DNA of 64,000 nucleotides from contig OZ360228.1 of NCBI GenBank assembly GCA_977017645.1, forward strand, positions 30,752,001 to 30,816,000. Direction: 5' to 3'. Origin of the DNA: Torpedo marmorata (lineage: Eukaryota). The position numbers and the translations under genes are program-made. Below are positions 1 through 64,000 of this stretch, in pieces; within the stretch, counting starts at the first letter, position 1; each line of letters begins with the position of its first letter. The notes under the pieces are model-generated. The model worked only from the letters and a program-made list of their open reading frames with translations. It had not been told where the DNA came from and ran no database searches.

Positions 1-150
1 ATGGCAGCAACTAAATTGCTGGATGCCCTCCTTTGGTGGGGAATGAGGAGTCTGCTGATGCTGGGGAACGAATAATCAAATATGAGTCAGGATAGGTAAA
101 CTCTGCATCTAAGAAATCAGAAGGAACTTGCATTATTCTTGTATGTTATC

Positions 151-3100
151 AAATCACAAGATATAGGAGCAGAAGTAGGCCCATAGGCCCATCAGGTCTG
201 CTCCGCCATTCTAATCATGAGCTGATCCACCCTCCCACTCAGCACCACTCCCCGTAACCTTTGAAGCCCTGACTAATCAAATACCTATAAATCTCTGCCT
301 TAAATACACCCACAACCTCACTTCCACAGCCGCATGTGGCAACAAGTTTCACAGACTCACGACCCTCTGACTGAAGAAATTTTTTCCGCATCTCTGTTTT
401 AAATTGATACCCTGTTATCGTGATGTTATGCCCTCTTGTCCTAGAATCTCCTACCATGGAAAACATCCTTGCGACATCAACTCTGTCCAGGCCTTTCAGC
501 ATTCGAAATGCCTCTATGAGGTCCCCCCTCATCCTTCTGTACTCCAACGAGTACAGTCCAAGAGCCGACAATCGTTTCTCATATGCTAACCCTTTCATTC
601 CTGGTATCATTCTAGTAAATCCTCTCTGAACCCTCTCCAACGCCAGCATGTCTTTTCTCAAATAAGGCGCCCAAAATTGTACGCAGTACTCCAAGTGAGG
701 TCTCACCAGTGCTTTATAGAGTCTCAATATCACATCCCTGCTCTTACATGATACATGATATTCCTCCAGAAATGAATGCTAACATTGCTTTCGCCTTCTT
801 CACCACTGACTCAACCTGGAGGTTAACCTTTAGGGTATCCTGCACGCGGACTCCCTTGTCCCTTTGCACCTCCGAATTTTGAATTTTCTCCCCATATAAA
901 TAATAGTCTGCCCGTCTATTTCTTCTACCAAAGTGCATGACTGTACACTTTCCAACATTGTATTTCATCTGCCACCTCTTTGCCCATTCTCCTAATCTGT
1001 CCAAGTCTCTCTACAGCCTTTTCGTATCTTCAGCACCACCCGCCCTTCCACCTATTTTGTTATCATCTGCAAATTTAGCCACAAAGCCATCTATTCCATA
1101 ATCCAAATCATTTATGTGCAACGTAAATAGAAGCGGTCCCAACACTGACCACTGCGGAACACCACTGGTAACAAGTAGCCAACTAAAATAGGATCCCTTT
1201 ATTCGTACTCTCTGTTTCCTGCCAATCAGCCAATGATCTACCCAAGCTAGTATCCTTCCTGTAATTCTGTGGGCTTTCATCTTGTTTAGCAGCCTTATGT
1301 GTGGCACCTTGTTGAAGGCCTTTTGAAAGTCCAAGTACACAACATCCATTGCATCTCCCCGGTCTATTCTACTTGTGATCTCTTCAAAAAATTACAATAT
1401 GTTTGTCAGGCATGATTTCCCTTTAAGGAAACCATGCTGACTTGGGCCAATCTTTCCATGCACCTCCAGGTATTCCATAACCGCAACCTTGACAATCGAC
1501 TCCAACAGTTTCCCAACCATTGATGTCAGGCTAATAGGTCAATAATTTCCTTTCTGCTGCCTTGCTCCCTTCTTAAACAGCGGAGTGACATTCGTGATCC
1601 TCCAGTCCACCAGAACCATGCCAGAATCCATTGATTCCTGGAAGATCATTACCAATGCCTCCACAATCTCAATAGCTACCTCCTTCAGTACCCGAGGGTG
1701 TATTCCATCCAGTCCGGGAGACTTATCTACCCTTAGACCATTTAGCTTCCCAAGCACCTTCTCTCTCATGATCTTGACTGCACTCAATTCTCTTCCGAGA
1801 GAGCCATGAGAGTTCGGTATGCTACTAATGTTTTCCACGGTGAAGACTGATCCAAAATATTCATTCAGTTCCTCTGCCACCTCCTTGTCTCCCATTACAA
1901 TTTCTCCAGTGTCATTTTCTATTAGTCCTCTGTCTACTTTGCTCACTCTTTTACTCTTTATATATTTAAAAAAGCTTTTAGTATCCTCTTTGATATTATT
2001 TGCTAACTTCCTTTCATAATTCATCTTTTCCTTCCTCATCACCTTCTTAGTTGTCTTCTCTAAGTTTTTTAAAGTTTCTCGGTCCTCTATCTTCCCACTA
2101 ATTTTTGCTTCCTTGTATGCCCTCTCTTTTGCTATTACTTTGGCTTTAACTTCCCTCGTCAGCCACAATTGTCTCATTTTTCCATTCACAAATTTCTTTC
2201 TTTTTGGTATGTACCTGTCCTGCACTTTCCTCATTTCTCGCAGAAACACCAGACATTGTTGATCTGCTTTCTTCCCCATTAGTGTGCTTTCCCCATCAAC
2301 TTTGGCCAGTTCCTCTCTCATGTGACTGGAATTTCCTTTACTCCACTGAAATACCGACACATCGGAATTTAGCCTCTCCTTTTCAAATTTCAATGTGCGC
2401 TCAATCATATTGTGATCACTGCCTCCTGAGGGTTCCTTTACCTTAAGGTCTCCAATCACCTCTGGTTTATTACACAGCACCCAATCCAAAACAACCTGGT
2501 GGGCTCATCAACAAGCTGCTCCAAAAAGCCATCCCGTCGGCATTCCACAAACTCTCTCTCCTGAAAAATTAACTTGGAATTATGAAATGGGTGGTTTGCA
2601 ACTTCCTAATTTTCAAAATTATTATAAAGCAGCTCAATTAAAATTTGTTAATGAATTTTTTGATTTAACTAAATCTTCCGCTTGGATTAGAATAGAATTA
2701 AATAATATAGGAGAAGATTCTAAAGAAGAAGTTATTTATAAATGGAATTCTAAATTAATATCAACAAGAAGGAAAAATTTTCCTATCCTTAAACATTTGC
2801 TAGAAATATGGAACAAAACGGATAAGGAAATAGGAGGAAAAGGATCGATTTCTCCAAAGATGCCTCTATATCAAAATGAACTTATTCCATTTACTATTAA
2901 TAATCAATTATTTAAATTTTGGTTTCAAAAAGGAATTAAGAAAATAAATGACTGTTTTGAAGCTGGGAAATTTATTGCTTTTCAAAGAATGAAAGATAAA
3001 TTCAATATATTGGATAATACACTTTTTGCTTATTATCAAATTAGAGCGTTTTTGGTTGGGAAATTAGGTTATAGTTTGATTTTACCAAGACAGAATGAAT

Positions 3101-5330
3101 TAGAATTATTAGTTACTAAGGAAGATGTAAATAAATTTATTTCTCAAATGTATAGATTGTTTCACAGAAAAATTCCTAAAGTAGAAATTCATAAATCAAG
3201 ATTAAAGTGGGAATTAGATTTGAATGTAACAATAGATGAAAATCATTGGAAAGAATTATGTAAATTAAGTATGACGAAGATTATTAATGTTAGATATAGA
3301 TTAGTACAATATAATTTTTTTCATCAATTATATTTAACACCTAAAAAAATTAAAGAAATTCAATCCGACATTATCAGGTTTATGTTTTAGATGTAATAAA
3401 GAGGAAGGTTCTTTCGTACATTCTACATGGTTTTGCCCAAAAGTTTATGATTTTTGGTTGAAAGTTAAAAATTTTCTAGACAAAGTATTAAAAATTACAT
3501 TCCCAATGGATCCTATGATATTTTTGTTTGGAGATATCAAAAAAGTTAGTATTAAGATGAAATTAAATATGTATCAAATAGAATTTTTGCGAATTGCTTT
3601 AGCTGTTTCAAAGAAATGTATTGCTATTACTTGGAAATCTGATGTAGATTTAGGGTTAGAAAGATGGCATGCAGAATTTCGTTCATGTATACCACTTGAA
3701 AAAATTACTTACAATTTACGTAATAAGTATCATTTCTTTTTAAAAATTTGGAGCCCATATATGAAAGTTGTCGGTTTAAGGATTTGAAGATCTCTGGACA
3801 TCGGATCTACTGGCGAACCTAACCTCCATAATAGAATTACGGTAGTTTATAGATGTATTTTTTAGATTGACATTCTCCTTACTCTATCTTTTTCTTTCTT
3901 TTTATTTTTATTTTTATTTTATTAGATTAGTAAGGATGGGAGGGTTAGGGAGGGGAGGGTGGGAGGGGGGGTGAAAATGTATCACAAGTATTTTGATAAT
4001 TTTATATTTTACCTTATGTATTTTGTGATTTAAAATTTTAAATAAAATATTTTTTTTTTAAACTCTCTCTCCTGAGATCCTGTACTGACCTGACTTTCCC
4101 ATACTACTTTCATGTTAAAATCCCCCATGATTATCGTAACGCTGTCCTTCTGGCATGTCTTATCTATTTCCAGTTGTATTTTGTAATCCACATCCCGCGT
4201 TTGGAGGCCTGTATATAACTACCATTTGTGTCCTTTTACCTTTACCATTCCTTAACTCAATCCATAAGGATTCTACCTCTTTTTATCCTATGTCCCTTCT
4301 TCCCAATCATTTAATATTGTTCCTTACCAGCAGATCTACGTTGCCCATCTACCTACCTGCCTATCCTTGCAATACACCATGTATTCTTGGACGTTCAGCT
4401 CCCAATGACATACATCCTTTAGCCATGACTCAGTAATGGCCACATCGTACCCTCCAAAGTGTAGCTGTGCAGCAAGATCATCCACCTTGTTTCTAATGCT
4501 GTGTACATTTAAGTATAAAACCTTCAGGTGAGTTATGGAATGCACCGTGTCTCTGTCATCCCTCTGACTATTAATTTGTCTCATCACCTGCCTGTCATCC
4601 TTGCTGCACACTATCTTTACTTTACTGCTGTTTCCCCCTTCAGCCCTCACACTCTGGTTCCCATCCCCCTGCCAAATTAGTTTAAACCCTCCCTAACATC
4701 TATATTAAACCTGCCCACTAGGATCTTGGTCCCCTTTGGGTTCAGGTGTACCTTCCCCAAAAGAGATCCCAATGATCCAAAAATCTGAAGCCCTGCTCCC
4801 TGCACCAATTTCTCAGCCATGCATTTATCTGCCTGATCTCGCTATTTTTGCCCTCGCTAGCACATGGCACAGGCAGTAATCCTGAGATTACCACCCTGGA
4901 GGTCCTGCTTCTCAGCTTCCTCCCTAATTCCCTGTATTCCCTCTTCAGGACCTTCTCACTTATCTTACCTATGTCATTGGTACCAACATGTACCAAGACT
5001 TCTGGCTGTTCGCCCTCTCCCCTCAGAATGTTCTGGACATGATTTGAGACATACCATACCCTGGCGCCAGGGAGGCAACACACCATCCGGGTGTCTTTAT
5101 CGGGCTCACAGAATCTCTTGTCTGTTCTCCTCACAATGGAATCTCCTATCACTATTGCATGCCTCTTCGCCCTCTCCGCTACAGAGCCATGCTCAGCGCC
5201 AGAGACCCTATGGTCGTCCTCTGTCAAGTCATCCTCCCCAATACTATGTAGAATGGTAACCTGGTTGCTGAGATGGATGGCCACAAAGATGTTCTCTACG
5301 TACTCCCTGTGGCTCCAATCTATCACTTCC
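151..5330 (-). mobile_element. Near full-length decayed CR1-clade LINE (SGNH-esterase ORF1 + APE/RT ORF2), split by an L1 insertion
   Basis: ORF fragments: IVIGDSIVR..VHVGTNDIG (4742-5326, esterase), YLNVHSIRNK/AITESW (APE), KSPGLDGIHPRVLKE, YLDFQKAF, KFADD (RT), [13 protein letters not shown] (C-terminus); stops and frameshifts. Confidence 0.9.
2565..4059 (+). mobile_element. 5'-truncated L1/Tx1-like LINE nested in CR1
   Basis: GGLQLPNFQNYYKAA...CxRC..HxxWxC-type ORF2 C-terminus; G-rich 3'UTR, AATAAA; 16-bp TSD aaactctctctcctga (2549-2564 / 4060-4075). Confidence 0.9.
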
Positions 5331-6105
5331 TTGGGAGCTGAACTGCAGTTGCTGTTATGTTAACAAAAATTACCCCAAATTTGATTGTAACAATTAAATT
5401 AGGGGCCATTTGTTCTGGTTGAGGGGACAATGAGTCATCAGAAAACCGGTGCTTTTCACAATGCAGCTTTCCCTTGTCTCTTTGCTTAGTTGCCAGCCTA
5501 GAAATCTCAAATCTGCAATGAAACCCAGAATAATAACTTGAAAATCAGCAGCTGAACCTGAGACTTTCCTCATGTACATTGGCCCATGCTATGACATTGA
5601 TTTCTTCATTTAACAAGCGATAAAGGAGGCAGATTCTCTGTTGCTTTTTTAACAGTACTTTTCCCCCTTCTCCTTTCCTTTGATGGGTAGAACTATGGAG
5701 ACTGTAACGGAGAGGCCTCCAGATTTCATCTTGTATTAAAATCAAAGGTTGGGTTTTGTGAGTAAATTGGTTTGAAATATATTAGATATTTATATATTGC
5801 TGGATTTTTTTGTGGAAATTCTTGCTTGTTGTTCCTAATATCATTTTTTCCCCAAATATTGAGTAATTCAACCATAAAAGTTTCACCTTGTTGCCATACC
5901 AAGAAAAGAATGTCATTTGGAACAGAGTTGATGTTGAAATAAACCTCGTTTGAGAATCCAGCACTGAACAATCACAGATTCTTTATGTCCCACTATCGTT
6001 TTTACTTTAACACAGGGAAGAAAAGAATGTGCTCAATAGCATTTACTTGCCTTCATTGTATGTAATGCAAGGAGCAAAAATCATGACCCACATTTTTCTG
6101 TTTAG

Positions 6106-6243
6106 GCCACAGCGCAGTTGACATCAGCAAGGTTGCACGGCGACACCGTATGTCCCCATTCCCCTTAACGTCGATGGACAAAGCCTTTATCACAGTCCTG
6201 GAGATGACCCCAGTTCTCGGCACTGAAATTATCAACTATCGAG
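6106..6243 (+). CDS. GPHN: Gephyrin coding exon (end of C-linker/start of E domain)
   Basis: tttag|GC CAC AGC...TAT CGA G|gtagg; encodes (S)[45 protein letters not shown], recognisable gephyrin; 138 bp, phase 1/1. Confidence 0.97.
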
Positions 6244-7310
6244 GTAGGAGAGGGAAATGTGAATTACACATTCCCAATCAATTACTACATTGTATCGTCA
6301 TTCAAAAGTTTTCCGAGGTTATAAGTATGTGCTCATTCCTATCTTGGGGATGTTGGAGTGGGAGTTGTGTATCAAAGAATAAATCTATTCAGTTACCATT
6401 TTTTAAAATGCATAACTGATGACCATATGCTTGGTGACACGCTGATCAAATGCCAATCAGTATTTAGAACAAGTATACTACTGTTTATGCTTGCATATGA
6501 ATTTTCCCTGGAGTTTCAGTGCAAAAGTTTGTGCAATCAATCACGTCACTTTGCAGAACCAGCACTGCTGAATTCCTTGTTCAAACATTTGAACTTGTAA
6601 TATGCCTTCAGCGACCATCTGGAAATACAATTACCTGCAACGTATGACTGTTTTTGGTAGTTAATAGAATAGTCATGTTCTAGGAAGCTAAGATTCATAA
6701 CATCAGAAGCCTTTCTGTGAGGATATTGTAACTTGTCCTGGAATGAAATATACGTGCATCATCCTGACAGTGAGTTGGCAGGCGTAGCAAATGAGTGCAG
6801 CCAGAGACAATTTATTTCTTTAATGTATTTAACCTTATCAGAACTAACAGGTATAATGAACATTTTCACAACCTTTTCATTGGCATACATCAGTATTCCT
6901 AACAATAATCTCTTCTGAACTGCTCAAAAGCAAGCAGCATATCTCATACATTGAGCTATTTTGTGGCACGAGAAAAATTCTTTGAAGAGAATCACTCTCC
7001 AGTCCACTGCATTGCTGCACTCCACACAGATCAAAGCTAAGATTCTGCCAGCATTTCTGCAAGAGAATCGCTTCTCAAATCCAATGCCAAATTAGAGCTG
7101 GTCCAGGATAATTGATCCCATTCATTGCAATGGAAATTAAGGGTCTTCAGATTTGCAGTCAAAGTTCCTGTTTTTAAAATCATTTAGTTTAGTTTGCTTC
7201 AATAATTAATGTTTTGGTGTTTCTTTACTTAACTTTAAAAAAATATTGACTTCCTTTTTAATATTTCATGGATATCTCACTGACAGGGCATTTACAAACA
7301 AATACGTAAC

Positions 7311-7500
7311 ACAATACATAAAAGTGCTAGTGGAACTCAGCAGGTCAGGCAGCATCAGGTGCCTAAAGAATGATTCCTGAAGAAGAGAAGGGCTCAGGCC
7401 CGAAACATCAACAGCCTTTTGCTTTCCATGGATGCTGCTTGACCTGCTGAGTTTCTCCAGCACTTCTGTGTACTGCACTGGAATCCAACATCTGCAGACT
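7311..7500. mobile_element. Short fold-back Penelope-terminus element with hammerhead-like core
   Basis: Inverted arms ~7311-7356 / 7431-7475 around CTGAAGA..GGGC TCAG GCCC GAAAC; arms match the 3' end of the Penelope at 31870-31975. Confidence 0.7.
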
Positions 7501-8929
7501 CCTCATTTACAGATTTTTGTGATTTACTTTCCTCATTTACCCCTGATGCTGATAGTTCTTGCAGCAAGCAAAGCTGGGGATGGGGCATTCTGGCTGTCAC
7601 ACCTTTCTGGACAGTTTTGGGGGCTGAGCTTCTTTTACACCACCAGAGACACTGTCATTTTTCACTCTTTGTTGTTTCAATCTGGAATGCTCAGACCAGC
7701 AAGACAGGTCAGTTGCATGCAGAGCTGGTCAGTCAACATGAAGCAACAGGCCAACGATTTGTACATCACTTTCAAAGATTAACAAGACCATTTTCTTGAT
7801 TATAAAATGCCAGTATCAATGATGAGGAAAGCACGGGATATTTGTAAAAGCTAAACTGAAACTTCTGGCACTGAGATGATCAAGGTCAGCAGGCATGTGG
7901 GTGCTTTTATCATCCTGGGTACAGTGTATTCTGGCATTGGAATGTGTCATTATTCCTTCACTGTTCCTCGGTGTAAATCAAAATCCTGAATGTCCCAACC
8001 AGGCAGAAGTATGGGAGTACCTCACTCCAAAGGCAATTCAAGGAAACAGTTAGCTGCCCTTCCCAGAGGTGGATAGGGCAGCACTGGATTGCAGCTAGTG
8101 GCCCACTCATATTCTCTGTTTCAATAAAATTCAGCGGTGATTCCTCTGTTGATGTGGCAACTCCACTGATCCTGAAATGTTAACAATTTGCCTTCTCAAT
8201 ATGATGCCACACCTAAATATCCTTGGGATCGTTTAGCTCTTTATCTCAAAGCTGGCCGTCATCGCCTTGGTCACCAGATTATTGACTTTGTGAGGTTCGA
8301 GAGTATGCAATACAGTTTTTTGAGCTTGTGACTATTCCTAAATCCAAAAGTCAGTAATGTTTGCAAAGTGCTGCAGCAACAACAAAAAAATAATTTGAAT
8401 ATTTACTATGATGTTCATGTTCTCAGAACAAAACAAAAAATAAACCTTTCAGTTGTGTCTTGCTCCCCGCTGTTGGAATTTACAAATCTCTTTTCGCCGT
8501 GCTACATGAAAACAGTAATAATTCTCCTCAGTTCTATATATCCTAAATAGATGAAGGTGACTGTGTTAACTTTTCTGACACCTGCCTTGGATTCCATTTT
8601 CCTTCACAAAGTAAAGGAAGAATCTTCACTATTCTGTGCATTTTTTTAAAATGTTGGAATCATTATTTCTTGATGCATGCTGGTGGTGGCAAAATATAAA
8701 GCTATGGGTTGCAGGAAAGTGAAGTTCGGGTTTGTACGTGAACAGAGGAGCAGGTGTGCGGAGTTAAAGGGTCTTCTGTCCTGCAAATATCAGCTGGGAA
8801 AATATTCATTTGCAAAGTTGTAACTGTGAATGAGTACGTATTTGTTTGCTTCACAGGCAAGGCCAGCATTTATTGACCCCCTCAAATGCCCTGCGGGGAT
8901 GAGCTATCTTGTTAAACTGCATGTTCCAG

Positions 8930-9265
8930 TACCAGCCCATCCCAAGCAGTTAAGAGTCAGAAGTATTGTGCACCTGATACAGGTGAAGCAGCAATTAAAT
9001 TGCACTTCTTCCAGTTGGATGTACTGCATGCAGTGTTCACTGTGTGCTCTTCCCTGCACTGGAGAAACCAAGTGCAGATGATCAATGATCAACCACATAT
9101 TTTGCAGAGTAACCTACACTCAGTCCACAGGAGTGACCTTGAGCTTCTGGTCACCTGCAACTTTAATTCAGCACCCCACTCCTACTCTTACTTTTCTGTC
9201 TCTGGTCTCCTTCACTGTTAAAACAAGCCACACTGCAAGCTTGAGGAACAACAGCTCACCTTCTT
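8930..9265 (+). mobile_element. Old Penelope-like (GIY-YIG) fragment
   Basis: QVKQQLNCTSS..MYCMQCSLC resembles the GIY-YIG region at 31051-31575. Confidence 0.65.
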
Positions 9266-9269
9266 GAAA

Positions 9270-9900
9270 ATTGATGGTCTGGTGATCAGTGAAGAAGGTT
9301 ATCTGAATCACGACAGGATCTAGATCAATTGATAATGTGGGCCAAGGATTGACAGGTAGAATTTAACTCAGACAAGCGTGAAGTATTGCATTTTGGCTTG
9401 TTAAACAAGTGCAGGTCTAGCACAGTAAATGGCAGGGCCCTGGAGAGTGACCGGGGGACGGGACAGGTACATGTTCTCTGATGGTGGTGACACATGTAGA
9501 CAGGCCAAGTGTTGGAAGGTGTTTAGTACACTTGCTTTCATTGGTCAGGATACCGAGCACAGGAGTTGGAATTCATATTACAATTTTACAAGAAGTTGGT
9601 GAGATCACACTTGTGAGCTACTGTGTGCACTTTTGGTCACCCAGTTATAGGAAAGACATCATGAAGGTAGAAAGAGTGCAGAAAGGATTCACAAGGATAT
9701 GACTTGTGAGGTATATGGTACCAGAGGAAGCGGTAGAGGTGATTACAATTACAATATTTACAAAAACATTGGAACAGATACCTGGATAGAAGCAGTTTTG
9801 AGGGATTTGGACCAAATGTGACCAGGTTAGATGAACATCTTAACATGCAGGAACAAGTTGTGCTAAAGGGACTCTTTCCGTGCTGTGAAACTCAATGACT
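9270..9900 (+). mobile_element. Decayed CR1 3' fragment
   Basis: YCVHFWSPSYRKDI..ERVQKGFTR remnants. Confidence 0.7.
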
Positions 9901-10059
9901 CGAGAGCACATAGTAGAACTTCAGATGTCATTGTTAAATTCGCCAAATTCAGCTCGCTTGTGTTCTCTTCCTGTTGATGTCAGATCTGGCTAATGTCGCC
10001 TGTCATCATTTTGTCTCCGTTTTTCTGAATCGATTCATGTAGCTTGCGCTGCATGATAG

Positions 10060-10655
10060 GTTTCCATTAGCAACCCCCCTCCGTCTCTTGACTCCTTTCC
10101 TCCAGCTCCCCACCCCGTCTCTCTCTCTTTCCCTATCCATCTGTCTCCTTTCCTCCAGCTCTGCATTCACAGAGGTACCCCCCCTTCCACGATTAACTCT
10201 CATCTTTTCTCTCCTGCCCTCCTATCCATGCTCACCTGTGGCCTTTTGTCTGTTGGCCTGTGCTCCTCCCCCTGCCCCTTCTTCCCTCCTCTCCCTGCCT
10301 GTTTATTCAGGTACCTGCCTGCTTTTTGCTCATCCTTGACATAGGGCTCAGGCTCAAAATGTTGGTTATATATCTTTGTCGCCTTTAAGATGCTGCAAGT
10401 TTCTCCAGCACTTGTGTGTGTTTACTACAGTCACCGCATCTGCTGTCTTTCTTCTTTCTCTCCGGCCATTGAAGCCCATGCTCCCCAATTACACCCAGTT
10501 AATTGACCAACCTGGTACGTTTTTGGAGGGTGGGAGGAAACCGGAGCACCCGGAGAAAACCCACAAAGGTCAAGGGGAGAACGTACAAATTCCTTACAGA
10601 CAGGTCGCTGGCAATGTAACAGTGTCGAGCTATTGGCTTCGCTAACCATGCCATG
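10060..10655. mobile_element. Penelope-type 3' tail (+) followed by degenerate V-SINE-like element (-)
   Basis: Pyrimidine-rich tail plus decayed TTGA..GGGC TCAG GCTC AAAA motif; 10460-10655 resembles SINE copies at 43705 and 55478. Confidence 0.6.
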
Positions 10656-11169
10656 GGAACAGTTGTTGCAGTATTTAAAATGTTTTCAAAAAATTCAATG
10701 TTCTTTTAATTTTTATGTCATATGAAAAAAGGCAACATAAGAAACAGGATTGAAAGAGTGAGGGTAGATCAGTTGGTCTCGCGAGCCTGCTGCAAAATTA
10801 AATCTAGTCTTGGCCTACCACTCAGTTCCTTTTCCTCTTGATCCCCTTATGTAGAACATTGACCAGTCCAGCACAGGAACAGCCCACCATGTCCGTGTTG
10901 AACATGATCCCCAAATTAAACTAAAATTCTGTTGCCTGCACATATTTCTCTGTTTCCTGCATATTCATGTGTCTACCAAGAAGCCTCTTAAATACTACGG
11001 ACAAGTAGAAATTCTGCCTGGCCCGCAGGAAAATGAATATCAGGATTGTATGTGATGTCATGTATGTACTCTGACAATAAACCTGAACTTTGAATATAAT
11101 TGTAAATAAAGAAATATAAATATTTTGGAATGATTTACTTGGATACAGGATACAAGCCTGCCAGTTCTG

Positions 11170-11880
11170 ATTTTGTTATTCCTTTACCACCTACTTGATG
11201 GTAGTGGGTCAAAGATACTGTGTGCTGGATGGAAAGGGTCTTCTATAATTCTTTGAGCCCTATTTATGCAACGCTCCCAGTAAATGTCATCAATAGATAA
11301 AAGGGAGACCCCAATGATCTTCTCGGCTGTTTTGATGATCCTCTGTATTGACTTTCAGTCCAATGCTTTGCAGCTACTGTATCACACAATGATGCAGCCA
11401 GACAGGTCACTGTGCTCCTGGGGGCCACTAGCCTTGCCCTCCTCATCCTCCTTAAGAAGTGTTGGCATTGCTGCACCTTCCTGACAAATGAGTAGGTGTT
11501 TTGGGTCCAGGATAGGTCATCCTTTATATGCACACCAAGGAACTTTGTGCTCTCTATCTCTCTACGATGAAACCATTGATTTGTAATGGAGAGTGGTCTA
11601 CCTTTGTCCTCCTGAAGTCCACAATCAACTCATTTGTCTTGTCGATGTTGGGACTCAGGTTGTTCTCGCACCATTTTATGAGCCACCCAACCTCTTCTCT
11701 GTAAGCCAACTCAACATTGTTGTCGATAAGGTCAACTACTGTTGTATCATCCACAAACTTGATGATTCTGTTGGAACTGAAACTGGCAGTGCAGTAGTGA
11801 GTCAGCAGCGTGAACAGTCGCGGGCTGAGCATACAGCCTGAGTCGCGCCAGTGCTTAGCATGATGGGACTTGAGATTTTG
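11170..11880 (-). mobile_element. Rex1/Babar-like LINE RT fragment
   Basis: LSPRLFTLLTH..IKFVDDTTVV..LAYREEV..ELIVDFR. Confidence 0.75.
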
Positions 11881-12729
11881 CTAAAGTTCAAATTTATTGT
11901 CAGAGTACATAATGACATCACATACAACCCTGAGATTATTTTTCCTGCGGGCCAGACGGAATTTCTACTTATCAGTAACTGTAAACTGTACACATGAAGA
12001 AAAACTAACTGCAACACAGTAAAAAATAAATAGTGACTAATAAATAGCGTGCAAAGTAAGAGTCCTTAAATTAAATCTGAGAGGAAAAGGAACTGAGTAG
12101 CAGGCCAAGATTACTACCAACCCGGACTGAAGAAGACCACATAGGTGTGTTGAGGATAGTTTATCCACCAGCCTCTGAGGTATGCAGACTTCCCAATGCA
12201 TTGAGCATTTCACTGGACATTTATTAGCTTTTCTCCTTTAGTTGTCCCTTCATCTGGGTGCTCTGTCACATCCCACCTCCATACATTCCCCCATGTCCAA
12301 GTTCAGTTTTGGAACGAGTGACCACTAGTTTGAAATCGAGTAACAGAGTGTCTCTGCCATTCCTGATTTCTCACTGTTCCCCACAGTCTTGGCCGATATT
12401 AGTTCTGGGTATATGTAATTACTAGAACTGTTTGCCCATAAGTTTTCTTCTGTCAAGACAGAAAGCAACTAACTCCACCATAAGTTAGAGGAAGAAAGAA
12501 AGCAATTGGAGAGTCCCTTTCTGTCTCATTGTTAGAGAAAAACGTGTTGGAGTACTGTTCCAGTAATTTCCTTTCCCTCTCCTCCTGCCTCAAATGTGTA
12601 TTCTTTAGTGGCAAAGTTGGCCCTTTTATTATGGCAAGGCTGCGTAGCATGCAAAATCCACTGAAAATGTTGACAGCTACTCCGATGAACATTACAAAGT
12701 TCCTCTGGGCAATGAAAATGTGATCTGAG

Positions 12730-13518
12730 ACGAAGATTATTAATGTTAGATATAGATTAGTACAATACAATTTTTTTCATCAATTATATTTAACACCTAA
12801 AAAACTAAAGAAATTTAATCCGACATTATCAGGTTTATGTTTTAGATGTAATAAAGAGGAAGGGTCTTTTGTACATTCTACATGGTTTTGTCCAAAAGTT
12901 TATGATTTTTGGTTGAAAGTTAAAAAATTTTAAAGTATTTAAGATTACATTTCCAATGGATCCTATGATATTTTTGTTTGGAGATATTAGAAAATTTAGT
13001 ATTAAGATGAAATTAAATATGTATCAAATAGAATTTTTGCGAATTGCTTTAGCTGTTTCAAAGAAATGCATTGCTATTACTTGGAAATCTGATTTAGATT
13101 TAGGATTAGAAAGATGGCATGCAGAACTTCGTTCGTGTATACCACTTGAAAAAATTACTTATAATTTACGTAATAAATATCATTTCTTCTTAAAAATTTG
13201 GAGCCCATATATGAAAGCTGTTGGTTTAAGGATTTGAAGATCTCTGGATATCGGATCTACTGGCATACTTGACCTCCATAATAGAATTAGTTTATAGATT
13301 GGCATTCCCCTTACTCTATCTTTTTCTTTCTTTTTTCTTCTTCTTTTTCTATTTTTATTTTATATTTTTATTTTTATTAGATTAGTGGGTTTGGGAGGGT
13401 TGGGGAGGGGAGGGAGGGAGGGGGGTGAAAATGTATCACAAATAACTTGATAATTTTATATTTTATTTTATGTATTTTGTGATTTTAAAATTTTAAATAA
13501 AATATTTTTTAAAAAAAA
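12730..13518 (+). mobile_element. 5'-truncated L1-like LINE, same family as 2565-4059
   Basis: Near-identical ORF2 C-terminus (MDPMIFLFGDI...); A-tail; 16-bp TSD gaaaatgtgatctgag (12714-12729 / 13519-13534). Confidence 0.9.
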
Positions 13519-15299
13519 GAAAATGTGATCTGAGTTATTATGCTTGGCAGAATAGTTTTCACTGTCTATATTCTGTTCATGTGTTAATGGGTTGTGCGCT
13601 CGCACCATGAGCTATATTTCAACGGATAGTCCTTGTCTCCCAGTCATCACCTGTTGATTTGTTGTGGTGGCTCAGTTGGAGCTGATGCACAGGTCTGGAG
13701 CATAGTTGAGGCATTATAACAGGATATTACTGCCTGTTGAGAGCTGATTCTGCTGTAGTGCAGACATGCCATGCAGAAGCATGTATGTCTGTGTTGTGTT
13801 GTGTGGATGGCACCCTGCCCTATGAGTGTGATTGTTCAAAAGGCCAGTGCTCTTTACACCTGCTAGTCTCTGGCAAGAAAGAGTGAAATATTGTCAGCTC
13901 TTCTTTATTTGCCATTCAGCCTGACACACATAACAAGTGGGCTTTGGCACCTGAAATACCATATTTGTCTCTGAATTCATTTTCACCCGAGATCCATCCC
14001 TCAGATGTTCCGTGCATAATTAGTGGAATTCATGGTCTTGTTCTTGTGCACAAGGCAAACTGTTTACACTATGTTTGCAATAATACTATGCAGTGGGATT
14101 TATGTAGAATTGATTTGCTTCTGTAATCCTCAAGTCTGAACTGTAATTTTGTAAAGTTGCTCCATCATTAACTGAAATATGAAGAAATTTCAGACGGCGA
14201 CAATAAATTGTCACACAGCAGAATTGTAAGACATATTCAACATCTGAGACCATTTGACTTCTATGGCAGTTTTTCCCCTGAGAAAACTTGTATTCTATAG
14301 ACTGTTGCCAAGAACTTTAGTGAGCTCTTTTAGTTCCATGAGATCAACGTCACAAAGAAGCAGGGAATAAGAAATTTACTGATAGCTGCCAACAATTCCT
14401 TTGAAGTTAGTATTAGCTGAAAAAGCCTCAAATCCAAAAAAAAATCTGTGCTAATTTTGATCTTAGATCCATATGCCTGGCAGTTTTAATTAGTGTATTA
14501 GCAAGCATTTCCCTAGGATTCCTAAATCCAAGAAAACCTTCATCTAAATAAATTATTGATTGAAAGGTGGAATATAAAATATGCACAATAATGCATGTGG
14601 AAGTATTGGAAGGCTAAATTGCATTTATTTTAACGCAAGGAGCCTGATTAGTAAGGTTGATGAACTTAGAGCATTAATGTGACATTGTTGCATAATTTGA
14701 GACATGGGTGAAGGGTTGTGGGAAATGAAACAAGGGAACAAGGGAACTCAGCATTGCAAAATTTAGATGTTTCAGGTGTGGTGGCGAGGGGGAGGATGTA
14801 AACGAGGAGGACGCTGGATTATTGATCAAGGGGACCATCGCTGCATTAGGGACAAAATCGAAGGCTCTTGAAAAGAGGACATAGAGCTCAGAAATAAAGG
14901 ATGATATTTCTGGGATTTATTTCAAGCATCCCATTGAGATAAAGGAGTACTCATGGAGACAAGTCACAGGTAGCTGCTTCACCTGGATGGATTGTTCGGG
15001 TCATGAAACAATAACCCTCGAGATCTGAAACCAAAATCTGAAAATGCTGATTCATCCCTTTTTTTTAGCATGGAAGACCTATTATTATTATGGACCATAT
15101 TCAAATTTTGTCCCAATGCTTCAGTGCTTGCAACATGAGCCTCGAGATCATTACAGAAATTAGTGTAAATAACGGAACTGTGACTGTGGTTGATCCTGGA
15201 GAACAACTTGATCCCAAATAAAGAGGGATTGATGTGAAACAAGATGGATCTCTGTCTTGATGAAGAGTTCCAACCCGAAACATTGACCGACCATTCTTA

Positions 15300-15760
15300 C
15301 CCACTATAAAAGTACAAGAATGCTGGAGGAACTCAGCAGGTCTCACAATGTCCATAGGAGGTAACGATATATAACCAACATTTCAGGCCTGAGTCCTTCT
15401 TCAAGGTATAATCAAAAAGCAGGCAGGTGCCTGAATAAAATGGCTGGGGAGAAGGGAAGAAAGGGCAGGGGAGGAGCACAGGTCAACAGACAAAAGGTGA
15501 TAATTGGACATGGATGGGAGGACAGGAGAGGAAAGGTGAGAATTGATTAAGGGAGGGGGTGGCTCTGTGAATGAAGAGCTGGGGGAAAGGAGACAGCGAA
15601 AGGGGAAAAGAGAGAGATAGAGCTAAAGGAAAGGAGAAAAAGGGATTGGGGGGGGATTAACGGAAACAGTTATGTTTATGCCATCCGGTTGGAGGGTGCC
15701 CAGATGGACTATGAGGTGTTGTTCCTCCAATTTGCGGGTAGTCTCAGTCTGGCAGTGAAT
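15300..15760 (-). mobile_element. Penelope-like 3' fragment
   Basis: Reverse complement of the TRKLEEQHLI..GTLQPDG end, purine-rich tail, hammerhead-like motif at ~15378-15408. Confidence 0.7.
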
Positions 15761-16124
15761 ATCTAGAATAACGTTACAGTAAATTGGGGTTTTGCAGTTC
15801 AATTTTCCTTACCACCTCATTTAATCATGATAACAATAATTACAATGGTCCCAGTGTTTAATTTAAAACCATATTTAAAGGCTTCTATGCAGACAGGAAC
15901 ATGAATTTCATTTCACCCTTTTCAGATCAAGAGTATGCAGGGAAATTCTGCTTCTGCATCTCTCTTTTTGATGCAATTTCTTTCTCAGCCTCTGTTGGAA
16001 CAAGGGCATCCACTGGATTCCTACAAGGCTTACAAAATGCAGTTATGATCATGAATTTTCTAATAAAGCATTAATTGGGTACATGAGTGTTTTCTCATCA
16101 TACTTCTGAAACAGTTTAGAGAGC

Positions 16125-16805
16125 TGTTGGAACCTGTAACCTGCCACACTCCAGTGTACCTGGGCGTATGCCATCCCTTGTGCTTATAGTGACTTCAATC
16201 CAACAAATAGTCACTTGGAGACTAGGTGAGACACTTGTTCTTGACGCGTTTCAATTAATTTACTAACAAGTCCAATATGTTAAAAAAACTTTATTTACAC
16301 ACGTGACTTGCAGCAATCTTCAATGACTTAAGTATCTTCTTTAAATGAAATATAAACAATTTTTGATAACGATGTCCAATAAAATCCTTTCAACGATTCC
16401 TTTGACTGTATTTAAATGTTCAATGAAATGATTTTAAAGACTTTAAACCATCAATGAAACGAGTTTAAACGTGTTTAAATGTTCAATGAAACGGTCAATA
16501 AAAAATATGGCCATCTCACTCACCCTCCTCCGTCACCATATTTTCCTATTCCTTTTCCCGATTCGCGCATGCTCAATGCGCATATTCCACCGCGCATACT
16601 CCACCGCGCATACTCCACTGCGCACACTCCACCGCGCACGCTGCCATCAATTCCCAGCTGCGCATGCGCCCGTCGGCACTCTAGCACATGCGCAGAGTAC
16701 TAAATAGGCCTAGCATGGCCTACAAACACCGCAACTCCTCCGCAACCCGCCGAGAACATTGGAGCGCCGCGACCAAGGTAAGTAATTAAGCTTACGGTTC
16801 TTACA
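16125..16805. mobile_element. Probable solo LTR with CpG-rich, NRF1-motif-containing segment
   Basis: Starts TGTTGGAACC, ends GGTTCTTACA (8/10 inverted match); flanks gagc/gtgc (imperfect 4-bp TSD); internal short tandem repeats ccaccgcgcatact. Confidence 0.55.
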
Positions 16806-17925
16806 GTGCTGTTTCAAGAATTCTTGCATTAATGAACTCGACCAAATATTCCCTCTGGCACAACTTTCCTTCACAATAAAAACAAATACATTGTTTGGAG
16901 CACTGTCAAAAAACCACAGTTTTCAAGTTTTGATTGGGTTCCCCGGTTGCAACATAACCTGAGAAAACACTCGATTTCTTCCTTGCCCCTTCTGGTTTAA
17001 CTTGAATCATTCCCCATTTGATATTCCACAATGTTTTTGACTAATCCTTATGTTATTTTGTAAACGCATTTCAGTGACACAAACTGTCAGGTTCAGAGAA
17101 TCAACTGTGTAAAAAGAAGCCGGGTTTGAATTCAACTGTCAACAGTACATCAGGCAGGGTTGTGGGACTGAACAGAAATGTAGTAAATGTCGTCACAAAC
17201 AGATTTTCTGTTGAGAAAATATCAAATGTTTCCACATTTGGAGTCAAGACTAGTTAACTTCTTAGATTGTCCAAGCAGTTTTAATATTTAGTTATATTTA
17301 TTTCAATCCGAACATCCTGGAAGCAACTTTGAACATTCTTGGTGAGTGAATTGGTGGCAAGAGTCAAGCTTACAGAAGTTACCACACAACAACTGAAGCC
17401 TCAGACCTCGTTTTAAAACAACCCAAAACATGAAGCAAATCATGGTGTATTGATGAATCACTTTGTGACAATTTTGGAAAAGTATTCTGAACTAGCTATG
17501 TTCAAAGTTCAGATTTATTATCAGAGTACATACATGACATCACATGTGGTGAAGTTTAAGAAATTCCAATTTTTAAATGAAAAGTTGCCTCTTTGTGAAT
17601 TGTGATGTCTATCCTGCTGGCACTTGAGACCATCATAATCAATCCATGCATTTGGACCAGAACGTCACTATTAGAGCTAATCAATAATATGAGGCAATTT
17701 GGTGCTTGGTCTCACTGTTATTTTTTGTGATTTAATATTTCTGAGTGAAAATCTCTAAGCTTCATGGTAAATGATTCATTGGCATTTTTGACGTTGCACT
17801 ATTGACATTGGAACAAAAATCACGAAGTTCCTATGTGAACCTCGAACTGCTTCATGCCCACTGTAGAAAGTTAATGTCACATTTAAAATTGAAAATATCT
17901 GCAAATCGTGTTTTCCAGATTTTTT

Positions 17926-19870
17926 TTTTTTTTAAATATTTTTATTGAGTTTCAACAATAAAAATGTATACAGAGTAACAGAATCAAGAAAAACATTCAA
18001 AAAATCAGCTGGTATTCATACATGTATATATATATATATTAAAAAAACTAAGTAAATTGTCGTAACTAAATTCTGAATATAGGTTAAAACTCTAGTTCCG
18101 TATAATTATCTTAAAAAAACAATTGAAAATAAAATTAAAAAAGACAAAAAACACTAATAACTAATCTATTTTAACCCCTCCCTCTAAGAAAGGTTATCTT
18201 GATGTTGGAAAAAAGAAGGAAAAGAACAAAAAAAAAGGTATGGATCCTGAAGCGACCTCCAAGCATCGGACAGAGACTCCTTGGGATAGTCAGTTTTGTT
18301 AAGAACATAAGAAATTAGGAACAGGAGTAGGCCAACCGGCCCATCGAGCCTGCTCCGCCATTCAATAACATCATGGCTGATCTGATCAATGACCTAACTC
18401 CACCTACCTGCCCTTTCCCCATATCCCCTAATTCCTTTTTTATGTAAAAATCTATCCAACTGAACCTTAAATATGTTCAATGAAGTAGCCTCAACCGCTT
18501 CCCTGGGTAGAGAATTCCACAAATTCACCACTCTCTGGGAAAAACTGTTTTTCCTCATCTCTGTCCTAAATCTACTCCCCCGAATCTTGAGGCTGTGTCC
18601 CCTAGTTTTGGTCTCACTGCCAGTGAAAAAAACCTTCCTACCTCTATCCTATCCATCCCCTTCATAATTCTATATGTTTCTATAAGATCTCCTCTCATTC
18701 TTCTGAACTCGAGCGAGTATAATCCCAGACGATTTAATCTTTCATCATAAGTCAACCCCTTCATCTCAGGGATCAACCTAGTAAACCTCCTCTGGACTGC
18801 CTCCAAGGCCTGTATATCCTTCCTCAAATATGGAGACCAGAACTGCACACAGTACTCCAGGTGTGGTCTCACTAGTACCTTGTACAGTTGCAACATTACC
18901 TCCCTGCTCCTGAATTCAATTCCTCTAGCGATGAAGGCCAACATTCCATTTGCCTTCTTAATAACCTGCTGCACCTGCAACCCAACTTTTTGCGATTCGT
19001 GCACAAGCACTCCCAAGTCCTTCTGCACAACAGCATGCTGCAGTTTTTCACCACTTAAATAATACTCTGCTCTTTTATTTTTCTTGCCAAAGTGAATAAC
19101 CTTGCACTTACTAACATTGCACTCCATCTGCCAGACCTTTGCCCACTCACCTAACTTAACTACCGGTATATCCCTCTGCAGCCTCTCTACATCCTTCTTC
19201 CAATCATGATAGTATTCAATGATTGGCCCCCAGATCTTTAAAAATTGAAACTTTCTATCTTTAATATTATATCTAATTTTCTCCAAACTCAGATAGGACA
19301 TTACATCTAATAACCACTGTCTATGAGTCGGTGACAACTCATCTTTCCATTTCAATAAAATTGCTCCTCTGGCAATCAACCTGGAAAAAGCTAAAACTTT
19401 TTCCTGTGATGCAGACAAAGGTATGTTAAGTTCACGTGAAAAACCAAACAGAGCAATTATAGGACATGGTTCAATATTAATCTTAAAATCAATGATAAAG
19501 ATTTAAAAATATCCTTCCAAAATCTCTCCAAATTGGGGCAGTCCCAAAACATATGTATCAGTGAAACTTCAAAACTTCAAAAAATTTTACATCTCTCACA
19601 CAATGTGATAGTTTAAGTTTAGACATTCTATGTACCACTTTAAATTGTAGTAAACAGTGTCTAGTACAAAAAGATGAGGCGTTAAGAGCATTATACCAAT
19701 CTTGATCTGAAAACGTAACATTCAAATCACGTTCCCATTCATTCTTGATCCCTGTCATAGAAGCTACTCTGATTTCCAATAAATTATTATATATACATGA
19801 TGTTAATCCACGTTGGAAAAAGAACCGTATATTAAAAAGTAAATCGAGAAAATTAGAACTTAAAATTTGA
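17926..19870 (-). mobile_element. L1-like LINE 3' portion, interrupted by CR1
   Basis: Poly-T (tail) at ~17920-17933; ORF2 C-terminal motifs LLQFKVVHR, LEKIRY..FLKIWGP; TSD gttttccagatttttt (~17910-17925 / 19871-19886). Confidence 0.85.
18301..19195 (-). mobile_element. Young 5'-truncated CR1 nested in L1
   Basis: [15 protein letters not shown]; nearly identical to the copy at 39805-40795. Confidence 0.9.
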
Positions 19871-20192
19871 GTTTTCCAGATTTTTTAATGTCTCCAATAC
19901 GTGCACATTGAATGCTTTTTTTTGAGAAGTTGATTCTGGGATTGTTTACTGAATTTATATTGTACTGAATGACCAGATCATTTATGGACACCAAGCACGG
20001 ATACATCAAATCAGCAATCATCAAGCTTTAAGGTCAAGATACAGCTCCCAGCATACATTAGCTAATTACTCTGTGGCATCAAAAAATGAATTCCCAACAT
20101 CTGAAGCTAATGTGTGAACCAAGGGATAATCCATTTATTTCCTCTTTTTTTTTAAATGCATGGTTGTATGGTATCACATATCCAGCGATATA

Positions 20193-20911
20193 CAGGTAGT
20201 CCTCGACTTACAACCTACGCGACTTACGTCCACCCGCATACACTACCAAAATTTTTTTGTGTATTAAAAGTACTGTATATATGTTGAGATTCTTTATTGG
20301 AGTATTTACTTGAAGTTCATAAAAATCACATCGCGAAAAAAGCAGGGTCGCGCTAAATCGGGGTTTCAATAAAGCGTTGTAACAGTTGAAATTAAAACAC
20401 AGATCAATGGCTGTCTTCGTTACCCATAATCCCCCACACAGCTGGAACCGCTCTGCATTTCCCTGGCGCTGGCACTGGCAGAGCGGTTCCAGCTGCATGG
20501 GGGATTATGGGTAACGAAGACGGCCATTGATCTGTGTTTTAATTTCGAAGACATGTTCGGGGCATCGGGAGCTCGGATGGACGGGCGGCCAGGCAAGGAT
20601 CCGCGGTTGGGGGCGTCGGGAGCTCCGGTGGGCGGGTGGCCGAGGCGTCCGGAGCTCGCATGGGTGGGCGGTTGGGGCGTCTGGAGCTCGGATGGGTGAG
20701 CTGTTCCATAAGGATGGGTTTCCCTTGAACTAGCTAGGACCAGAATCCAAGTAAATACACCAAGTAGAGCTGGAAACAAGGCTTTAAACTGAAAATAATG
20801 TTGGTGGGGGTGGTAGCAGATATGCGCGGCAGGATGAACAAGACTTACGACCAATCCGAGTTACGACCACTCCTTCGGTCCCCATTACGGTCGTAAGTCG
20901 AGGACTACCTG
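20193..20911. mobile_element. Non-autonomous pogo/Tigger-type DNA transposon (MITE) with internal hairpin and GC-rich minisatellite
   Basis: TIRs CAGGTAGTCCTCGACTTAC / GTAAGTCGAGGACTACCTG flanked by TA (20191-20192, 20912-20913). Confidence 0.9.
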
Positions 20912-21734
20912 TAGAAGAGAAAAAGGAACATGCACCAGATGGTCAAACTCCAGCTAAAGCCAGAAGCTCCTGAAACTTCATATTGTCCAGAGATGGCTAC
21001 AAAGGACAAAAAGATGTGCGTGTGTTTTATGATCATTCAGCAGTCATCCACAAACAGTAGCTTGAAGATGGATGGATGAGTGGTCATAAGCTGAATTGGC
21101 AGGAATGACATACGTCACATGCTCTGGTTGCACTTGTCAGATCTAAGATTCCAAAAGCCCCAGGACAGTGGCTGTAAATGTTCCAATGAAAATATGCAAG
21201 GATTGAGCAAATCATTGACAGGTGGCTCTCTTTCCCTATCCTCCTTTCCTCCAGCTTCCCACCTCTTCCCTTCCTTCTCCCCCATCACTTCAGCTTTCTC
21301 TTCCACCCTCCCACTTGCACACCTATTACCAGTTATCTGTTAGTCTATGTTGCTCCCACTTTCCCTTCCTCCCTCCTCTCCTCTCCCCCTCCCCCCTACG
21401 TTTTTATTCAGGCATCTGTCGGGAATGGTTCCAGAGAATTGGGAAATTGTAAATGCCTCTCCACTCTTTAAGGCAAAAGACAGGAAATCATAGGCCAGTT
21501 TTAGAATCAAAATCTGGTTTATTGTCATGAACATGTGTCACGAAATTTGTTGTTTTGCGGCAGTCGTATTGTGCATTACAGGCGCAAAATTGCTATAAAT
21601 TACAATTCCGTAGTTTTAAAATAAATACATTAGTGCAAAAAAGAGAAAAAAGTGAGGTAGCGTCTATAGATTCATTATATGTTAAGAAATCTGATGGTGG
21701 AGAGGAAGAATCTGCCTTTGTAACGTTGAGTGTG

Positions 21735-22950
21735 CGTCTTCAGGCTCCTGTACCTCCTTCCTGATGGTAGCAGTGAGAAAAAGGCATGGCCTGGGTGGTG
21801 AGGGTCCTTGATGATAGAGGCTGCTTTTTTGAGACATCACCTTTGAAGATGCCCTTAATGGAGTGAAGACTAATGCCCATGATGGTGCTGGCTGAGTTTA
21901 CAACACTCTAGTCTTTTCTTGTCCTGTGCATTGGCACCTCCATACCAGACAGTGAAGCAACCAGTCAGAATGCACTCCACGGTACTCCTGTAGAAATTTG
22001 CAAGTCTTTGGTGATATACCAAATCTCCTCAAACTCCTAGCAAAGTATAGCCACTGGCGAGCCTTCTTCATGATTGCATTGACATGATGGTCCCAACCGG
22101 GATGCGAGAGGGTGCCGAGGGTGCTGAAGGGTTCCTAATCATATCGGAGGTTCAGATCTGGAGCTCGGATTGCCGATGGTTTGGACTGGACTCTGTGTGG
22201 CTGCAGAGGCTGCGGGAGCGCTGGGGCGAATCCATGGGGGGGAACTCTCTTGCTTTTCTTTCTCTGACTGTAAGTGGCAATTCAGGCAATTTCTGCCGAT
22301 GACGAATCTGTCTGCCTTACAGTAGACAAAAGCAATTTTGTGTAATATGACACTGTTTTTATTACATGAAAATAAATTGAATCTTGAATCTTGGATAGAT
22401 CTTCAGAGATGTTGACACCCAGGAATTTTAAGTTCTTTACCCTTTCCACTGCTGACCCCTCGATGAGGACTGGTTTGTGTTCTCCTGGCTTCCCCTTCCT
22501 GAAGTCCACAATCAGTTCCTTAGTTTTGCTAACGTTGAGTGCAAGGTTGTTGTTGTGACACCACTCAACTAGCTGATCTATCTCACTCCTGTACGCTTCT
22601 CCATTGCCGTCTGTGATTCTGCCGATAACCGTGGTGTCAGTGAGGCGAAGATGTTGTTACCGATCCGCACTGACTGTGGTCTTCTGATGGGGAAGTCAAG
22701 GATTCAGTTGCAGAGGGAGGTGCAGAGGCCCAGGTTTTAATACTTGCTGCTGACCAGTACTGAGGGGATAATGGTGTTGAAAGCTGAGCTGTAATCATTG
22801 AAAAGCAGCCTGATGTACATGTTGCTGTTGTCCAGGTGATCCAGGGCTGTGGGAGAACCAGTGAGATTGCATCTGCTGTGGAACGATTGTGGTGGTGGGC
22901 AAATTGCTGTGGGTCCAGGTCTTTGGTACGAGTTAATTCTGGCCATGACC
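21735..22950 (-). mobile_element. Rex1/Babar-like LINE fragment with a ~300-bp nested insert (~22095-22392, (gaatctt)2 tail)
   Basis: [14 protein letters not shown]; VDFRKGK..VERVKNLKFLGVNISEDL. Confidence 0.75.
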
Positions 22951-22959
22951 AATTAGCCT

Positions 22960-24000
22960 AAGACCAGACCTCAGTCAGTGCAGATTGACAAAAACGTCTC
23001 CTCCACAATCTCCATCAGCTCCGGAGCACCACAGTGTTGCTAACTTAGCCCCCTGCTCTACACACTCTACATCTATGACTCAGTGCAACAACAACAACAC
23101 CATATACAAGTTTGCTGATAATACCACAGTAGTGGGCTGTATAAAAGGGAGCGATGAGTCAGCATACAGGGGAGAGATTGAAACCTTGGCTGAATGGTCT
23201 ACCAACAACAACCTCGCACTCAATGTCACGAAGACCAAGGAGCTGATTGTAGACTTTGGGAAAGGAAAACCAGAGGTATACGATCCTGTGATCATTGGGG
23301 TATCAGAAGTGGAGAGGGTCAGCAACTTTAAATTCTGGTGGGTCACTATCTCAGAGAACCTGCCCTGGACCCATCATATCAATGCCAATGTGAAAAAAGC
23401 TCGTCAGCGCCTCTACTTCCAAAGGAGTTTGCGGAAGTTCATTATGCCATCAGAAATCTTGGCAAACTTATACAAATGTGTAGTGGAAAGTGTGCTTACC
23501 GGTTGCATCATGGCCTGGAATGGGGACACCAATACCTCCGAGCAGAAAATCCTGCAAAAGGTAGTGGACACAGCCCTGTACATCACAGGCAAAACTCTCC
23601 CCACCATCAAAAAAATCTACATGTAACGTTGCAGTTGGAGAGCAGCATCAATCATCAAATATTCACATCACCCAGGACATGCTCTGTTCTCGCTGCTGCC
23701 ATCAGGAAAGAGGTATGGGTGCCACAGGACCCCATACCACTAGGTTCAGGAATAGTTGCTACCCCGCAACCATCGGACTCCTGAACAATAGACTAATTCC
23801 GAAACTCATTTAAGGATGTATTTTTCTCATTATTTAATTCTGTATATTTGCACAGTTTGTTTACAGTTCCTTCTTTCGTTGAGTACAGTTTACAGTTACC
23901 GGTTATTAGAAATTCTGTCTGTCCCGCAGACCAGCAATCTCAGGGTTGTATGTGATGTAATGTATGTTCTCTTTCAATAAACTTGAACTTTAAACTTTGA
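22960..24000 (+). mobile_element. Rex1/Babar-like LINE 3' half
   Basis: YKFADNTTVVG..ESAYR..ELIVDF..KKARQRLYF; 3' tail ..caataaacttgaactt also seen at ~11007-11093 and (reverse) 11881-11970. Confidence 0.8.
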
Positions 24001-24004
24001 ACTA

Positions 24005-24553
24005 ACCAGTAGTTGACAAGATTCTGGAGTCCATTATTAAGGAAATTGTTTTGGAACACATGATAAAATAGGCCAAAATCAGCATGGTTTCCTTCAGGGG
24101 AGATCGTGCCTGCCAAATCTGCTGGAGTTCTTTGAGGATGTAACAAGCAGGTCAGACAGAGGAGAGTTGGTGGATGTTGTGTATTTGGATTTTCAGAAGC
24201 CTTTCACAAGGTGCCGCACATGAGGCTGCTGAACAAAATAGGAGCCCATGGTGTTATGGGAAAGGTACTAGCATGGATAGAAGATTGGCTGACTGGCAAA
24301 AGGCAAAGAGTCGGAATAAAGGGGGCCTTTTCTGTCTGGCTGCTGGTAACTAATGGTGTTCCGCAGGTGTCGGTATTGGCTCTGTACTTTACACGCTGCA
24401 TGTGAATGAGTTAGATGACTGAATTGATAGCTTAGTGACCAAGTTTTCGGATGATATGATGATAAGTGGAGGGGTGAGAAGTATTGAGGAAGTAGGGAGT
24501 CTGCAGAGGATCTTGGATAGGTTGGGAGAATGTGCAAAGAAGTGGCAGATGCA
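24005..24553 (+). mobile_element. CR1 RT fragment
   Basis: PHMRLLNKI..WIEDWLTGKRQRV..GVPQ. Confidence 0.75.
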
Positions 24554-26944
24554 GTATGTGGATAGTCAGGGAAGCCAATAGTATCCCTCGCGACTTCACC
24601 TGTGAGAAGTGCAACCAGCTGCAGCTCCTTACAAACCATGTTAGGGACCATTATGGGTACTATTGAGGGGGACGACCTACCAGAGACAAGCCAAGGCGCT
24701 CAGGACTCTGACATGGAGCCTGGCCTTGTGACTAAGAAGGGAAGAGAGGAGCAGAGGTGAGCTGCAGTGATAGCTAGGGGAACAGATATCTGTGGAAGAA
24801 ATCGAGAATCCCAGATGGTATGTTGCCTCCCAGGTATCAGGGTCCAGGAAATCTCAGATTGAGTTCATGGCATTCCCAAGAGGGAGGGTGAGCAGCCAGG
24901 TGTAGGGACGAATGACATGGGTAGGCAGGGTGATGAGGTCCTACAAAGAGGGTTCAGGGAGTTAGGCACTAAGTTGAAGGACAGGATCTCTAGGGTTGTG
25001 ATCTCAGGATTTCTACCCGTGCCACGTGCTAGTGAGGTTAGAAATAGGAGGATAATGCATCTTAATACGTGGCTAAAGATATAGTGCAGGAGGGAGGGCT
25101 TCAGATTTCTGGATCATTGGGCTCTCTTCCATGGAAGGTGAGACCTGTACCAGCAGGACGGTTTGCATCTGAAATGGAGAGGGACCAATATCCTTGCGGG
25201 AATGTTTACTAGTGCTGCTCCGTGGGGTTTAAACTAGATTTGCAGGAGGATAGGAACCAGAGTGCCAGAGCAGATAGAGGAGTGGGGGTGGAAAAAGAAT
25301 ATGTTAAGACTGCGTACAAAGACAGGAATGAAAGGATTGTACATGCTGGGGATAATGTTCTGAGGTATGTCTATTTCAATGCAAGGATATTGTAGGGAAG
25401 GCAGACGATCTTAGAGCGTGGATTGGCACGTGGAATTATGAAATTATGGCCATTAGTGAAATTTCATTGCAGGAGGGGCAGGACTGGTAGTTCAACGTTC
25501 CAGGATTCCATTGTTTCAGGCATGATAAAGGGGGAGGGGTGAAAGAGGGGTGGCATTGCTAGTCAGGGAAAATGTCACAGCAGTGCTCAGATTGGACAAA
25601 CTAGAGAGCTCGTCTACTGAGGATATATGGATGGAGCTGAGGAACGGGAAAGGTATGACCACATTAATAGTGTTGTATTATAGACCACCCAATAGTCAGT
25701 GAGAATCGGAGGAGCAAATCTGCAGAGAGTTAGCAGACAGCTGCAGGAAACATAAGGTTGTGATAGTAGGTGATTTTAACTTTCCACATATTGACTGGGA
25801 TTCCCATACTGTAAAAGGGCTGGATGGCTTGGAGTTTGTCAAGTGTGTTCAGGAAAGTTTTCTAAATCAATATATAGAGGTACCAACTAGAGAGAGTGCA
25901 ATACTAGATTTCCTGTGAGGGAACAAGGTCAAGTGGCGGAAGTGTGTGTTGGGGAACACTTTGGGTCCAGTGATCATAATGCCATTAGTTTAGATATAAT
26001 TATGGATCAGGATAGGTCTGGTCCTCGAGTTGAGATTCTAAATTACCGAATGGCCAATTTTGAGGAAACAAAAAAGGATCAAGAAAGCATGGATCAGGAC
26101 AGGTTGTTTTCTGGCAAGGATGTGCTTGTTAAGTGAGAGGCCTTCAAAGGTGAAATGTTAAGAGTACGGAGTTTGTATGTTCCTGTCATGATTAAAGGCA
26201 AATTTAACAGGCAGAGCGAACCTTTTTTTTCGAGGGATATTGGGAATTTGGTTAAGAAGAGAAAGGTGTTTTGCAGGTATAGGCAACAAGAAGCAAATGA
26301 GGCACTTGAGGAGTATAAAAAATGCAAGAAAAAGCTTAAAGAAATCAAGAAGGCTATATTCAGAGCAAAAGGATAGTAAGGGACAAATCAGTCCTCTTGA
26401 AGATTGAAGACTGATTGGCCAAAAGAGATGGGGAGATCTTAAATAGGTTTTTTGCATCTGTATTTACTCAGGAAACTGGCACAGAGTCCTTGCAGTGAGG
26501 TCAAGGAACCTGTACAGATTAAAGAGGAGGAGGTGTTTGCTGTCTTAAAGCTAATAAAGGTGGATAAATCCCCAAGGCCTGACAAGGTATTTCATCGGAC
26601 CTTGAGTAAGGCAAGTGTAGAAATTGCAGGGGCCCTGGTGTGCCCTTTAACATGCCCTTAGCCACAGGTGAGATGCCAGAGGATTGGAGGGTCTTCACGT
26701 TGTTCCATTGTTTCTGAAAAGTCTCTAAAAATAATCTGGAAAATTATAGGCCGATAAGCTTGATGTCAGTAGTAGGTAAGTTAATGGAAGGTGTTCTAAG
26801 AGATCGGATATACAAGTATTTGGATGAACAGGGACTGATTAGAGATAGTCAGCATGGCTTGTATGTGGTAGGTCATGTTTAACCAATCATACAGAGCTTT
26901 TCGAGGAGGTTACCATGAAAATTTATGAGGAAAGGTTGTGGATC

Positions 26945-29109
26945 TGTAACAGCACTGATTTACCACAGCTTACAAACAAATAAAGAATACACTCACTCGT
27001 TTCTTTCAGCACACCATGAAGTTGACTTTCTTTATTATTCACTCGACACAACACTGCATTCTTCAACTCCCCAGACATCAACCAGCTGAACTCCTCTGGC
27101 CTTCTCATTGGCTCACTGCCACACATGTGATCCTGACACTCTCACTCTCCTCCTCCTTCATCTGAGATCCATCACCCGTATACTGACACTTAACACACCC
27201 GCACATGCGCGCTATTACTCACGCGCGTCGCATCGCTTACGTCATCAGCGGCGCCGGCATCTGTCCTGACGCAGGTAAGTACGTGACCGCGACAGCCCCC
27301 CCTCAGCCTCCGAGCCATGCAAGGAGGCGACTGATTGGAACTGTCCTGCTACGTAATGGTCCAGAGGGCTGACAGTTCGGCCCGACTTCGTACGATAGTG
27401 CAAGACAGGTGATGCACGATCCGACTGGCAAGGGTGCGACTGGTCCTCTGACTCTGGCTCCGACGCAGAACATGGACCGTCGATATACGCCGGCTTCAAC
27501 TTGTCAATGGAAACCGTGTCAGCTTTTTCATTCCTGTCGATCACAAAAGTCTTCGGGTGGCATCGTAAGACCTGAAAAGGACCATCGTAAACGGGCTGAA
27601 GAGGTTTGCGAACAGCATCATGCCGGAGGAACACATGAGTACAGCGTTGTAAATCATTCGGCACATACACTGCAGGTGATGCCTGCCACGTAGGAGTAGG
27701 TTGGAGTAATCTCATGTTTTCCCGAAGACGATCAACATAACTAGCCGGATCATAGAACGTTGTGCTTGGACTCTGATTCACAAACTCGCCTGGCAAAGTT
27801 AACGTAGTGCCATATACTAGCTCTGCCGCTGAACATCCAAGATCTGCCTTAACAGCAGTACGCACTCCAAGGAGAACCATGGGCAAACGTTCGTTCCATG
27901 TAGATGCATCACCACCTGCTGTTAATGCTGCCTGCAATTGTCGATGGAAATGCTCAACGAGGCCGTTGCCCTGCGGATGGTAAGCCGTAGTACGAATACG
28001 GGTAGTGCCCAGAAGATCAGTGAGAGCTTAGAACAACGCTGACTCGAACTGAGACCCTCGATCCGTTGTAATAGTGACTGGAACACCGAAAGATGGAATC
28101 CAATGATCCACGAAAGCCCTAGCGACCGTCTCCATAGAGATGTTAGTGATAGGAATTGCCTCCTTCCACCTGGTAGTCCAGTCTTCACACGTGAGCAGAT
28201 AAGTATATCCCCGAGATGGCGGAAGCGGGCCTACCAAGTCTAGGTGCACGTGCTGGAAATGGGAATCCAGAACAACAAAATCCCCCAGCTTGGATTTCGT
28301 GTGTCTGGAGACTTTAGAGCGTTGACACGGCAAGCAGGTCCTTGCCCATAATCCAACATCCCGTTTAACATGAGGCCAGGTAAAACGTTCCGTAACTAGT
28401 TTGATTGATGCTCTTCTACCAGGATGCGATAGATTGTGAAGAGACTCAAAAATCTCCCACCTCATAGCCGCCTTAAGCATGTCGTATGGGAGATTACCAT
28501 CCGGATCCACTAAGACATCCTCCACTTCACAAGCAATCTGCTCTGGAAGACGCTCCACAAGTAAACCGTACTTCATCTTCTGACTCGTCACACTGAGGGC
28601 AGAGAAGCGCGCTTTGAGGATCGTGAACCATGCTGGTGCATTATAATAAAAAAGGGGGGAATCTTCAGTTTGACCTCCCCGACTGCTCCTGTAAGGGGTT
28701 TATCCTCATCACTATCCATTTTAAATTAGAAGGTACTGATCACGTCGGGGTCACCACTTGTAACGACACTGATTTACCACAGCTTACAAACAAATAAAGA
28801 ATACACTCACTCGTTTCTTTCAGCACACCATGAAGTCGACTTTCTTTGTTATTCACTAGACACAACATTGCATTCTTCAACTCCCCTAACACCACCCAGC
28901 TAAACTCCTCTCACCTTCTCATTGGCTCACTGCCACACGGGTGATCCTGACTCTCTCACTCTCCTTCTCCTGCATCTGAGATCCATCACCCTTATACTGA
29001 CGCTTCACACACCCACGCATGCGCACTATTACTCACGTGCGTCGCATCACTTACGTCATCAGCGGCAGCCGGCATCGCTCCCGACGAAGTTAAGTACGTG
29101 ACCGCAACA
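26945..29109 (-). mobile_element. Internally deleted Ty3/Gypsy LTR retrotransposon (gag start fused to integrase)
   Basis: ~350-bp TG..CA LTRs 26945-27294 and 28759-29109; 4-bp TSD gatc; PBS tRNA-Trp; PPT at ~27295-27310; integrase HHCC and ITTDRGSQF motifs; LTRs visibly diverged. Confidence 0.93.
28739..28756 (-). promoter_or_regulatory. Primer-binding site, tRNA-Trp
   Basis: Minus strand TGGTGACCCCGACGTGAT, 2 nt from the LTR; complementary to the vertebrate tRNA-Trp 3' end. Confidence 0.85.
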
Positions 29110-30317
29110 GATCTTTTCTACATGGACTTTAGTCAGGCCTTTGATAAGGTCCCACATGGGAGGTTAGACAGGAAGGTTCAGTCTCTAATGTTCATGCTAA
29201 GGTAGTAAATTGGATTAGACATTGGCTTTATGGGTGAAGCCAAAGAGTAGTAATAGATGATTGCCTTCTGACTGGAGGCCTGTGACTAGTGGTGTGCCTC
29301 AAGGATCGATGATAGATCCATTGTTGTTTGTCATCTATCTCAATGATCTGGATGATAATGTGGTAAATTGGATCAGCAAGTTTGCAGATGACACAAGGAT
29401 TGGAGGTGTAGTGGACAGCAAAGAAGGCTTTTAAAGTTTGCAGAGGGATCTGAAGCAGCTGGAAAAATGGGCTACAAAATGACAGATGGAATTTAATGCA
29501 GACAAATGTGTGAAGCTGCTCTTTGGAAGAACAAACCAAGGTAGGACATACATGGTAAACAGTAGGGCACCGAAGAGTGCGGTAGAACAGAGGATTCTGG
29601 GATTACAGATGCATAATACCCTGAAAGTGGTGTCACAAGTAGATAGGGTCTTAATGAGAGCTTTTGGCTAAATATGTTGGAAACTATGTGTGCGTCAGGC
29701 ATGCGTGCAAATAGTAACATAATTTTACAAGTTTAATTCATGGATGTCAATAACAGGGCACTGTTCTGCTTAGCCGAACATTCAGACCACATTTTGGCAG
29801 TGTAAAGTGAACATGAAGTTATTAGGGTGCAGATGGTAGTGTTACAAAATCAAACCAGCAACGACAGAAGACGCAATGCAAAAGGGGTAAAATTGAAATT
29901 ATTATTTATTAAACACAAGTAAACATATAATTTCACAACAATTAACCCCACTATAAACGTCTATAAACTCTATTCTTATCTAAACGGTGTTTGTGTGTGT
30001 GTGTAAAGCCCAGACCATTACAGTCTGTGCCCAACCCTTATGTAAAAATGGAAAAACTTTCCCCAAAAACCCCAGGTCAGTCATAAAAAACAAGTCAGTC
30101 AAAAAAAAGGATAATACAGTCGACAAAATCCACTCTCTAAGTTCAGGCTTCAACTTTTCCTCTGTGTCTGGTAGAAGTACTTCTGAATGAACGTTGGAGA
30201 GAGACAATGACTGTTTATGCTTACAAATACTTGTTTTCTTCTCTGATGAAAAAAAACACAGAAGCTGGAGAACTCAGCAGGTCAAACAGTGTCTTTTATG
30301 TAGCAAAGGTAGAAATA

Positions 30318-30358
30318 CATAACCGACGTTTCGGGCTTGAGCCCTTCATCAAAGTATG
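30318..30358 (-). ncRNA. Putative minimal hammerhead ribozyme (mirror copy)
   Basis: Reverse complement of 31830-31870. Confidence 0.6.
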
Positions 30359-31829
30359 AGAAAATGCCGGCAGGCGTCCGAACAAAGGAGTGAGGGGGGA
30401 AGGGGGGTGGCAAAGGCAGGAGATGATAGGTGGAGAAAGGAGGGAGGGGACAGCAGCAAAGAGGGGGAGGAGGGATGGCTGGGTGGGTGGAAAAAAACAA
30501 GAAGGACAGGTGAGGGGGGAGGGGAAGGGAACAACAAGCAGGTTTAGTGGAAAGCAGAAAAGTCAATGTTAATGCCATCTGGCTGGAGAGTGCCGAGACG
30601 GAATATGAGATGTTGTTCCTCCAATTTGCGGGTAGTCTGGGTGGGATAGTACATGAGGCCATGGACAGACATGTGAGCGTGGGAGTGTGACCCAGAATTG
30701 AAATGGTTGGCTACTGGGAGGTCGCTGTTGTTGCGGACGGAGAGGAGGTGCTCAGCAAAGCGGTCTCCCAATCTACGACCGGTCTCTCCAATGTATAGAA
30801 AGCCACAAAGGGAGCACCGGATGCAGTAGATATGTCCTCTGGATGTACAAGTGAAGTGTAGTTTCACTTGGAAGGCCTGTTTGGTGCCCTGGACCGTGGT
30901 GAGGGGGGAGGTGTGGGCGCAGGTGTTGCACCTCCTGCGGGCACAGGGGAAGGTTCTGGGGGTGCGATGGGTGGCGAGGGACGAGTGCACGAGTGAATCG
31001 CGGAGGGAGCGGTCCCTACGGAAGGCCGAGAGGGGAGGAGAAGGAAAAATGTGTCTGGTGGTGGGATCCTGCAGCAAGTGCCGGAAATTCCGGCGGATAA
31101 TGTGTTGGACGCGGAGGCTGGTGTGGTGGTAGGTGAGGATGAGGGGTACTCTATGTTTGTTGCGTCTGGCGGCAGAGGGGGCCTCTGCGATTCACTCGTG
31201 CACTCGTCCCTCCCCACCCATCGCACCCCCGGAACCTTCCCCTGTGCCCGCAGGAGGTGCAACACCTGCGCCCACACCTCCCCCCTCACCACGGTCCAGG
31301 GCCCCAAACAGGCCTTCCAAGTGAAACTACACTTCACTTGTACATCCAGAGGACATATCTACTGCATCCGGTGCTCCCTTTGTGGCTTTCTATACATTGG
31401 AGAGACCGGTCGTAGATTGGGAGACCGCTTTGCTGAGCACCTCCTCTCCGTCCGCAACAACAGCGACCTCCCAGTAGCCAACCATTTCAATTCTGGGTCA
31501 CACTCCCACGCTCACATGTCTGTCCATGGTCTCATGTACTATCCCACCCAGACTACCCGCAAATTGGAGGAATAACATCTCATATTCCGTCTCGGCACTC
31601 TCCAGCCAGATGGCATTAACATTGACTTTTCTGCTTTCCACTAAACCTGCTTGTTGTTCCCTTCCCCTCCCCCCTCACCTGTCCTTCCTGTTTTTTTCCA
31701 CCCACCCAGCCATCCCTCCTCCCCCTCTTTGCTGCTGTCCCCTCCCTCCTTTCTCCACCTATCATCTCCTGCCTTTGCCACCCCCCTTCCCCCCTCACTC
31801 CTTTGTTCGGACGCCTGCCGGCATTTTCT

Positions 31830-31870
31830 CATACTTTGATGAAGGGCTCAAGCCCGAAACGTCGGTTATG
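31830..31870 (+). ncRNA. Putative minimal type I hammerhead ribozyme (Penelope pLTR type)
   Basis: catact-TTGATGA-A-GGGC tcaa GCCC-GAAA-CG-TC-ggttatg: core with C3U variant, stem II, palindromic ACGT stem III; activity unproven. Confidence 0.6.
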
Positions 31871-32610
31871 TATTTCTACCTTTGCTACATAAAAGACACT
31901 GTTTGACCTGCTGAGTTCTCCAGCTTCTGTGTTTTTTACTACATTATTACGGTGTCTACAGATTTTCGTGTTTACTTCTTCTCTGATGACGTCCCCTTCT
32001 TGTAGGTGCATAAGGATTGCAAGTTGCAGATCAGTATACCACTGATTTAGGCGTTTGCTTGAATCTCACAGCTAGTCTCGCTGATCTCACGCCTGTTCTC
32101 CACAGAAGTTGCTTTTTCTCAGAATTTCTCTGAGACACGAGGCCATGTGCTATCCTGTCAGTCTTTTCTCTGACTTGCACAAGCCTGGATCTGGCTGTGT
32201 TCTGTAGCCTTTGCAACTCACAAACTGTGTGCTTTGCAGAGATCTGCCCCTGCTTTTTGCAGAAGTGAAACAAATGTATCTTGTCTAGTCTGTGTCTCTC
32301 TCTCTCTGGTCTCTCTCTGTCTGGGTACACCAAGAGTGCAACAATGTATCTTGTCTGGGTACACCAAGTAGCTGGGGAAGTTAACTCTTTCAGTACCTGG
32401 CCCCAGTGTATACTCCAAAAGAATTCATCCTTCCTGCTGACCGTCCGCAGTCCAAATGGTCAGTCATGGTCCATAACACCTCCCACCCACAAAGGAAATT
32501 TTGGTCTGCAAGAACAAAATTTAGGAAAGTAATTGAGGTGTCAGAATATAAACAAAATCTACAATGTTCATCCACAAATACAAAATATGAACTATTTTCA
32601 TTAATAAAGT

Positions 32611-34593
32611 TTAACATCTAGAAAGACAATCAGCAATTACATTATCTTTCCCTTTTATATGAGTGATTACCAAATTATATTCTTGCAAAATTAGACTCCA
32701 ATTCAACAACCGTCGATTCTTATTTTTCATTTTACAAAGAAAAACCAATGGATTATGGTCAGTATACACTATGAGTGGTTTTTGAGCTGTACAGATAGAC
32801 ACATCAAAGTGTTGTAGAGCCAACACAAGAGCCAACAACTCTTTCTCTATAGTTGAATAATTCCTTTGATGATCATTGAACTTCTTCGAGAAGTAGGATA
32901 CCGGATGGTCAATGTCCTCTTCATTCTTCTTCTGTAACAGCACCGCACCCACAGCTTCATCGCTCGCATCCACGGCTAAAGAAAACGACTGTTCTAAATT
33001 AGGTGACTTAAGCACAGGTTGGTGGCATAACATGGCATTCAATTTGACAAATGCTTCCTGACAACCTGTAGACCATACAAATTTTTCTTTCTTTCTAAGC
33101 AAATTTGTGAGAGGGAGCGCAAGATCAGCAAAGTTTTTACAGAACTTGCGGTAGTAGCCAATCATTCCCAGGAACCTCCTCAGAGTTTTCTTACCAGTTG
33201 GAACAGGGAACTCGGAAATAGCGACAACCTTTGCCTCTACTGGCGCCAACTTCCCCTGTCCTACAACATAACCCCGAGAATTAACAGTACCATTACCCTC
33301 TCTGAAACTGGTTTTATCTGTCTCCTCCTTACCCCTGTCAATAACCAGTACCTCTGGTAAATTTTCAGTCCCTTTGTGTGGCACCTGTTCAAAATACGGC
33401 TTAATCATATTCACATGACAGACCTGTGTGTCTCGTCTGTGATTAGGTGTTTCTATGACATAGGTGACATCATTAATTTTTGACTTAACTCTATAGGGTC
33501 CTGAAAATCTAGCCCTAAGATGATTTGAATGGATGGGAAACAGAACTAATACGTTCTCACCAGGTTTAAAAGTTCTCATCTTCGCCTTTCGATCATACCA
33601 AACCTTCATTTTCTGTTGAGTGGCCTTTAAATTCTCCTTTGCCATCTCACAAGCCCTATGTAATCGATCCTTAAATTTGGAAACATAATCTAACAGATTT
33701 AAATGCACATCACGATTAATCCACTGTTCTTTTAATAATCTTAAAGGACCTCTCACCTCATGTCCGAAAACTAACTCGAATGGACTAAAACCAAGTGAAT
33801 CTTGGACAGACTCCCTCGCTGCAAATAACAACAAATGAACCCCCTCATCCCAATCCTTTTCCTTCTCACAACAATAGGTTCTAATCATGGTTTTCAAAGT
33901 CGAATGGAACCTCTCCAAGGCCCCTTGACTTTCTGGATGGTACGCAGAGGATACAATCTGTTTAACTCCTAGTCCATCAACCACTTGTTGGAAAACGCCT
34001 GACATGAAATTACTGCCCTGATCTGATTGAATTTCCCTTGGCAAACCTACCAAGGTGAAAAACTTTACCATAGCCTTTACAATTGACTTTGCTTTTATGT
34101 TTCTCAGAGGAATGGCCTCTGGAAATATGGTGGCTGCACACATAATTGTTAACAAATACTCATTCCCCGCTTTGGTTTTGGGCAATGGGCCAACACAGTC
34201 CACAATTACTCTCGAGAAAGGCTCACTGAAAGCAGGGAAAGGTTGCAAGGGTGCCACCGGGGGACCCTGATTAGGTTTACCCACCACCTGACAAGTGTGA
34301 CAGGCCCGGCAAAAGCTTACAACCTCCCTTCTTAAACTGGGCCAATAAAATTGTTTCATTATCTTACTTATAGTTTTCTTCACCCCAAGATGACCACCTA
34401 AGGGTGTACTATGAGCCAAAGTTATTATTGCATCCCTATATACTTTAGGGATCACAACCTGCTGCACTACTGCCCATTCTTCATTGGCAGGAACATCACG
34501 TGGTCTCCACTTTCTCATCAACACCCCATCTTTTTCATAATAACCTACTGGCACCTTTTTAATCTCCTCTTCAGAGAGAACCTTATCCCTCAC
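32611..34593 (-). CDS. Retrotransposon integrase fused in frame to RT-thumb/RNase H (660 aa)
   Basis: H..GGHLG..CHTC, IVDCVGP, IQSDQGSNF, ESQGALER; then FLGMIGYYRKF, VDAS, YSTIEKELLA, YTDHNPL, NVIADCLSR; no YxDD. Confidence 0.85.
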   Translation of the reverse strand: MRDKVLSEEEIKKVPVGYYEKDGVLMRKWRPRDVPANEEWAVVQQVVIPKVYRDAIITLAHSTPLGGHLGVKKTISKIMKQFYWPSLRREVVSFCRACHTCQVVGKPNQGPPVAPLQPFPAFSEPFSRVIVDCVGPLPKTKAGNEYLLTIMCAATIFPEAIPLRNIKAKSIVKAMVKFFTLVGLPREIQSDQGSNFMSGVFQQVVDGLGVKQIVSSAYHPESQGALERFHSTLKTMIRTYCCEKEKDWDEGVHLLLFAARESVQDSLGFSPFELVFGHEVRGPLRLLKEQWINRDVHLNLLDYVSKFKDRLHRACEMAKENLKATQQKMKVWYDRKAKMRTFKPGENVLVLFPIHSNHLRARFSGPYRVKSKINDVTYVIETPNHRRDTQVCHVNMIKPYFEQVPHKGTENLPEVLVIDRGKEETDKTSFREGNGTVNSRGYVVGQGKLAPVEAKVVAISEFPVPTGKKTLRRFLGMIGYYRKFCKNFADLALPLTNLLRKKEKFVWSTGCQEAFVKLNAMLCHQPVLKSPNLEQSFSLAVDASDEAVGAVLLQKKNEEDIDHPVSYFSKKFNDHQRNYSTIEKELLALVLALQHFDVSICTAQKPLIVYTDHNPLVFLCKMKNKNRRLLNWSLILQEYNLVITHIKGKDNVIADCLSRC

Positions 34594-37500
34594 CTCAACA
34601 AGATCAGGATCATCCTTGCTATTAACTCCTGTCGGGATAGTGACAAATCTGTGCCTTTAGGTATCTTATCAGTGGATGGGTGTAACATTGGAGATTGCTC
34701 AACCTTTTCCAGGTTTTCTTGATTATCAGTTTCTTTTTCTTTTACCAAGTTATTTTCCACTGCCTTCTCTACAGTGACATTTTTCTTAGACATGGCCCTG
34801 GTTATGGCACATGCCGGATAAATATCAGAGTCTTTCTCTGACTTATCAATGACTGGCTTAGTGGTCATTCGCACTGCAGGAACTACTTTACCCTTGGCCA
34901 AGTCATTGCCTAACAACAGTGAGACTCCTTCTACAGGAAACTCTGATCTCACTCCTATTATAACTGGTCCTTCCACCAAGTCTGAGTCCAATACTATTTT
35001 GTGCAAAGGAATGGACTCAACCTCACCACCAATTCCTTTAATTAAATTTATGTCACCGGTGTCAGTAACTTCACAAAATTCCAAGACACTATCTAACACA
35101 AGTGACTGAGCAGCTCCAGTATCTCGCAAGATTTTCACTGGAACTTGTTTTGATCCTGCCTTAACTGAAACAAAACCATCAGTCACAAAAGGTTTAAATA
35201 CATCTTTAACTTTGTCAGTAAATTTATCTCCTTCCTGGGTGTTATGCATCTTCTCACTCTGAATACAAGCATTAGGTGTTGCATCCTTTTCTCTCTTCTT
35301 TTTCAACACTGGACAGCTTGCTAGCATATGACCAGCCTTTCTACAGTAGTGGCAAATGGGACCTGAATTGTTTTCCCTTTTCCACTTTCCTTCATCCCTT
35401 TCCTTAACACCACTTCCAAATTTACTTTCCACTTGCTTCTGATTATCCACCGTGACCTTTTGGAAAATTCTACCTGACGTCCACTTAGGCTTGTGGGTTA
35501 AAGCATATTCATCTGCTAACTTAGCTGAATTTTGTCAAGTTTTCACCTCCTTTTCATCTAAGTATGCCTTAATATCCTCAGGAACACACCTTTTTATCTC
35601 CTCAATTATTATCAATTCTCTCAATTGATTGTAATCATTGTTTACTTCCTTAGATGTGCACCACCTGTCAAAACACACAACCTTTTCATAGGCAAACTCT
35701 GTATAAGATTGGGTTGCTGATCTTTTTAAATTTCTAAACTTCTGTCTATAAGCCTCTGGAACTAACTCATAAGCCTGGAGTATAGCCTTTTTCACCGTTT
35801 CATAATCAGCAGCTTGTTCCGTGGTAAGAGTAGAATAAGCTTGCTGAGCTTTTCCTTTAATTACACTTTGTAACATAAGAGACCATTGGTCTTGTGGCCA
35901 TTTCAATTTCACAGCCACTTTCTCAAAATGTTGGAAGTACTTATCTATTTCTGCCTCCTCAAATGGAGGAACCAACCTAACTTCTCTACTAGCCAAAAAC
36001 CCCTCAGCAGGATGACAAATTTGATCTTTGCGCTCTTCTTGTCTCCTCTCATTTTCCAACTTTATCTTTTCCAGCATATGTATCCTATTTTTCTCCTCGT
36101 TCTCTAAGTCTAATCTCTTCTGTTCCCTGGCTATCTCCAATTCTAATTTCCGTTGTTCCAATTCCCTGTTCTTTTGTTCCCTTTCTGCCTCCAATTTCTT
36201 TTGTTCCAATTCCAATTTCTTTATTTCCAATTGTATGTTTTCAGAAGGTTTACCCTTGGGAAACTGCTCTAACATGCTCTCCTCAAACTTTTTTTCTTTT
36301 ATATAGTACTTGACAATTTTTCTCCCAATCTCTGCCTTTTTCATAGATGGTTTTACAGAAGCAATGCCCAACTCTGTTGCTATAGCCACTAACTGTTCCT
36401 TTTTCGCCTTTTTTTAAAGTATCAGGTTCAGGTGATTTCAAAAAATGTTCTACATCCATTGTTGCTGGTTTTTTGTTACACACACACTAGCTTTTAATTA
36501 GCTTTACCAAAAGGAATGCCTTAAACCAAACTGGGATTCCTTCAATTACCAAGATGGATTTTGATTCAAATCCTGCAACGAGCCCCCAATTTGTTACAAA
36601 ATCAAACCAGCAACGACAGAAGACGCAATGCAAAAGGGGTAAAATTGAAATTATTATGTATTAAACACAAGTAAACATATAATTTCACAACAATTAACCC
36701 CACTATAAACGTCTATAAACTCTATTCTTATCTAAACAGTGTATGTGTGTGTGTGTAAAGCCCAGACCATTACAGTCTGTGCCCAACCCTTATGTAAAAA
36801 TGGAAAAACTTTCCCCAAAAACCCCAGGTCAGTCATAAAAAACAAGTCAGTCAAAAAAAAGGATAATACAGTCGACAAAATCCACTCTCTAAGTTCAGGC
36901 TTCAACTTTTCCTCTGTGTCTGGTAGAAGTACTTCTGAATGAACGTTGGAGAGAGACAATGACTGTTTATGCTTACAAATACTTGTTTTCTTCTCTGATG
37001 ACGTCCCCTTCTTGTAGGTGCATAAGGATTGCAAGTTGCAGATCAGTATACCACTGATTTAGGCGTATGCTTGAATCTCACAGCTAGTCTCGCTGATCTC
37101 ACGCCTGTTCTCCACAGAAGTTGCTTTTTCTCAGAATTTCTCTGAGACACGAGGCCATGTGCTATCCTGTCAGTCTTTTCTCTGACTTGCACAAGCCTGG
37201 ATCTGGCTGTGTTCTGTAGCCTTTGCAACTCACAAACTGTGTGCTTTGCAGAGATCTGCCCCTGCTTTTTGCAGAAGTGAAACAAATGTATCTTGTCTAG
37301 TCTGTGTGTCTCTCTCTCTGGTCTCTCTCTGTCTGGGTCCACCAAGAGTGCAACAATGTATCTTGTCTGGGTACACCAAGTAGCTGGGGAAGTTAACTCT
37401 TTCAGTACCTGGCCCCAGTGTATACTCCAAAAGAATTCATCCTTCCTGCTGACCGTCCGCAGTCCAAATGGTCAGTCATGGTCCATAACAGTAGTCATGA

Positions 37501-38029
37501 CTTTTTTCTGTCTTGCAATCCTGCTTGAAAAGAAAGCATGTGTTGCCTTCATCACTAGATGATAAACACAACCTGGAACACAGGCTGCTTTTGCCTGAAA
37601 CAGCTATCAAAATGGTCGTGGATGGATATGCTATATTTGCTGGGTTAGATGAATGTTTTTTATTCATTTTTAAAATTTTGTGCCCCTCACTGCGTGAAAT
37701 CAAAAATCAAGAAAATCTACTAAGTACCTGTTGATGGTATGACCTTTTTAAAATTTAATAAACAAACATGAATTTTCCATATCTTGTGCCCTGGATATGG
37801 TAGAATATTGGTCACATCATTGGACCAGTAATTCAGAGGCCTGGACCAAGGTTCCAGAGACGTGAATGCAAATCCCATTATAGCAGCTTGGAATTAAAAT
37901 GCAGTGAATTCAACAATTCGGGAATGTTTAAATGCACCAATATATTTAACACATAGTCTAGCTAGTGATCTGAAGAATATATTATTCCTCCTTTACGCTT
38001 CTATGCGCAGTTTGATTAAAAAAAAACGA

Positions 38030-39590
38030 TGTGACACCAAACAAAGCCACCACACCCCTGACGAACAGGCACCCTGCATAGCCCCGGCTGAGATGAGGAG
38101 GATCCTATCCAGAGTGACCCCACGCAAAGCAGCAGGACCAGAGAACTTACCTGGTCGGGTTCTTAAGGACTGTGCGGCCCAGCTGACGGAGGTCCTAATG
38201 GACATCTTCAACATCTCTCTGCAGCAATCCATTGACCCCACAGGATTCAAGGCAGCCACCTTCATCTGTTCAAGAGAGTGATGGTAACTGGACTAATTGA
38301 CTATGTCCAGTGGCACTGACGTCTACGATCATGAAGTGCTTTGAGCGACTGGTGATGGAACGCATCAAATCGCACCTTCCAGCGACATTGGACCCGTTCC
38401 AGTTTGCCTACTGTCCAAACCTGTCCACAGATGATGCGAAAGCCTTGACCCTCCACTCCATTGTGACCCACCTAGAGAACGATGCCTCATATGCCAGGCT
38501 GTTGTTCATTGACTTCAACTCGGCATTCAACACGATCATACCACAGAGACTGGTGGATAAACTGTCCTCGCTGGGACTCAACACCCCTCTCTGCAACTGG
38601 ATTCTTGACCAAAAGACCCCAGTCAGTCTGGGTTGGCAGCAAAATCTCAAGTCCCATTACACTGAGCACTGGCGCACCTGCTACTGTTCATGCTGCTGAC
38701 CTATGAGTGCATGGGCAGATTCAGTTCAAACAAAATCATCAAGTTTGCAGATGATAGAACTGTAGATGGCCTCATCAACAACAATGATGAGTCGGCTTAC
38801 AGAGAGGAGTTTGGGAGTCTTGTAAAATGGTGCAAGAGCAACAACCTGAGTCTCAACATGGACAAGACAAAGGAGATGATTGTGGACTTCAGCAGGACAA
38901 AGGTCAACCACTATCCACTACACGTTAATGGCTCCATCATGGAGAGCACAAAATTCCTTGGTGTACATATAATGGACGACCTAATCTGGATCGACAGCAC
39001 CCCCTCATTAGTCAGGAAGGCGCAGCTACACTTCCAAAAGAAGTAGAGGAGGGCATGGATACTGGTTACTGGTTCCCATCTTGACAACATTTTACAGGAG
39101 CACAATTGAGAGTGTCCTGCATTATCGTGTGGTCTGATAGCTACTAAGCATCAGACCAGAAGTCAATACAGAGGATCATCAAAATGGCTGAGTTTCCCCT
39201 TTCCTCTATTGACGACATTCACCGGGAGCATTGCTTACATAGGGCTCAAAGAATTATTGAGGATCCCCACCATCCATCACACAGTATCTTTGACCCACTA
39301 CCATCATGAAGGAGGTACAGGACCATCAAAATCAGGACTGGCAGACTGGGAAATAGCTTCTTCCCGCAGGCTGTGAGATTGATGAATCCTGTAACCTTGG
39401 GTCACTCATAAATGAAACGTTAATTATTCCAGAATATTTATACAAATTTATTTATATCATATCTTTATGTATATACAGTATGTGATTATTATGTGCTGTG
39501 CATTGTGTGTGTATGAGTGAGCTCCGTGGTCCGGAGAATTGCTGTTTCATCTGGTTTGTTTCTGTACAGTCTGATGATGATAAACTTGCA
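38030..39590 (+). mobile_element. Rex1/Babar-like LINE, decayed
   Basis: [55 protein letters not shown]. Confidence 0.85.
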
Positions 39591-39804
39591 CTTGAGATGG
39601 TGTTAGGTTTGATAGCTCTTTTCTGTGACTTGAGTGAGATAAATTTCTGTGATCTTAATAAAAAACAGTTCATGATGATGTGGTTGGCGAGGGTTGCAGG
39701 CTTGAGGGGAGCGGCGGTCTGACGCAGGTCACCAGAGCGGAAGAACACCACCCTCTCAGCCACTTCCAAGAAGGAGAATTTTAAATTTAGACATTCAGCA
39801 TAGT

Positions 39805-40795
39805 ACATAAGAACATAAGAAATTAGGAACAAGAGTAGGCCAACCGGCCCATCGAGCCTGCTCCGCCATTCAATAAGATCATGGCTGATCTGATCAATGA
39901 CCTAACTCCACCTACCTGCCCTTTCCCCATATCCCCTAATTCCTTTTTTATGTAAAAATCTATCCAACTGAACCTTAAATATGTTCAATGAAGCAGCCTC
40001 AACCGCTTCCCTGGGTAGAGAATTCCACAAATTCACCACTCTCTGGGAAAAACTGTTTTTCCTCATCTCTGTCCTAAATCTACTCCCCCGAATCTTGAGG
40101 CTGTGTCCCCTAGTTTTGGTCTCACCTGCCAGTGAAAAAAACCTTCCTACCTCTATCCTATCCATCCCCTTCATAATTCTATGTTTCTATAAGATCTCCT
40201 CTCATTCTTCTGAACTCGAGCAAGTATAATCCCAGACGATTTAATCTTTCATCATAAATCAACCCCTTCATCTCAGGGATCAACCTAGTAAACCTCCTCT
40301 GGACTGCCTCCAAGGCCAGTATATCCTTCCTCAAATATGGAGACCAGAACTGCACACAGTACTCCAGGTGCGGTCTCACCAGTACAATTGCAACATTACC
40401 TCCTTGCTCCTGAATTCAATTCCTCTAGCGATGAAGGCCAACATTCCATTTGCCTTCTTAATAACCTGCTGCACCTGCAACCCAACTTTTTGCGATTCGT
40501 GCACAAGCACTCCCAAGTCCTTCTGCACAACAGCATGCTGCAGTTTTTCACCACTTAAATAATACTCTGCTCTTTTATTTTTCTTGCCAAAGTGGATAAC
40601 CTCGCACTTACTAACATTGTACTCCATCTGCCAGACCTTTGCCCACTCACCTAACTTAACTATATCCCTCTGCAGACTCTCCACATCCTCAGTACAATTT
40701 GCTCTTTCACTCAATTTAGTATCATCCGCAAACTTGGCTACACCACATTTTGTCCCCTCCTCCAAATCATCAATGTAAATGATGAACAGTTGTGG
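39805..40795 (-). mobile_element. Young 5'-truncated CR1 inserted into a SINE
   Basis: [21 protein letters not shown]; near-identical to 18301-19195; SINE tail at ~39776-39804 and SINE body at ~40796-41010 flank it. Confidence 0.9.
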
Positions 40796-41010
40796 GCCCT
40801 TCCGTCCCAAGTGCCCGTGCAGACCAAATACCCTTATTAACTTACAATCCCCGTACGTCTTGAAGGGTGGGAGGAAACCGGAGCGTCCGGAGGAAACTCA
40901 CGCAGACACGGGGAGAACGTACAAACTCCTTACAGACAGCACTGGATTCGAACCCAGGTCGTTGGCACTGTAATAGCGTTGCGCTAACCTCTACACTAAC
41001 TCTGCCGCCC
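40796..41010 (-). mobile_element. tRNA-derived V-SINE-like element (HE1-like), 3' end split off by CR1
   Basis: GGGCGGC head, B-box GGTTCGAATCC, core GGAGTTTGTACGTTCTCCCCGTGTCTGCGT..CTCCGGTTTCCTCCCAC. Confidence 0.85.
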
Positions 41011-42180
41011 CTTAAGCTTCCCAGATGCTGGGAAGAGGATGACCCTAAGGGGTGGGAAACCATAGCATCAGACCATCAAGGGGCTCGGCAGCTGAAAGTC
41101 TTGCACCAGGCTGCAGGCTGCTGTAGACTGGCTCATGGAAACTGGGTCTTGGGACTGGGATCCATGAGAGTGCTGATGGCGAGCAGGGCTCCGGAAGGGC
41201 CTCTGGCGCTGATGGCTTCTTAGTTGAGAACCAGGGGTTGAGGAGAGAGACTCGGTCACCTGGAGCTCGGGTTTACCGCTGGACCGGACAGGAAGCCATG
41301 CAGCTACAGAGGTTATGGGGGCGCAGGAGGTGGCAGCATCGGAGGAAGTGGTATCCACAAATACTCGGTGTCTCTGAAACTTTTTTCTCTTCTCGGTAGA
41401 GACTCTGGACTAGTGGTGCCTCTTTGTGTGTCTTTATGGACAAACAAAAGCAAACACGTTTTGGTATTTCTGTACATGACAGCAAAGGAACCTTGTTCTA
41501 TCTGCAGTCTGATGCCCCTGGCTTTTTAGTCACACAACCAACCCCTCTCACCAAGCCATTTCTTATGGCATCAGGCAATGAATCTTCCTTGATTTAACCT
41601 TACTGGATTGGGCAGGACTTCCATTTACAACTTAAATTCAAGCAGGTCTCCATGGCCACAGAGCGAGACCAAGGCTTTCCACAGGTAATTAATTAGAGAG
41701 GAAGGAGACGCAATGTGATTCCCCACCTCACAAAGAATTTGGGGCAACATCAGCCTTCACTCAGGCATGCCCTGTTTTGTTTAGTGATGGATGTGGGGAA
41801 GTGAGGGGAACAAAGGTGAACGAATGACAGGCAATTCTTCCATTGAGCATTGGTTCACTGGTATGCATTGAGCAGAGAGAGGGAGCAAGAGAGAGAGAGA
41901 AAAAAAAAACCTTCTGCAGTCCTGTCAGAAGAATGAAAGAATGTTGTAGCTGAAGAGCTCATCATATCAAGTGTGTTTATAGAGGACGGTGGGGTGTTGT
42001 CCTGACTGCAGCACAGAACACTTTCACCAAGAATCAGTCAGCAACCATAACAAGTTGGTATCGCGTGCTCACATCTTTAGTGCGACCTCACCTGACACAG
42101 CTGAACTAATTTGGAGGACAGAATGAATTTTGAAAGATCGTCTTTTTCCGTTGATGGTGTGTGGTTTCTTTGTTTTGCAG

Positions 42181-42273
42181 ATGGAATGGGTCGAGTTCTA
42201 GCACAGGATGTATTTGCTAAAGACAACCTGCCGCCATTTCCAGCATCAGTGAAGGATGGCTATGCTGTCAGAG
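42181..42273 (+). CDS. GPHN: Gephyrin coding exon (E domain)
   Basis: ttgcag|AT GGA ATG...GTC AGA G|gtgag; (D)[30 protein letters not shown], MoeA signature; 93 bp; phase matches previous exon. Confidence 0.97.
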
Positions 42274-42357
42274 GTGAGGAGTCTTGTTCTGAATGACAGA
42301 TGTTGAAGTTGCACACTCTGTGTGAACAGCTTTAAATGGTTATGTCTTTTATTGCAG

Positions 42358-42413
42358 CTGCCGATGGCCCTGGTGACAGATTCATCATTGGAGAATCACA
42401 GGCAGGTGACCAG
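42358..42413 (+). CDS. GPHN: Gephyrin coding exon (E domain)
   Basis: attgcag|CT GCC GAT...GAC CAG|gtggg; (A)ADGPGDRFIIGESQAGDQ; 56 bp after an 84-bp intron. Confidence 0.96.
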
Positions 42414-42649
42414 GTGGGTTTTGATGTTTACGTTGCATCAAATTTATTTTTAGCATTGAGGAGTAGGAACCAAATACCTTTCTGTAAACGACTGATAAAT
42501 TTCTTTGTCACATAAATAGAAAAATAAGTGCAAGGTACATGTTCAGAAGTGTGAACTTAATGCAAGGCTTCATTTTGAAACTGTTCAGAATACTGTTTTC
42601 ATTTAATTGTATTAAGACTCTTTAAAATGATTTATTTCAGGGTTAATGA

Positions 42650-43141
42650 TGTCGTCACCTCGGCACCTACCCCTGTGACCGCAGGAGGTGCTCCACTTGC
42701 GCCCACACCTCCTCCCTCGCCAGCATTCGGGGCTCCAAACAGCCCTTCCAAGTGAAGCAGCATTTCACTTGTGAATCTGCAGGGGTCATCTACTGTATCC
42801 GGTGCTCCCGTTGTGGTCTCCTCTACATCGGAGAGACTGGGCGCAGACTGGGAGATCGCTTTGCTGAGCACCTCGGCTCTGTCCGTCGAAATAATGGGGA
42901 TCTCCCAGTGGCCACCCATTTCAATTCCCCGCCTCATTCCCATGCCGACATGTCTATCCATGGTCTCATTCACTGCCAGACTGAGACCATCCACAAATTG
43001 GAGGCACAGCAGCTCATATTCTGCCTGGGCACCCTCCAATGGATGGCAGGAACATTAACCTCCGGTTTCTGTTAGCTTCACCCCCCCCCACCCGCCCACC
43101 CCCCCCCCTCTTCCTATGTCTCCTTTCCTGTAGCTCTGTCA

Positions 43142-43186
<45 letters not shown>

Positions 43187-43580
43187 TCTCTCTCACTCTC
43201 TCTCTTCCCTTTTCCCTCTGTCTCCTTTACCCCAGCTCTGCATTCACAGAGCCACCACCCCCCCCCCCCACCCCTCACTCCCTGAATCAATTCTCACCTT
43301 TCCTCTCTCCTGGCCTCTTCTCCATTTTCAATGATCACCTTTTCTCTGTTGGTCTGTACTCCTCCCCCTTCCATTTCCTTTATTTAGGCGCCTGCTTGCT
43401 TTTTCTCATTTCTTGAAGAAGGGCCCAGGCCTGAAATGTCCATAATATATCTTTATCTCCTTACTTACTGAGTTCCTCCAGCATTTCTGTGTTTTTACTA
43501 CAAACTCAGCATTTGCAGACTTTCGTGTTTCTCTAATGATGTCGTCATACCTACCGAAGGGCCCAGGCCTGAAAAGTCTG
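42650..43580 (+). mobile_element. Penelope-like 3' fragment with (CT)n and tandem terminal duplication
   Basis: GVIYCIRCSRCGLLYIGETGRRLGDRFAEH; (CT)n ~43143-43205; hammerhead-like motif at ~43413-43440, partly repeated at ~43553-43578. Confidence 0.85.
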
Positions 43581-43704
43581 CAGACTTTCTTGTTTAACTC
43601 TTAAGGATGTTGCTGGCAAAGCTACATGCATTGGCTATCCCTGACAGTCAGCTTTCTTCTTGATCATCTCCATTCTTCAAAGTGTGGAGCTGAGTATTGC
43701 TTTA

Positions 43705-43970
43705 TTTTAAATTTTTTAAATTTAAATTTAGATATACAGCACTGTAACAGGCCAATTCGGCCCTACGAGTCCGTGCCGCCCAATTTACACCCCATTAACC
43801 TACACCCTGGTACGTTTTTGAAGGGTGGGAGGAAACTGGAGAAAACCCACGCAGACACGGGGAGAACGTACAAACTCCTTACAGACAGTGCGGGATTTGA
43901 ACCCTTGTCCGGTCCCGATCGCTGGCGCTGTAAAGGCGTTGCGCTAACCGCTATGCCAACTGTGCCGCCC
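43705..43970 (-). mobile_element. V-SINE-like tRNA SINE
   Basis: Full head, V-type core and (tttaaa)n tail. Confidence 0.85.
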
Positions 43971-44621
43971 TAGTTGTTCAATGCCACAGGGTGGCCTCTA
44001 AGGATAAGAATAGAAAGTTAACCGCTTTGGTGTGGAATTGGAATGGAAAAATGATCCATGTTGTCCATTATTAGGCTTAATTAAACCAGTTGAATTTAAA
44101 TGAGAATCCAATGGCTTTATGGTCACATTTATTGACTGATTCAAACTTGAATTAAAATTTTCAAACAAATTGGTAATTTGATTTTACTTTTAGCTTTTGG
44201 AGAGTAATTAATATTCTGGTGATGCTGTATGCATTTCTAATAATTTACCTCAAGGACTTGACTTTAAAATCCAAAGCTCAAATTCGTTCCTGAAAAATTT
44301 GAACAGCACAAAATCTCTTTCTGCATCTTTTTGAATGGATTACACGTTCCGATTGAGTAGCATTCTAATGGGCATTGAACTTTCTTCTTCGTCTTCAGAA
44401 TGCTCCATGTTAAGATGTGACATCATGAGAGAAATAGAGAGAGTGGATAATTTTTGAGGAGATTTGGCTTCAACATTTACACTGGTTAAATTTTGTGACG
44501 GTCATCTTTTCCAACAATATTGCAGTTCACTATTAGGAGATGTGGATTGTATGTCTGCATTTGGAAAACATGGATTGCCCCAAAACTCTATTCCCAATAA
44601 TTTGCTGGAGTAGAGTTAAAC

Positions 44622-44791
44622 AAGAAGGTCTGCAGATGCTGGGGTCGAGTGCAATACACAAGTGTGCTGGAGAAGCCTAGCAGGTCACGCAGCATCCATA
44701 GGAAGTAAAGGGCCTGAAACGTTGGTTACCCTTTACTTTCTATGAATGCTGCGTGACCTGCTGAGTTTCCCCACCACATTTGTGTATTGTA
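44622..44791. mobile_element. Short fold-back Penelope-terminus element
   Basis: Inverted arms 44650-44712 / 44729-44791 around cctGAAACGTTggtta. Confidence 0.7.
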
Positions 44792-44880
44792 TTTGCTGGA
44801 GTAGCAAGGGAAAGGAAAAAAACAGGGCATCAAATTATCAAACCATTCTTTGCCAGTTTTATCAAAAACATTTGGTTATA

Positions 44881-45298
44881 CAGTACGTTTCCCCATATCC
44901 GAAATTCGGTTAACCGAAAAGTTCAATTATCCGAACTTTTTTTTGACGGCGACATGACGTCACAAGTTGGAAAAAAAATTCACCCAACGTGTTCATGTGG
45001 GACTCTGACACGCTGTTAGCGCCATTTTGAATCCAACGGAGCTCTCGTGTAATGTACAATGGCAAAAAGGTCTGCAGATAGCACTGTCGAAGCAGAGATC
45101 ACGTTGTTTTTAGGTAAGAATTAAACTTTATTTCATGCTTGAAAAGCCTTTTGTTGTTTTTTGTTGTTGTTTAACTGCTGATACAAGTATTCTGCTGATG
45201 CTACTGGGCTGCTTAAAGCCATTATTCGGTTATTCGAAAAATCCAGTTAACCGATAAACGTCCGGTCCCAAGCTTTTCGGATATGGGGAAACGTACTG
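44881..45298. mobile_element. Tigger/pogo-type MITE
   Basis: TIRs CAGTACGTTTCCCCATATCCGAAA / TTTCGGATATGGGGAAACGTACTG, TA duplications; inserted in a Penelope tail. Confidence 0.9.
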
Positions 45299-45402
45299 TA
45301 TATCTTTGCCTCCTATGGACGCTGCGGGACCTGTTGAGTTTTTCCAGCACTTTTGTGTATTTACTCCGAACAATGCGGTGTGTTTCTTTAGATTTAGTTT
45401 GA

Positions 45403-45666
<264 letters not shown>

Positions 45667-46285
45667 TGAGGACTAGGATAGATGCTAAGTATTGCCATGT
45701 TCATTTCATGTTGGTATTCTTTATGTCTGCAGCATGATGTACTTCTAATCATGGTAAGTTGATAGAGAGCTATTCAGCTTTTTTGAGCACTATAACCGGT
45801 GCTGACATTTTAGTAGCCAGCCAAGCTTTTGCTTTTATTTTCTCTTCTTGAAATTGGGGCCCACACAATGAGAACACTACTCGCACAAATATTTTTTGTT
45901 TGTTTTTCTAAATGTTGAAGGTTGCTTCGTTTACTGAGTTTCATGAAGTATCCGTTTCAAATTATTTTTGCTTCTATTCATTTTATTTTAAAGTAATGAT
46001 TTCTGACTGTAGAAAGAATGCCGCATGTGAATGGGGATTGGTATTATTTCATACTTTTTCCGGAACTTTGCTGGACATTTTTAATAGTAACAGATCTAAT
46101 AATCATGATAGAGGGATCAAATGCGTGAGTGGCTGAGGATTGGTGCTCTCGACGAGATCCACATGCTGCATTCCAAATTGTTCCTTGAGTGTTTCATCAG
46201 CAATGCTTTTAGAATGATAATTATGGCTGCAGCAGTCTAGTATCCTCTCGTTCCTCTGAGCTTAGGTTGTAATTTAATGTTGCAG

Positions 46286-46344
46286 GGCACAGAAGAGCTT
46301 GAAGTGCGAATTCTGACACAAGCTCGTCCAGGTCAGGACATCAG
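46286..46344 (+). CDS. GPHN: Gephyrin coding exon (E domain)
   Basis: tgcag|GGC ACA GAA...ATC AG|gttgg; GTEELEVRILTQARPGQDI(R); 59 bp. Confidence 0.96.
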
Positions 46345-47288
46345 GTTGGTATCTATATATCATGCATGTGATTTCAATGGTCTACATTTGCAAAGAGTAA
46401 TAGCATCATCGTGTCAACCTTTTCAACACCATCGAGGGCAAAAGTGAGCAAGCAGCCCAATATATTGTGGCATCAACTCTGCTCAATCTGTCCTGCATCC
46501 TTCCCTTTTCCATGAAACCCAATCACTAATGAAAACAGGAATCAATGATTGTCCAGTTTAAGAAGAAAGTTTCACCGGCAACTGTGGGATTTAAGGTCAC
46601 GCAGCGAACGAAAGAGGTAATCGCCCCAATAAATGGTTTTGGGAATACAGCAGTGGGTTTCAGGCAAGTGATAAAGGAGTTGCCCCTGTGCACTGCCTGT
46701 AGCTGTGCTGGTTTGCGCAAGAGGGGGAGTCTGATGAAGATTTAACGAAAATGATAATAGTGCTTGTCAGAAAAGAACTCACACGGAGTCTCAGCAAAAG
46801 CAGCAGCGGTTGACTTTTAATAGTTACAAGTCTGCAGAGTTGGACTCAACTTGCTGTCAGAGCAGTTGAGTGCCTTTCCATCAGTGTAGCAGCCTTTTAT
46901 ACATTTATTTTACTCACAGGTTACATGAGTTCACATTCTGTTCTACCCCTTATCATCATGTACTTCTTAGGCATTTCATCCCCCATCACTGTTTCTTTGT
47001 TTGCAGTACCATTTTTCTTGTTCCCCATATCTGCACAGGCATGCAGCTGCTATTTCAAAGAGCATTTTAACAGCACATTCTAACAGCAGAACATTAACTT
47101 TTCAAAGAGCATTTTAACAGCACATTCTAACAGCAGAACATTAACTTTTTCCTAACAATTCCACCCTTTTTCTTTTTAGAATGTGCTAAGGGTTCCAGGG
47201 GGTCCAACCCCCTCCCTCTGGGGTTCTTTGGAGCAACATTTTCACAGGGTCAGCAGGTTCACCTGGTTGCATCACTTGCATCACAATT

Positions 47289-47576
47289 TCAAGTTATAAG
47301 CATGCGGAAACAGGGAATAACGCAGGGTAACAAGAGGAGCACTAACAATATGCCCCCTACCATTTCATTTGGCCATGCATTCTTAACTAACCAATATGGG
47401 TTGCGATTGCCATTAGATGTATTCCAGCATAATATTTCACCATCATAACACCTGGAGGGGACTACCCCGGAGAGGACGGCCCCCCTCCTTCCCCTCACTT
47501 TCTTTCTTTCCCCATTGGTTGGTACAGAGAGAAAAGCAAGCAATGCTAACAACACAGCAATACAACTCCAATTCAT
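47289..47576 (-). CDS. env: ERV env remnant: signal peptide fused in frame to the TM anchor (95 aa)
   Basis: ATG overlaps pol stop (ATGA); hydrophobic N-terminus CIAVLLALLAFLSV and C-terminal GGILLVLLLLPCVIPCF. Confidence 0.75.
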   Translation of the reverse strand: MNWSCIAVLLALLAFLSVPTNGERKKVRGRRGAVLSGVVPSRCYDGEILCWNTSNGNRNPYWLVKNAWPNEMVGGILLVLLLLPCVIPCFRMLIT

Positions 47577-50302
47577 TTCGAAAGTCTCTTCAGTTTCACG
47601 TGTAAGGGACGCTCAGTAGGTTCACAAGTCCATTCACTGTCCCTCTCAGACACGGGTCCTTTCACCCGGGAGACGTGTGTCCACCCTTTTTCTTTCGTTC
47701 GTACCGCCGCCTCAGTTGTCAGCAGGACTTGAAAAGGTCCTTCCCATTGCGGTTGCAGCTTTTCGGGCTTCCAAGTCTTTACTAAGACCCAATCACCGGG
47801 GACAATATGATGAAGGGCGAAATCCAATGGTGGGGTCTGTGCCAACAACCCCTTCCTTCGTAATTCTGCAAAAGAACGTGATAATGCAAGTAAATAGTCC
47901 CTAAGAAAGATGTCCCCCCTTTCTAGTGAGGGAAATCCCTCTACCTGACTCCAATATGGCATTCCGAATAACATCTCATAAGGAGAGAGTCCAATGTCTT
48001 TACGGGGCGCAGTACGAATCCGCAGTAATGCAATAGGAAGACATCTGGTCCAAGGTAATTTTGTCTCCGTCATCAATTTAGTAAGTTGTGTTTTTAAAGT
48101 GCTATTCATTCGCTCGACTCGTCCTGAACTTTGCGGATGCCAAGGAGTGTGTAATTTCCATTCAATACCTAATGCATCACAGATAAGCTGGTGTGTCTTG
48201 GATGCAAAGTGTGTTCCACGATCAGAATCTATTGACCCAATCACACCATACCTTGGAATAATGTTTTCCAACAATATTCGAGCCACTGTTGGAGCATCTG
48301 CCTTGGTGGTTGAATATGCCTCTACCCATCTTGTGAAATGGTCCACAATTACCAACAAGTACCGCCACCTTTGTACCGGGGGCAATTCGGTGAAGTCGAT
48401 CTGGACTCGGTGAAATGGTCTCAGGGCCAGGGGCTGTCCTCCTCCGGGAGTAGCTCGCATCACCTTCCTATTTACCTTTTGGCATATGGGGCATCCCACC
48501 ACTTCCTGCTGAGCCAGGGTGTAGATTCCTTTACATGCATATTCCCTGAGCACCGTATCACATAGGGCTTGGACTCCCCAGTGGGTTTGCTGATGTAGCT
48601 GCTGAAGAATGTTGCGGGTCACTTCCTTACTCAGTACTTGTCTTCCGTCCGAGATTCTCCATTTGCCATCGGCTTCCTTCTGGGCTCCTAGTTGGTTCAT
48701 TTTATCGATTTCCATTTGCGTAAAGACCGGTAGTTTCGTCGGCTTTTCTCTCACCGGTATCAGAGTTAAAAGTTGTACCGATTCTTCAATGGCTGCCCGC
48801 TTTGCCTCTTCGTCAGCTAGTCGGTTTCCTATGGCCTCTGGAGAGTATCCCTTCTGGTGACCCGGAACATGTACCACCGCAATTTCTGTGGGTAACGCCA
48901 GGGCTTCTAGGGTTATACCTATCATTTGTTCGTGTGCTAGCCCTTTCCCTCGGGCTGTGATCAATCCCCGCTCCTTCCATATTTTCCCGAAGGTATGCAC
49001 TATCCCATAGGCATACTTAGAGTCCGTGTATATCGTCCCGACTTTCTTTTCCAGTATTTTCAATGCCCTCTGGAGGGCATACAATTCACACGATTGAGCC
49101 GACCAGCTGCCGGGGAGTCTCCCTGATTCCACCCTTTTTCCAGTTTCCCCGTTGATGATGGCATATCCGCTATGTCTTATTCCGTCAATGCACCTGGAGG
49201 AGCCATCAATATATAACTCCTGTCCCTCTTCCAGGGGCACCTCCTGTAGGTCTTCACGACTCTTGGTCTGCAGGTCCACCAGCTCAAGGCAATCATGCTT
49301 TGGCCCTTCCTCTCCTCCCGTCCTGTATAGGAACTGGGCCGGATTGCAGTTGGGATACTTCGTGAAATTCAGGTCTTCGCCGGTCATCAGAATGATCTCA
49401 TATTTCAAGATCCTGGAATCTGTTAGCCACCGGTGGGCCTTTTGTGCCAACAGGGCACTCACTGAGTGTGGTGAGTACACGGTGATTTTTCCTCCAAACG
49501 TCAGTTTCCGTGCTTCCTCCACTAGTACTGCAGTGGCGGCCACGGCTTGGATGCAGGTTGGCCATCCTCTGGATACCGGATCCAGCATTTTAGATAAAAA
49601 GGCTACTGGCTGGCGCTTTCCCCCCTTCTCTTGGGTCAAGACTCCAGACGCGATTCCCTCAGCATTATTGACATATAGTTGAAATGGCTTTTCCAAGGCG
49701 GGGAGAGCCAATACTGGTGCTCTTATCAACTGTCCTTTTATCTTTTCAAACAATCTTTCCTCCTCTTCTGTCCATCGAACCTTCCTTTCTTCTTCTCCTA
49801 GTTTTTCATATAGGAACTTAACCAGTGGTGTGTAATTTTCGATCCATATTCGGCAATAGCCCACTAGTCCCAAAAATTGGCGTATTTCCTTTTTACTTTG
49901 TGGTATGGGGAGTTTAATAATTCCAGCCACTCTTTCGGACGTGATGCAGCGATTTCCCTTAGTTAACACGTGGCCCAAGTATCGAACTTCCTTCTCGACG
50001 AATTGTAGTTTTGTCTTCGAGACCCTGAGACCTTGTTTGCCTAAGAAATTCAGCAATCTAATGGTGTCTTTTCTCACTTCACCCTCTTCGGGTCCGGATA
50101 GAAGTAGATCATCCACATATTGTAGTAACTGGTTTTCAGGACTGCATTGAAACTCAGCCAGTACTTGTTCCAACACTTGGCCAAATAAGTTTGGTGATTC
50201 AGTAAAACCTTGAGGTAACACCGTCCACCTAAGCTGTCGCCTTCTTCCTGTCAGTGGGTTCTCCCATTCGAAGGCGAACATATCGCGGCTACCTTCTTCC
50301 AA
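47573..50302 (-). CDS. pol: ERV pol remnant: RT core, RNase H, integrase (909 aa open)
   Basis: WTVLPQGFTESP, QYVDDLL, YIDGSS, IYTDSKY, H..H C..C, IDFTE, IDSDRGTHF, QSSGRVER, WEGPF; protease and RT N-terminus absent. Confidence 0.93.
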   Translation of the reverse strand: MEEGSRDMFAFEWENPLTGRRRQLRWTVLPQGFTESPNLFGQVLEQVLAEFQCSPENQLLQYVDDLLLSGPEEGEVRKDTIRLLNFLGKQGLRVSKTKLQFVEKEVRYLGHVLTKGNRCITSERVAGIIKLPIPQSKKEIRQFLGLVGYCRIWIENYTPLVKFLYEKLGEEERKVRWTEEEERLFEKIKGQLIRAPVLALPALEKPFQLYVNNAEGIASGVLTQEKGGKRQPVAFLSKMLDPVSRGWPTCIQAVAATAVLVEEARKLTFGGKITVYSPHSVSALLAQKAHRWLTDSRILKYEIILMTGEDLNFTKYPNCNPAQFLYRTGGEEGPKHDCLELVDLQTKSREDLQEVPLEEGQELYIDGSSRCIDGIRHSGYAIINGETGKRVESGRLPGSWSAQSCELYALQRALKILEKKVGTIYTDSKYAYGIVHTFGKIWKERGLITARGKGLAHEQMIGITLEALALPTEIAVVHVPGHQKGYSPEAIGNRLADEEAKRAAIEESVQLLTLIPVREKPTKLPVFTQMEIDKMNQLGAQKEADGKWRISDGRQVLSKEVTRNILQQLHQQTHWGVQALCDTVLREYACKGIYTLAQQEVVGCPICQKVNRKVMRATPGGGQPLALRPFHRVQIDFTELPPVQRWRYLLVIVDHFTRWVEAYSTTKADAPTVARILLENIIPRYGVIGSIDSDRGTHFASKTHQLICDALGIEWKLHTPWHPQSSGRVERMNSTLKTQLTKLMTETKLPWTRCLPIALLRIRTAPRKDIGLSPYEMLFGMPYWSQVEGFPSLERGDIFLRDYLLALSRSFAELRRKGLLAQTPPLDFALHHIVPGDWVLVKTWKPEKLQPQWEGPFQVLLTTEAAVRTKEKGWTHVSRVKGPVSERDSEWTCEPTERPLHVKLKRLSK

Positions 50303-51095
50303 GGGACAGCTCCAAAAGGCATCTTTCTCTTTCCCATACTACAATAGCTGCCTGCCTGATCATTTGTCTTTCTTGGGCAGAAAACAACGTTCCCATTATG
50401 GCATACATTTCATCCCAGGTATATATGTTGGGACCCAAGAACTGGTCTAATTGTTGCGCTAGTCCCATTGGATCTTCAAGTAAATTTTTAGTTTCCTTCT
50501 TGAAGGCTCGCACCTCTGTACTTGTTAGAGGCACATTCACATAACCAGTTCCCCCATTTGGGCCTCCCATCGGTACTTCTCTCAAAGGGCACATCTTTGC
50601 CCCGTCCTCGTCTTCCAGCCCTCGTCTGGTCTCAGCCCTTGTCATTATCTTCCTTCGGCAGCTGTCATCCGGGGGATCCCTCCCTTCTTCTCTCTCTCCC
50701 CTTTCCTGTCCATTTACTTCTTCATGAGAGGGCACTGCTTCAGGGGCTGAGACCTCAGGATTTAGTGGTGGAGGGGTGTAAGGAGGAGGTAGGTGGTTTA
50801 ATACTTCCCAGGGGGCTTCTCCTTCGTCCTTCTTCGTTTGCATTTTAAAACTTCTTGTTGAATCCCCGGGCCCTGGGACCCAACAGGAGGCATATTCCCT
50901 TTCATCCGGCTGCGGATGAGGCTTAGAATTTACATACACATTCAGAACCTGCCTTACCCATCCCTCATCTGACCCGAATGGTGGCCACCAAACTGACTGC
51001 CCTTTTATCGGTTGCTTTGACCATAAACTACTAAACCCGATCATTTTCATTTTCTGCTTTCCTCTCGTCCGTCCCAAATCCCAATTTGCTAACAT
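50289..51095 (-). CDS. gag: ERV gag (MA + N-terminal CA), truncated by deletion
   Basis: WPPFGS, PPPY late motif, PLREVPMGG..YVNVPLTSTEVRAFKKE; runs out of frame into RT sequence after VVWERE. Confidence 0.85.
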   Translation of the reverse strand: MLANWDLGRTRGKQKMKMIGFSSLWSKQPIKGQSVWWPPFGSDEGWVRQVLNVYVNSKPHPQPDEREYASCWVPGPGDSTRSFKMQTKKDEGEAPWEVLNHLPPPYTPPPLNPEVSAPEAVPSHEEVNGQERGEREEGRDPPDDSCRRKIMTRAETRRGLEDEDGAKMCPLREVPMGGPNGGTGYVNVPLTSTEVRAFKKETKNLLEDPMGLAQQLDQFLGPNIYTWDEMYAIMGTLFSAQERQMIRQAAIVVWERERCLLELSLGRR

Positions 51096-52482
51096 TCTCC
51101 CGAGGGGACTATCTGGAGGAACCTTCGGGAATACACCCGAACTCTCCTTCGGCTCCCTTTTCTTTGAGCCTGTCTAGGGGACTATCTGGAGGTACCTTCG
51201 GGAATACACCCGAACTCTCCTTTTGCTCCCTTTCGCCCGGTCACACCTTATCCTAGTAGTACCGTCGTACTCACTTACCCGGTGTGCCGCCCTGGACCGT
51301 CCTTCTACTTCTTCCCAGTCTTCCGCTCTGCGCTGTCCGGATATCACTCGCTCAAGCCGCGTGGGTACGACGAGCAAGGAGTCGGGGACCGCCGAACTCG
51401 GCGGGGTGCACCTTCTCCGATGTCCCTTCTCTCGACCCTCACGACCGGAGTGGGGATCCCGGACGAGTCCCCCAAGTTGTCAGAAAAGAACTCACACGGA
51501 GTCTCAGCAAAAGCAGCAGCGGTTGACTTTTAATAGTTACAAGTCTGCAGAGTTGGACTCAACTTGCTGTCAGAGCAGTTGAGTGCCTTTCCATCAGTGT
51601 AGCAGCCTTTTATACATTTATTTTACTCACAGGTTACATGAGTTCACATTCTGTTCTACCCCTTATCATCATGTACTTCTTAGGCATTTCATCCCCCATC
51701 ACTGTTTCTTTGTTTGCAGTACCATTTTTCTTGTTCCCCATATCTGCACAGGCATGCAGCTGCTATTTCAAAGAGCATTTTAACAGCACATTCTAACAGC
51801 AGAACATTAACTTTTCAAAGAGCATTTTAACAGCACATTCTAACAGCAGAACATTAACTTTTTCCTAACAGTGCTCATTGGCAGTGGATGGATCAGTGAG
51901 AATGCTAACCAGCAAACCAACACTAGAAAAACTTCTAACACGTGGCAATCATGGAAGTTGAGAAGACCCAGCTTGATCTTTGAAAAGTGCATTACACTAA
52001 ATATACTGATGTTGTATCATACAAGAGATGTTCACATTTTAAGGGAGTTGAACATAAAATGTTCTTAGGCACTTAAGCAATTTATGTAAAAATATGACCA
52101 AAATGTTTATCAAATAATGTATTGAGGGTTTTTTAAAATTCATTAATTCTTGGGTTTGTAGGTATGAGCGTCAGGATTTTCGTTCCAGAGAGATTAGATT
52201 TAGGTTAAAGGATGATGATAAATTCCCAGGCCACACTGTGGGCCCACTTCCAAGTGGGGATGTTTGCCTGCAGGTTCTATTAGCGGAGCACAATGGGCCA
52301 GTGCTCATTTGGTGGCCTGCCAATACAGAGCAGAACTGTCTTTTGTGCAAGTAACATGCACAAAGAAGTAAAGAGGTTTCCCACATCCAGGGTGCAATCG
52401 CGAGCCACAACAAGTGGCAGGTGGATTGTGAAGAAGAGATGAAGTGTCGCCCAAGGATGGAGATTGGGTAAATCATTGTTAG

Positions 52483-52713
<231 letters not shown>

Positions 52714-53563
52714 TGAGCAGCATTATGTGTTTTATTTTGTCCATACCTTGATGAAGGGCTCAAAACGTTGGTTATGTATCTTTATCTTTGCTACATAAAG
52801 TACACTGTTTGACCTGCTGAGTTTCTCCAGCATTGTGTCTTTACTTCAATCATGGTGTCTGCAGACTTTCATGTTTTACTACAGTATGTGTTTTAATACT
52901 GAGCTCAAGAAATCTTTCAATTTTAACCAAAATGATTTTGTAAGATTGGACTGGTCAATTTACTGTGCCAAATGCAATGATGTCATTGCATTTTATAATT
53001 CAGTGGATGAAATTGTTGCTACCCTTTTTAGCATATGACTGTTAAATTTATGACAACATTGTGTTTTCTCATCCAAGCACCTGTTGCAGCAGTATTTAAT
53101 ATATATATATTTTTTTGCATTAATGTTCAATGTTTCAGAATGAAGCTTTGGAGAGAGATTGTCTGCATTGAAATCATCACACTTCTAAATGCTCTGAAAA
53201 TATGTTTATTTCAAGCAAAAACAGAATGAGAGGCCTGACTTTTGTTTTTGCTGTTTCCCAAATAAATGTGCAGGATATTATGAATTGGGGTGAAACCTGA
53301 CCTGCATCAAATAAAATTTGAACAGTTTACATGAATAGATTATGAAAGAAAACTTGAGAAAACACCTTTTTTGTGAGAAACTGTATTTGTTGCCTGCCTA
53401 TTCCGTTTTTTGTGATGGCAGCAGTTTTTTTTAAGTGAACAACCAATTCATAAATGATAAGTATTCATTCCATCATGCTGCTGATTTGTGCCAGATCGCT
53501 GCAAAGAGGAGAATACAGAATCTCCTACATCTGACTAGCCATGCAAGTCACATGGTCCAATTA

Positions 53564-55464
53564 CCGTATATTTCAGCGTATAAGTCGACCGGCAGATAAG
53601 TCGACCCCCTTTTTCAGCCTCATTTTAATGGTTTTATTGTATATCCGGCGTATAAGTCGATCCCCAAAAATCGCGATGCCTGAGATATTGTGCATTGACC
53701 GGCGTATAAGTCGACCCTCAAAAATCGCGATGATTGCGCTACTGGGCGTTGACCGGCATATAGGTCGACCCACAACGATCGCGCTGATTGAGCTGCTGGG
53801 CGTTGGCTGGAGGTGATTGTTATCATGGAGGCTCAATTGAAACGACGATAGTATGAGGCGAGTTTTAAATTAAAAGTTATAGAAATGGCCAAGAAAACCA
53901 ACAACTGTGCTGCTGCAAGAAAATTTGATATATACGAGAAGTTGGTAAGAGATTGGAGGAAGAAAGAAGATACTTTAAGAAAAATACCAAAAAGGCAACG
54001 TTCGATGAGAAGAGGAATCACTCGTTGGCCAGAGTTGGAAAGTCATGTCGCAGTATGGGTACGTGAACAGAGGCAAGATTGCTACATTGTCACCCGAAAT
54101 AAAATAAGAACATTTGCACTGAAGTGGGCAAAGTCGCACCCAGAACTCAGTAATGATTTTGAAGCTACAGTCGACTGGTGCAACCGTTTCATGAACAGGA
54201 AAAATCTGGTTTTACGACAAAAAACTAAAATTGCTCAGAAACTACCAAAAGATCTTGATCATAAAGTTGTAAGTTTTCACCAGTTTATTTTACGTAACCG
54301 GCAGAAACACAAGTTTGCATTGGCAAATATTGGAAACATGGACGAAACCCCCATGAATTTTGACATGATAGGCAATAGAACAGTGGAATAGAAAGGTGTG
54401 AAAACTGTGCAAACGAGGAGTACAGGACATGAAAGGAGGACCAGGTTTACCGTGGTGTTATCGTCCATGGCCGATGGGACAAAGTTAAGACCCATGGTAA
54501 TCTTCAAGCGCAAACTTAAACCTAAAATAAATTTCCCAGCAGGTATTTTTGTACATTTTCATGAAAAAGGATGGATGGATGAAAATGGTGTAAAACTATG
54601 GATAGACAATGTGTGGAACAGGCGGCCAGTCGGTTTACGCAAGGAACGGAGTTTGCTGGTCTGGGATATGTTTCGTAGCCACTTAACTGAGAACACTAAA
54701 AGTAGATTAGCACAACATAATACTTACATGGCGGTTATCCCAGGTGGTTTGATGTCTATATTGCAACCTCTCGATGTCTGCTTGAACAAGCCATTCAAAG
54801 ACCATGTGCGTGAAGAGTGGAATACATGGATGACGAATGCAGAAAAATCATTTACAAAAGGCGGGGCAATGCGTGCTGCATCGCTTGATGTGCTGTGTGA
54901 CTTCGTGCTCAAGGCATGGGACAAAGTGAAAGTAGAGACTGTAATAAAATCGTTTAAAAAGTGCGGTATCTCTTGTGCAATTGATGGTACGGAAGATGAT
55001 TTATTGTGGGACACTGCGACGAAGCTGAAGACGCCTCATCAGATACAGACTGGGACCCGTACGATGACTGTTTAAACAGTGAGACCCCGGATGTGCTTGC
55101 CGAGATCTTTGCCTCAGACGATGATAGCGAAAGTGATTTTGAAGGGTTCTAAATGTCTTGTTGTTTTCAATAAAAATGTCAATAAAAATTTGTTGCAGTC
55201 GGGTTTTTTTTTGGTTTTTCAAGGGTCGACTTATACGCCGAATCGTGTTTTCAAGGGTCGACTTATACACCGAATCAGGTTTTCAAGGGTCGACTTATAC
55301 GGCGAATCGGGTTTTCAAGGGTCGACTTATACGCCGAATCGGCGTGGAGTGGTTTTTGAGCTGATTTTAAGGTCTCAAAAGTATATCCGGCGTATAAGTC
55401 GACCCCCGTTTTTTGAGAGATTTTTGAGGGTTTCAAGACTCGACTTATATGCCAAAATATTCGG
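53564..55464 (+). mobile_element. pogo-superfamily DNA transposon (Passer/POGK-like, DD35D), full length but disabled
   Basis: TIRs CCG(T/A)ATATTT..GC(G/A)TATAAGTCGA, TA TSD; transposase from ATG 53825 with TAG stops at 53849-53851 and 54389-54391 and a late frameshift; NMDETP / WD / QPLD with 35-aa spacing. Confidence 0.93.
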
Positions 55465-55477
55465 TAATTGAACATAC

Positions 55478-55725
55478 GGGGCGGCACGGTTGGCATAGCA
55501 GTTAGCGCAACGTCTTTACAGCGCCAGTGATCGGGACCGGGGTTCGAATCCCGCACTGTCTGGAAGGAGTTCGTAAGTTCTCCTCGTGTCTGCATGGGTT
55601 TCCTCCCACCGTTTGAAACACACCGGGGGTTGTAGGTTAATTGGGTGTAAATTGGGCGGCACGGACTCGTGGGCCGAAATGGCCTGTTACCGTGTTGTAT
55701 GTCTAAATTTTAAAATTTTAAATTT
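55478..55725 (+). mobile_element. V-SINE-like tRNA SINE
   Basis: GGGCGGCACGGTTGGCATAGC..GGTTCGAATCC; homologous to 43705-43970 in opposite orientation. Confidence 0.85.
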
Positions 55726-55789
55726 AACATTTGACAAACACGTACCCATCCAGCCTTTTTACAGGATGGGAGTGGAAAGTTAATATCAC

Positions 55790-56680
55790 TCACTAGCATT
55801 ACCTTATGTTTTTTTCAACTGTCTGTCATCTCTGTGCAAATTTGCTCCTCCAATTCCCACTGACTATTGGGTGGTCTATTATACAATCCCATCAATGTGA
55901 TCATCCCTCTCTCATTCCTCAATTCTACCCGTATAGCCTCAGTAAATGACCCTCTGGTATGTCCTGCCTGAGCACTGATATTTTCCCTGACTAGCAATGC
56001 CACCCCTACCCCTTTCATCCCTGCCCCCTATCGCATCTGAAACAATGGAGCCCTGGAATATTGATCTGCCAGTCCTGCCCCTCCTGCAACCAAGTCTCAC
56101 TAATGGCCACAATGTCATAACTCAATGTGCTGATCCATGCTCTAAGCTTGTTTGCCTTTCCTGCAATGCTCCTTGCATTGAAGTAGATGCAACTCAGAAC
56201 ATTTTTCCCACCAAGCACAACCTTTCTATCTCTGTCTTTGTCTTCAGGCCTTAACAACATTTTTTTCCACCTCCACTCCACCATCTGCTCTGGCGCTCTG
56301 ATCCCATCTTCCTGCAAATCTCGTTTAAAAAAGGTAAAGGTTCCATTATTGTCACGTAACACTACATTTAGAATGTAACATACATGAAATTTTTTAATTT
56401 TTGTCTACCGTAAGGCCAATGATCCAGAAATCTGAAGCCCTCCCTCCTTCACCATCCCTTTAACCACATATGAAGCTGCATTATCCTTCTCAATCTGGCA
56501 TGTGGCACTGGTAACAATCCTGAGATCACAACCTCAAGCTCCTGTCTTTTAACTTAGCACCTAACTCCCTGAACTCACTTTGCAGGACCTCATCACCCCT
56601 CTTTTACCCACATCATTGTCCTGACATGGGCCACAACATCTAGCTGCTCACCCTCCCTTGAGACTGCTGTGGACTCGATC
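55790..56680 (-). mobile_element. CR1 ORF1/APE fragment
   Basis: CIYFNARSI..YDIVAISETWL; GVGVALLVRE; YNRPPNS. Confidence 0.8.
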
Positions 56681-57007
56681 TGAAACTTCGTGAAACACGA
56701 TAGGCTGCAGACACTATGATTATAGTAAACACACTGAAATGCTGGAGGAACTCAGCTGGTCTTTTCAGCATCTATAGGAGACAAAGATATATTGCTGACG
56801 TTTCGGGCCTGAGCCCTTCTTGAAGGAAAAATCAGAAAAGGCAGAAGCAGGATATATCAGAAAGTCTCAGAATTCAAACAATGGGGGAGGAATCCAGACC
56901 AACAAAAGGTGTTAATTGGATATGATAAGGGACGAGGTAGAATTTATCATGTCTGTGTGAAAGGAGACAGGGAATGGAGAGACGACGTGGGAAGAAGGGG
57001 GTGGGGG

Positions 57008-60000
57008 TATTACGTGCTCCCAGTTCATTTTCATTTGAGTGGGACTGTCACTTTAAGAGAACAAATCAAGCTGCAAGCCCTGCAAGCTTTGGAGATTGAC
57101 TGTGGGTTGACAGGCTGGGACAGCGTGTACTTATTTTCGCTACTACTGAAGAGAGAGGAAGTGTCCCTGGAACACAGGTGCAGAGACCATGTGACCAACA
57201 TATTAAAGAAACAGTACACTGTTTGATGGGGGGCCATTTTAAGGAAGCAGCACAGGAACAGCAGCTCTTTGAGGAATACTGTGCTGAAGTGGCTTCATGT
57301 GGCCAAAGGAAAGGTCACTTTTGAAGGGGACGTTGAATTCCCCCCGTGGTCAAAGGAAAGGTCACTTTTGAAGGGAACTTGTTTAAACCCCATCACGACC
57401 ATTGTGACGGTCATTTCAGCTGACCCACGAAAGGGTTCTGGAGGCATCGTGAAAGTCACTCGCCTCATTTCCCCTACGCCAGGAAAAGGGGAATTTTGAC
57501 TACCACTCGTATGAAAGGACATTTCTCTGGAAGCACCTCGACAAGGATTTTGTGAGTTTACAAAAGTCTGTCACCCGGTCTCTCCAACCTACTTCGTGAC
57601 TACTTCATTGCATCAATTTAAAGCCTGCGTGTCAACACTGGATTCCTGAGACTGAGCTTTGAACTGACATTCCAGAATCGTGCCTGAGCGGTAATGGTTT
57701 GGGATATGCTACACACACACATAACCACACCCACATAAGTATATTCGCGCATAGTTGGGGGTTAAGTTTAGATAACTGTAGATAAGTTAGATAAGGTGTT
57801 ATATTATTGGTAATTAATAATAAAAATATTATTTTAAATATAACTGTCTTGGCTAATTTTTATTGCTTCTGTCTGAGTACGTAACAAAATTGGGGGCTCG
57901 TCCGGGATCACACCAAAGTGGGAGCTGGGTGATCGATTCATTTTCAATTTGATTGATTAGAATTTTTTTTGAGCCAATTAAAAGGCTTGTGTGTGGAACG
58001 ACAGCAGCGATGTACATTGAGATGTTTGTGGGATCGCCCACCTTTGCAGATTTGCAGGGGGGCGAAAAAAAGTAAGTTGTTGACTATCGCACAAAAGTTG
58101 GAACTGGCGGTGGTCAAACAATCGATAAAAAAGGCAGAGATCCAGAAAGTTATAGGTGACTAGTATGTAATCAAAGGGAAGTTTGGAGAGAAGGAGAGAA
58201 CACAAAGGCAATTCAATTTAGAAAAACTTCGATTTGAGGTTGAGAGAGAGAAAAAGCAGCTTGAGTTAGAAAAACTTAGAGATGCAGAGAGACAAAAGAA
58301 GTTTCAGCTAGAATTAGAAAGACTTGAAGCGGAGGAAGCCGAGAAACAAACGCGGTTTGAGCTGGAATTAGATAAACTTAGAAGGGAGAAAGCCGAGAGG
58401 CAAAGACAGTTTGAGGAAGAAATGGAAACTTGGCAGGAATCTGCTGAATTAGCAGATGAGTATGCTTTAACCCACAGGGTTAAGTTGGTGCCAAGTGGAA
58501 CCTTCAAGAGGGTTAAATTTGTGCCAAGTAAAACCTTCCAGAGGGGTACTGTGGAATATCCACGTAAGTTAGAAAACAAATTGGGAAATGACCTTGCAGA
58601 GGGTAACGTTGTCCCTGCGGAAAGGTTGACTGCCAAGCCAGTCATTGATGAAACAAAGACAGATTCGGATTATATATCCAGCCTGTGCAGTGACGTGAGC
58701 TATGTCTAAAAAGATTGCCAGTGCAGACGGTTTGGACCAGAGTTCTGGTGTTAAACCCAAGAGTAAGGATTTGTCGTTGTCCCGAAAAGAGTTTATAGTG
58801 GGGCAGAACAGAGATCCTGATCTTGCTGAGGTGAGAGATAAGGCTCTCTCTGAGGAGGAAATTAAGAAAGTGCCAATTGGAAATTATTTTAAGGAAGGGG
58901 TGCTAATGAGGAAGTGGAGACCACTTGATATCCCTGCCAATGAAGAATGGGAAATTGTTCACCAGGTTGTAGTTCCTAAAGCCTATAGGGACGGAATTTT
59001 AACCTTGGCCCATGGCACGCCCTTGGGTGGTCATCTTGGTGTAAAGAAAACTATCTATAAGATTATGAAACAATTCTATTGGCCTAGTCTGAGAAAAGAT
59101 GTTGTGACATTTTGCCGGACCTGTCACACTTGTCAGGTAGCGGGGAAACCTAATCAGGGTCCCCCAGTAGCTCCTTTAAAACCTATTCCTGCTTTTGGAG
59201 AACCTTTTTCTAAAGTTATTGTGGATTGCGTTGGCCCATTGCCCAAGACAAAAGCTGGGAATCAGTATTTGTTAACTGTCATGTGTACAGCATCCAGGTT
59301 TCCAGAAGCAATACCACTTAAAAATATTAAAGCTAAAACTGTGTCAAGAGCTCTTCTGAGATTTTTCACTTTAGTTGGTTTGCCTAATGAGATCCAATCA
59401 GACCAGGGAAGTAATTTCATGTCGGGACTGTTTCAGCAGATTGTTAATGAATTGGGAGCTAACCAAATCACATCATCTGCATATCATCCAGAATCTCAAG
59501 GGGCCTTGGACAGGTTCCAGTCGACCCTCAAAACTATGATGAGGACCTATTGTCTTGAGAATGAGAAGGACTGGGATGAGGGTGTCCATTTGCTTTTGTT
59601 TGCAGTAAGAGAATCTGTACAAGAATCATTAGTCTTTAGCCCTTTTGAGTTGGTGTTTGGACATCAAGTTAGAGGACCTTTAGTGTTGTTGAAGGAACAA
59701 TAGGTTAATGAGGATGTGCAGTTGAATTTGTTAGATTATGTTTCAAAATTTAAAGATCGTTTGCAGAAAGTCTGTGAATTGGCCGAAGAGAATTTAAAAA
59801 TGGCTCAAGTAAAAATGAAGGTCTGGTATGATAAAAAGGCTAGGGTGAGAACTTTTAAACCATGTGTAAAGTATTAACTCTTTTCCCAACAAATTCTAAT
59901 CCCCTTAGGGCAAAATTTTCAGGCCCTTATGAGAAAGGTGAATGAAGTTAACTACATAGTTAAAACACCTGATCGGAGACGTAAAACGCAGAGTTGCCAT

Positions 60001-63000
60001 GTCAATATGTTAAAACCTTATTTTGAGAACTTGGCTTTTAGCAAGGAACAGCCTTCACCAGAGGTATTGTTTTTGATAAAACTGAGGAGTTTACGGACCC
60101 TAAGGCAGCACAAGCTGACTCTTGTGAGGGTCACTTCAAACAAAATATTGTCCCAGTTCGTCTGTCTAATGCGAGTATTTTGCAGAATTTGGATGCTAAG
60201 TTGGCTCATCTTCAGCCCCAGGAAAAGGAACAAATGAAACAGCTACTTTTAAAATTTAGGAACCTGTTTCCAGATGTGCCTAAGAGAACCCCAGTAACTT
60301 GTCATGATGTTGATGTTGGAGATGCTAAACCTATCAAACAACATCCATATCGAATGAATGTTGAAAAGTGAAAACTGGTAGATCAAGAGATTGAATATAT
60401 GTTAAAGAATGATATTATTAGACGTTCTACCTCAGATTGGAGTTCACCTTGTGTCCTGGTGCCTAAATCAGATGGGACGGTTAGATTTTGCACTGATTAT
60501 AGGAAAGTTAATGCGGTAACAAAGTTGGATGCTTATCCTATCCCTAGGGTGGATGATTGTGTGGACAAGGTTGGAAAGGCTAAGTTTCTTACGAAGATGG
60601 ACTTATTAAAAGGTTACTGGTGTGTTCCCTCAACAGACAGAGGTAGGGAAATTTCTGCATTTGTGATCTCGTCAGGGTTATATGAATATAATATTTTGCC
60701 ATTTGGATTGAAAAATGCTCCAGGGACATTCCAAAGGATGATTAATATTATGTTACGTACTAGACCAGCAGCAATAGAAATACACCAAGACAATGGTATT
60801 TTCAAAAACAATAATTTTTATGAATAACTATTAATAACATAACACTTCTTACTTAACTCTAGCTTAACCCCACTTTGCGCAAAAAACCCCACTTTGCGCA
60901 AATGTATATATGTGTGTGTGTGTGTGTGTGGCAGGTCCCAACCATTACAGTTTAGGCACGATTGTAAAAAGAATCAATTTTTAATGTTCAGTCAGTTTTG
61001 TGTTGAAACTCAGATTCTTTAAATTGTTGCTCAAAATCAATTATGGAGTATTTTGAAACATCAAGTCATCAGACCTCTTTAAAACTCACAAATTTCTTGA
61101 TGAGTTGTTTTCAGAGTAATGTTTCTTCATACGAGTGATTTTTCCTCTCTTGCATGGAGGTTACAGTACTTGTGATCTCTGCACGATGATTTCAACAAAC
61201 CCAGGCAAGGGTTGAACGAAGTAACCATTTAAAAATGGTTATGTTTCAAATACAAGATTAATTTTCCTTTCTTAATCAAGAGTGACCATTTCAATGGACA
61301 CAACGAGACTGTCCTCTCTTTTAAAGAGACAGTCGGAAGTGGTTATTTTCTTCAAAACCACTTTTTCAGTGTTCCTCCTTTTCATAAGGAGAACACAAGC
61401 AGCCTTCCTTTTTCAAAGGATTGTTACTGTATTTCAATCCTGTGTGACTTCTTCTGGTCTCAAAATGTCTCTGTTTCAGTAATATGTTCTCTGAAAATGT
61501 CTCATCCATGACACGACCTCATTGCTATTACTTTGAAGTTACTTCAAAGTTACTTCACATCTATATGCTAAAAGCAAATGACTTCATCTCTGTCCACTCA
61601 AACCCACAATCAAGTGGCTGTTTTGTTTGAAGTTTCAATTCTAAAAACATGAGTAATCAAACAGATGGTCAGTTGTTTTGACCAGCAGTCCTTTTTGAGT
61701 ACACAAGTACTTCAGTTTTCAATGAACCATTCTTCTAATTCCATGGCATGTTTATACAGTTAGTAACTGACAACAATTTGCAGACAAATGGTCTCCGAGA
61801 TCTGCCAGCTGCCATTTCAAAGGATTTTCTGAGTGTAATTGTGTGTGTCTGTAAAATGTAAATGTATGTATGTGTCCTTCCAGCCCACTTATTCGCTTAC
61901 TAAGAAATAATATATAATATTTTATACCTAAAGATTAATATTAGCACAAATCCATCACATCTGTAACTCAAGGTTTAGAGCATCCGGATGCTTATATTGA
62001 TGATCTGGTTACAAAAATGACACATGGGAAGCACATATCTCTGAGTTAGAGAAATTATTTGACAAACTTTCAAAAGCAAACCCTACTGGTAATTTAGCTA
62101 AAAGTGAATTTGGCCATGCTACTGTGACTTATCTTGGCTATGTTGTTGGTCAGGGCAAGTTGGCGCTTGTCCGGGCGAAAGTTCAGACGATTTCTGAGTT
62201 TCCCATTCCTACGGGTAAGAAAACTGTTAGTAGATTTTTGGGAATGATAGGGTATTATAGAAAGTTCTGTAAAAGTTTTGCTGATATCGCCTTCCCTTAA
62301 CTAACCTTCCGAAGAAGGGTGAAAAGTTTGGACAGAATTTTGTCGAGAAGCATTTGATAAACTGAAAGCCATTTTATGTCACCAGTCTGTGCTTAAGTCA
62401 CCTGACTTTGAGAAGCTATTTTCTCTAGCAGTAGATGCTAGTGATGAAGCTGCAGGAGCAGTGCTATTACAAAGGAATGGTTGTGATGATATTGACCATC
62501 CAGTGGCTTACTTCTCCAAGAAATTCAATAAACATCAAAATAATTATTCTACTATAGAGAAAGAATTATTGTCCCTTGTACTGGCTTTGCAGCATTTCAA
62601 TGTTTACATCTGCACAGCTCAGGAACCACATTGTGTATACTGACCATAATCCCTTAGTGTTCTTGAGTAAAATGAAAAACAAAAATAGACGATTGTTAAA
62701 CTGGAGTCTAATTCTACAGGAATATGATTTAATGATAACTCATATTAAAGGCAAGGATAATGTAATTGCTGATTGCCTTTCAAGATGTTAAGTTTACAAC
62801 GTTACTGGAAAATGTTATATTTGTCTGTATTATGTCATGTAAATAGTGGATGTGTTATTTCAAACATTGTAGTTTGCAGTTAAAATTTTGCTCTTACAGC
62901 TCAAAATTTTCTTTCTTGGTGGGAGGTATTACGTGCTCCCAGTTCATTTTCATTTGAGTGGGGCTGTCACTTTAAGAGAACAAATCAAGCTGCAAGCCTT

Positions 63001-63240
63001 GCAAGCTTTGGAGATTGACTGTGGGTTGACAGGCTGGGACAGCGTGTACTCATTTTCGCTACTACTGAAAAGAGGAAGTGTCCCTGGAACACAGGTGCAC
63101 AGACCATGTGACCAACATATTAAAGAAACAGTACACTGTTTGATGGGGGGCCATTTTTAAGGAAGCAGCACAGGAGCAGCAGCTCTTTGAGGAATACTGT
63201 GCTGAAGTGGCTTCGTATGGCCAAAGGAAAGGTCACTTTT
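57008..63240 (+). mobile_element. Second Gmr1-like Gypsy element (IN-RT-RH order), decayed, with nested insertions
   Basis: 5' LTR 57008-57886; perfect tRNA-Pro PBS TGGGGGCTCGTCCGGGAT 57891-57908; integrase 58702-59703; RT (RFCTDYRKVN, PFGLKNAP, AYIDD); RNase H to 62791; PPT; 3' LTR starts 62927 and is interrupted at ~63240. Confidence 0.92.
60751..61959 (-). mobile_element. Solo LTR nested in the RT gene of the Gypsy element
   Basis: TGTTAC...CATCACA; left end resembles the reverse complement of the host LTR 3' end; RT frame MIN|SVTQGLEHPDAYIDD resumes at 61960. Confidence 0.75.
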
Positions 63241-63354
63241 TTTTTTGGAATATTTTATTTAATAATACAATTTTACCCCATCCCTTCTCCCCCTCCCCCC
63301 CAACCTCCCCCCCCCCACAAAATATGAATTTATATCACAAATATCTATAAGTAT
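63237..63354 (-). mobile_element. Probable L1-type 3' tail inserted into an LTR
   Basis: Poly-T, tttatt (AATAAA on -), C-rich tract like other L1 3'UTRs here. Confidence 0.55.
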
Positions 63355-64000
63355 TGTTACAAATTCAAACCAGCAACGACAGAAGACGCAATGCAAAAGG
63401 GGTAAAATTGAAATTTATATTTATTAAAGACAATTAAACATATAATTTCACAACAATTAACCCCACTATAAACGTCTATAAACACTATTCTTATCTAAAA
63501 GGTGTGTGTGTGTGTGCGCGCGCGTGCGTGCGAAGCCCAGACCATTACAGTCTGTGCCTAACCCTCATGTAAAAATGAAAAACCTTCCCCAAAACCCCCA
63601 GGTCAGTCACAAAATAAGTCAGTCGCAAAAATACAGTCCACAAATATTCACTCTCTATGTTCAAGGTCCAAATTCAGCTCTGTGTGCTGGCAAGAAGGAC
63701 TTCTTAATGAACGTTGGAGAGAGACAATGACTGTTTAAGCTTACGACTGCTTGGCCTGCTTTTCTTCTCTGATGACTTTCCCTTTTGGTAGATTCACGAG
63801 GATTGCGATTCCAAATCAGTTTCAGATTGAGGCGTGTACTTGGATCTCACAGCCTGTCTCGCTGATCTCACGCCTGTTCTTCACAAAAGTTGTTTTAACT
63901 CAGGATTTTGCTGATACAGGAGGCCATGTGCTATTCTCCCAGCCTTTTCCCCTGGGATGCACAAGCCTGGATTTTGCTGTGTTCTCCAGCCTTTGCAACT
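63355..64000 (-). mobile_element. LTR related to the 29840/36592 Gmr1-like LTR family (runs off window)
   Basis: TGTTACAAATTCAAACCAGCAACGACAGAAGACGCAATGC.. homologous to 36592 onward. Confidence 0.9.

Follow-up and report, generated by a model that had tools for sequence, protein, structure and literature searches.

The provirus at positions 46765-51870 of the window, the whole 64,000-nucleotide stretch of Torpedo marmorata DNA analysed here, very probably belongs, as a non-coding deletion derivative, to a very young ERV family of class I (gamma-like) with ~880 proviruses (extrapolated). Its deletions are common to ~150 loci, and it was likely packaged, reverse-transcribed and integrated with Gag, Pol and possibly Env from full-length copies in the same genome. 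Within this family the window locus is ordinary, one of hundreds, and the family is the finding. The sequence-only reading had described a defective genome mobilised in trans; the shared junctions and the open full-length copies in the same genome are in line with that description and point to such mobilisation.

Structure of the provirus and its lesions

The provirus spans 5,106 bp (46765-51870, minus strand) within an intron of GPHN (gephyrin), antisense to the gene. The LTRs at 46765-47157 and 51478-51870 were identical at 393 of 393 positions, as had been claimed, with TG...CA ends, and the 5-bp TSD, GTGCT, was found at 46760-46764 and 51871-51875. On the minus strand, the PBS begins 3 nt past the 5' LTR and a purine tract abuts the 3' LTR, so TSD, PBS and PPT are all in place as the sequence-only reading had them. 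Together with the LTR ends, these features mark an integrated retroviral provirus, with the following layout.

46286..46344, plus strand: host GPHN exon upstream of the insertion
46760..46764, no strand: left copy of the TSD, GTGCT
46765..47157, minus strand: 3' LTR of 393 bp that includes a tandem duplication of 47 bp (47053-47149)
47158..47177, minus strand: polypurine tract adjoining the 3' LTR
47289..47576, minus strand: env remnant of 95 codons, with a signal-peptide-like start, a short SU piece and a membrane anchor
47573..50326, minus strand: stop-free pol remnant with RT palm/thumb/connection, RNase H and integrase; it lacks protease and the RT N-terminus and is not in the gag frame
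50323..50326, minus strand: gag-pol deletion junction A, with 4-nt microhomology
50327..51173, minus strand: gag remnant running from MA into the N-terminal portion of CA, start codon missing
51103..51238, minus strand: leader lesion, with the gag ATG lost and a 73-nt unit duplicated
51456..51474, minus strand: primer-binding site, fitting the 3' end of host tRNA copies save for one extra A
51478..51870, minus strand: 5' LTR, same sequence as the 3' LTR
51871..51875, no strand: right copy of the TSD, GTGCT
52515..52668, plus strand: host GPHN exon downstream of the insertion

The two flanking GPHN exons and a further one at 45469-45588 all have AG/GT ends and join in frame into gephyrin E-domain sequence, so the element is intronic and antisense, and the proposed gephyrin intron location holds. 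The intron measures 1,059 nt without the element and 6,170 nt with it, and neither AATAAA nor ATTAAA occurs within the insertion on the GPHN strand. Nothing in its antisense orientation or in these motifs points to an effect on GPHN. The left flank of the locus is single-copy in the assembly, which holds no alternative haplotig for the locus.

Comparison with undeleted copies confirmed the deletion reported at ~50325. It measures 1,439 nt against five of six comparable full-length copies and 1,442 nt against the sixth, shifts the frame and takes out the CA C-terminus, NC, protease and RT N-terminus. The gag frame stops 12 codons past this junction and matched only the first 50 positions of Gag_p30 in Pfam; in the pol frame Pfam recognised integrase, RNase H and RT, the last at model positions 76-204 only. 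As reported, the pol frame is open, and the earlier count of 909 stop-free codons gives way to 921 from stop to stop (47573-50338), ~917 of them downstream of the junction. The claimed loss of most of env was also found: an in-frame deletion of 1,251 nt relative to 15 of 16 comparable copies (junction 47364/47365) leaves the 95-codon remnant without CXXC, ISD and CX6CC-type motifs. A third lesion, deletion of the gag start codon (leader junction 51219-51238), and a PBS with one extra base were absent from the first account. Because the element lacks protease, NC and a complete RT, it cannot provide its own replication proteins, and mobilisation in cis is excluded.

Shared junctions and the family census

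Exact 24-mers were counted across the genome, with reversed 24-mers as controls (0 matches). The gag-pol junction was found at 146 loci, the env junction at 152 and the undeleted RT N-terminal stretch missing from the window at 142, all as exact matches, and the LTR 24-mer gave 1,844 exact genomic matches. The 201-nt stretch over the gag-pol junction was 100% identical at all 40 loci scored, and the env junction was also present at 10 of 17 junction-A loci on contigs C1, C2 and C5. The breakpoints are thus not unique to this locus, and because the junctions recur at 146 and 152 loci, the deletions are older than integration here, as had been suggested. Lesions that abolish the replication proteins are common to independent insertions, and 6 of 40 C1 proviruses, which have the LTR family and PBS in common with the element, are apparently coding-competent relatives (competence judged from open frames); these two features are expected of a trans-mobilised non-autonomous ERV.

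A total of 97 ERV loci were fetched, 15 of which were left out as unparsed two-LTR elements (cut ends, solo LTRs, one 10-kb copy and one duplicate), and the analysed set comprised 83 copies with the window included. C1 is the only unselected sample, the other fetched loci having been chosen by similarity to the LTR, junction A or the protease region. On C1, 88 LTR matches resolved into 41 pairs and 6 singles, 5 of the singles being solo LTRs with TSD; 40 of the 41 pairs were parsed, the exception being a 10-kb copy that carries a nested insertion. Extrapolation from this one contig gives ~880 proviruses and ~105 solo LTRs in the genome (solo:provirus ratio ~0.12). Fully identical LTRs were found in 34 of the 40 C1 proviruses and 5-bp TSDs in 38.

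Protease was missing from 22 of the 40 C1 proviruses (alleles A 6, B 10, C 2, D 3, other 1), whereas gag (with ATG), pro-pol and env were all open in 6 (95% interval 6-30%). Four of these six have identical LTRs, so that identical LTRs combined with gag, pro, pol and env all undamaged, an ERVi criterion, are found at family level in 4 of 40 on C1 and not in the window element. The env frame was open in 19 of the 40 copies, including 7 of the 22 lacking protease, and two distinct env 5' types were present in the family; gag and pol were open without an open env in 3 of 40. The full-length helper proposed as a search target therefore has candidates in the same genome, namely these six complete open-frame copies, and on their open frames helpers appear to be present as endogenous copies. 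The earlier suggestion that a helper retrovirus was active recently or is active now gains support from the full-length open copies in the genome; an outside virus is unnecessary, the helpers being apparently endogenous.

Junction A and the env junction occurred in all four combinations (12, 11, 5 and 55 of the 83 copies), and the env junction was found on A, B, C and D backgrounds. Between the window element and its 11 double-deletion siblings, differences lay in clustered tracts (element positions 3197-3251 and 3558-3620) and were not scattered, as expected from template switching between co-packaged genomes. These patterns indicate that the deletion alleles are shuffled by recombination. 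Microhomology was 4 nt at junction A, 2 nt at C and 9 nt at D, and none was seen at B or the env junction. Splicing was considered as the source of the deletions and rejected, the junction flanks inspected having no GT...AG pairs and A, C and D showing microhomology, and template switching is preferred as their probable origin.

The gag ATG was missing in 45 of 50 protease-deleted copies, over all four alleles, versus 5 of 33 protease-bearing copies. The same leader junction was present in 47 of the 83 copies and one leader haplotype in 57. Since most ATG-less copies have this one junction, the loss is a single lesion spread into four backgrounds rather than 45 events, and the copies are not independent. 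Pairwise dN/dS between sub-lineages was 0.07-0.2 in pol, ~0.2 in gag and 0.54-0.60 in env, env reached ~0.9 among near-identical copies, and dS in pol between sub-lineages rose to ~0.5. With env values this weak, either reinfection or intracellular spread may be at work.

A mechanism consistent with these data would run as follows. Co-packaging with other family RNAs and template switching would produce mosaics, in which four gag-pol deletion alleles are shuffled with several env alleles. RNAs lacking the gag ATG and the NC-PR-RT(N) segment may be favoured passengers, making no truncated Gag while keeping the cis signals, and we infer that silent RNAs make better passengers. Such passengers would now outnumber helpers, as in cattle ERVK C/D.

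Age of the family and competing explanations

Zero differences in 393 bp at one locus allows up to 0.76% divergence (1.7-17 Myr), and youth is shown by the family rather than by the window locus alone. Pooled C1 LTR pairs differed by 7 substitutions in 17,449 bp, a divergence of 0.04%, which corresponds to 0.09-0.9 Myr at two rates quoted in the consulted part of PMC4422223; the older value comes from an assumed rate of 2.2e-10 given there. Free of any rate, this divergence is ~40 times below the 1.56% flank divergence to relative A. No private change in 2.4 kb was seen in 32 of 79 copies, and 16 of 105 singleton changes were CpG-type.

The insertion site was empty in relatives A, C and D, each at least ~1.6% diverged from the window, so the sharing with related species that had been named as a refutation was not seen there. 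In run X1 (relative A), one 1,046-nt contig spans 45941-46764 and 51866-52109 with nothing between; in run X5 (relative D), one 2,418-nt contig joins both flanks without the element; and in run X3 a left-flank contig continues into non-LTR sequence. Runs X1 and X2 contain the virus family, several X2 pieces being identical to the window. No contig of X1 or X2 was shown to bridge either deletion junction; those listed continue into undeleted sequence, but contigs drop rare variants, so this was given no weight. The youth of the family suggests a recent invasion, which may be continuing.

The burst may instead be over, the family having amplified in the last 0.1-0.9 Myr and being now silenced and largely fixed, with slow ray evolution leaving LTRs and frames undecayed. 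This account differs from the preferred explanation in timing only, the mechanism being the same. Several data agree with it: the 0.9 Myr obtained for 0.04% divergence at the 2.2e-10 rate of PMC4422223 (as quoted in the part consulted), LTR differences or indels in 6 of 40 C1 copies alongside the 5 solo LTRs, the CpG-type share of singletons (16/105), a pol remnant already truncated in 10 of 23 junction-A copies, and the presence of the family in the run of relative A, so that germline entry may predate that split. Fully identical LTRs in 34 of 40 copies, the low solo:provirus ratio and the 32 of 79 copies without private change speak the other way, and some of the differences may be RT errors at insertion; we regard a finished burst as conceivable but doubtful. 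Held at a similarly tentative level is the opposite and boldest reading, in which a class I retrovirus is invading the ray germline right now, its ~900 proviruses, of which >100 are fully open, already losing ground to passengers that lack the gag ATG and protease, and in which only mismatched-PBS copies donate while perfect-PBS copies are silenced by tRNA fragments. If true, no earlier case of endogenisation under way, as in the koala, would be known from a cartilaginous fish. The host lineage has, to our knowledge, no KRAB zinc-finger silencers.

A circulating exogenous virus, past or present, that repeatedly reinfects the germline could also be the helper, the endogenous full-length copies then being footprints and not the protein source. 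It would account for pol dS of up to ~0.5 between sub-lineages under purifying selection, far above the 1.6% host divergence to relative A, for the two env 5' types and the open env in 19 of 40 C1 copies, for near-identical virus sequence in runs labelled as two different organisms, and for a sister Pol from a stingray at 86% (among 120 listed matches). Endogenous all-open copies (6/40) are nevertheless plentiful and sufficient as helpers, and the abundance of env-deleted classes (one allele alone is at 152 loci, and 3 of 40 copies have lost env while gag and pol stay open) fits intracellular spread, so that an exogenous helper seems unlikely. Segmental duplication, gene conversion or assembly collapse, rather than reverse transcription, would have to explain the shared junctions and identical LTRs under the remaining reading, to which we give almost no credence. 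Near-identical high-copy elements of 5-8 kb are prone to mis-assembly and a matching TSD was missing in 6 of 83 copies, but each copy has its own flanks, 76 of 83 have their own 5-bp TSD, and LTRs of 346-558 nt form 56 distinct haplotypes among the 83 copies that match within and not between loci. The window haplotype is private to the locus yet common to both its LTRs; given such locus-specific haplotypes and the single-copy left flank, collapse and conversion, which the sequence-only reading had named as possible refuters, are rejected. Mobilisation by endogenous full-length copies remains the preferred explanation.

Primer-binding site, known systems and relatives

The PBS, which we take to be of tRNA-Pro type, took several forms among the 83 copies: an exact +A form in 45, a perfect tRNA-end match in 29, +C in 5, +G in 1 and other forms in 3. 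Ten clusters of near-identical copies were found, none consisting of perfect-PBS copies only and 8 mixing +A (or +G, +C) with perfect. A mismatched PBS was present in 52 of 81, above one half (p = 0.007, the copies not being independent). A host tRNA matching the +A form was sought as a candidate and rejected, as none of 34 T-loop-anchored matches carries the extra A; these matches are CCA-bearing fragments of tRNAs rather than genes (of 20 put through ARAGORN, none was called as a gene, and Rfam gave a weak tRNA hit only). Retroviruses copy the primer into one PBS strand, so that mismatches revert in part of the progeny. Given such reversion and a mismatched share above one half, the pattern fits donors that would be nearly all mismatched, and it is likely that new copies receive the mismatched PBS from their donors and that roughly one integration in three restores the tRNA sequence. 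The alternative is recombination in the nearly invariant leader, which would mix PBS types unseen. For mouse ERVs with a mismatched PBS, the available text of PMC7472051 (Cullen and Schorn 2020) proposes escape from 3'-tRF silencing. In both cases the PBS form found most often does not match the primer tRNA, and close relatives include scattered perfect 'revertants'; in contrast to the mouse elements of that text, the mismatch here consists of one inserted base in a Pro-type PBS, in a fish lineage, and is known from sequence.

ETn/MusD, IAP I-delta-1 and recKoRV have lost internal sequence (in IAP I-delta-1 through a gag-pol deletion) but retain the LTRs, the leader and some of gag, and they are mobilised in trans. 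They occur in mammals; in the present family RNase H and integrase are kept in almost every defective class, and unlike in those systems many protease-deleted copies have an open env (7 of 22 on C1). These elements, recKoRV with KoRV-A, are named in the consulted portion of PMC10924933, which describes cattle ERVK[2-1-LTR] as a competent (C) and defective (D) pair whose mobilisation was measured in sperm. As described there, the cattle system resembles the present one in being a young clade of hundreds of loci with defective exceeding competent copies (15% competent-type in cattle), recombination that shows co-packaging, and a parasite-of-parasite model. By the same portion of PMC10924933, cattle ERVK belongs to class II (beta-like) and its single D type arose when an old segment was swapped in, whereas this family is class I, in a cartilaginous fish, and has at least 4 independent plain deletions plus the shared gag-ATG loss, its mobilisation being read from sequence. 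The mechanism is already known from cattle ERVK C/D, ETn/MusD, IAP I-delta-1 and recKoRV, and the family itself appears to be new.

Endogenisation in progress has, as far as we know, been studied almost only in mammals and birds. The survey of 2,004 vertebrates in PMC10435555 (Wang and Han 2023) gives, in its accessible text, 0 invading ERVs (ERVi) for 13 cartilaginous fishes; polymorphism is its third criterion, and the window element, itself defective, would not qualify. The part of 10.1101/2021.11.23.469661 consulted already describes ERVs of high copy number and gamma-type env from cartilaginous fish, and the dated chondrichthyan ERVs found in print, as given in the seen part of PMC4422223, are >50 Myr old. 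The literature search turned up neither a report on this family nor one on a young ERV in batoids, and the ERV lineages of 6 cartilaginous fishes in the supplement of 10.1101/2021.11.23.469661 may include a relative. In this one genome there are near-identical proviruses in the hundreds, along with several deletion morphs of independent origin, recognisable recombination tracts and PBS dimorphism. Two ideas thereby become directly testable by observation in a distant lineage, namely that defective passengers bring about the extinction of ERV families and that PBS mismatches are selected as an escape from tRNA-fragment silencing.

The class I (gamma/epsilon-like) assignment follows from an MLV-type RT and an MLV-type integrase C-terminal domain: the best PDB matches of RT were of the MLV/XMRV-type 'p80' RT (E ~1e-55 versus 1e-21 for the next group), and the MLVIN_C domain and YVDD motif are present. 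In all 32 copies keeping the gag end, gag ends in an in-frame amber TAG; the pro-pol ORF starts in the same frame. Where env is undeleted it is of gamma type and shows CWVC, a YQNR ISD-like stretch, a CX7CC variant and Pfam TLV_coat (E 1e-11); CXnCC variants are described in the consulted part of 10.1101/2021.11.23.469661. The part of PMC6001957 consulted describes the gamma clade as amniote-only, and the family, class I on its sequence features, may belong to either the gamma or the epsilon clade of that source.

No labelled HERV-I sequence occurred among the 120 listed Pol matches. The family PBS is presumably Pro-like rather than Ile as in HERV-I. The host spread of the Pol relatives (batoids, a bamboo shark, birds, squamates, echidna) is similar to that of HERV-I-related class I ERVs, which the accessible text of PMC4422223 mentions from lemon shark, birds and reptiles. 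Among the 120 listed relatives, the named Pol sequences most similar to the family came from Hemitrygon, at 86% over 57% of the query, and then from Hypanus (76%), Narcine (72%) and Leucoraja (66%); those of birds, a bamboo shark, squamates and echidna came next with 43-60%. With batoids closest, the Pol comparison by itself points to a ray as the probable host, and not a shark. A midpoint-rooted FastTree Pol tree of 35 rows (31 chosen hits and 4 family members, without reference viruses) joined the family to Hemitrygon (99) within a group of batoid sequences (97).

Deletion alleles and LTR variation in the ERV family

All four gag-pol deletion alleles (A to D), each of which removes protease, had RT-side endpoints that clustered at most ~160 nt apart. 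The deletions with junctions JB and JC, belonging to alleles B and C, kept the reading frame (for example in proviruses L007 and L013), and copies carrying either junction contained frames of 1,088-1,227 codons in which Gag was fused to RT/RNase H/integrase, with NC and protease missing. The env gene also varied, with two types of 5' region and two lengths of C-terminus in the family, and several independent env deletions shared one 160-nt endpoint stretch upstream of the membrane anchor. In the LTRs, U3 varied by tandem duplications, giving 23 different lengths between 346 and 558 nt.

Target sites and aberrant copies

Bases were tallied over the 76 five-base TSDs among the 83 fetched proviruses of the family. 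The results revealed T at position 2 in 46/76 and A at position 4 in 37/76, a weak palindromic bias of the form N-T-N-A-N.

Two loci on contig C1 were structurally unusual. L070 (G000:C1:100888600-100892500) was 3.2 kb long and lacked PBS, leader and gag; its LTRs were identical and flanked by a TSD, and the RT connection region was fused straight to the 5' LTR. This copy possibly arose through aberrant strand transfer. L063/L097 (G000:C1:57092700-57104500) was a 10-kb provirus with a ~3.9-kb insertion inside pol, the ends of which overlapped by roughly 22 nt in the manner of a TSD, and this young ERV has probably already been hit by another mobile element.

tRNA-derived fragments

Loci L098-L117 contained CCA-bearing 3' fragments, 22 nt to about 60 nt long, of a tRNA of the primer type, with ATTT(T)GTT after them. 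Their appearance is that of over-extended primer copies bordering a different LTR family. One version was amplified across many small contigs.

Other repeats in the GPHN region

A very high-copy SINE-like repeat (window 52760-52880) lay shortly past the GPHN exon downstream of the insertion, and its matching contigs numbered tens of thousands in three sequencing runs. Further transposon remnants occupied GPHN introns (window positions):
32611-36413, transposon remnant
58164-60827, transposon remnant
27245-28699, transposon remnant
53852-55075, transposon remnant
30544-31575, transposon remnant
Judging from their motifs, we take these to be two Gypsy-type elements, one further integrase fragment, a pogo/Tigger-like transposase with a disrupting stop, and Penelope-like GIY-YIG fragments in head-to-head arrangement.
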